From: Capsulimonadales bacterium
GTDB lineage: Bacteria; Armatimonadota; Armatimonadia; Armatimonadales; Armatimonadaceae
Reading direction: 5' to 3'
Length of the DNA stretch: 38,202 bases
Assembly (NCBI GenBank): GCA_033762295.1
Contig: JANRLW010000023.1
Location: 1-38,202, forward strand
Shown: positions 1-38,202 of the stretch, piece after piece
Position numbering within the stretch: position 1 is the first letter of the stretch
How the letters are laid out: every line of letters starts with the position of its first letter
The notes under the pieces: model-generated
Seen by the model: only the letters and a program-made list of their open reading frames with translations
Databases searched by the model: none
Told to the model about the DNA's origin: nothing
Made by a program: the position numbers and the translations under genes

Positions 1-463
1 CGTTCGCCGTTTCCCGCTTCCGACCAGGGCCGAATAACCCGCCCTCGTGCGCGGCGTCCGCCACCGAGTGCGCGACCTTCAAGACCCATTGACGATACCC
101 CGCCGCGGCAATCGGGTCCGCCTGCCGGGACAGGATCGTTCGCGCCTCCACGCAAAGGTCCAGCGTATGACGCAACAACCGGTCGGGCGTGTACCGGTGC
201 TTGATATCGTCGCCCCGTTCCTTGATGATAACCATCTGCGGCGTGATCGTCAGCGAATAATGATCCCGGTCGGTCAGAGCGGCGGCGATCAGCGGGTTGT
301 CCCCGAACTCCTCGGCCAGTTCCGGGATGTGCTCGACCACACGCACCTCCTCCAGGAAACCGACGATGTCGCTCCTGCCGGCCATCGCGACCGAAAGGCC
401 CACCAGAAACGGCAGAACGGTCAGCGTGTTCCGCGTCTCCGGCGACAGTTCGAAACTCGGCAT
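1..463 (-). CDS. Hypothetical protein, 3' end outside the window (possibly TerB-like helical family)
   Basis: Not in the ORF track. Manual translation from ATG at 463 gives MPSFELSPETRNTLTVLPFLVGLSVAMAG...YRQWVLKVAHSVADAAHEGGLFG, open to the window edge. GGAGGT RBS at 471-476 (minus strand). Confidence 0.75.
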   Translation of the reverse strand, partial: MPSFELSPETRNTLTVLPFLVGLSVAMAGRSDIVGFLEEVRVVEHIPELAEEFGDNPLIAAALTDRDHYSLTITPQMVIIKERGDDIKHRYTPDRLLRHTLDLCVEARTILSRQADPIAAAGYRQWVLKVAHSVADAAHEGGLFGPGRKRETAN

Positions 464-482
464 GGTCTTTACCTCCGATTCG

Positions 483-491
483 ATTGTAGCA
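483..491 (-). promoter_or_regulatory. Putative extended -10 promoter (TGcTACAAT)
   Basis: Minus strand reads TGCTACAAT about 20 nt upstream of the ATG at 463 and just upstream of its RBS. Confidence 0.45.
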
Positions 492-553
492 GGCGTCTCC
501 GGCCATGGCCAAAGCGGGACCCCACCCCCGCAACGAATCCGCCGTTTCGCGGA

Positions 554-2221
554 TTATCGCCCGGAACCTCCCCAGGCTTTCGTCGCCCAGACCGTCATCG
601 CGTCGTACTTATCCTCCCAGGTCGTGTACATCGCGCCGACAATCCCCGGTATGCCTTTCGTCGCGGCCTGCCAGCGAACGATGGCCGAACCATCCTCATC
701 CCCATCGTAATAACCCGCCAGAATCTGCTTCAGACCCAGGTCGGCGAAGAACCGGCAGTTTTTGCCCATCAGGCCGCCATACCAGTTGACGATGCCGACA
801 TCTTTCGCCAGCCCCTTCCACGAACCTTTCAGCGACCCACGGACCGCATAGTACCGATCGACGGCGTTGTGCATCGGGTCGAACATATCGTTCCAGACCC
901 AGATTTCGGCGTCCGGACGCGCCTGCCGGAGAATCTGCGCCGCCTGTCGGACGTTCCAGGCAAGCAGTTCGCCCGCGGTCAGGTTCTTGCTCCGACAGAG
1001 ACCGCAGCGGTTCGCCACGCGCAGTTCGTCGTGCGACATCAGGAACGCCGCCGGGCGCAGGCGCTCGTTCGCCTGCTTGACCTCCGCGCGCCAATCCTCG
1101 AAGATTTTCGGCTCGCTCAGACAACCGGTCACACGATCCTCATAGACGATCAGCGGATGGTAGTAACTTACCCGCAAGCTTTCGCCGTCCTTGATGCGGG
1201 TGGTCGGTGTCAGACGGATCGACGGGGCGTCGTGATACGCGATCCAGGGATGGTACTGCGGATCGACGATCCGTTCGTAGTCCCGGCCCTCCTCATAGGA
1301 GACGCCGTTCTCGCCCTTCACCGTGACCGGGCAACCGGGACGACGGATCACGTTCACCAGACCGATCTCCTCGATCGACAGGTCGTCCCACCACATCTTC
1401 CCGTCCTTGCCGTACCAGGAACCGAGGTACAGACGGGCATCGGTGTTCTCCAGGCTGTTGAAGACGAGATCGTACCGTTTCCAGTCCTGTGTCGCATCGA
1501 CCCGGAACGACTGAAAACTGATCCCGTGCCGGGCGTCGGCGGTCAGGATCTTCACCTCCGGGTCGGCCGGCGTCAGGTTCTCGGTTTTGATCCAAAAGGA
1601 GATATGATATTGACGGTTCGGTTTAAGGGTTAACAGCTGTGAAATACGGCAGTGGCGGTCGGGGTTCTTGCCGACGTTTTCCATGCGCAGCGACGTCTTC
1701 CCGCCGTGGGTGACGTCATGATCGGCGAAGGTGGTAACGCCCTCGTCGTCCTGAAAGCCCCAGCCGTTGAAATGGTGGTCCCGCACATCCTCGAAGTCGC
1801 CATTGACGACCTTCGTCGGGTTGTCCGGAACGTGGGAAGCGACGCCGTTTTTTGCGACGAACCGCGCATCGGTCACCGGCACCCCTTCGACGTAGTTCCG
1901 GTCGTGCGGGCCGCCCATGACGATGGCGACGATCGCGATGCCGTGACGCTTCGCCGCTTCGCGCAGTTCGGTCGCCTTTGCCGGAGCGACGTTGTAGGAG
2001 ACGGCGACGCCGTTATAGCCGGCCGCCTTCGCCCGGGGGAGACGCGCGATGACCTTGTCAACCTCCTTCGGATCGGTCATATCCCGCCAGACGAACAGCC
2101 AGCGTTTGCCGGTCCGGTCGGATTGCGCATACGCCGGGCGGGACGGATGACCGACGAAAAAGGCGCACAGAAGCACCGTCAACAGGAATCGGGCGACATG
2201 GCCCGGAGAGAAGCGTTCCAT
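554..2221 (-). CDS. Secreted glycoside hydrolase-like protein (GH20-like barrel with inserted CBM4/9-type domain)
   Basis: Signal peptide ending AYA-Q. CBM4/9-like segment VVNGDFE...LKPNRQYHISFWIKTE...MWWDDLSIEE. MSHDE acidic pair and IWVWNDMFDP resemble the GH20 barrel. Confidence 0.6.
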   Translation of the reverse strand: MERFSPGHVARFLLTVLLCAFFVGHPSRPAYAQSDRTGKRWLFVWRDMTDPKEVDKVIARLPRAKAAGYNGVAVSYNVAPAKATELREAAKRHGIAIVAIVMGGPHDRNYVEGVPVTDARFVAKNGVASHVPDNPTKVVNGDFEDVRDHHFNGWGFQDDEGVTTFADHDVTHGGKTSLRMENVGKNPDRHCRISQLLTLKPNRQYHISFWIKTENLTPADPEVKILTADARHGISFQSFRVDATQDWKRYDLVFNSLENTDARLYLGSWYGKDGKMWWDDLSIEEIGLVNVIRRPGCPVTVKGENGVSYEEGRDYERIVDPQYHPWIAYHDAPSIRLTPTTRIKDGESLRVSYYHPLIVYEDRVTGCLSEPKIFEDWRAEVKQANERLRPAAFLMSHDELRVANRCGLCRSKNLTAGELLAWNVRQAAQILRQARPDAEIWVWNDMFDPMHNAVDRYYAVRGSLKGSWKGLAKDVGIVNWYGGLMGKNCRFFADLGLKQILAGYYDGDEDGSAIVRWQAATKGIPGIVGAMYTTWEDKYDAMTVWATKAWGGSGR

Positions 2222-2272
2222 ACGATCACCATACCGGAAATTCCGACGGAGAACACGCCCGCTTCAGGCGTT

Positions 2273-3508
2273 CTAGGAACGACCGCGGGCAGGGACCGCG
2301 AAGTGCGGAGTAAAGGAGATATCGCAGGCGCTGCCCGGACCCATGGAGCGGAGCGAGATCTCGGGGGCGTTCCCGTCGTCCTTCAGATTCATTCCCGCGC
2401 TGTAAAGGACAAAACCGCTCCCCTCCCGACGATACATCAGGGGCTTCCCCGTGAACGGATCGTTCAGCAGCGGGTCATTACCGAGTTCCGCGAGGGTCGC
2501 CGGGTACCGGCCGCTCCGCTTTTTCGCCGCTTCCAACCGTAGCCCCGCATACATCAGGTGCAGACGGGCCGCCTTGTAACGGTAGCGGTACGGATGCCCG
2601 CCGAACGAACCCGGCTCCAGATTCGAATCGTTGGTAAGAATTTTGGACGACTCGGGCAGGGCGGGAGCGGTCATGGCGTCGAGGGGCTTATCGGCCTGCT
2701 CCGACCATTTCCGCAGGTAGTCATTCACATCGAGAATGGCCTGCGCCTTCGGGGTCAGAAGCTGCTGCCACTCCGTCTCCGAGGTGGGCACCTGCAGGCG
2801 CAGCACACGCGTCGCATTGGGTTCGGTCGTGCGGATCATCTGCCGAACCCGCACCAGACGCTCGTTCTCCAGGATCTTTTTCAGCGGGTACTGGGCGGCG
2901 ATCAGTCCCTTGACCCGTTCCGCTCCCTGCTCGCAAACCGGGGCGGGGAGATGCGGAAGCAGGGTGGGGAGGCGGTAGGCGATCGGCAACTGCGCCATCA
3001 GCGTGGTTCCCAGGTGGAGGGTCGCCCCTCCACGCAGCACATCCTCGCTGAAGGTCAACCCGTCCAGAAGCGCATGGAGCGCGCGCGCCGGGTCGTTTTT
3101 CGCCCGTAACGTTTCGGCCTCGATCCCGACCAGCCAGTTGAGGAGCGGAAACTCCTGTGCCGGAGTGAATTTCGCCCCCGGTTCGAGCTGGGTCACCATG
3201 CTCGGTTTGCCCGGCAATCGGTGGAAGTCGGACAGTAACGAGGCATTGCGCCCGACCAGCGTGTTCATGGTTTCGGCGGAGAGCGGCACCCGGTTCCCGA
3301 AATCGCCGATCACCTTCTTATCGGTGGGGGGCAGACCGGCCACGCACTTCACATAGTCATCGTAGACGTTCCCCGCCGGCGTCGCTTCCGCTTCGGGCAG
3401 AACGACTTTGGGGGGGGCGTTCCGACCGAAGGTGATACCGGCGACCGATAACCAGGCCGCCAGCAGAACGACCACCGCGCCAATACCGAGGATAACGGGC
3501 TTTCGCAT
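2273..3508 (-). CDS. Membrane-anchored helical protein with GspG/pseudopilin-like C-terminal segment
   Basis: N-terminal TM helix. C-terminal GRYPATLAEL...DPFTGKPLMYRREGSGFVLYSAGMNLKDDG resembles the T2SS GspG C-terminal motif. Confidence 0.6.
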   Translation of the reverse strand: MRKPVILGIGAVVVLLAAWLSVAGITFGRNAPPKVVLPEAEATPAGNVYDDYVKCVAGLPPTDKKVIGDFGNRVPLSAETMNTLVGRNASLLSDFHRLPGKPSMVTQLEPGAKFTPAQEFPLLNWLVGIEAETLRAKNDPARALHALLDGLTFSEDVLRGGATLHLGTTLMAQLPIAYRLPTLLPHLPAPVCEQGAERVKGLIAAQYPLKKILENERLVRVRQMIRTTEPNATRVLRLQVPTSETEWQQLLTPKAQAILDVNDYLRKWSEQADKPLDAMTAPALPESSKILTNDSNLEPGSFGGHPYRYRYKAARLHLMYAGLRLEAAKKRSGRYPATLAELGNDPLLNDPFTGKPLMYRREGSGFVLYSAGMNLKDDGNAPEISLRSMGPGSACDISFTPHFAVPARGRS

Positions 3509-3513
3509 AGACC

Positions 3514-3720
3514 TTACTTCTCGTTATTACGTCGCTCCTGCGAGGAACCCGGGGCGAAGTTCCCCTTGCTCTCCTCCGTCCGCACTTCGGTGATTTTCGG
3601 AGGGATGGCGCTTTGAACCGCGCCGAAGATGAGCCAGCCCACCGCCAGTATGGCTACGGCAAAAAGCGCCATATGCCAGGGTTTCAGGGGCTTTTCCGTT
3701 TCTTGCATTGCCGTTCGCAT
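3514..3720 (-). CDS. Small single-TM hypothetical protein (68 aa)
   Basis: ATG at 3720 preceded by AAGAAAGG. One hydrophobic helix (WHMALFAVAILAVGWLIFGAV). Stop lies 5 nt before the next start. Confidence 0.6.
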   Translation of the reverse strand: MRTAMQETEKPLKPWHMALFAVAILAVGWLIFGAVQSAIPPKITEVRTEESKGNFAPGSSQERRNNEK

Positions 3721-3746
3721 GGCGTACCTTTCTTGGCGGAAGACGG

Positions 3747-3777
3747 AAAACGGCATTCCGGGGAAGCCCGGAATGCC
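3747..3777 (-). terminator. Intrinsic terminator-like hairpin after the prepilin-like gene
   Basis: Perfect 11-bp stem GGCATTCCGGG (3752-3762) / CCCGGAATGCC (3767-3777) with a 4-nt loop, followed on the minus strand by gTTTT. Confidence 0.6.
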
Positions 3778-3796
3778 TGCCGGTTACGAAAAATGT

Positions 3797-4666
3797 CTAC
3801 GGCCCATCGGCGCGGCGGGTCCACATGCCCGGAGTGGACTGGCGGAACGCCTTGGAATGGCCGTCGGCGAAGACGACGTTGAAGGTGCCGGTGTGTCGCT
3901 TGGCGGTCCGGCCTTTCTTGATCGTTCTCGCCGCGTCAAGATACTCGCCGTCGGTGTAGGCGACGCCGTAAGCGTCGACCGTCAGGTCGGTGTCACGGGG
4001 GTAGCGGAACGCGGCGGCGGTGCCACGGACCTGGTTTTCGCCGTTCTGGTTTCCGTCGAACAGCATGATCAGGTTGGCGGGTTCCTCCGCCGCGGCCAGG
4101 GAGATGCCCGGGTCCATGCTGGTATCGGTCGTTCCGGGGATCAGCGGGCAGGCGCTGGCGTGCATCCCGTGATAACAGGCGCAGCCGTCCACGCTGGTAT
4201 CGCCGCCGGGGCAGTACTGCGAGGCGGTGTTATCGTTGTAGCCTTCGTTGTAGAAGTAGCCCAGCGTCCAGGGGCGAGCGGTGGTTCCCAGGGCGGGCGT
4301 GCCGTACAGCGCCTCGATCGGGGCGCAGCCCAGGCGACCGCTGTCGGTGGCGAACCGGTACTGTCCGCTCGGACAGGACATCAGCTGGATGTTTTTGACA
4401 TAGGGCTGGATCATATCCGCCCAGATGAACTGCGGGCAGACGTTCCATCCGTTCGGGAAGCTGTAGGAGCCGGCGAAGATTTCATCGTAATCCTGAGCAT
4501 ACATCAACATCGCCAGACCCAGCTGCTTGGTGTTGGAGAGACAGGAGGCCTGTCGCGCCTTTTCGCGGGCCTGAGCAAACACGGGGAAGAGGATCGCGGC
4601 CAGAATCGCAATGATAGCGATGACGACGAGCAGTTCGATGAGCGTGAAGCCACCTTGTTTACGCAT
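3797..4666 (-). CDS. Prepilin-type N-terminal cleavage/methylation protein, DUF1559 / H-X9-DG family
   Basis: [41 protein letters not shown]-terminal [25 protein letters not shown]. Confidence 0.92.
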
Positions 4667-4869
4667 CGATCTTTCTCCTTGATTATGCGTGCGCTGAAAA
4701 AGAGACGAAAAACCGGAGAGACGATACTCTGCCGGAGGTACAGGTTTCTCTGTCGAGGAAGCCCTTTGTTGTTAAGTTTAGCATAAAGAACCGAATTTCA
4801 TCGGCATCGGGCAAAGTTTTTTCGCAAAAGTTTACTTCGGATAGGCAAATAGTTCGGCTTCCCCCAACC

Positions 4870-5135
4870 ATTGCCAGGCGAGAGGAATTGCTGTTTTAGG
4901 TAGACATTATGAGGGTTTATTATATTTACATAAATGCGGTTAAAAACAATAAAACCTTAAAAATATATACATAAATTCATATGGCTGACAAAAATGCGAG
5001 GCACTAAAAATCGAACGCATATTATAGGTTGTACACCTTTAAAGGATTACTGTTAAAAATACCTGATTTTTGAAGATGTTAGAAATTTAACAGTATTGTT
5101 TGCCAAAATGAACAGTTTCCGTTTTACAATTTATT
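4870..5135. promoter_or_regulatory. AT-rich divergent promoter region
   Basis: Strongly AT-rich against the GC-rich background. Contains a TACATAAAT direct repeat (4927-4935, 4968-4976), a 10-bp inverted repeat (5048-5057 / 5086-5095) and TTGCCA-19 nt-TACAAT (5100-5130). Confidence 0.55.
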
Positions 5136-5231
5136 CAGTAGCGCCGAACTTTGACGGAAAAGTCGGCGGACCGAGTCAGGGGAGTCCTCGAACAGACCCC
5201 TCATTTTCGTTTACAAAAGGAGTTTTGCCCA

Positions 5232-7274
5232 ATGAAACCTCTCGTTTCGACTGTGGCCGCAATGCTCGGCGTTTGCGGCGTGACCCTCCTGCCAACGATG
5301 GCAAAAGCGGCCGTTACCAGCGTCTCTCTTTCCGACGGCACCCTCACTATCGTCTGTGACAGCGCGAACGACATCGTGACCTTTCAGCAGTGGGGAGGAA
5401 CCACCGGACAACCGGCTACCTACAACACCCGTGTCGATACCGGAAATAATAACTGGGATCTTCTAAAGTTCTGGAGCGGAATGAATGGCGTACCCGTGAA
5501 CGGCAATGGCATCATTTCCGGTGTCCTCAAGGTCGTCATCAAAGGCGGTAACGGAAACGATACTCTGGGAGTGAACAGCAGCACCCCGGTCGGTACGGTG
5601 ATCGAACTCTACGGCGAGGGCGGCGACGATACCCTGAGCGGAGGACACAACACCGATGAACTGCTCGTCGGCGGACGCGGCAACGATACGATTCGTGGTA
5701 ACAACGGCCAGGACACGATCCATGGCGATGATATCCCGATGTTTGTCGCTCTCAACACTGCCGACGAACCGAGTGATAATGCTACCTTCGCCTCCATGGA
5801 CGTGGATGGTTTTACCCTGACCGGATTCCGTCATACGAACGGCAGCCTGAACCACCAGGGAAAGGTTATGGTCAACGCCACCTCCGGCAACGGGGATAAT
5901 AGCAAAGGTATCGGCGTCAATACCAACAACCCCAACGGCGACGGCAGTTCCTGGGGCAGCGGCACCCGCGCCCTCGACAATCAGGGCTACGATGAGATGC
6001 TCCGAATCGAACTGCCGGGAGATACGGTCGCTTCGGCGGGCTGTCTCACCGTCAACCTCCGCGCGCTGGGAACGGCCGGAGCCAATCTTCAGGTGAAACT
6101 GAAAAATGGCGAGACCGTGGTCGGCACGAAAACCTTCTCCGGCCTGGGAGCGGGCAACACCAAAGCGGACAACGTCAAACTGCCCTTCGCCTCGGACGAT
6201 CAGCCGTTCGACACGATCGAACTGTACGTGCTCGACCTGGACGAAGCGGACGGCGCGGACACGGCGCGCGTCTACGTGACCGGTGCGGAAGTTGAGCAGG
6301 AGAAAACCTACGCGGTCAAGTTCGGTACGATCACCCAGAACGGATTCTACGCCGGATTGACCATGCGCGCCTTTGTCGACGCCGTTCAGGTCGGACAGGC
6401 TTCCGCCGGCCAGAACCAGCCCGCGCCGGGCGTCGCCGGATTCACTCTGACACCGGTCGGGAATGTCGGCGGACCGCAGGCAGACGCGACCTATAGCGAT
6501 AACGGCGAAGGGATCGGCTATAACAGCGGCTTTGACAACTCCGCCAAACGGATCGAAGAGGACGAAGTGCTGGAGATCGGTTTCGGCGACTACGCCACCA
6601 CGAAGGTCAAAGTGATCCTCGGTCGCGCCGATGGTGTCGACGACGCGGTCAAAGTGGAGTTCGTTCGCGCCGGTCAGGTGATCGGTTCCACAACCGTGAC
6701 CGATAACGTCGACAACGACCTGAATAACGACACCGCTTTCGTCGTCTCCCATCCGGTCCCGTTCGATGCGATCCGGCTATCCGCAGGTACCGCGACCACG
6801 CGCTTCGCCTGGCGCGGCGTCGAACTGACGGCGGCCACCGGCTACGGGAACGATGTCCTGAACGGCGGCGGCGGCTCCGACCGAATCTTCGGTCAGGGCG
6901 GCGACGATACCATCGACTGGGATCGCGCGGACAACCCGCAGGTCAACGACGGCGATATCGCCAGCGGCGGCGCGGGCGCGGACAAGTTCTTACAAACGCA
7001 GAACGCGGCCTACAACCTGCCACTGGGCTTCGGACGCATCACTGACTTCGTTCCCGGAACCGACAAGGTTCGGATCAAAGCGCAGGAAGTGGGCTTGAAC
7101 GTAGCGACAGCAACGCTTGTCTACGGGACAACCCACCAGGGGAACAAGATCGTGGTGGACACGGTGACCCTGCCCGGAACGACCGTCCTGAGACTCCCCG
7201 TGGGCGGCACGGGTAAGATCTTCCTGACCGGTACGTTCCTCAATCTGACCGTGGCGGATTTCGAACTGTTCTGA
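5232..7274 (+). CDS. Secreted RTX/hemolysin-type calcium-binding repeat protein
   Basis: ATG 5232 after AAGGAG; signal peptide ending AKA-A. GGxGxD-type repeats GGNGNDTL, GEGGDDTL, GGRGNDTI, GYGNDVLNGGGGSDRIFGQGGDDTI, GGAGADKF; C-terminal ITDFVPGTDKV...ADF. Confidence 0.85.
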   Translation: MKPLVSTVAAMLGVCGVTLLPTMAKAAVTSVSLSDGTLTIVCDSANDIVTFQQWGGTTGQPATYNTRVDTGNNNWDLLKFWSGMNGVPVNGNGIISGVLKVVIKGGNGNDTLGVNSSTPVGTVIELYGEGGDDTLSGGHNTDELLVGGRGNDTIRGNNGQDTIHGDDIPMFVALNTADEPSDNATFASMDVDGFTLTGFRHTNGSLNHQGKVMVNATSGNGDNSKGIGVNTNNPNGDGSSWGSGTRALDNQGYDEMLRIELPGDTVASAGCLTVNLRALGTAGANLQVKLKNGETVVGTKTFSGLGAGNTKADNVKLPFASDDQPFDTIELYVLDLDEADGADTARVYVTGAEVEQEKTYAVKFGTITQNGFYAGLTMRAFVDAVQVGQASAGQNQPAPGVAGFTLTPVGNVGGPQADATYSDNGEGIGYNSGFDNSAKRIEEDEVLEIGFGDYATTKVKVILGRADGVDDAVKVEFVRAGQVIGSTTVTDNVDNDLNNDTAFVVSHPVPFDAIRLSAGTATTRFAWRGVELTAATGYGNDVLNGGGGSDRIFGQGGDDTIDWDRADNPQVNDGDIASGGAGADKFLQTQNAAYNLPLGFGRITDFVPGTDKVRIKAQEVGLNVATATLVYGTTHQGNKIVVDTVTLPGTTVLRLPVGGTGKIFLTGTFLNLTVADFELF

Positions 7275-7299
7275 CGGTTCCCGCCGTCCGGGCAATATC

Positions 7300-7332
7300 G
7301 GCCCTGCGACCTCCGCGGTCGCAGGGCCTTTT
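7300..7332 (+). terminator. Rho-independent terminator between convergent genes
   Basis: 12-bp stem GGCCCTGCGACC / GGTCGCAGGGCC, 5-nt loop, followed by TTTT. Confidence 0.8.
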
Positions 7333-7345
7333 CATACGGAATGGC

Positions 7346-7879
7346 TCAGACCGCCTTCGCGGCGTCCTGCAGGGCGGCGAGCAGGACCGGCTCGTCCCAG
7401 GAGTCGTTGTGCCGGTGACCGTTGATGAAGAAGGTCGGGGTGCCGTTGACGCCGCTGCGCACGCCCCCCATGAAATCCTCCTCGATCCGGGTTGCGTACG
7501 CGCCGTCGCGTACCTCCTCGATCAGCTTTTTCTCGTCGAGACCCAGCGCCACCGCGATCCGCTCGATATTGGCATCGCTCAGGGAACGCTGGTGTTCGTA
7601 CAGCAGGTCGTGCATCTCCCAGAACTTGCCCTGCGCGGCGGCGGCCTCGGCGGCGGCGGCGGCGTGCGCGGCGTGCGGGTGCATCTCGCTCAGCGGGAAG
7701 TTGCGAAAGACGAAGCGAAGCTGATCGCCCATCGCTTCCTGAAGGCGCTTGACGATGGGGTATGCCCGCCCGCAGTACGGGCACTCGTAGTCGCCGTACT
7801 CGACCAGGGTGACGGGAGCGGTTTCCGGACCGGCGATGTGATCACGGGCCGGGTCGACCGGGATTTTCAGTTGCGACAT
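7346..7879 (-). CDS. DsbA-family (thioredoxin-fold) oxidoreductase
   Basis: EYGDYECPYCG, FRNFPL, GVNGTPTFFING. Confidence 0.92.
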   Translation of the reverse strand: MSQLKIPVDPARDHIAGPETAPVTLVEYGDYECPYCGRAYPIVKRLQEAMGDQLRFVFRNFPLSEMHPHAAHAAAAAEAAAAQGKFWEMHDLLYEHQRSLSDANIERIAVALGLDEKKLIEEVRDGAYATRIEEDFMGGVRSGVNGTPTFFINGHRHNDSWDEPVLLAALQDAAKAV

Positions 7880-7885
7880 GTCGGA

Positions 7886-8362
7886 CTATCCTTTCTTTGC
7901 GTCCAGCTCTTCCAGAGCGGTCAGAATGCCGTCCGCGCCCGGATTCATGCCGAGCGGGGAGACGTAGCTCCAGCGGACGACGCCGTCGGCGTCGATCACG
8001 AACAGGGCGCGTTCGCTGACGCCTTCCTTTTCGCGATACACACCGTACATTTTTGCGACCGTACCCTTCGGCTCAAAGTCGGCGAGCAGCGGGTAATGGA
8101 TCTTGCGATCGGCGGCGAACGCCTGGTGGCACCAGACGCCGTCGACGGAGATACCGACGATCTCCGCGCCGTGCTTGCGGAAGACCGGCAGGAGTTCGTT
8201 GTAAAGGGCCATCTGGTCGCCGCAGACGGGAGACCAGTCCGCCGGGTAGAAGGCAAGAATCACCGGCTTACCTTTGAATTCGGAAAGCGAGATCGTCTGA
8301 TCCGCTGTGCAGTTCAGGGTGAAATCCGGCGCCGGGGTGCCCGGCGCAAGTGGGGTTGCCAT
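7886..8362 (-). CDS. AhpC/TSA redoxin (AhpE-like peroxiredoxin)
   Basis: Start MATPL at 8362 with AAGGAG upstream. APDFTL, FYPADWSPVC (PxxxS/TxxC), GISVD, LLADF, ERALFVID. Confidence 0.9.
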   Translation of the reverse strand: MATPLAPGTPAPDFTLNCTADQTISLSEFKGKPVILAFYPADWSPVCGDQMALYNELLPVFRKHGAEIVGISVDGVWCHQAFAADRKIHYPLLADFEPKGTVAKMYGVYREKEGVSERALFVIDADGVVRWSYVSPLGMNPGADGILTALEELDAKKG

Positions 8363-8596
8363 TATTGAGGATCGCTCCTTCTGGTGTGGTTCGGTTCGCT
8401 GTGCAAAATACCGTCCTGATTGTGACACATTCCCACCGGAATCCGTGAAAGGGGCCGGTTCCCTGCGGGAGGAAAGCCGCCTCACACCGCCGGAAGTGTA
8501 CGAAAAAAACGTCGCCGGGGCAGGAAAAAACGGACCTTTTATCGAACTAAAGCAACGTCAGTTTACCTGTAAACCTGCCAACGAAGGATTATTTCG

Positions 8597-11500
8597 ATGC
8601 GTACGCTCTACGCCGTCTTCCGGATCACGCTCCTCCTTTACCTGTTTGCGTCCCCCCTGTACGCGCAGACCACACCGCCGTTTGTCTGGGTGGAAGGAGA
8701 GAATACCGCCGCCGTCACGCTGCCCGATGCCGTCGTCAAACGAGGAGGGTGGGGCAAAAAGGAGTTTCTTTCCGGCGAGACCTGGCTGCATATCTCGGTC
8801 GAGGAGAAGGACGTCGCCAAAACGATCCCCGACGGCGGCGCGATCGTTCGCTATGCGTTCGATGTCCCGCAGGCCGGCAACTACGCGGTCTGGGACCGGA
8901 TCGGCTATGAGTTCGTGCGTTCGCCGTTCGCCTGGCGGATCGACAGCGGCGACTGGAAGACGATTTCGCCCGACGCGCTCACCACCGACCTGATGTCCCT
9001 CGAAACCTGGAATGAGGTCGCCTGGCTGCCGCTCGGAAACGCGAACCTGACCGCCGGAAGGCACACCCTCGAAATCCGGCTCGACCGGACGAAGGACGAA
9101 AAAGGCAACCTGCAACGCGTTCTCTACGCTTCGGATGCCCTCTGCCTGATCGCCGGAACCTTCACTCCGAACAGCCGGTTCCGCCCCGGCGAATCCGGGC
9201 GCACCGAGGCCGACCGCGCCGCCGAGACGCGCCGTTTCGAACTGCCCGAGGCGACGAGCGACGGCACACGGGTCGCCCTCCCGCTCAAAGGCGACTGGGA
9301 GATCTGCCGCAACGACGAAAACCTGCCGCCGGCCGATATCGCCGTCCCGATGCAAGACTTCCCGGCGAACCCGATCTGGCGGGCGATCCCGGTGCCGTCG
9401 GACAAGAACGTCTCCCGCCCGGACCTGACATTCGCGCACCGCGTCTGGTATCGAACCCGCGTGAACGTCCCCGCGTCGCACGCCGGACGCTCCTTCGTTC
9501 TGACCTTCCCGCGCAACAACCTGAATACGACCGTCTATGTCAACGGCGTCTACTGCGGCTTCAACAAGAACCCGAACGCTCCCTTCGACATCGATATTAC
9601 GAAAGGGATGAAGCCGGGGCAGACGAATGAGGTATGGGTCGGCATTCGGGACGCCTGGTACGGCTACAGCAATAACCCGAAGAACCCGATGGTCCTGCGA
9701 CGGATGTTCAATCTGCCGCTGTCGTTCGTCGGCAACGGCTTTCAGCGGCTCGCTTACCCGATCTGGCACGCCTGGGAGTCCGGCATCGTGCAGACGCCCG
9801 TCCTGACCAGCGTCGGCGGAACCTACCTGGCCGATATCTTCATCCAACCGGAGGTCGCCCGGAAGCGGATCCGACTCCGGACGACGTTCCTGAATAATCT
9901 GCCCGAAAAGGTCCATGGCAAGCTCAATCTGGTCGTCATCGATGCAAAGACCGGAAAGGATGTGGCCGCCAGCCGTAGCGATTTCGACATGACCGGCGGG
10001 TCGAGTAGGGAAACGACGCCGGGAAATGACGTCGTGGTGAATATTCCGGAGCCGAAACTATGGTGGCCGGAGCCGAACCCGCAGCTTTATCGACTGCGGG
10101 TCTCGATCTTCGTCGAGGGGAAAAATGCGGATGTTTCCGAGACGACGTTCGGGTTCCGGGAGTGGGGGAGCCGGGGGAAGGACTTCACCCTGAACGGCGT
10201 CGTCTGGCACGGCTGGGCCGACCTGAACGCCGGAGAGACCCCCGCGGAATTCCTGGCGAACTACCGCAAGGCGAACCAGCGGTTCTTTCGACTGTCCGGC
10301 TACGCGCAGGGCGGGCCGAACTGGCGCGGACTGACTCCGGCGGAGGCGCTCGACTTCGCCGACCGCAACGGCATGGTCGTCCGTCGCTCCGGCGACCTGG
10401 ACGGCGAGGCGATCGGGTACATGGCGATCGAGGACGATCCGGATCTCAAAGCCCTTTACAAGTCCGAAATCAAGATGGACCTGATGAAGAACTGGCGCGA
10501 CCAGATGGTGCAACAGGTCCGGGCCGAACGCAATCACCCGTCGATTCAGCTCTGGTCCGTCGAGAACGAATGGCTCTATATCAACTGCATCAACCTCTAC
10601 GGCGACCGGATGGACGAGTTCGAGCGGGAGGTGAAGGTGTGTATGGACGCCGTCCGCGAGGCCGACCCGACCCGGCTGGTGATGACCGACGGCGGCGGCG
10701 CGGGCAAGGACAACCTGTTCCCGGTTCACGGCGATCACTATGTCTTCGATGCGTCCCGGCCCGGCGCGTACCCCGCGCTCGCCTATGAAGCGAATCCGAA
10801 CGGCGGCGGACGCGGACGCTGGAAGTGGGATCAACAGCGGCCACGCTACCTTGGCGAGGACTTTTTCGCCACCGGTATCAACCCGTTCGACTATGCCTAT
10901 TTCGGCGGCGAGGAGACGTTTATCGGCAAGGTCAACACGCGACGGGCGGTCGGGATCGTGCAGACGATGCTGACCGAGGGGTACCGCTGGGCGGAGTACG
11001 GCGCGTGGCACTTCTGGCTCGGTTCCGAAAGCGGCGTCGGACAGTACAAAGCGTTCGCCGACCTGGCGGTGTTTTGCCGGCAGTGGGACCGCACCTTCCC
11101 CGACGGCGCGCGGGTGACCCGGACGCTCGGGATTTTTAACGACCGGTTCCGGGACGAGGGACCGATCACCCTGACGCAGACCCTGACCGTCGACGGCAAG
11201 ATCGTTCGAACCGACCGCTCGACCCACACGGTTCCGCCCGGCACGTCGAAAAAGTTCGACGTTCTCCTTGCCCTGCCGCGTGTCGAGCGGGAACGGGCCG
11301 AGGGGACGTGGACCCTGACCCTGACACAGGGCGGGAAGGAGCGTTACCGCGACGTCCGCCCGATCTCGATCCTGCGGGCCGTCCCGGCGAACCGGTCGCC
11401 GCTCACCCTGGCGCGGCAGGGGGGAAGCGGCAGTCCGTCGGCACCGCTCGTCTTCGATCCGCAGGGACAGGTGGTCGCCTACCTGACCGCACGGAAGATG

Positions 11501-13717
11501 CCTTTCCGGCGTGTCACCGGCCTGAACGCCCTGCCGACCGGCGGACAGTTGCTGATTCTCGGACGGGACGCATTGACGCCCGAGGAGAGCGCCTCGACCC
11601 GTCTGGCGGCCTGGGCGGCTGCCGGTGGGCGTGTTCTCGTGCTGGAGCAGAAAACGCCGCTCCGCTACCAGGGAATGCCCGCCGCGATGGAGTTCGGCGA
11701 GAACGAGGGACGCACCGCCTTCCTCGAGGAGGAATCCCATCCGGTCTTTCGCGGACTGCGCAACGAGGACTTCTTCACCTGGGGACCGGATGAAGTGGTC
11801 TATCGGAACGCCTACGAAAAACCCACGCGCGGCGCGAAGTCGCTGCTGCAGTGCGACGCCCGTCTCGCCCGTACCGCGCTGGCCGAGGTTCCGGTCGGCC
11901 GTGGGCTGCTGCTCGTCTGTCAGGCGCGGGTCGGCGAACTGCTCGGGAAGAACGCGGTCGCCGATCGGCTGTTCCGCAATCTTGTGGGCTATGCGACCGG
12001 CTACCGGCAGGAGTTTCGCCCGGTCCTCGCCGCCACCCCCGGCAGCGAGGCCGTCCGGAAGGCGTTGCGTGCGGCGGGCGTCCGTTTCACCGAGACGAAC
12101 GACCCGCTGAAGACGCTGAATCCCGGAGGGATCGCCGTCGTCGCCGCCACCCCGGACAACCTGAAGAGGCTGGCGGCGAACCCGGCGCGATTGACCGCGT
12201 TCCACAAAGGCGGCGGCTGGCTATTCCTGACCGACCTGACCCCGGAAGGACTGCCGGAGTACAACCGGGTGGTCGGGTTCGATCATATGATCCGTCCGTT
12301 CCGGCGCGAGCGGGTGACGTTCCCGGCGAAACGCGACCCGCTGACCGCCGGGCTATCCGTCGCCGATATCGTTCTCTCCTCCGGCGAACGGATCAACGGC
12401 TACACCGACGATGTCTACCTGGCGTCCGACGTCTTCCGCTATGTCCTCGATTACGACGAGGTCGCGCCGTTCGCCCAGCTTCCGAACCCGTCGTACTGGG
12501 GCCATGGGGACGCCAACAACGACCATAACCCCTACAACATCGTCAACGGGTTCAACTCCGACGATTCCTGGCAGCTCATCTTCTCGATGTGGGCCGGACC
12601 GGGCGGGAAGCCGGAGGTGCCCATGACGCTGCCACGGGCGCAGACGCTGACCGAAGTCGAGTGGCAGGGGAATGCCTTCTACTACCCGACGAAGGAGTTT
12701 GAGATCCGGGCGGACAACGGCGCGAAGGCGGTCTTTCGGCCCCGCCCGGACAATTCGGTCCAGGCGTTCCCGATTCGGCCCGCTCTCACCGGGAAGGAGT
12801 TTCTGGTACGGATCACCGGCTGGGTGGCGGCGAAGGAACCGGCGGTCGTCGGCATCGACAACCTCCGCCTGAAGGCGCAGCGGTCGCCGGAGTTCTACCG
12901 GACGACGCATCCGCTCCTCAATATCGGTGCGTTGATGCGTTACGATCGCGGGTCGGGCGGGATTGTCCTGTGCAATATCCTGTTTCAGGACACGGAAGCC
13001 GTTCCGGAAAACCTGCGAAAGAAGCGGAATATCCTCGCCACCCTGCTGCGAAATCTGAAAGCGCCGATCGGGGGCGGCGCGACCGTCATTGCGGGAGCGG
13101 CATTGAACTACGCGCCGATCGAGATCGGGAAATGGGCGACCCAGTTCCGGGACGAACGGGGCTGGTTCGGCGATCGGGCGTTTACCTTCAAGGACCTGCC
13201 GACCGGGCGACAGACGTTTGCCGGGGTGCCGTTCTCCGTGTATCGTTTTGCCACCTCGCCGGTGCCTGACGCGATCATGTTGAAGGGGGACGGCGTTCCG
13301 GGGAACCTGCCGGAGTCGGTGCGGGAGATTCCGATCGGACGGAAGGCGGACGCGCTGTTCTTCCTGCAGACGGCGCGGATCGATCAGCGTCGGAACCGGG
13401 ACGAGATTCGGGATCGGAAGCCGGTCGAGATGGCCCGGTATGTCGTGACCTACGAGGATGGCGAGAAGGCGGTCGTTCCGATCCGTGCCGAGGAGGACGT
13501 CGACGACTACCGACAGGAATCGCCGCGCGCGATTCCGGGGGCGCAGATCGGCTGGATCAAACGATACGACGGGACCCCCTATTCGGCGGTCGCCTATGTT
13601 CAGCAATGGAACAACCCGCGCCCGTCGGTGGCGATCCGGAGCGTCGATCTGGAGTATGGGGCGGACCGGCGGGGCGTCCCCGTTCTGCTCGCCCTCACCG
13701 CCGCTACCGCGCGCTAA
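8597..13717 (+). CDS. Large secreted multidomain GH2-like glycoside hydrolase (1706 aa)
   Basis: Signal peptide; VWYRTRV...VYVNG sugar-binding domain; LWWPE..PQLY; FGFRE; RNHPSIQLWSVENE acid/base motif; DPTRLV; extra beta-sandwich domains at both ends. Confidence 0.8.
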   Translation: MRTLYAVFRITLLLYLFASPLYAQTTPPFVWVEGENTAAVTLPDAVVKRGGWGKKEFLSGETWLHISVEEKDVAKTIPDGGAIVRYAFDVPQAGNYAVWDRIGYEFVRSPFAWRIDSGDWKTISPDALTTDLMSLETWNEVAWLPLGNANLTAGRHTLEIRLDRTKDEKGNLQRVLYASDALCLIAGTFTPNSRFRPGESGRTEADRAAETRRFELPEATSDGTRVALPLKGDWEICRNDENLPPADIAVPMQDFPANPIWRAIPVPSDKNVSRPDLTFAHRVWYRTRVNVPASHAGRSFVLTFPRNNLNTTVYVNGVYCGFNKNPNAPFDIDITKGMKPGQTNEVWVGIRDAWYGYSNNPKNPMVLRRMFNLPLSFVGNGFQRLAYPIWHAWESGIVQTPVLTSVGGTYLADIFIQPEVARKRIRLRTTFLNNLPEKVHGKLNLVVIDAKTGKDVAASRSDFDMTGGSSRETTPGNDVVVNIPEPKLWWPEPNPQLYRLRVSIFVEGKNADVSETTFGFREWGSRGKDFTLNGVVWHGWADLNAGETPAEFLANYRKANQRFFRLSGYAQGGPNWRGLTPAEALDFADRNGMVVRRSGDLDGEAIGYMAIEDDPDLKALYKSEIKMDLMKNWRDQMVQQVRAERNHPSIQLWSVENEWLYINCINLYGDRMDEFEREVKVCMDAVREADPTRLVMTDGGGAGKDNLFPVHGDHYVFDASRPGAYPALAYEANPNGGGRGRWKWDQQRPRYLGEDFFATGINPFDYAYFGGEETFIGKVNTRRAVGIVQTMLTEGYRWAEYGAWHFWLGSESGVGQYKAFADLAVFCRQWDRTFPDGARVTRTLGIFNDRFRDEGPITLTQTLTVDGKIVRTDRSTHTVPPGTSKKFDVLLALPRVERERAEGTWTLTLTQGGKERYRDVRPISILRAVPANRSPLTLARQGGSGSPSAPLVFDPQGQVVAYLTARKMPFRRVTGLNALPTGGQLLILGRDALTPEESASTRLAAWAAAGGRVLVLEQKTPLRYQGMPAAMEFGENEGRTAFLEEESHPVFRGLRNEDFFTWGPDEVVYRNAYEKPTRGAKSLLQCDARLARTALAEVPVGRGLLLVCQARVGELLGKNAVADRLFRNLVGYATGYRQEFRPVLAATPGSEAVRKALRAAGVRFTETNDPLKTLNPGGIAVVAATPDNLKRLAANPARLTAFHKGGGWLFLTDLTPEGLPEYNRVVGFDHMIRPFRRERVTFPAKRDPLTAGLSVADIVLSSGERINGYTDDVYLASDVFRYVLDYDEVAPFAQLPNPSYWGHGDANNDHNPYNIVNGFNSDDSWQLIFSMWAGPGGKPEVPMTLPRAQTLTEVEWQGNAFYYPTKEFEIRADNGAKAVFRPRPDNSVQAFPIRPALTGKEFLVRITGWVAAKEPAVVGIDNLRLKAQRSPEFYRTTHPLLNIGALMRYDRGSGGIVLCNILFQDTEAVPENLRKKRNILATLLRNLKAPIGGGATVIAGAALNYAPIEIGKWATQFRDERGWFGDRAFTFKDLPTGRQTFAGVPFSVYRFATSPVPDAIMLKGDGVPGNLPESVREIPIGRKADALFFLQTARIDQRRNRDEIRDRKPVEMARYVVTYEDGEKAVVPIRAEEDVDDYRQESPRAIPGAQIGWIKRYDGTPYSAVAYVQQWNNPRPSVAIRSVDLEYGADRRGVPVLLALTAATAR

Positions 13718-13758
13718 TGAGCGTGCGAAACCTCGGGTGAGGAGGCGAACGGCGCGGT

Positions 13759-14760
13759 TCACACCTTCTTCAGCAGAGTGATGCGGCCGATCGGGACCCA
13801 TTCGGCGACCAGGATATCGCCGTTGCGCAGGAAGATGGCGTCGTGCGGATGGACGAACTTACCGGGGACAAAATCCGCGCGCGGACGGTCCCGCAGGTTC
13901 GACGGGAAGCCGTCGCCCAGCTGGATCACGACCTTGTTGTTCTTGTCGACCAGGGTGATGACGCTGTCCAGGTCCGGAATCAGCATCAGGTCGCCGCGCG
14001 TGTCGAAATGACAGGGCTGACGCATCCCTTCGGTGACATACTTGACAAACTTGCCGTCAAGATCGAAGTACTGAATACGACGATTCCCTCGATCGGCGAC
14101 CGCAAGCATCGGCTCCTTGCCCCGGCGATCGACGTGCAGACCGTGCGGGGTGCGGAAGCGACCGGATTCGCCGTCGGAACCGATCAGCGAGCGCAGGTAG
14201 TTCCCGGCGCTATCGTATCGGTGCAGGTAACTCGATCCGTAGCCGTCGGCGATGAAGAAGTCGCCGTTGGGCGCGAACGCGACGTTCGTCGGGATGAACG
14301 CCATATTCTCCCTGTACAGGCCCGCTTCCGTCGGAAGCCCCTTCTCCCAGATCACCTTGCCGCTCAGGTCGGTCTTGACGACCTGACGGTGCGCGGTGTC
14401 ACAGTGGTACAGGTATTCGCCGTCCTTCTCCTTGCGGATATCCAGACCGTGTCCGCCGCCCGCGAACCGACTGCCCCAGGACGTGACAAACCGACCCTGC
14501 GCGTCGAAGACGCAGATGGCGTCCTTGCTTTTGCTTTCCGCATGGACGGTGTGGGAGACATAGATTCGCCCCTTGCTGTCCTGCGCCAATCCCTGCGTGT
14601 CCCCGAACCGGAGGGTGTCCGGCGGGACCAGCCAGTCATGGTGGACCTCGTAGGTATGCTCACCCGCCCCGATCCGAAGCGGAGCGTCGGCCTCCGTCCG
14701 CGAAAGAAGCAGCGTGGTCGCCGTCATTCCGGCGGCTCGCAGGAAGGTGCGTCGGTTCAT
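13759..14760 (-). CDS. Tat-exported NHL-repeat beta-propeller (PAL-like)
   Basis: MNRRTFL twin-arginine leader; GGHGL, ADGYG, TPHGL, VADRGNRRIQYF and HPHDA motifs. Confidence 0.8.
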   Translation of the reverse strand: MNRRTFLRAAGMTATTLLLSRTEADAPLRIGAGEHTYEVHHDWLVPPDTLRFGDTQGLAQDSKGRIYVSHTVHAESKSKDAICVFDAQGRFVTSWGSRFAGGGHGLDIRKEKDGEYLYHCDTAHRQVVKTDLSGKVIWEKGLPTEAGLYRENMAFIPTNVAFAPNGDFFIADGYGSSYLHRYDSAGNYLRSLIGSDGESGRFRTPHGLHVDRRGKEPMLAVADRGNRRIQYFDLDGKFVKYVTEGMRQPCHFDTRGDLMLIPDLDSVITLVDKNNKVVIQLGDGFPSNLRDRPRADFVPGKFVHPHDAIFLRNGDILVAEWVPIGRITLLKKV

Positions 14761-14943
14761 CGGTATACGTCCTCGAAGCAAAAGGAGTGGCTTTTTCTTT
14801 GTTTCGTCCGTACGGGCGGTGAACTCCTCTTTTTTGCCGGAAGTTCCCCCGGTTCACGATACAATGGAACGGTTCGCGGTAGAATATCGCCTGGTTCGCT
14901 CGCGGGAATTCGCCGGTGACTCCTTCCGGGAAGGAAGTGTTGC

Positions 14944-15882
14944 GTGTCCACACAGACGATAGCCCAGGAAAACGAAAATAGCGTCGCTCCGAAAACGGCG
15001 GGCGACGTGTTGCAGGCGATCCGGCGATACCCCGAGTTCGCGAAACTGCCGACCGGCATTCAGGAGAACCTTGCTTCCCTGGTCGAAATCGAACGACACC
15101 CGGCCAACTCGACGATCTTCCGCTTCAATGACCCCGGTAATGCGATGTATTTCCTCTGCGAGGGGAGCATCCGGTTTGTGACTCACGACTATACCGGAAG
15201 GGAGGTCGTTCTGGAGGAGATTCGACAGGGCGATGTCTTCGGCGAAGTGGCGCTCTATTCCGAAGGCGCGAGAACGGCCGATGCGGTCGCTACCAGCGAC
15301 GTCGTTCTGCTCCTTTTGCGCCGCGAGAAGATGAACGAGTTCCTCCGGTCCTGCCCGGAGGTGAGCGGCTATCTCCTCCGACGTATGGCGTCCCGCCTGA
15401 CCTCCTCCAATCGGATGCTGCGCAATACGAGCATGAAGGTCGAGGAGGTGGTCGCCTCGGAGCGATCCTTTTTCGACCGGATCGTCAAAAAGATCGTCGA
15501 TGTTTTCGGTACCTTCCCCTCATTCCTGATCCATATCTTTGTCATCGTGCTCTGGATCGTTCTGAAACGGTTATTCAACTCGCCGTTCCTGCGGTTTGAA
15601 AGCCAGGACCTCCTGATTCTTTCACTCGTGATTAACGTGGAAGGGTTCGCGGTCTCCATGCTGATCCTGGTCAACCAGGCGCGTGAAAGCAAGGAGGAAG
15701 GGGTGCGCGACCGCACCGAGTTCGAGGCGACCGTCCATACCGACAACTCCATCCGCTTCCTCCACGAGAAGGTGGATGCCCTGGCCGCCGAGGTGCGCCG
15801 GGTCCATGATGATCTCTATCTGCGGTCCGGCGACAAAGGGCGGCCCGCCCCCCGGGATTCCGGACGAAACGCCTCCCCCTGA
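14944..15882 (+). CDS. Cyclic-nucleotide-binding domain protein with DUF1003-like membrane domain
   Basis: IFRFNDPGNAMYF...GDVFGEVALY..GARTADAVA (cNMP-binding); two TM helices and a coiled-coil tail. Confidence 0.85.
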   Translation: MSTQTIAQENENSVAPKTAGDVLQAIRRYPEFAKLPTGIQENLASLVEIERHPANSTIFRFNDPGNAMYFLCEGSIRFVTHDYTGREVVLEEIRQGDVFGEVALYSEGARTADAVATSDVVLLLLRREKMNEFLRSCPEVSGYLLRRMASRLTSSNRMLRNTSMKVEEVVASERSFFDRIVKKIVDVFGTFPSFLIHIFVIVLWIVLKRLFNSPFLRFESQDLLILSLVINVEGFAVSMLILVNQARESKEEGVRDRTEFEATVHTDNSIRFLHEKVDALAAEVRRVHDDLYLRSGDKGRPAPRDSGRNASP

Positions 15883-15899
15883 CGCCTCCCCCTGACGCC
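15869..15899 (+). repeat. 13-bp tandem duplication spanning the stop codon
   Basis: ACGCCTCCCCCTG at 15869-15881 and 15882-15894, then a partial ACGCC. Confidence 0.85.
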
Positions 15900-16000
15900 G
15901 TCCGTCGGGAAGGAAAGACCGTATCGCCTCACGAACCTTTCATGAGAACGTTTCCGGATTTCGGGAACCCCGATCGCCGGGAGGAGGTTGAACGTCGCAA

Positions 16001-17854
16001 ATGAACGCCCTGATTCCTTTCCTGATCCTCCATGCGGTGTCGTTTTCGACCGCGAAACCACCCTCGCCCCGTTACGTCTTCCCGAAAGACCCCGCCGTGC
16101 TCGACGCGAAGCGGGACTTCGGCGCGAAAGGGGATGGAATCGCCGACGATACCGACGCTCTGCAGCGGGGACTGGACGCCTCCTGCGGCGCGGACGGGAA
16201 GCCGACCCGCGTGCTCTTCCTGCCGAACGGCGTTTATCGTCTTACCCGGACTCTGGTGGTCAAACGTTCGCTCGGACCCTGGCTCTACGGCGAGTCGCGC
16301 GACGGGGTGATCCTGCGTCCGGACGACGGATTAAAGGACTACCGCTCGGTACTCCGAACGCATCCGAACGAGGACGGGCCGACATCCGCTGACTGGTTCA
16401 TGCGGAACCTGCGCCATTTCACGGTCGATGTCGGCAAAAACCCGGAGACGGACGGCATCCGATACTACGCCACCAATTCCGGCATTCTGAAGGACGTCCG
16501 CGTGATCGGTCACGGAAAGATCGGCATCAATGCCGGGTTCCTCGGACAGAGCGGACCCAACCTGATTCAGGACGTCACGGTCGAGGGGTTCGAAACCGGA
16601 ATCCAATCACAATGGATCTGGGGCGAGACGCTTTCCCGCGTCACCGTGCGCCGCTGCCGAAAGCAGGGTGTCTATGTGAGCGCGAACGCCGTCGGTATCG
16701 AGGACCTGACGGTCGAGGAGACGCCGATTGCGCTGTTCTGCGATTACCCCAACGACTGGACCTGGTGGGGTGGGGTGGTCGCCCTGGTCGGCGGACGGTT
16801 CTCCGGGAACGATCCGAAGAGCCCGGCCATTCGAAATCGCAGCGTGCTGTACGCCCGGAATGTCACGACACGCGGCTTTGGAAAAGCGATCGAGAGCGAC
16901 GCCGAACCGGGTAGTGTCGCCGGCCCGAAGGTGGCGGAGTTCGTTTTCCCCGGACGAAAGCGGCTGTTCGAGGGACCCGCGGACGCGCCGCTACCGATCA
17001 AACGGGAACCGGAGATCCCCTGGGAGACGGACCTCCGGAAATGGGTCTGCGCGAATGACTTCGGCGCGGTCGCCGGGGACAATCAGGACGATACCGACGC
17101 CCTGCGGAAGGCGATCGATGCCGCGGCGGCAAGGAAGGCGACCGTCGTCTATCTGCGCGGCGTCGGTGGCCCCGATCCGAACTGGTACAACGTCAACGGG
17201 ACCGTCCGGGTGCACGGCTCCGTTCGTTTTCTCCTGGGCCTCGGCTTCGGACGCATCATCGGGGGAGAGAACGGACGTTTCGTGATCGATGACGACTCCG
17301 CGCCCGTCGTCCGATTCCAAAATATCGACTCGTTCGGCGGACCCGGCGTCATCGTGGAAAACCGGTCGACGAACCGTACCCTGGTCGCGGAAAGCTGTGG
17401 CATCCGGGTGCTGGGAACCGGAAAAGGGGACATCTTCCTGACCGATTGTCCGTCCACGCTGGAGATCGTTTCACCCGGACAGCGGGTCTGGGCGCGGCAC
17501 TTCAATCCGGAAGGCAACAGCGATACCGGACTGGTGCGCAACGAAGGCGGTCTGCTCTGGGCGCTCGGGGTGAAATGCGAGGGGAAGGGCGTTCGCTTCC
17601 GCACGGCAAAAGGGGGCCGGACCGAGATCTACGGCATGTTCAACTACGGCAGCGGCATGGACCCGAAAGACCTCCGCCCGATGTTCGAGGTCGAGGATGC
17701 TCGCTTTCGCATCGCCGGCCTGCGGGAGATCGTCTTCGAAGCGAACCCCTGGCCGGTCAAAGTCCGCGAAAAGCACGGGACGGAGACACGAACGTTGGGC
17801 AGCGACCGGGAGGGCGGCTGGATCGGGTGGAGTCTGTTCGACAGTAAGCCGTAA
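16001..17854 (+). CDS. Secreted beta-helix glycoside hydrolase (pectate_lyase_3 / GH55-like, two beta-helix units)
   Basis: Two copies of the beta-helix N-cap: FGAKGDGIADDTDALQRGL...LFLPNGVY and FGAVAGDNQDDTDALRKAI...VYL; signal peptide. Confidence 0.8.
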   Translation: MNALIPFLILHAVSFSTAKPPSPRYVFPKDPAVLDAKRDFGAKGDGIADDTDALQRGLDASCGADGKPTRVLFLPNGVYRLTRTLVVKRSLGPWLYGESRDGVILRPDDGLKDYRSVLRTHPNEDGPTSADWFMRNLRHFTVDVGKNPETDGIRYYATNSGILKDVRVIGHGKIGINAGFLGQSGPNLIQDVTVEGFETGIQSQWIWGETLSRVTVRRCRKQGVYVSANAVGIEDLTVEETPIALFCDYPNDWTWWGGVVALVGGRFSGNDPKSPAIRNRSVLYARNVTTRGFGKAIESDAEPGSVAGPKVAEFVFPGRKRLFEGPADAPLPIKREPEIPWETDLRKWVCANDFGAVAGDNQDDTDALRKAIDAAAARKATVVYLRGVGGPDPNWYNVNGTVRVHGSVRFLLGLGFGRIIGGENGRFVIDDDSAPVVRFQNIDSFGGPGVIVENRSTNRTLVAESCGIRVLGTGKGDIFLTDCPSTLEIVSPGQRVWARHFNPEGNSDTGLVRNEGGLLWALGVKCEGKGVRFRTAKGGRTEIYGMFNYGSGMDPKDLRPMFEVEDARFRIAGLREIVFEANPWPVKVREKHGTETRTLGSDREGGWIGWSLFDSKP

Positions 17855-17876
17855 GGTTACGGGGTAAGATTCGGTG

Positions 17877-17882
17877 TATAAT
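17877..17882 (+). promoter_or_regulatory. Perfect -10 hexamer TATAAT 10 nt before the start codon
   Basis: gtgTATAATcggaagcggtATG. Confidence 0.4.
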
Positions 17883-17892
17883 CGGAAGCGGT

Positions 17893-20010
17893 ATGCGCCC
17901 TCTCTCCCTGCGTCCCGGTCCGCTGACCTGTCTGATGGCCCTGCTGGTGTTCCCGCTGCTGGTGACGCCCGGCGCCCTCTCGCAGATCCGTCCGGCAAAG
18001 CGAGCCGATCTCCGGACGCCTCTCCGGTCGAACCTTGCGTTCTCCGATCTGACCGGGCGGGAACATCGTCTCGTTTCGACGCCGGGCGGACCGTCCGTCT
18101 TCTTCTTCCTCTCGATCGAATGCCCGATCGCCAACCGGTACACGTCGCGCATTCTGGCCATGGAACGCGCCTTCAAACCGCTGGGCATCCGTTTCTTCGC
18201 TGTCTATCCGAACGAGAACGAAAGCGCGGAGGAGATACGCCAGCATGCCGCCGACTGGGGACTGACCTGTCCGGTGATCCGGGACGACGGGCGATTGGTC
18301 CGGCATTTCGGCGTCACCATGACCCCGGAGGCGGCGATAACCAGCCCGGTCGGCGCGACCGTTTACGTGGGCCGTATCGATGATAACGCGGATAGCGAGA
18401 AGGTGCGTTCGCGGGACCTGGCGAAGGCGGTGCTGGCGGCCTACCGCGATCTCCCCGTGCCGCGCACCCGTACCCGACCCTTCGGCTGCCCGATCCGGTT
18501 TCTGCCGAGAGAGCAGGAACTCCGGGAGGCGAAGGCGAAACCGGCGCATCCTCCCGCCACTGTGATCCCGTCGGCGGAGGTCGCAAAGGCGACCCCTGCG
18601 CCCGACGACCGTCCGCCGGCGTCGCCGGTCGGAACGAACCTGACGACGATGACCGGAACGGAGGCCGATCGCGGCGCTCCGGAACGTCCCGCCGCCGACC
18701 TGACCGATATCGTCCGCCGGACCGCGATTGCCGCGACCGGAACCGCTCCGCTCGATGCGGTGTCGGAACCGGCCCGCCCCGCCGTCGCCCGAACCTCCGT
18801 CACCTATACGCGCGACGTCGCGCCGATCCTTTTCCAACGCTGCCTGCCGTGCCATCGGACCGGGGAGGTCGCGCCGTTCCGGATCGATACCTACGAACAG
18901 GCCGTCGCCTGGGCCGGACAGATCCGCGAGGCGACCGCCGCCCGAAGGATGCCCCCCTGGAAAGCCGATTCGCGCGGACAGTTCCACGACGAGATGCGTC
19001 TGACCAATCGGGAGATCGCCATCCTTTCCTCCTGGGCGAACGGAGGAACGCCCTATGGCCGGAAGACCGAGATGCCTCTGCTGCCCTCCTTTCCCGCCGG
19101 ATGGAGGATCGGCGATCCGGATGCCATTCTCGCCATGCCCGAGGAATACGAGGTGCCGGCGGACGGACGTGACCTCTACCGCTGTTTCGTGATCCCGACC
19201 CGCTTCAGCGAGGACCGCTGGGTCTCGGGAATCGAATACGTTCCGGGGAATCGGACCGCCGTTCACCATGTCTCCGCCTGGGTCGACACGTCGGGAAAGG
19301 CGCGTCAACTCGATGACGCCGCGCCCGGTCCCGGTTACACCAACCCGACCCCGGCGAACGGACCGGGCTTCTCGCCGGTGGCCGCGCCGCTCGGCGGTTG
19401 GGTGCCCGGTCACTACCCGCGCAAATTGCCGGCCGGCGTCGGGATCTTCCTGCCGAAAGGCGCGGACATCGTCCTGGAAGTGCATTACCATCCCTCCGGA
19501 CGACCGGAGAAGGACCGCACCCGGTTCGGTCTCCATTTCTCACGGGACGAGGTGACGAAACGGTTGTATGTGGGCGATGTCACCAACCCGAACTTCCGGA
19601 TTCCGCCCGGCGCGGAACGGTACCCGGTGGAGGCGTACACCTTCCTGCCCGACGATATCACCCTCCTGTCGATCTCCCCGCATATGCACTACGTCGGCCG
19701 GTCGATGAAGGTGACGGCGACGCTGCCTTCCGGGGTGACGCAGGTGCTGGTGGACGTGCCGGACTGGGACTTCCGGTGGCAGCCGTCCTACCGGTTCAAA
19801 CAACCCCTGCGACTGCCGCGCCGTACCCGGATCGATATGATCGCCCACTTTGACAACTCGGAAAAGAATCCGAACAACCCGAACCGGCCGCCCCGCGAGA
19901 TGCGCTACGGCGAGCAGACGACCGACGAGATGTGTACGGTCTTCATGGCCTACACGCTGGATCGGGAAGACGTTCGAACCGAGACCGCCCCTCAGGGAGG
20001 GGGGAAGTAA
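17893..20010 (+). CDS. Redoxin - cytochrome c - copper type II (PHM/DBM-like) monooxygenase fusion
   Basis: Signal peptide; redoxin segment SIECPIANRY...TPEA...YVGRIDD...GCPI; Pro/Ala/Thr linker; heme motif CLPCH with distal MPPW; Cu ligands AVHHV, EVHYH, PHMH, DEMC. Confidence 0.85.
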   Translation: MRPLSLRPGPLTCLMALLVFPLLVTPGALSQIRPAKRADLRTPLRSNLAFSDLTGREHRLVSTPGGPSVFFFLSIECPIANRYTSRILAMERAFKPLGIRFFAVYPNENESAEEIRQHAADWGLTCPVIRDDGRLVRHFGVTMTPEAAITSPVGATVYVGRIDDNADSEKVRSRDLAKAVLAAYRDLPVPRTRTRPFGCPIRFLPREQELREAKAKPAHPPATVIPSAEVAKATPAPDDRPPASPVGTNLTTMTGTEADRGAPERPAADLTDIVRRTAIAATGTAPLDAVSEPARPAVARTSVTYTRDVAPILFQRCLPCHRTGEVAPFRIDTYEQAVAWAGQIREATAARRMPPWKADSRGQFHDEMRLTNREIAILSSWANGGTPYGRKTEMPLLPSFPAGWRIGDPDAILAMPEEYEVPADGRDLYRCFVIPTRFSEDRWVSGIEYVPGNRTAVHHVSAWVDTSGKARQLDDAAPGPGYTNPTPANGPGFSPVAAPLGGWVPGHYPRKLPAGVGIFLPKGADIVLEVHYHPSGRPEKDRTRFGLHFSRDEVTKRLYVGDVTNPNFRIPPGAERYPVEAYTFLPDDITLLSISPHMHYVGRSMKVTATLPSGVTQVLVDVPDWDFRWQPSYRFKQPLRLPRRTRIDMIAHFDNSEKNPNNPNRPPREMRYGEQTTDEMCTVFMAYTLDREDVRTETAPQGGGK

Positions 20011-20048
20011 CCCGCTCCCTCCCCGTTCGGCTTTCTCATCGGAGGCGA

Positions 20049-21275
20049 CTACAGCGCGCCGTTCCCCCAGTCGCCGCGCTTCCCGCCGCGTCGAAACCCG
20101 TTCCGCTCGCGAATCCATCCGCCGTCCTGCGTGGTGTCGGTGACTTTAACGCGGATCGCGGTCAGGGTATTGGTCGCCGAGTCGTAGGTTCCCTCGACCA
20201 GGGCGTTCGGAGTGGACGCCAGGGCGGCGAAGAACTCCGTCCGGGTGAGCGTTGCGCCGGTGTCACCGCGGAAGAGAGTATCGCCCGTCGTCACGACGCG
20301 GACCGTCGTTTCGGTCGGAACCATGCAGAGCGAGGTGGCGGGAGTGAGCGTGAACGTTCCGGCGGTGGCCTCGAGATCGCTGGCGGTTCCGAACAGGCGG
20401 GGTTTCCGAAGGTCGATGGCGGTGTCCCGCACTTCGATCTCGGTCGCCACCAGCGTCTGGGAGGTCGTGTCCAGGGTGCCGCGCACCTCGACCACGGCGT
20501 TGTTCGCCAGTGTCGATCCGTAGAGGGCGGTCGCCGCGCTGGTTCGAACCGTCACCGTCGTGCCGTCACGCCGCGTCAGGGTGAAAGTCAGGTCCGGCGC
20601 GGTTCCGGTCAGGTCGCGGACCGTTCCCCGATAGTCGTTCTTGTTATGACGATCCGCCAGGGTCAACCCCGCCGCCGAGCCTTCCTTGAGGGCCGGAAGC
20701 ACCTTGCTGCCCCGAAGGATAAACCGGGCCAGGTCGAAGTCGATAATCAGGTTGGTCGTGCCGGTGCCGAGCGTTTTCGGCGAGGAGAACGTGACGCTCA
20801 GGACCGGACGCCCGGAGGCGTCCTTCGGCACCGAATCATCGACCGCCAGCGGATCGCCCACGGCGGTCCCGTTGCGGAACAGCCGGAACGTCGGGCCGAC
20901 GGTGACGTTAACGCCGGAATAGACGCCGGACGGCACGGAGGAGCTGCCGAGGAAAACATACCGCTCGCCGGACGCGTCCCGCAGGGTCTTCAGGTCGATC
21001 GTCACCCCGTTCGGGTCATCGAAAACCACCACCGCCGCTCCGCCCGCCTCCGGCGTCAATTCGACATGGTAGAGGGTGGCCCATACATGCGCGAAATCCT
21101 CGCGGAAGCTGTCGGTCAGGAGGATGGTCGCCCGCCCGCCGGTCGCGGATGCGGCGTTGCCGGAGGACGAACCGCTGCATCCGGACAGCGCCAGCGCGCC
21201 CGCCGCCCCGAGGACGCCGAATGCCGTCGTCGCGCGAGCGGGCAGAAAGGGCAGAAAGTATCGGAGTCGTCTCAT
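20049..21275 (-). CDS. Lipoprotein with DUF4382-like and DUF5666-like domains
   Basis: Lipobox LALSG|C; ILLTDS...IDLKTL...VPSGVYSGV...LIIDFDL; two OB-like repeats ending VEVRGT / ALVEGT. Confidence 0.7.
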   Translation of the reverse strand: MRRLRYFLPFLPARATTAFGVLGAAGALALSGCSGSSSGNAASATGGRATILLTDSFREDFAHVWATLYHVELTPEAGGAAVVVFDDPNGVTIDLKTLRDASGERYVFLGSSSVPSGVYSGVNVTVGPTFRLFRNGTAVGDPLAVDDSVPKDASGRPVLSVTFSSPKTLGTGTTNLIIDFDLARFILRGSKVLPALKEGSAAGLTLADRHNKNDYRGTVRDLTGTAPDLTFTLTRRDGTTVTVRTSAATALYGSTLANNAVVEVRGTLDTTSQTLVATEIEVRDTAIDLRKPRLFGTASDLEATAGTFTLTPATSLCMVPTETTVRVVTTGDTLFRGDTGATLTRTEFFAALASTPNALVEGTYDSATNTLTAIRVKVTDTTQDGGWIRERNGFRRGGKRGDWGNGAL

Positions 21276-21499
21276 CGTCTGGGTACTCTTTTCTCGTTCG
21301 GCTGCCGGAACCGGGAGGACTGCCTCCGGGCAGGCGAACGTCGGGAAGGATCGGATCCGCCTTTTCGTCACGCGTCAGCGGGTTCCATTTCTCGACCGGA
21401 TGAGACCGGTCGAGAACCTAACGGCCAATCGCATGGTTCCTATGACCGGCAGTATACGCTCGAATCCTGAAGGAGAAATGAAGAGACGCCGTTGCCGCG

Positions 21500-23737
21500 T
21501 TACTTTTCTTTGGGAGAGGCGAGCAACGGATCGATCGTTTCCAGAAACCGGACGACATCCAGCGGTTTGGTCAGGTAGGCGCGCGCTCCCTGGGCCAGCA
21601 GACGCTCGATGCGGCCCGGAAGGGCGTCCGCGCTGACAATCACGACCGGGATATCCCGAACGGTTTCGCTGCGTTGTAGGTGCGCGAGCGTCTCCTCGCC
21701 CGAGATGTCCGGCAGATGCAGGTCGAGCAGGATCAGGTCGGGCCGATGGCGTTCGGCAAGTTCGAGTCCGAGAAGACCCTGACGGGCCTCCAGCAGACGG
21801 ACATTCGGCCGCATCTCGAAGATCGCCTCCAGCAGGGTCAGATTCGACGCCTGATCCTCAATGCAGAGGACCGTGTGCCGTGAGGACGAAGCGTCGGGAA
21901 CCACGTCCGCCGTCGTTTCCGATCGAACATTTCCCCTGCGGTCGCCGGACACGGTCTCCGAGGTATCCCCCGTATCGCCGGTATCCCCCGTATTGAGCCT
22001 ATCGACCATGCGGGGCAGTTCCGCGATGAAAACACTGCCGACTCCCACCGTGCTTTCGACCGTCATGCTTCCTCCCATGGCCGTGACCAGGCTGCGCGAC
22101 AGCGCCAGGCCCAGTCCGGTCCCTTCGATTTCCGTGCGGATGGCGTCAAGACGCTCAAACGGCGTGAACAGACGCGCCATCTGGCTTTCAGGGATACCGA
22201 TGCCCGTATCGCGCACCGCCACCCGGACCCGAGTTTCGTCGAGGGCTTCGGCAGCGACGGAGACCGCGCCGCCGTCCCGATTATATTTGACGGCATTGGA
22301 CAGCAGGTTGATCAGCACCTGCTTCAGGCGCTGTCGATCGGCCAGCACCCGGAGTTCCCGGTCCGCGAGGGCCGGTTCCACCCAGTAGATGTCTCGTTTC
22401 TCCGCCTGCGGGCGAACCATCTCCCAGGCTTCCGTAATCAGGGGGAGCAGGACGATCGGTTCCGTCGCCAGCCCGATCCGACCGGCGTCCACCCGCGAGA
22501 TATCCAGGATCTCATTAATCAGGTCCAGCAGATGCCGTCCGCCGGACAGGATGTAATCGACGCTTTCCTGTTGCAGCGGGGTGAGCGTCTGTCTTTGGAG
22601 GATCTGACCGAACCCCAGAATGGCGTTCAGGGGCGTTCGCAGTTCGTGGCTCATCCGCGAGAGAAATTCGCTCTTCGCCTGGTTGGCCGTTTCTGCCTCC
22701 GCCCGCGCGACTTCTGCCTCCGCCCGCGCGACCTCCGCCTGGCGGGACGCTTCGGCCAACTCCCGGGTTCTTCGGGCGACCCGCTCCTCCAGTTCGTCAT
22801 GCGCCGCCTGCAGCGCGTCCTCCGCCAGCTTACGCTCGGTGATATCGGTAACGACGCCGACGAGATGCCAGCGACCCGTTGGCGCATCGCCGCTTTCCGT
22901 CTCGGGCGGCAGCGCCTCGATCCGAACGTCCTCAAACAGGTGACGCCAGGTGCCGTCCTCCATGCGGATACGGAACGTCTGCGAGTAGCGGCGTTTTCCT
23001 TCCAGAAGCGCGGTACGGGCGGTTTGCCCCGCCGCGATCTCATCGTCCGGATGTCGCGCCTGTTGCAACGCCAGACCGACGGAGATTCCCCGTTCCCGCT
23101 TCAGCGGCAGCCAGGACGGAACGTCCTCCTCCGCCCGGTTGATGACCGTTAACTCCCAGTGCAGTTCGGTACCACGTTCGTCATCGAACCGCATACGGCA
23201 TACGCCGTCCGGCCGGACCTCCGATACGTCGGCTTCCCACAGCAGACAGTTCGCCTGACCCATCGCATGCCGCAGACGGGCGCGCGCGGCCTCGCGATCC
23301 AGTTCGGCCAGTTTCCGGACGGTGATATCCTCATGGGAGACGAGAATGCGGGCCGGCTCCGCGCCTTCGAACCGGGTAATCCGCAGGAAGAACCACCGCG
23401 GGACGTTCGTCGGACAGGGGTATTCGTACAGAAATTCCGGGATCCGTCCGTGGATGGTGTCGCGCAGTCCCTGCGCCACCGTTCGGCCCCCGACCGTGTC
23501 GGCTCCGGTCGAGGCTTCACAGGCGTCCAGGTAGTTCGCGCCGATCCCGCAGGTCCGTGGGTCGCCCCCGTACTCCCGCATAAACTGTTTCCATGCCCGG
23601 TTGACGGCCAGGATGCGCCCTTGCTCGTCCAGGATCGCGACGTGCGCCGGCAACGCGTCCAGAGTCGCCTGAAGGACGCGGGTGTCCTGCGGGTTCTGCG
23701 CGTCGGTCTCATGCGGCCGGAGAGTCGTTTTATTCAT
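21500..23737 (-). CDS. PAS-domain hybrid sensor histidine kinase with receiver domain
   Basis: Two PAS/PAC regions; H-box MSHELRTPLNAILGF; NLLSNAVKY; DTGIGI; GTGLGL; receiver LILLDLHLPD and YLTKP. Start may instead be the TTG at 23761. Confidence 0.92.
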   Translation of the reverse strand: MNKTTLRPHETDAQNPQDTRVLQATLDALPAHVAILDEQGRILAVNRAWKQFMREYGGDPRTCGIGANYLDACEASTGADTVGGRTVAQGLRDTIHGRIPEFLYEYPCPTNVPRWFFLRITRFEGAEPARILVSHEDITVRKLAELDREAARARLRHAMGQANCLLWEADVSEVRPDGVCRMRFDDERGTELHWELTVINRAEEDVPSWLPLKRERGISVGLALQQARHPDDEIAAGQTARTALLEGKRRYSQTFRIRMEDGTWRHLFEDVRIEALPPETESGDAPTGRWHLVGVVTDITERKLAEDALQAAHDELEERVARRTRELAEASRQAEVARAEAEVARAEAETANQAKSEFLSRMSHELRTPLNAILGFGQILQRQTLTPLQQESVDYILSGGRHLLDLINEILDISRVDAGRIGLATEPIVLLPLITEAWEMVRPQAEKRDIYWVEPALADRELRVLADRQRLKQVLINLLSNAVKYNRDGGAVSVAAEALDETRVRVAVRDTGIGIPESQMARLFTPFERLDAIRTEIEGTGLGLALSRSLVTAMGGSMTVESTVGVGSVFIAELPRMVDRLNTGDTGDTGDTSETVSGDRRGNVRSETTADVVPDASSSRHTVLCIEDQASNLTLLEAIFEMRPNVRLLEARQGLLGLELAERHRPDLILLDLHLPDISGEETLAHLQRSETVRDIPVVIVSADALPGRIERLLAQGARAYLTKPLDVVRFLETIDPLLASPKEK

Positions 23738-24007
23738 ACCGTATCTGTCCGAATCCCTCACAATCCGGGGCCGGTCGGTACGACGACCTTCGGACGGCTC
23801 CCGGCCTTTCTTCGATGTCCTCTTCAGTGTGCGTAGAAACCATTAAGGCACCATTAAATTTGGCGAGGAAAGAGGTGGAATACCCCGGAATAACGATAAT
23901 TTTGTCTGTTAAATTGGTTGTTCACATTATGTTTATGATACGCGCACGATAGTCATGTATTCTGGCAGAGTCAACTCCGGTCGAAACGATTACAGGGAAG
24001 GGTCACC

Positions 24008-26035
24008 ATGAACCGACAACTTATCGTATCCGCACTGCCTCTGCTGGCGCTGTCCGCGGCTGTCGCCGCCCCGCTGCCCGGTCATCAACCGACGGTCCTC
24101 CGGAACTCGGACGACACCGACGTCGCTCCGGTCACGGAATCCCGTTTGCTGGCAATCCGTCTACCTGAGGGTGCCTTGCGCTTTCGATCCGCCGCTTCCG
24201 CCGACAAGATCGCCGAACCGCTGAAAGCGATCTCCCGCGCCGGCGGGTTCGAATATGAGACCGCCTCCACCGAAGGATTGATCTGGACGGGGAAAGCTTA
24301 TTCGCGGGGTCGGGCCAAAACCATTCAGGAGACTCTGGTTGCCAGCGTCAAGCGGGCCGGAATGAACTATGTCGTGGCCGGCGAACAGGAGACGCCCGAC
24401 GGACACGTCACTATTTTCATGGTCGGGACGCAGGGAGCGAAGAAAGGAACCCTGGGCCTGTGGCTGGTCCGCGAGGATGCGCTCGTCCTTGGCTGGGGTT
24501 CCTGCCGCCCCAAAGCGGGGGGCGACTCCCCGGCGAAATCCGATCCCCCCGGCCCGGGGGTGGCGAAAGCCAAAACCTCCCCCGCCGCGACCACGGCATT
24601 GTTCAAAGCGATCGACTCCGGCACCGCCGAAGACGTTCGGCAGGCTCTGGCGCAGGGAGGCGATCCGAACGGCCTCGACCCGAACGGCCTGCCGTTCGTC
24701 CTGATTACGGTATCACGGATCAATGTGAGCGAGGCGAAAGAGAAGCTGATCGCGCTTCTCGATGCCGGTGGCGACCCGAACCGCGGCAAAGAGAGCTTCC
24801 TTCCTTTACATACCGGGGCGCTGGCGCGCAAGATCGATCTGATGGAAGTGCTGGTCGACCGGGGAGCCGATGTCAACCTGCGGAGTGGTTCCGGTACGAC
24901 CCCGCTTCACTGCGCCGTCATCGCCGATAGCGTGGAAGTCGCTCATTTCCTGCTGAAGCGGGGCGCGGACCCATCGAAGACCGATCGATCCGGCAAGACC
25001 CCGCTGCAAATGGCGGAAAAGTCAAAGGCGACGGCGGTCGCCGCCGTACTGCGCGACGCGGAGGCCCAACCGCCGCCCCGTGCGGAACCCGAACCGGTGA
25101 GCGCACCGGATGCCGGGACAGAAATGCCCGCCGAAACGGCCGCGCCCGCGCCCGACGCTCCGGCCGGACAGGGTATCTCGCTGACCATCGGGCCGACCAT
25201 CGGGACCGTCGATGTGATGAAGGGCGTCAAACCACAGGTGCCGACCTTCCCGCGTCTTTCGCCCAAACCCCGGTTCGTCCGTGGGTATGTCTACGATCGG
25301 AACGGTCGGCCGGTTGTCGGCGCCAGGATCGGTGTCCGCGCGACCGGGGTAGGCGGCTTTTATTCGGGCGTCACCGCAAAGTCCGATGCGCGTGGCTATT
25401 ATGAAGCCGAGGTACCGTGGGGAGCGGCTCATTTCTATGTCGCCGGCTATGCGGTCGACTACGGCGATGGACGGGCGGCGGTCAGCCTCAAACCGTCCGA
25501 TGGCGAAGCCGATCAGTTCGCCACCGCCAACGGACACGTGGAAAACTGGGTGCTCTCCGCGTTCGGGGTCGCCGATCGGGACGGGATTCAGGATAACCCG
25601 CACCTCGGTAGTAACTACTTCGGCGGCTGTATCGTTCTGAGCTACTACACCGCCGACGGTTCCGTCCTTTCCGACCCGAAGGGCCTGCCGGTCGGCGGGG
25701 AGATCGAGTTGACGCTGACGCCGGATGGGCCGCTGATCGACGGATCGCGCGGAAAGACCATCACCTTACGGAAAAAGATCGGGCCGAACAGTCTGGGACA
25801 GGTCTATATCAACAATATCCCGGCCGGCCCGTACACCCTGGCGGCGAAACTCGGCGGGCGGTCGCTGAAGATGAAGGAGGTCGGTCCCTATGCCGGCCGG
25901 TCTTTCGGACTCGATCCGAAAGAGGGGGAGGGCACCGTCCGTCTCCTGTTCCGGCCGTCCTCCGCGAAAGCGGACATGACCACCGCCAGCCACGGCAGCT
26001 GGGATCAGGTCTCGGTACAGGTAATGCTCCCTTAA
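24008..26035 (+). CDS. Secreted ankyrin-repeat protein with carboxypeptidase-regulatory-like C-terminal domain
   Basis: Signal peptide; ankyrin repeats (LPLHTGA, GADVN, GTTPLHCAV, GKTPLQMA); VRGYVYDRNGRPVVGARI...SDARGYY. Confidence 0.8.
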   Translation: MNRQLIVSALPLLALSAAVAAPLPGHQPTVLRNSDDTDVAPVTESRLLAIRLPEGALRFRSAASADKIAEPLKAISRAGGFEYETASTEGLIWTGKAYSRGRAKTIQETLVASVKRAGMNYVVAGEQETPDGHVTIFMVGTQGAKKGTLGLWLVREDALVLGWGSCRPKAGGDSPAKSDPPGPGVAKAKTSPAATTALFKAIDSGTAEDVRQALAQGGDPNGLDPNGLPFVLITVSRINVSEAKEKLIALLDAGGDPNRGKESFLPLHTGALARKIDLMEVLVDRGADVNLRSGSGTTPLHCAVIADSVEVAHFLLKRGADPSKTDRSGKTPLQMAEKSKATAVAAVLRDAEAQPPPRAEPEPVSAPDAGTEMPAETAAPAPDAPAGQGISLTIGPTIGTVDVMKGVKPQVPTFPRLSPKPRFVRGYVYDRNGRPVVGARIGVRATGVGGFYSGVTAKSDARGYYEAEVPWGAAHFYVAGYAVDYGDGRAAVSLKPSDGEADQFATANGHVENWVLSAFGVADRDGIQDNPHLGSNYFGGCIVLSYYTADGSVLSDPKGLPVGGEIELTLTPDGPLIDGSRGKTITLRKKIGPNSLGQVYINNIPAGPYTLAAKLGGRSLKMKEVGPYAGRSFGLDPKEGEGTVRLLFRPSSAKADMTTASHGSWDQVSVQVMLP

Positions 26036-26115
26036 ACGCCCGACGCCTCTCCGTCCCAAAGGCCGGAGAGGCATGTTCCGGCCTTGTTCCGGTCTATCCT
26101 GTACAATGGTGCGGA

Positions 26116-29100
26116 ATGGGAGCCGCATCCTGGTACATCCAAATGCTCGGAGGCTTACGCGTTTCCGACGGAACCACCGTGATCGAACGGTTCCGTTCGG
26201 CGAAGTTCGGCGCGTTGCTGGCCTATCTTGCCCTGAATCCCGATCGCCTTCATACCCGTGAGGAACTGGCCGATCTGCTCTGGCCCGAGGCGGACCCCCT
26301 GACCGCGCGCGCCAATCTGCGGACCGGACTCGCCTCGTTGCGCCGCCAGCTGGAACCGCCGGGTACGCTCGAAGGAACGACGCTCGTCTCCGTGGGACGG
26401 GACCGGCTTCGAATTGGCTCGGACGTTTCCACCGATGTCGCCGCCTTCGAGCGGGCGGTCGACGCCGCCCGACGCGCCGCCGAAACGACCGAACGGGTCC
26501 GTCACCGGGAACGAGCGGTCGATCTCTACCCGGGACCGCTGCTTCCCGGCATTTACGAGACCTGGGCGCTCAACGAACGGGAACGGCTGGAGAGCCTTTA
26601 CCGGGATACCCTGACCGACCTGGCGGACCACTGGGACCGGGAGGGGGAGATCGGGCAGGCGCTGGATTACGCCCGTCGCGCGGTCGCTCGCGATCCGCTC
26701 TCGGAGCCGTTGCACGGACGGATCCTTCGACTCCTGATGCGAAGCGGTCAGCACGGAGCGGCACGGCGGCAGTTCGCCGAACTGGAACATACGCTAAACG
26801 AACAACTGGGGACGCGCCCCTCGCCGCAAATCGCAGCGCTCCTGACCGTTGCGCCCGCTTCTTCCGCTTCTTCCGTTTCGCCCGACTCGCCACCTCACGC
26901 CGTCGTCCCTGTCGTGCTCGCAGCGGCCCCCATCGCTCCCGTGAACCCCGCTCTTGTCGAACCCGCCGCGCTTCCGACCGTGAATTCCCAGTTTTTCGGA
27001 CGTGAGGAGGAACTGGCCGCGCTGTCGGAACGGCTGAACGATCCGCTCGTTCGCCTCATCACCATCACAGGAACGGGCGGGGGAGGGAAAACCCGACTGG
27101 CGATCGAGGCCGGACGGTGGGCGGCCAGCATCTGGCGCGTGCGCTTCCTCTCCCTGATCGAAGTCTCCGATCCGGGCGAACTGGTAAGCCGTCTTGCCGA
27201 CGCGCTTCAGGTTCCTCGATCGTCCGACGCCGATCTGCTGACGGACGTCGCGAACGCGTTGCGCACCGGGAAGCCGACGCTGCTTGTACTGGACAATTTT
27301 GAATCGCTGCTGGTGGCGGACGCCGCCGAGGCGGCCGCGGAGACGATCCGGGGCCTGCTGGAGGCCGTTCCCGCACTGAAAGTTCTCATCACCTCCCGTC
27401 AGCGACTGCTGATCGAAGAGGAACACGAATTTCCCCTGCTGCCGCTGGAGACGCCAACCCTGCCGGGGTCCCCGACGCGCCTGCTCGAATTCGCCGCCGT
27501 TCGGCTGTTCCAGCATCGAGCGCAGCAGGTCCGTCCGGACTTCCGGCTGAACACATCCAACGCCCGCACCGTCGCCGCCCTCTGCAACCGGCTGGAAGGC
27601 ATTCCGCTGGCGATCGAACTGGCCGCCGGCTGGGCGGAGACGCTGACACCGCAACAGATGCTGGAACGACTGGAAAGACGGTTCGATCTGCTGGTCTCCC
27701 GTCGGCGTCATCTGGCTCCGAGACATCGCGCCCTCCGAACGGTGATCGAATCCGCCTGGCAATATCTTTCCGAGGACCAGCAGCGATTTTTCGCGCGCCT
27801 TTCGATCTTCCATGGGGGGTGGACCGCGGAGGCGGCGGAAGCGGTCACCGGCGATTCGCAGGCGGTTTTCCGGTTGGCGGAACTGCAGGACCGTTCCCTC
27901 GTCACTCTGAGCGGAGGCGACGAACCCCGGTTCCATCTGCTCGAAACCCTGCGTGAGTTCGCCGCCGAACGGACGGACGCCGCCGAACGGGCGGAAATCC
28001 GGGGACGGCACGCCCGGTTCTTTCTCCGTCTCGCCGAGGCTCCGGAAAACGACCTGCGCGGACCCGACCAATCTGCGGCGCTGAAACGGCTGGGGCATGA
28101 GGAAGCGAACCTGCGGGCGGCGTTGCGCCGGGCCGGAGAAGAAGGCACGGACACGGAGACGGCGCTGCGCCTGACAGCCGTCTTCTGGCGGTATCGGATG
28201 TTGCGCGCACAGTTTTCCGAGGGACGTCAGGAAATCGAACAGGTCCTGATCCGACTCTTCCCCGACGGAAACGCTCCCGACGGTCCGTCGACGGTCGGGC
28301 CGTACGCCCATACGCTCCACGGAGAAGGCTGCCTGGCGCGGCTGCAGGGCGACCTGAAGACGGCACGGCGACGAATCGAATCGGCGTTGTTACTGTTTCG
28401 GTCGCAGGCAGACCGAAAAGCGGTCGCCATGTGCCTGCAAAATCTGGCGATCGTGATGCAGGATGGCGGAGAGTACGAAGCGGCACGTCAGGGATACCTC
28501 GAAGCGCTGGCTCTGCGCCGGGAACTGGGCGATGAGGACGGAGTCGCCAACGCTCTGAACAGCCTCGGCGTCCTCGCCTTCGAACTGGGCGACCTCGCCG
28601 ACGCCCGCGGATATCTGGAGGAGAGCATCGCTCTCCGCGTCCGAAAAGGGCAATCGCCGCGCGCCCCGCAATGGATCAATCTCGCGGAGACCGCTCGTCA
28701 TCTCGGCGACCGGGAGACCGCCCGCGCCGGGTATGAGGAGGCGATTGCTCTATCACGTCAAAACGAGAACCGGCAGACGCTGGCGACCGCGCTGGCCGGT
28801 CTGGCGATCGTGAAGACCATGGACGGAGACCCGCCGGAAACGTGCCGGCTTTTTTCGGAGGCGGTACGGCTATTCCGGGAGGTAGGCGATGAGGGGTCGC
28901 TGGCGCAGGCGCTGGAGTATGTCGGTATCTGCCTGTTCGAAGCGAAAGACCTGCCCCGGACACGGGCGATTGTCCGGCTCTGGGCCGCCGCGTCGGCGAT
29001 GCGCGAGCGGATCGGCATTCCCGTTCCGCCGATCGAGCGGCCGGCGTACGAACGCGCCCTGTCGGACGCCCGGCGGGCGCTCCCTGCCGAGTTCGATGAT

Positions 29101-29244
29101 CTGCAAAAATCGGGGGGCCGGATGACCCCGGACGCCGTCGTCGCTCTGGCGAACGAGACCCTGTTTGCCCCCGGAATGTCAGGCGGAGAGACGGGGGACG
29201 ACGTACGGACGCGGGCCGGAACGCCGGGAGCCATCGCTTCGTAA
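26116..29244 (+). CDS. AfsR/SARP-family transcriptional regulator (BTAD + NB-ARC ATPase + TPR)
   Basis: LLAYLAL...REELADLLWP wHTH; BTAD segment DPLSEPLH; FFGREEEL, Walker A GTGGGGKT, LLVLDNFE, LEGIPLAIELAA; TPR repeats. Confidence 0.92.
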   Translation: MGAASWYIQMLGGLRVSDGTTVIERFRSAKFGALLAYLALNPDRLHTREELADLLWPEADPLTARANLRTGLASLRRQLEPPGTLEGTTLVSVGRDRLRIGSDVSTDVAAFERAVDAARRAAETTERVRHRERAVDLYPGPLLPGIYETWALNERERLESLYRDTLTDLADHWDREGEIGQALDYARRAVARDPLSEPLHGRILRLLMRSGQHGAARRQFAELEHTLNEQLGTRPSPQIAALLTVAPASSASSVSPDSPPHAVVPVVLAAAPIAPVNPALVEPAALPTVNSQFFGREEELAALSERLNDPLVRLITITGTGGGGKTRLAIEAGRWAASIWRVRFLSLIEVSDPGELVSRLADALQVPRSSDADLLTDVANALRTGKPTLLVLDNFESLLVADAAEAAAETIRGLLEAVPALKVLITSRQRLLIEEEHEFPLLPLETPTLPGSPTRLLEFAAVRLFQHRAQQVRPDFRLNTSNARTVAALCNRLEGIPLAIELAAGWAETLTPQQMLERLERRFDLLVSRRRHLAPRHRALRTVIESAWQYLSEDQQRFFARLSIFHGGWTAEAAEAVTGDSQAVFRLAELQDRSLVTLSGGDEPRFHLLETLREFAAERTDAAERAEIRGRHARFFLRLAEAPENDLRGPDQSAALKRLGHEEANLRAALRRAGEEGTDTETALRLTAVFWRYRMLRAQFSEGRQEIEQVLIRLFPDGNAPDGPSTVGPYAHTLHGEGCLARLQGDLKTARRRIESALLLFRSQADRKAVAMCLQNLAIVMQDGGEYEAARQGYLEALALRRELGDEDGVANALNSLGVLAFELGDLADARGYLEESIALRVRKGQSPRAPQWINLAETARHLGDRETARAGYEEAIALSRQNENRQTLATALAGLAIVKTMDGDPPETCRLFSEAVRLFREVGDEGSLAQALEYVGICLFEAKDLPRTRAIVRLWAAASAMRERIGIPVPPIERPAYERALSDARRALPAEFDDLQKSGGRMTPDAVVALANETLFAPGMSGGETGDDVRTRAGTPGAIAS

Positions 29245-29310
29245 TCGAGGAGGGGAGTTCACATCTTTAAGGCGCCTCAGTCTTTCGACGCTCGAAACCT
29301 TCGCCGGTTG

Positions 29311-29319
29311 TGATACAAT
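29311..29319 (+). promoter_or_regulatory. Putative extended -10 promoter (TGaTACAAT)
   Basis: TGATACAAT in the intergenic region upstream of the prepilin-like gene. Confidence 0.45.
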
Positions 29320-29382
29320 CCGACCGACGCACGAAAATACTACCTGTGGCATAGCTGCCGCCTTATGATGAAGGGAACGTTC

Positions 29383-30261
29383 ATGGTACGTCACTCCGAC
29401 CGTCCGCTGCGGATGGGGATTCGCCCCCGGACGGGCTTCACGCTGATCGAACTGCTCGTCGTCATCGCCATAATCGCGATTCTGGCGGCCATCCTTTTCC
29501 CGGTCTTCGCACAGGCCCGAGAGAAAGCCCGACAGATCACCTGTGTTTCGAACATGAAACAGATCGGCCTCGGCATCCTGATGTACTCGCAGGATTACGA
29601 CGAACAGTACCCGCTCGGCTCCTATCTGCTGACCGGCATGACCGCGGCGGTCACCTGGCAGGACCTGACCGAACCCTACATCAAAGTCGGCGCGGGCGGC
29701 ACCGGCATCAATATCGTTCAGCGACGTGACGTCGGCCTCTGGACCTGCCCGAGCATCTCCCCGAGCGCGAACAACCTGCCGGTGACGGCGGGCGATCCGC
29801 AGCCGTTCGCCGGATTTCCCAACGTGGCCAGCTTCTACTCCCGCGCCTTCAGCTATGTCAATAACAGCAACCTGATGCCGACCATGCACCGCAGTGCGCT
29901 CGATCTGGGCTGGTTCCCGATGGGGGTTCAGGGACAGGCGTCCGTCGATTCGCCGGCGCAACGGGTGCTCGCCGCCGAGGGATTGGGCTACGTCGGAAAT
30001 ACCGGAGGCGACGACTGGACCACCGGTTGCACCGGCATCGAGACCGGTTTTCCCAACCTGAGCGGACGCCTGATCGGACGCGCCGATAACTACTGCGGCG
30101 GTCGTTACCGGCACAGCGGCGGCGGCAACTTCGCCTTTGCCGACGGTCACGCCAAGTGGTTCCGCGCGCCGGGCGGCTCGTGGCGCAACCGTAGCGAAAC
30201 CGGAGTCGCCTGGCGTAAATCCCTCGCGCCCAACGCCGTGGCCTGGTTCCGCGAGGACTGA
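29383..30261 (+). CDS. Prepilin-type N-terminal cleavage/methylation protein, DUF1559 / H-X9-DG family
   Basis: [59 protein letters not shown] 29383 follows AAGGGA. Confidence 0.92.
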
Positions 30262-30274
30262 AAGTCGGCAGACG

Positions 30275-31618
30275 GTGCGAATACTCTTTCTCTCTCCCGG
30301 CACCGGCAGCTTCTACTGCGGCAGCTGTATGCGCGATAACGCCCTGGCGATCGCGCTGCGTAAGAGGGGGCACGACGCCATGCTCGTGCCCCTGTACCTC
30401 GCGCCGACCCTCGATGAGGAGTCCGCCGCCGAGAACGCTCCGCTGTTCTACGGCGGTATCAACGTCTACCTGCAGCAGGCGTCCCCGATCTTCCGCCATA
30501 CCCCCCGCTGGATCGATCGGATGTTCGACTCGCCCGGCGCGCTTCAGGCCGCAGCCGGACGGGCCGGAATGACGCAGGCGCGGGACCTCGGCGCGCTGAC
30601 CGTCTCCACCCTGCGCGGCGAGGACGGAAATCAGGTCAAGGAACTGGAGCGGCTGACCGACTGGGTGGCGCGAGAGGGAAAGCCCGATGTCGTCTGCCTC
30701 TCGAACGCCCTCCTGCTCGGACTTGCGCGGCGGATCAAACGGGCCACCGGAGCGGTGGTCGCCTGCACCCTGCAAGGGGAGGATACCTTCCTCGATGCCC
30801 TGACCGAACCGTACCGGACGCAGGCGTGGAACACCCTGTCGGAGCGGGCGCGGGACGTCGACGCCCTGATCGCCGTCAGCCGCTACCATGCCGACATCAT
30901 GACCCGACGGGCCAAACTCATCCCCGATAAGGTCCACGTCATCTACAACGGTATCCTTCTCGACGGATACGGACCTAAACCGCCGCTGACCGCCGGTCAA
31001 AAGCCGGTGCTTGGCTATCTGGCGCGGATGTACGCGCCCAAAGGGCTTACCACCCTGGTCGATGCCTATATCCTGCTCCGGGAGCGGGGGAGGATCAACC
31101 ATCTGCAGCTGCACGTGGCCGGAGCGCAGACCGCCGCCGATGTCCCTTACGTCGCACAACTGCAGGCGAAACTGGATGCCGCCGGGTACGGACGCGACGT
31201 CGCCTTCCTGCCGAACCTCGACCGCAAGGAGAAGGTCGCCTTTCTCCGGGGGCTGTCCGTCCTTTCCGTTCCGGCAACCTACGGCGAATCGTTCGGCCTG
31301 TACGTGCTGGAGGCTCTGGCGGCCGGAGTGCCCGTCGTCCAACCCCGGCACGCCGTCTTCCCGGAACTGCTGGAACAGACCGGCGGCGGGGTGCTGTGCG
31401 AACCGAACGATCCGGCGGCCCTGGCGGACGCAGTGGAAAACCTCCTGCGCGACCCGACCGCCGCCCTGGCGCTCGGGGAAGCCGGACGCCGGACGGTGAA
31501 CGAACGGTTTAGCGTCGAGACGATGGCGCAACACGTCGAACAGGTATTCGTCACGGCCAACCCGAAGCGGGAGACGTCGACGATCTACTCCGGTATTTCC
31601 GGCAAGGATGGAGAGTGA
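30275..31618 (+). CDS. Glycosyltransferase family 4 (GT-B fold)
   Basis: GTG start MRILFLSPG; LIAVS, VHVIYNGI, LGYLARM..PKG, ESFGLYVLEALAAGVPVV. Confidence 0.9.
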   Translation: MRILFLSPGTGSFYCGSCMRDNALAIALRKRGHDAMLVPLYLAPTLDEESAAENAPLFYGGINVYLQQASPIFRHTPRWIDRMFDSPGALQAAAGRAGMTQARDLGALTVSTLRGEDGNQVKELERLTDWVAREGKPDVVCLSNALLLGLARRIKRATGAVVACTLQGEDTFLDALTEPYRTQAWNTLSERARDVDALIAVSRYHADIMTRRAKLIPDKVHVIYNGILLDGYGPKPPLTAGQKPVLGYLARMYAPKGLTTLVDAYILLRERGRINHLQLHVAGAQTAADVPYVAQLQAKLDAAGYGRDVAFLPNLDRKEKVAFLRGLSVLSVPATYGESFGLYVLEALAAGVPVVQPRHAVFPELLEQTGGGVLCEPNDPAALADAVENLLRDPTAALALGEAGRRTVNERFSVETMAQHVEQVFVTANPKRETSTIYSGISGKDGE

Positions 31619-32204
31619 ACGAGTGGGAAACGAACAGACGGCACAGCCCGGAACGACATGGCTTGTGTTCGCCCTGATGACCGTGGTCTCCTGGGGCGTC
31701 TACGGTGTCTTTCTGCATACCGGACAGATGGCGATGGGAGACCCGGTCAACGGGCGGTATAAGGCGTTCCTGTTTGTCGGGCTTGCCTACTTTCTGACGG
31801 CGGTTCTGGCGCCGCTGGCGATCCTGCTGCTCAACGGAGCGTCCTGGCAGATGCCGGTCAAGGGGATGGGCTGGTCGCTGGTGGCGGGAATCGTCGGGGC
31901 GATCGGCGCGTTCTGCGTTCTGCTGGCCTTCGGCGCGAAAGGCCAGCCGCCGGTCGTCATGTCGATCGTCTTCGGGGGCGCGCCGATCGTGAACGCCGTG
32001 GTCGCGATCGCTCAGCATCCGCCGGAAGGGGGACTCTCCTCGATCAAATGGCCGTTCTACCTCGGTCTGGCGCTGGCGGCGATCGGCGGCTGTCTGGTGA
32101 CGCTGTATCGACCGGCGTCCGCCCCGGCGAAGAAACCTGTCGCATCGGTCGAGGGAGGCGCTTCGCCCGTGGCCGCCTCGCCCGTGGCCGCCGCCGACCG
32201 ATGA
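31608..32204 (+). CDS. Multi-pass membrane protein (about 5 TM, EamA/DMT-like half)
   Basis: Five hydrophobic segments with SWGVYG and GGAPIVNA. Overlaps both flanking genes. Confidence 0.75.
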   Translation: MESERVGNEQTAQPGTTWLVFALMTVVSWGVYGVFLHTGQMAMGDPVNGRYKAFLFVGLAYFLTAVLAPLAILLLNGASWQMPVKGMGWSLVAGIVGAIGAFCVLLAFGAKGQPPVVMSIVFGGAPIVNAVVAIAQHPPEGGLSSIKWPFYLGLALAAIGGCLVTLYRPASAPAKKPVASVEGGASPVAASPVAAADR

Positions 32205-32908
32205 ACGGTCTACCGATCCTGGACCTGAAAAGCGTCCGCAAGGTCTACCGGGGGACCGACGGCGCGCCCGATACCCCCGTACTGGAAAATGTCGACCTGC
32301 GCCTCGCTCCGGGCGAGTCCGTCGCCATCGTCGGCCCGTCCGGCGCGGGGAAAAGCACCCTTCTGAATATCATCGGCACGCTGGACCGACCGGATTCCGG
32401 GACGGTTCTGCTCGACGGGAAGGACGTGACCGCCCTCAACGACGAGGGACTGGCGCAGGTGCGCGCACGGGAGATCGGGTTCATCTTTCAACTGCACCAT
32501 CTTCTGCCGCAATGCACCGTCCTGGAAAACGTCCTGATCCCGACCCTGGCGGGCGAACCGGACAACCGGCGTGAGAAGGCGACGGATCGCGCCCGGCGTC
32601 TGCTCGAACGCGTCGGACTCTCCGGGCGGATCGGTCATCGACCCGGACAACTGTCAGGCGGCGAACGACAGCGGGTCGCGGTCGTCCGCGCGCTCATCAA
32701 CGAACCCCGCCTGCTGCTCGCCGACGAACCGACCGGCGCATTGGACGTCAGCAACGCCAATCATCTGGCCGACCTGCTGATCGAACTGAACCGGGAGGAA
32801 GGGGTCGCCCTCCTGACGATCACCCATGCCCGGGAGATTGCCGCCCGGATGGCGAAGGTGTACGAACTGCGCGACGGACGCCTGCGCTCGATGGAAAGCG
32901 GACCATGA
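32201..32908 (+). CDS. ABC transporter ATP-binding protein (LolD/MacB-like)
   Basis: GPSGAGKST, LSGGERQRVA, LLADEPTG, ITH. ATGA overlaps at both ends. Confidence 0.95.
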   Translation: MNGLPILDLKSVRKVYRGTDGAPDTPVLENVDLRLAPGESVAIVGPSGAGKSTLLNIIGTLDRPDSGTVLLDGKDVTALNDEGLAQVRAREIGFIFQLHHLLPQCTVLENVLIPTLAGEPDNRREKATDRARRLLERVGLSGRIGHRPGQLSGGERQRVAVVRALINEPRLLLADEPTGALDVSNANHLADLLIELNREEGVALLTITHAREIAARMAKVYELRDGRLRSMESGP

Positions 32909-35900
32909 GTTTGTGGCGCTACCTGATCGGAAGCCTGCGTTTTCACGGACGCTCGCACCTGGGCGTCTTCCTCGGCGCGGCCCTGGCGACCGCGATCATC
33001 ACCGGCGCGCTCGCGGTCGGCGACTCGGTGCGCCATAGCCTGCGACGACTGGCGCTCGCCCGGATCGGAAACACCGAACTCGCCCTGACCAACCCGGCCC
33101 GCTTCTTTCGCGAGCAGCTGGGCGACGAACTGTCGAAGGAACTGAACGCCCCCGCCGCCGCGATACTGCTCCTGCGCGGGACGGCGACCGGAGAAAAAGC
33201 CGACGGCACGGGCGGCGAGGTCCGCGCCGGGCGGGTACAGGCGCTCGGGGTCACCGACGCGTTCTGGCGCGTTGCGGGAGCGAACCCGCCCACCTTTCGC
33301 AGCGATGCGGACGACGATGGCGAGGGGACGGCGGCCATCAACGATCGCCTGGCCAAAACCCTCGGAATCGGTGTCGGCGATGACCTCCTTCTGCGGGTGG
33401 ACAAGCCGAGTCTCCTTTCGCGGGACGCCCCGCTCTCGACGATTGAAGACGCCACCGTCACCCTGCGCCTGACCGTCGCCGCGATCACCGACGATGAAAA
33501 CGCCGGGCGCTTCAGTCTGGAAGCCAATCAGGTGGCTCCCTTCAACGTTTTTATCCCGCGCGCCGTGCTGCAAAAACGCGTCGGCATGGAAGGGCGGGCC
33601 AATACCCTGCTGGTCGGACGACCCGACGATCGGCCGCTCGACCCGTCCGCGGCGACCGGCGCGCTCTGGAAACGCTGGGAACTGACCGACTCCGGCCTGG
33701 AACTGCGCGAGGTGAGGGGCAAGGGGACGCTGGACCTGCGGACGACCCGCGTCTTTCTCGATCCGCCCATCGGCGAGGCCGCCCTGACCGCAACCCCCGA
33801 CGCCCGCGGCGTGCTGACCTATTTCGTCAATGAACTGCGAGTCGGCGATCGGGCGACCCCCTATTCGACGGTGACCGCCATCCGTGGCGCGCCGCTGCCC
33901 GCCGACCTGAAGGACGACGAAGCGGTCGTCAACCGGTGGTTCGCCGACGATGTCGGGGCGAAGGTCGGGGACCGACTGACCCTGACCTACTGGATCGTCG
34001 GACCGATGCGCCGGCTGGAGGAGCGGAAAAGCGATTTTCGTATCCGGGCGATCCTGCCGATGGAGACCGCCGCCGACCCCGACCTGATGCCCGACATTCC
34101 CGGCCTTTCCGACAAGAAGGATTGCCGCGACTGGGAACCGGGCGTCCCGGTCGATCTGAACCGCATCCGCGATAAGGATCAGACCTACTGGGAACGGTAT
34201 CGGGGCAGTCCGAAGGCGTTTATTACCCTGCGAGCGGGGCAGCGTATCTGGAACAACCGCTTCGGGGACCTGACGGCGGTTCGTTACCCGGTGAGCGGTC
34301 CGGCAGGGAAAGGCTCGATCGAGATGTGTCTGCGGCAGGCGCTCAGCCCGGCCTCCCAGGGACTGTTCTTTCAGCCGGTGCGGGAGCGTGCGCTCAAAGC
34401 CAGCGGCGAATCGCTCGATTTCGGCCAGTTGTTCCTCGGCTTCAGCCTGTTTTTGATCGTCGCCGCCCTGCTGTTGACCGGGTTGCTGTTCGCGTTCGGG
34501 ATCGAACAGCGCACCGGGGAGATGGGGACACTGCTGGCCCTCGGTTTCACTCCCCGGCGCGTTCGCGGCCTTCTGCTGGCCGAGGGGGTCCTGGTATCGG
34601 TTCCCGCGGCCCTGGTCGGGGTCGGACTCGCGACCCTGTACACGCGGGCGGTCATCGCCGGGCTTTCCTCGGTCTGGAGCGGAGCGGTCGCCGACACCGT
34701 CCTGCGCTTCGCCGTCACCCCCGCAACGCTGGTGATCGGCGCGCTCTCCGGAATCCTGATGGCCCTGTTCTCCATCTTCCCGGTAACGCGACGGCAGGCG
34801 GCCGCGCCGGTTCGGGAACTGCTGGCGGCCGGCGCGGAATCGGAGACGCGACTGCTGACCGGGCCGACCGTACGACGGCACGCCGGCCTGCCGACCGCCG
34901 CCCTCGCGTTTATCCTTGCCGTGGCGCTGCTTGCGTTCACGGGGCGGGGTGGCAGTTCGGAGATGTCGGCGGGCCTTTTCTTCGGGGCCGGCGCGTTGCT
35001 GCTGATCTCGGCGATCGGCTTATCCCGCTATGTGCTGTCGCTGGCCTCGGGCACGAAAACGGATAGCCTGCCGGATATCGGCACACTGGCGCGGCGCAAC
35101 GCCCTGCGTCGGCTCGGGCGTAGCCTCAGCGCCGTCACGCTGCTGGCCTCGGGCGCGTTTCTGGTCATCGCGGTCGGGGCGAACCGGCACGACCCGGAGG
35201 AGGGGGCGCGGGAACGCTCCTCCGGGACCGGCGGTTTCGCCCTGTACGCCGAGGCGTCGCTGCCGGTGTTTCAGGACCTGAACACCGACGAGGGGCAGGA
35301 AGCCTTCGGCATCGAACCCACCCTCATGAAGGAGGCGCGCGTTCTGGCGTTGCGCTTCCGGGAAGGCGACGACGCCAGCTGTCTGAATCTCAACCGGGCA
35401 CAGACGCCGCGCCTGTTCGGGGTCGCGTCGAACGAGCTGCGGCAGCGCAAAGCGTTCACCTTTACCGGGACGACGGAGCGTGCCGACGACCCCTGGGGAC
35501 TGCTCGATTCCGCGCCGACGGACGGAACGATTCCGGTGATCGGGGACACGAACACCGTCATCTGGTCGCTCGGGAAGAAACTGGGAGACGTCGTTCCGAT
35601 CACCGATGATCGGGGGGAGACGCACCGGCTTCGGATCGTCGGAGTTCTGGCCAACTCGGTGCTGCAGGGAGGCTTGATACTCTCCGAGACGCAGTTCGTC
35701 CGGTTGTTCCCGACACAGAGCGGGTACCAGGTGTTCCTGATCGACGCTCCGGCGGCGACGGCGGCGGCGGTTTCCGGCGCGTTGACGAAAGCGTTGGAGG
35801 ACAACGGATTGAGTGTCACCCCGGCGGCACAGCGTCTGGCGGCGTTCAATACCGTTGAGAATACCTACCTGTCGATCTTCGCGATTCTGGGTGGTCTGGG

Positions 35901-36243
35901 TCTGTTGCTCGGAAGCCTGGGACTGGGCATCCTCGTTCTGCGGAACGTCTGGGAGCGGCGCGGGGAACTGGCGCTGTTGCGGGCGGTCGGCTGGCGGACG
36001 GCGGCGATCTACCGACTGGTCTTTCTGGAGCATGCCCTGTTGCTGACGCTGGGTTTGCTGGCGGGCATCGTGTCGGCGCTGGTGGCGGTCCTGCCGGCTT
36101 TGCGTTCGCCGGGAGCGGACGTTCCCTACCTCTCACTGACGATGACTCTGCTGGCGGTCCTTGTCACCGGCTTCCTGTTCACCGGCCTGGCGACCGCGCT
36201 CGCCCTGCGCACCCCGTTGCTCGCCGCCCTTCGTAACGAGTAA
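32905..36243 (+). CDS. ABC transporter permease, duplicated MacB-PCD/FtsX architecture
   Basis: Two FtsX-like halves (EQRTGEMGTLLALGF; ERRGELALLRAVGW) with large extracytoplasmic domains. Confidence 0.9.
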   Translation: MSLWRYLIGSLRFHGRSHLGVFLGAALATAIITGALAVGDSVRHSLRRLALARIGNTELALTNPARFFREQLGDELSKELNAPAAAILLLRGTATGEKADGTGGEVRAGRVQALGVTDAFWRVAGANPPTFRSDADDDGEGTAAINDRLAKTLGIGVGDDLLLRVDKPSLLSRDAPLSTIEDATVTLRLTVAAITDDENAGRFSLEANQVAPFNVFIPRAVLQKRVGMEGRANTLLVGRPDDRPLDPSAATGALWKRWELTDSGLELREVRGKGTLDLRTTRVFLDPPIGEAALTATPDARGVLTYFVNELRVGDRATPYSTVTAIRGAPLPADLKDDEAVVNRWFADDVGAKVGDRLTLTYWIVGPMRRLEERKSDFRIRAILPMETAADPDLMPDIPGLSDKKDCRDWEPGVPVDLNRIRDKDQTYWERYRGSPKAFITLRAGQRIWNNRFGDLTAVRYPVSGPAGKGSIEMCLRQALSPASQGLFFQPVRERALKASGESLDFGQLFLGFSLFLIVAALLLTGLLFAFGIEQRTGEMGTLLALGFTPRRVRGLLLAEGVLVSVPAALVGVGLATLYTRAVIAGLSSVWSGAVADTVLRFAVTPATLVIGALSGILMALFSIFPVTRRQAAAPVRELLAAGAESETRLLTGPTVRRHAGLPTAALAFILAVALLAFTGRGGSSEMSAGLFFGAGALLLISAIGLSRYVLSLASGTKTDSLPDIGTLARRNALRRLGRSLSAVTLLASGAFLVIAVGANRHDPEEGARERSSGTGGFALYAEASLPVFQDLNTDEGQEAFGIEPTLMKEARVLALRFREGDDASCLNLNRAQTPRLFGVASNELRQRKAFTFTGTTERADDPWGLLDSAPTDGTIPVIGDTNTVIWSLGKKLGDVVPITDDRGETHRLRIVGVLANSVLQGGLILSETQFVRLFPTQSGYQVFLIDAPAATAAAVSGALTKALEDNGLSVTPAAQRLAAFNTVENTYLSIFAILGGLGLLLGSLGLGILVLRNVWERRGELALLRAVGWRTAAIYRLVFLEHALLLTLGLLAGIVSALVAVLPALRSPGADVPYLSLTMTLLAVLVTGFLFTGLATALALRTPLLAALRNE

Positions 36244-36291
36244 CGGGCCGCCTCGTCATTCTCCATTAGGCATGTTATTGTGGTTTTCTTG

Positions 36292-36312
36292 CTGTTAAAA
36301 GTACCTGTTTTT
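36292..36312 (+). promoter_or_regulatory. Candidate regulator site shared with the RTX upstream region
   Basis: CTGTTAAAAGTACCTGTTTTT versus CTGTTAAAAATACCTGATTTT at 5050-5070 (19/21 identical). Confidence 0.45.
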
Positions 36313-36446
36313 CACGATTTTTTACGCGTTCCTGGCCCGATTGTCCGGTTTGTCTATATATTTAAGGTGGATGTCGGACAACCCGATGCGGAGTTGGAAA
36401 AAGGCCCGGAAAAACGCTTCCGGGCAGGAGAGGTCCCTGAAGCGTT

Positions 36447-37076
36447 ATGGTTTCCCTGATTAAACAATGGCTCGCGGTTGGCGCTCTGCTCCTGATCGCC
36501 ACGCCGGTCGATGCCGAAGTCGTTTCGCTGACGCTTGGTATCCGAATGAACTGCCCCTACGGCCTGGCCGGGTGATGGGGGAACGTCCGATACGGACTGG
36601 CACGCCTGGAGGGCGTGGAAACGATCTCTGAAACGGCCGATGCGGCGGCCCAGACCTGCGAAATACGCATGAAAGGTCCGGGTATTCCCGACCCCAGGGC
36701 TCTGGCCGACCATATCGAGCGGAAGATGCGGGTGGGGGCGACCCTGCGTGGCATCGAAATCAAGGCGGTCGGTCGCCTCACCGAGCGAGACGACGGCCTC
36801 TATCTCGAAATTTCCGGAACGAAAGAAACGATCCGACTGGCCGCCCTGCGCCGAAAGGTGCAGTGGGATATACCCGCCGGGCGGGAACAGGAGGCGACAC
36901 CCGCCGAGAAAAACGCCTTCGAGCGACTGCGCGGATCACGCAAAAACGAACTCGTTCTGGTGACCGGGCCGCTCGTCCGACCGGTCGGCGAGGAACCGAT
37001 GGTGCTCGAAGTGCGCTCCTTCGGTCCCGCTCCGACCCGACGGACCGCTCCCCCCCGCTCACCGTCCGGACCATAA
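36447..37076 (+). CDS. Putative exported HMA-like (ferredoxin-fold) metal-binding selenoprotein, in-frame UGA at codon 43
   Basis: ATG 36447 is in frame with the track ORF 36615..37076. Translation: MVSLIKQWLAVGALLLIATPVDA|EVVSLTLGIRMNCPYGLAG(TGA 36573-36575)WGNVRYGLARLEGVETISET... This fits the HMA pattern M-x-C..C-xxx-V-xx-xL-xx-L-x-GV. A hairpin follows the TGA. Confidence 0.7.
36576..36600 (+). promoter_or_regulatory. Candidate bacterial SECIS element
   Basis: GTCCG-ATA-CGGAC (36585-36597), alternatively a GUCC/GGAC stem with a G-first loop GAUAC, starting 9 nt after the UGA. Confidence 0.4.
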
Positions 37077-37091
37077 CCGGACCATAACCGG
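37066..37091 (+). repeat. 11-bp tandem duplication spanning the stop codon
   Basis: CCGGACCATAA at 37066-37076 and 37077-37087, then CCGG. Confidence 0.85.
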
Positions 37092-37146
37092 CAAACGATT
37101 GTACTGATGAATATTGTTGCTTTTCAAGAGAATGGAAGTGGTTTTC

Positions 37147-38202
37147 ATGATGATTCAACGGAAGCTGCGGAGGCGCACCGATCGCGCGTCCCGAATTTTC
37201 ACCGTTTTTCCCGCGATGATGATTCTCACCCTTTCCGCGTCGTGCCTGCTGGCAACGACGTCCGCCCGGGCGCAGTCCACCGATCCCGCCGTGGTCGGTA
37301 AGTGGAGCGAAGTGCAGGATTGGCCGGTTCGCGCCATTCATATGAATCTTCTGCCGACCGGAAAGGTCATGTTCTGGACCCGCCACCCGGAAGGGTTCCC
37401 GCCCTATCTCTGGGACCCCGATACCAGTGCGCTGGCCGGCGCGCTGCCGACAGCCGGCTGGCAGGAGTTCTGCGCCTCGCATGTTCTGCTCGCCGACGGA
37501 CAGATGCTGCTGACCGGCGGCCACCTGACGGCGGACGGTCATGGCGCGCCGCATGCCGCTCTGTATAACTCCTTCACCAACACCTGGACGCGCCAGCCCG
37601 ATATGAATAACGGACGCTGGTATCCCTCCAGCGTTCTCCTCGGAAACGGCGATGTGGTCGTTCTGTCGGGCAGCTATAACACCAGCTACGCCAACAACAT
37701 GATGCCGCAGGTCTTCAGCAACGGCGTCTGGCGCAACCTGACGGGGGCGCAGCGGTTCCAGGAACTGTATCCCTATCTCCACCTCGCTCCGAACGGGAAA
37801 GTCTTCTTATCGGGTCCGGTCCAGTCCACGTACTACCTCGATACGGCCGGCAACGGTTCGTGGATCTATGTCGGCGAACGAAAATTCCCGAACCGCGATT
37901 ACGGATGCTCGGTGATGTACGGAGATGGCAAGGTGTTCTTTGCCGGTGGCGGCGACCCGCCGACCGAAACCGCCGAGGTCATCGACCTGAATGCCCCCGT
38001 TCCCACCTGGCGGTACGTCGGCTCCCTGTCGAAGCAGCGTCGACAGATCAACGCCACCCTGCTGCCGGACGGAAAGATCCTGGTTACGGGCGGTGTCAGC
38101 GGACCGGGCTGGAACGACATGACGACCCCGGTGCTTTCCTCCGAGGTCTGGGACCCGGTCACCGAGAAGTTCACGACCTGGGCCAGCATGGCGGTCGGAC
38201 GC
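37147..38202 (+). CDS. Secreted galactose/glyoxal oxidase-like copper radical oxidase (AA5-like Kelch propeller), 3' end outside the window
   Basis: Absent from the ORF track. Frame opens at ATG 37132/37147: signal peptide ...TSARA|Q, GKWSEVQDWPVRAIHMNLLPTGKV, EFCASHVLLADG (cofactor Cys, TGC 37471), MNNGRWYPS (cofactor Tyr, TAT 37621), LYPYLHL, TLLPDGKILVTGG. Confidence 0.88.
   Translation, partial: MMIQRKLRRRTDRASRIFTVFPAMMILTLSASCLLATTSARAQSTDPAVVGKWSEVQDWPVRAIHMNLLPTGKVMFWTRHPEGFPPYLWDPDTSALAGALPTAGWQEFCASHVLLADGQMLLTGGHLTADGHGAPHAALYNSFTNTWTRQPDMNNGRWYPSSVLLGNGDVVVLSGSYNTSYANNMMPQVFSNGVWRNLTGAQRFQELYPYLHLAPNGKVFLSGPVQSTYYLDTAGNGSWIYVGERKFPNRDYGCSVMYGDGKVFFAGGGDPPTETAEVIDLNAPVPTWRYVGSLSKQRRQINATLLPDGKILVTGGVSGPGWNDMTTPVLSSEVWDPVTEKFTTWASMAVGR

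Follow-up and report, generated by a model that had tools for sequence, protein, structure and literature searches.

The supply of copper to copper radical oxidases in vivo is known only in part, through Sco and DtpA for GlxA. Sco is a general chaperone with a thioredoxin fold. In Streptomyces, the maturation of GlxA, an oxidase with an RWYP motif (W288-Y289), is tied to copper trafficking that involves Sco, ECuC and DtpA, as outlined in passages of PMC9040799, and according to the passages of PMC4736821 on this subject it requires Sco under copper limitation. For galactose oxidase (GalOx), section 2.2 of PMC11611005 gives a maturation time of seconds with Cu(I) and of hours with Cu(II). In the tandem peroxidase-alcohol oxidase system of Colletotrichum and Magnaporthe, the copper radical oxidase gene is accompanied by that of a dedicated, co-secreted activator, a heme peroxidase that oxidizes the enzyme (excerpts of PMC9770985). 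Dedication to one cuproenzyme is also found in CCS, which combines an HMA domain with a second beta domain and has Cu,Zn-SOD as its client. Atx1, CopZ and MerP are HMA metallochaperones (PF00403).

Here we describe a locus at the end of contig JANRLW010000023.1 from a Capsulimonadales bacterium, in which gene A, encoding a predicted exported selenoprotein, precedes gene B, encoding a predicted secreted copper radical oxidase. The window that we analyzed is this entire contig of 38,202 nt; it ends at 38202, where gene B is left open. As in the Streptomyces system, the oxidase is of the RWYP type, but the partner has a fold unrelated to Sco, and its coding sequence adjoins the oxidase gene or forms part of it. 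Unlike the activator of Colletotrichum and Magnaporthe, the gene A protein lacks a heme motif, and its Cys/Sec pair is a reducing one. CCS supplies the top Foldseek rows and gives Z scores of 7.8-7.9, although the likeness is confined to the HMA domain: the second domain of gene A is an OB fold, its motif is CX6[C/U], its client would be an AA5-like oxidase, and its family is exported or fused in cis. With the HMA metallochaperones and the families NF041115 and NF045683 it shares the fold and a register consisting of G-x-T, the second Cys, L at +8 and GV at +13/+14, whereas a four-residue insertion, the extra OB domain and the oxidase linkage set it apart. Sec takes the place of the second Cys in gene A, and also in a sister family that scores against the seleno-HMA models. 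The gene A protein probably works as CCS does for SOD1, without being a CCS.

Organization of the locus

The reading frame of gene A extends over 209 codons from its ATG to a TAA at 37074-37076 and contains a single in-frame TGA, at codon 43, within the context MNCPYGLAG-U-WG in the translation of the window (Table 1). The protein databases hold only the 153-aa piece past the TGA, where gene callers cut the gene. The N-terminus is hydrophobic up to the VDA-E junction, with an 11-residue hydropathy peak of 2.56 by a crude measure, and the mature chains of homologs begin at the same A-(E/Q) site. Upstream, an FtsX-type ABC permease gene ends at 36243; we found nothing that links the permease to the pair. 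A scan of the window for promoters and terminators yielded no candidate on the + strand and none above the chance level.

Table 1. Positions of the features of the gene A-gene B locus in the window.
Feature	Positions	Strand	Basis or remark
Gene A, predicted exported selenoprotein (signal peptide, HMA-like domain, OB fold)	36447..37076	+	209 aa
Predicted signal peptide of gene A, aa 1-23, ending VDA	36447..36515	+	Sequence, hydropathy, homolog cleavage site
HMA-like ferredoxin-fold domain, gene A mature residues 1-83	36516..36764	+	AlphaFold2, VIA, hhalign
C-P-Y-G-L-A-G-U-W motif, gene A	36552..36578	+	Cys 36552-36554; putative Sec codon TGA 36573-36575
SECIS-type hairpin CACGCC-TGGAG-GGCGTG	36601..36617	+	Loop 31 nt past the UGA of gene A
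Third Cys, mature C48 of gene A	36657..36659	+	Alignment; confined to exported-type members
OB-fold-like beta-barrel, gene A mature residues 78-172	36747..37031	+	Match to PriB/SSB-type OB folds
Gene B, predicted secreted AA5/GlxA-like copper radical oxidase, 5' part, 352 aa	37147..38202	+	Family matches, motifs
Cys of FCASH, gene B cofactor cysteine, GalOx C228 equivalent	37471..37473	+	Motif alignment
Trp-Tyr of RWYPS, gene B, GlxA W288/Y289 equivalents (stacking Trp, cross-linked Tyr)	37618..37623	+	Alignment to 4unm, 5lqi

Gene B is co-oriented with gene A and begins at ATG 37132 or 37147, which leaves 55 or 70 nt after the stop codon of gene A; TTG 37114 is also in frame. Its N-terminus is hydrophobic (peak 2.35 by the same crude measure), and the protein matches Pfam Glyoxal_oxid_N (E 1.6e-14) and Kelch, while its match to NCBIfam GlxA lies below the equivalog cut-off. 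FCASH starts at 37468 and RWYPS at 37615. The close pairing with a leader-bearing Kelch protein, as given in the preliminary description, is confirmed. Judged from its sequence, gene B has the Kelch propeller, the cofactor cysteine and the cross-linked tyrosine of a copper radical oxidase; of the two structures used for alignment, 5lqi is that of the GlxA W288A mutant. The contig end falls one codon short of the expected WYH. The axial Tyr-His and the His of the Ig-like domain were found on another contig of the same assembly, C93, and the axial Tyr-His and the C-terminal His in the complete split partners of L008/L094, L009, L089, L121, L033 and L119. All four ligand motifs are kept in most fused oxidases and in the complete split ones. 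We rejected C93 as a direct extension of gene B because the two contigs disagree at 32 of their 159 overlapping bases, 25 times at third positions; the copy on C93 is therefore a paralogue or another allele.

Association of the partner family with copper radical oxidases

Homologs were collected by a search over 401 genomes of the phylum and by motif scans of GTDB (81 loci) and of metagenomes (24 loci, TGA only). The phylum search gave matches in 11 of the 401 genomes, 9 of which were real; the weak matches L016 and L017 were rejected as off-frame noise. After the removal of duplicate loci and of the pattern matches L070, L078, L079 and L106, which are non-homologous (profile score under 30), the set comprised 98 distinct genes, 23 with TGA (the window included) and 75 with Cys, a ratio that is not a population figure because the scans select for the motif and one of them for TGA.

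Nearly every Cys locus is attached to an oxidase: 63 of the 75 are C-terminal fusions to an AA5-like oxidase, 11 are adjacent, all just downstream of it (L100 included), and one (L081) is cut by a contig start. One of the downstream loci, L029, resembles a frameshifted fusion. The 23 Sec genes adjoin an oxidase in 15 cases, lying upstream of it in 11 and downstream in 4; five further loci are truncated on one side. The remaining three (L038, L112 and L115) form one small clade of true orphans, whose flanks contain no oxidase over at least 2.4 kb in each direction, and the L038 genome gave no PF09118 match. Among the 401 genomes of the phylum, PF09118 is found in 9/9 with a strong match to the family versus 14/392 others. 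These results bear out both the neighborhood that had been proposed and the C-terminal fusion of a CPYG..CW domain to oxidases that had been suggested with it. The fusions occur across many phyla, and fused members are also found in the fungi Cladophialophora and Teratosphaeriaceae.

Among the profile matches listed, 149 other proteins, a tally that leaves out three later additions, divide into 67 with oxidase sequence, 64 short proteins, 13 double-domain proteins and 5 others. The second copy in the double-domain proteins lacks both Cys and keeps PYG..W. Because the TGA, the motif and the oxidase neighbor recur across many divergent genomes, their coincidence is, on this comparison, more than chance, and because the partner may lie upstream of the oxidase, downstream of it or within the same chain, inherited synteny alone does not account for it. 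Whatever its chemistry, the gene A protein is very probably a dedicated binding partner of the oxidase.

Reading of the in-frame UGA codon

The source genome has a complete Sec machinery, with selA, selB and selD over their cut-offs and a tRNA-Sec. Its selD itself contains an in-frame TGA. In the family alignment, the in-frame UGA of the 23 TGA genes occupies the Cys column of the 75 Cys loci. The hairpin that follows is of the SECIS type (loop UGGAG or GGA, 31-32 nt, 6-7 bp, -11.0 kcal/mol) and satisfies the bacterial SECIS model quoted in the passage of PMC13188914 on that subject; the Rfam scan of the window returned no SECIS match. Its core, CGCCTG-nnn-GGCG at +30 to +42, is present in 23/23 TGA genes, which are mutually related and do not count as 23 independent events, versus 3/74 scorable Cys genes, with L036 left out as too short. 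The core occurs in 3 of the 16 Cys genes that encode the same RLxG residues, and its outer pair covaries (C-G 7, A-T 4, G-C 3, T-A 2, T-G 1, mismatch 6).

We tested six other TGA-bearing genomes for selA, which was over the cut-off in four and present as two contig-end pieces in a fifth; the sixth (G401, 2.6 Mb) gave no clear match. G401 would suit a true stop codon and a gene A that is a pseudogene, but the selA matches in the other genomes, together with 23 divergent genes in which TGA falls on one and the same Cys column, the frame is intact and the hairpin is codon-fixed, make this reading extremely improbable. The comparison strongly indicates that the UGA of gene A is read as Sec, in agreement with the preliminary description.

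Export and the choice between Sec and Cys

In a quick tree of 133 rows, from which 12 motif-less protein rows had been dropped, the fused Cys forms group separately from the exported ones. All 23 Sec genes lie, together with 9 Cys relatives, on a single branch (support 100) of the exported group, and a Planctomycetota-rich exported Cys group stands apart from it. The nearest named relative in the tree is L089, from Armatimonadota, a position that probably places the host in this phylum. Because all Sec genes fall into one clade, the link between Sec and export represents essentially one event.

A hydrophobic leader is present in 28 of 35 non-fused forms versus 2 of the 52 fused forms with a readable N-terminus. 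The N-terminal part of these 52 is an LGNAWH module in 28, an alpha-amylase-like region in 12 and something else in the other 12. The fused oxidases are probably cytoplasmic. Thus the extracytoplasmic setting first proposed for the system holds for the split form and does not extend to the fused forms, 50 of 52 of which lack the leader. The same division is followed by a third Cys, located where strand 3 begins: it is found as C48 in 17 of 23 Sec rows and as C46 in all 5 exported Cys loci, and in none of 61 fused rows. The existence of exported Cys forms shows that Sec is unnecessary for export and for the exported role, a point on which the earlier reading does not hold in its original form. 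Cys is not forced in the Planctomycetota-rich group either, since all three of its genomes that we tested have selA.

Origin of the HMA-like domain

We scanned gene A against Pfam, NCBIfam, PDB sequences and Rfam. No Pfam or NCBIfam model matched, either for gene A alone or over 145 aligned members, and the PDB-sequence scan gave no match. HMA (PF00403) is not among the best 25 of the 27 Pfam families found for these 145 members at E up to 1. The cut-offs of NF041115 (UxxU_metal_bind) and NF045683 (MerT_CopZ_Se) are reached by none of them; NF041115 matches 2 of the 145, with a best E of 0.064, under its curated cut-off. Word-indexed protein searches are nearly blind to the family, with 2 matches at near length and none among longer proteins despite the common fusions, whereas a profile search with the family gave 559 clusters at 50% identity.

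The AlphaFold2 model of gene A with Sec as Cys (pLDDT 94.9, pTM 0.89) consists of two parts. The N-terminal domain is predicted to have the ferredoxin-like beta-alpha-beta-beta-alpha-beta fold. In VIA comparisons, the best matches of residues 1-83 are copper-binding HMA domains, among them RAN1 MBD3 (Z 8.3, rmsd 3.0, 75 aligned) and domain 1 of CCS (Z 7.9, rmsd 2.3, 70 aligned); the best Foldseek match is again CCS, at E 3e-3. Residues 78-172 match PriB/SSB-type OB folds (Z 7.2, rmsd 2.5, 74 aligned). By themselves, these scores for the model are middling. The structural matches also include 8r7a, 6fu9 and 9rsv, metal-free protein-binding modules that use HMA folds.

A sister family provides the bridge to HMA proteins. 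It comprises the 11 members that were fetched of 12 weak matches from the profile search with the gene A family, exported selenoproteins with a canonical GxT-[C/U]-xx-U and a hairpin nearly the same as that of gene A. Four of the six members tested reach the Pfam HMA cut-off. In hhalign, the two families align over 147 columns that span both domains (98.2% probability, E 5e-14), and this alignment places CPYGLAGC on CxxC plus four inserted residues. Sec20 of gene A is therefore, as read from the alignment, the second cysteine of a widened, HMA-derived CxxC site. The canonical CxxC itself is absent from the gene A family, which has CX6[C/U] in its place; Cys13 is found in 135 of 136 alignment rows and Cys/Sec20 in 134 of 137. 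On these alignments the family is HMA-derived but lies outside the listed HMA and seleno-HMA families. The HMA identity proposed at the outset, which no family scan names directly, is thus upheld by the fold and by the profile bridge.

Predicted docking on the oxidase

The fused homolog L055 (677 aa) was modeled with a pLDDT of 95.1 and a pTM of 0.93, which suggests a fixed place for its last 170 residues. For a split form, we used the natural Cys pair L048, about 31% identical to gene A and modeled without copper. In ESMFold2 this pair scored 0.92 versus 0.00 for the best of three controls; 116 of 157 solved pairs attain this mark versus 2 of 215 mismatched ones, counts that are rough when own alignments are used. 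The runs share at least 90% of their contacts, and the partner has a pLDDT of at least 88. A score that merely reflects structures in the training set is less likely because searches of PDB sequences and structures found no solved structure with a gene A-type domain; the fused sequences are public, though. Inter-domain mutual information over 80 fused sequences yielded scattered pairs only.

The contact residues listed for the partner (12-16, 18-19, 21-23, 25-27, 30, 39-40, 69-74 and 119) form a predicted surface made up of the motif loop and helix 1. On the oxidase side, the contact loops align to the GGSW, EFRSDNH, PFTD and GGGLC segments of GalOx-type enzymes and appear equivalent to those with W290, Y329/R330 and F464 of the GalOx substrate pocket, where F464 and R330 are, presumably, the residues that their motifs indicate. 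The equivalence of W290 follows from the CgrAAO Y334 variants in passages of PMC11267884, and the residues of the GalOx pocket from those of PMC11611005. The predicted interface is thus on the copper face of the oxidase, on the other side from the Ig-like domain. The contacts listed include neither residue 20, which is the position of Sec, nor the copper ligands of the oxidase, which is no evidence either way. As a prediction for a homologous pair, docking on the copper face is in line with the preliminary description.

Function of the partner protein

We lean, at slightly better than even chances, toward the gene A protein being a dedicated Cu(I)-loading or maturation factor of the gene B oxidase, following a logic like that of CCS. 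UGA would be translated as Sec through the hairpin, as the comparison strongly indicates, and both proteins would be exported. The HMA-like domain may then hold Cu(I) between Cys13 and Sec20, as its fold and motif homology suggest, while the CPYG-xxx-U-W loop and helix 1 dock on the loops around the copper pocket of the oxidase, as predicted for the Cys pair. Cu(I) would be handed to the apo-oxidase, which would form the Cys-Tyr cofactor with O2. In the fused Cys forms the same job would be done in cis, probably within the cytoplasm with its scarce free copper. Sec and the third Cys would have arisen in exported lineages as adaptations that protect the site or keep it reduced. We favor Cu(I) loading because an HMA-derived two-ligand site sits at the predicted mouth of the oxidase, because Cu(I) matures GalOx fast and because GlxA depends on a copper chaperone in vivo. 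Against it we count the CX6[C/U] spacing, the failure of all family members to reach the HMA model, the middling fold scores, the use of HMA folds as metal-free binding modules, the absence of residue 20 and of the copper ligands from the contacts listed, a complex modeled for a Cys pair of about 31% identity, the Cys-less second copies, the three orphan Sec genes, the 14 of 23 oxidase-bearing genomes of the phylum that have no partner, and a Sco-family match in the source genome that could do the copper-loading job; PCuAC gave no match in that genome (94% complete). The other role first proposed for the protein is that of a redox activator; if this meant regeneration of the radical, a reducing selenolate would be poorly suited to it.

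Two further readings fit the same interface as a chaperone. The partner could be a redox-gated lid or inhibitor that caps the pocket of the mature oxidase, with the Cys/Sec pair sensing H2O2 and limiting peroxide output as selenenylsulfide or disulfide formation opens or closes the cap. The predicted interface does cover the substrate-pocket loops, but this is also where a chaperone would dock, and the interface therefore does not favor a lid. Because the Cys-less second copies retain the docking loop with PYG..W, docking may not need metal; the third Cys of the exported forms might act as the resolving one, and the mostly leaderless fused forms, if they release H2O2 in the cytoplasm, would need control. 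However, metal-binding HMA proteins with CxxU/UxxU are the ancestors of this scaffold, and there is hardly any variation at the two Cys positions. We consider a lid of this kind, and the opening or closing proposed for it, unlikely.

Alternatively, the Cys-Sec pair could be a substrate or reductant of the oxidase in a thiol/selenol relay, in which the oxidase makes a selenenylsulfide that goes on to other proteins, or the pair reduces Cu(II) to Cu(I) in place and does not carry metal. Passages of PMC13188914 regard most uncharacterized selenoproteins as likely redox proteins, the motif loop is predicted to face the active site, and both the wide CX6U spacing, which might suit a reversible bond, and the three-Cys arrangement of the exported forms agree with a relay. 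On the other hand, gene A does not have a thioredoxin-like fold, a partner reductase was not found among the neighbors listed, and carbohydrate-related modules in the fused forms, an alpha-amylase domain for example, point to sugar substrates. Such a relay is, in our judgment, quite improbable.

It is very unlikely that the protein is a structural accessory or a general periplasmic metal buffer, that is, a folding aid, a substrate-binding cap or a metal-detoxifying selenoprotein that travels with the oxidase: OB folds often bind oligosaccharides, three Sec genes are orphans, and the sister family adjoins an outer-membrane-barrel-like gene and not oxidases, but the covalent fusion (63 loci, many phyla, fungi as well), the occurrence of three gene orders and a confidently predicted complex in which the motif loop takes part all speak against it.

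Implications

The gene A family is a real, apparently uncatalogued selenoprotein family that forms a two-part system with copper radical oxidases. Among the entries seen of the 119 selenoprotein families tabulated in PMC13188914 (2026), none has the gene A motif or an oxidase link. Term searches did not find the family in the passages covered of PMC12013277, nor in passages and the supplement of PMC13326102, whose family table perhaps lies outside the part covered. Among the top matches listed in open full-text literature, none describes the family or the pairing.

The chances seem to us even that, with this unnamed HMA-OB family, a copper chaperone dedicated to copper radical oxidases comes to light for the first time, one that hands Cu(I) to the active site in trans when exported, with Cys-Sec in one clade, or in cis when fused. 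It is a small, dedicated candidate for copper supply to this enzyme class that comes in natural Sec, Cys, Cys-less, split and fused versions, and it offers a natural comparison of Sec with Cys at a likely metal site. It also points to leaderless, probably cytoplasmic copper radical oxidases. If Cu(I) loading is its function, it would reveal a handover from a selenolate to a cuproenzyme, and copper radical oxidases, known mainly as secreted enzymes, would gain a cytoplasmic branch, whose maturation could take place in the cytoplasm itself in many bacteria and some fungi. Such a loading factor could aid the recombinant production of copper radical oxidase biocatalysts.

Gene context and oxidase partners

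In the window, gene A, which encodes the exported HMA-like and OB-fold selenoprotein, is preceded by a co-oriented run of genes whose last member, an FtsX/MacB permease of 1112 aa, ends about 200 nt before it; farther upstream lie many carbohydrate-related genes. The assembly of this genome (G000) holds one N-terminal and one C-terminal oxidase half, which do not join. The C-terminal half carries WYHS, TH, an Ig-like domain and fibronectin III repeats, and its 159-nt overlap with the window end has 80% identity. The selD selenoprotein gene of the same genome comes with a long downstream hairpin.

Features of the window, the G000 genome and homologous loci
Feature	Location	Description
CBM4/9	window 554-2221	
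GH2	window 8597-13717	
Pectate-lyase-like	window 16001-17854	
Co-oriented run	window 30137-36243	GT4 glycosyltransferase, small membrane protein, ABC ATPase, FtsX/MacB permease
Oxidase C-terminal half	L018:1-1110, start of G000 contig C93	belongs to a near-identical oxidase
selD (L005)	G000 C128:21777-22718	itself a selenoprotein, CAG-U-ASK
Exported double-domain members	P0004-P0011, P0021, P0024, P0066; L151:15752-17719	
Sister-family loci	L136:3562-4038 plus L137-L146	n=11

Architectures of the HMA-OB family

Two pairs of Sec partner and oxidase stand in tandem on a metagenome contig (L119), each oxidase having its own partner. The orphan Sec members L038, L112 and L115, all from a single small clade, lack an oxidase gene in their neighbourhood; the L112 protein has a C-terminal extension of about 190 aa. 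In the exported double-domain members, both cysteines are kept in the first copy wherever it was seen; the second copy lacks both, its motif reading SPYGLxExW or GPYGLGEPW. Fibronectin III-like repeats often come after this second copy. One such member lies directly 3' of a 2206-codon oxidase frame.

Leaderless three-part fusions join an alpha-amylase-like region, a copper radical oxidase and the HMA-OB domain (L023, L027, L031, L035, L055 and others; P0048), which suggests that alpha-glucans are oxidised intracellularly. Another common N-terminal module of the fusions, starting LGNAWH, had no Pfam match in the proteins scanned.

In two proteins of the fungus Elasticomyces elasticus (P0120, P0155), the HMA-OB domain follows a subtilase (S8) domain in place of the oxidase. 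At three Planctomycetota loci, the genes upstream of the oxidase gave the impression, from N-terminal sequence only, of heme peroxidases (DyP-like at L090, animal-peroxidase-like at L048 and L051), an arrangement reminiscent of peroxidase-oxidase pairs.

A sister selenoprotein family

Eleven weak profile matches of the gene A family are selenoproteins that are exported and share the HMA-OB architecture. Their motif is GxT-U-xx-U in 6 of 11 and GxT-C-xx-U in 5 of 11, and their SECIS core is nearly identical to that of the gene A family. A gene starting HEPLWGE adjoins them in 9 of the 11 loci, one copy matching PF13557 (outer-membrane-barrel-like); in some loci a Cys-rich gene that we take to be YHS-like is a neighbour. 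Because these proteins score under the cut-off of NF041115, one of the listed seleno-HMA families, they possibly represent a second unlisted family, and with it a metal-uptake or detoxification module.
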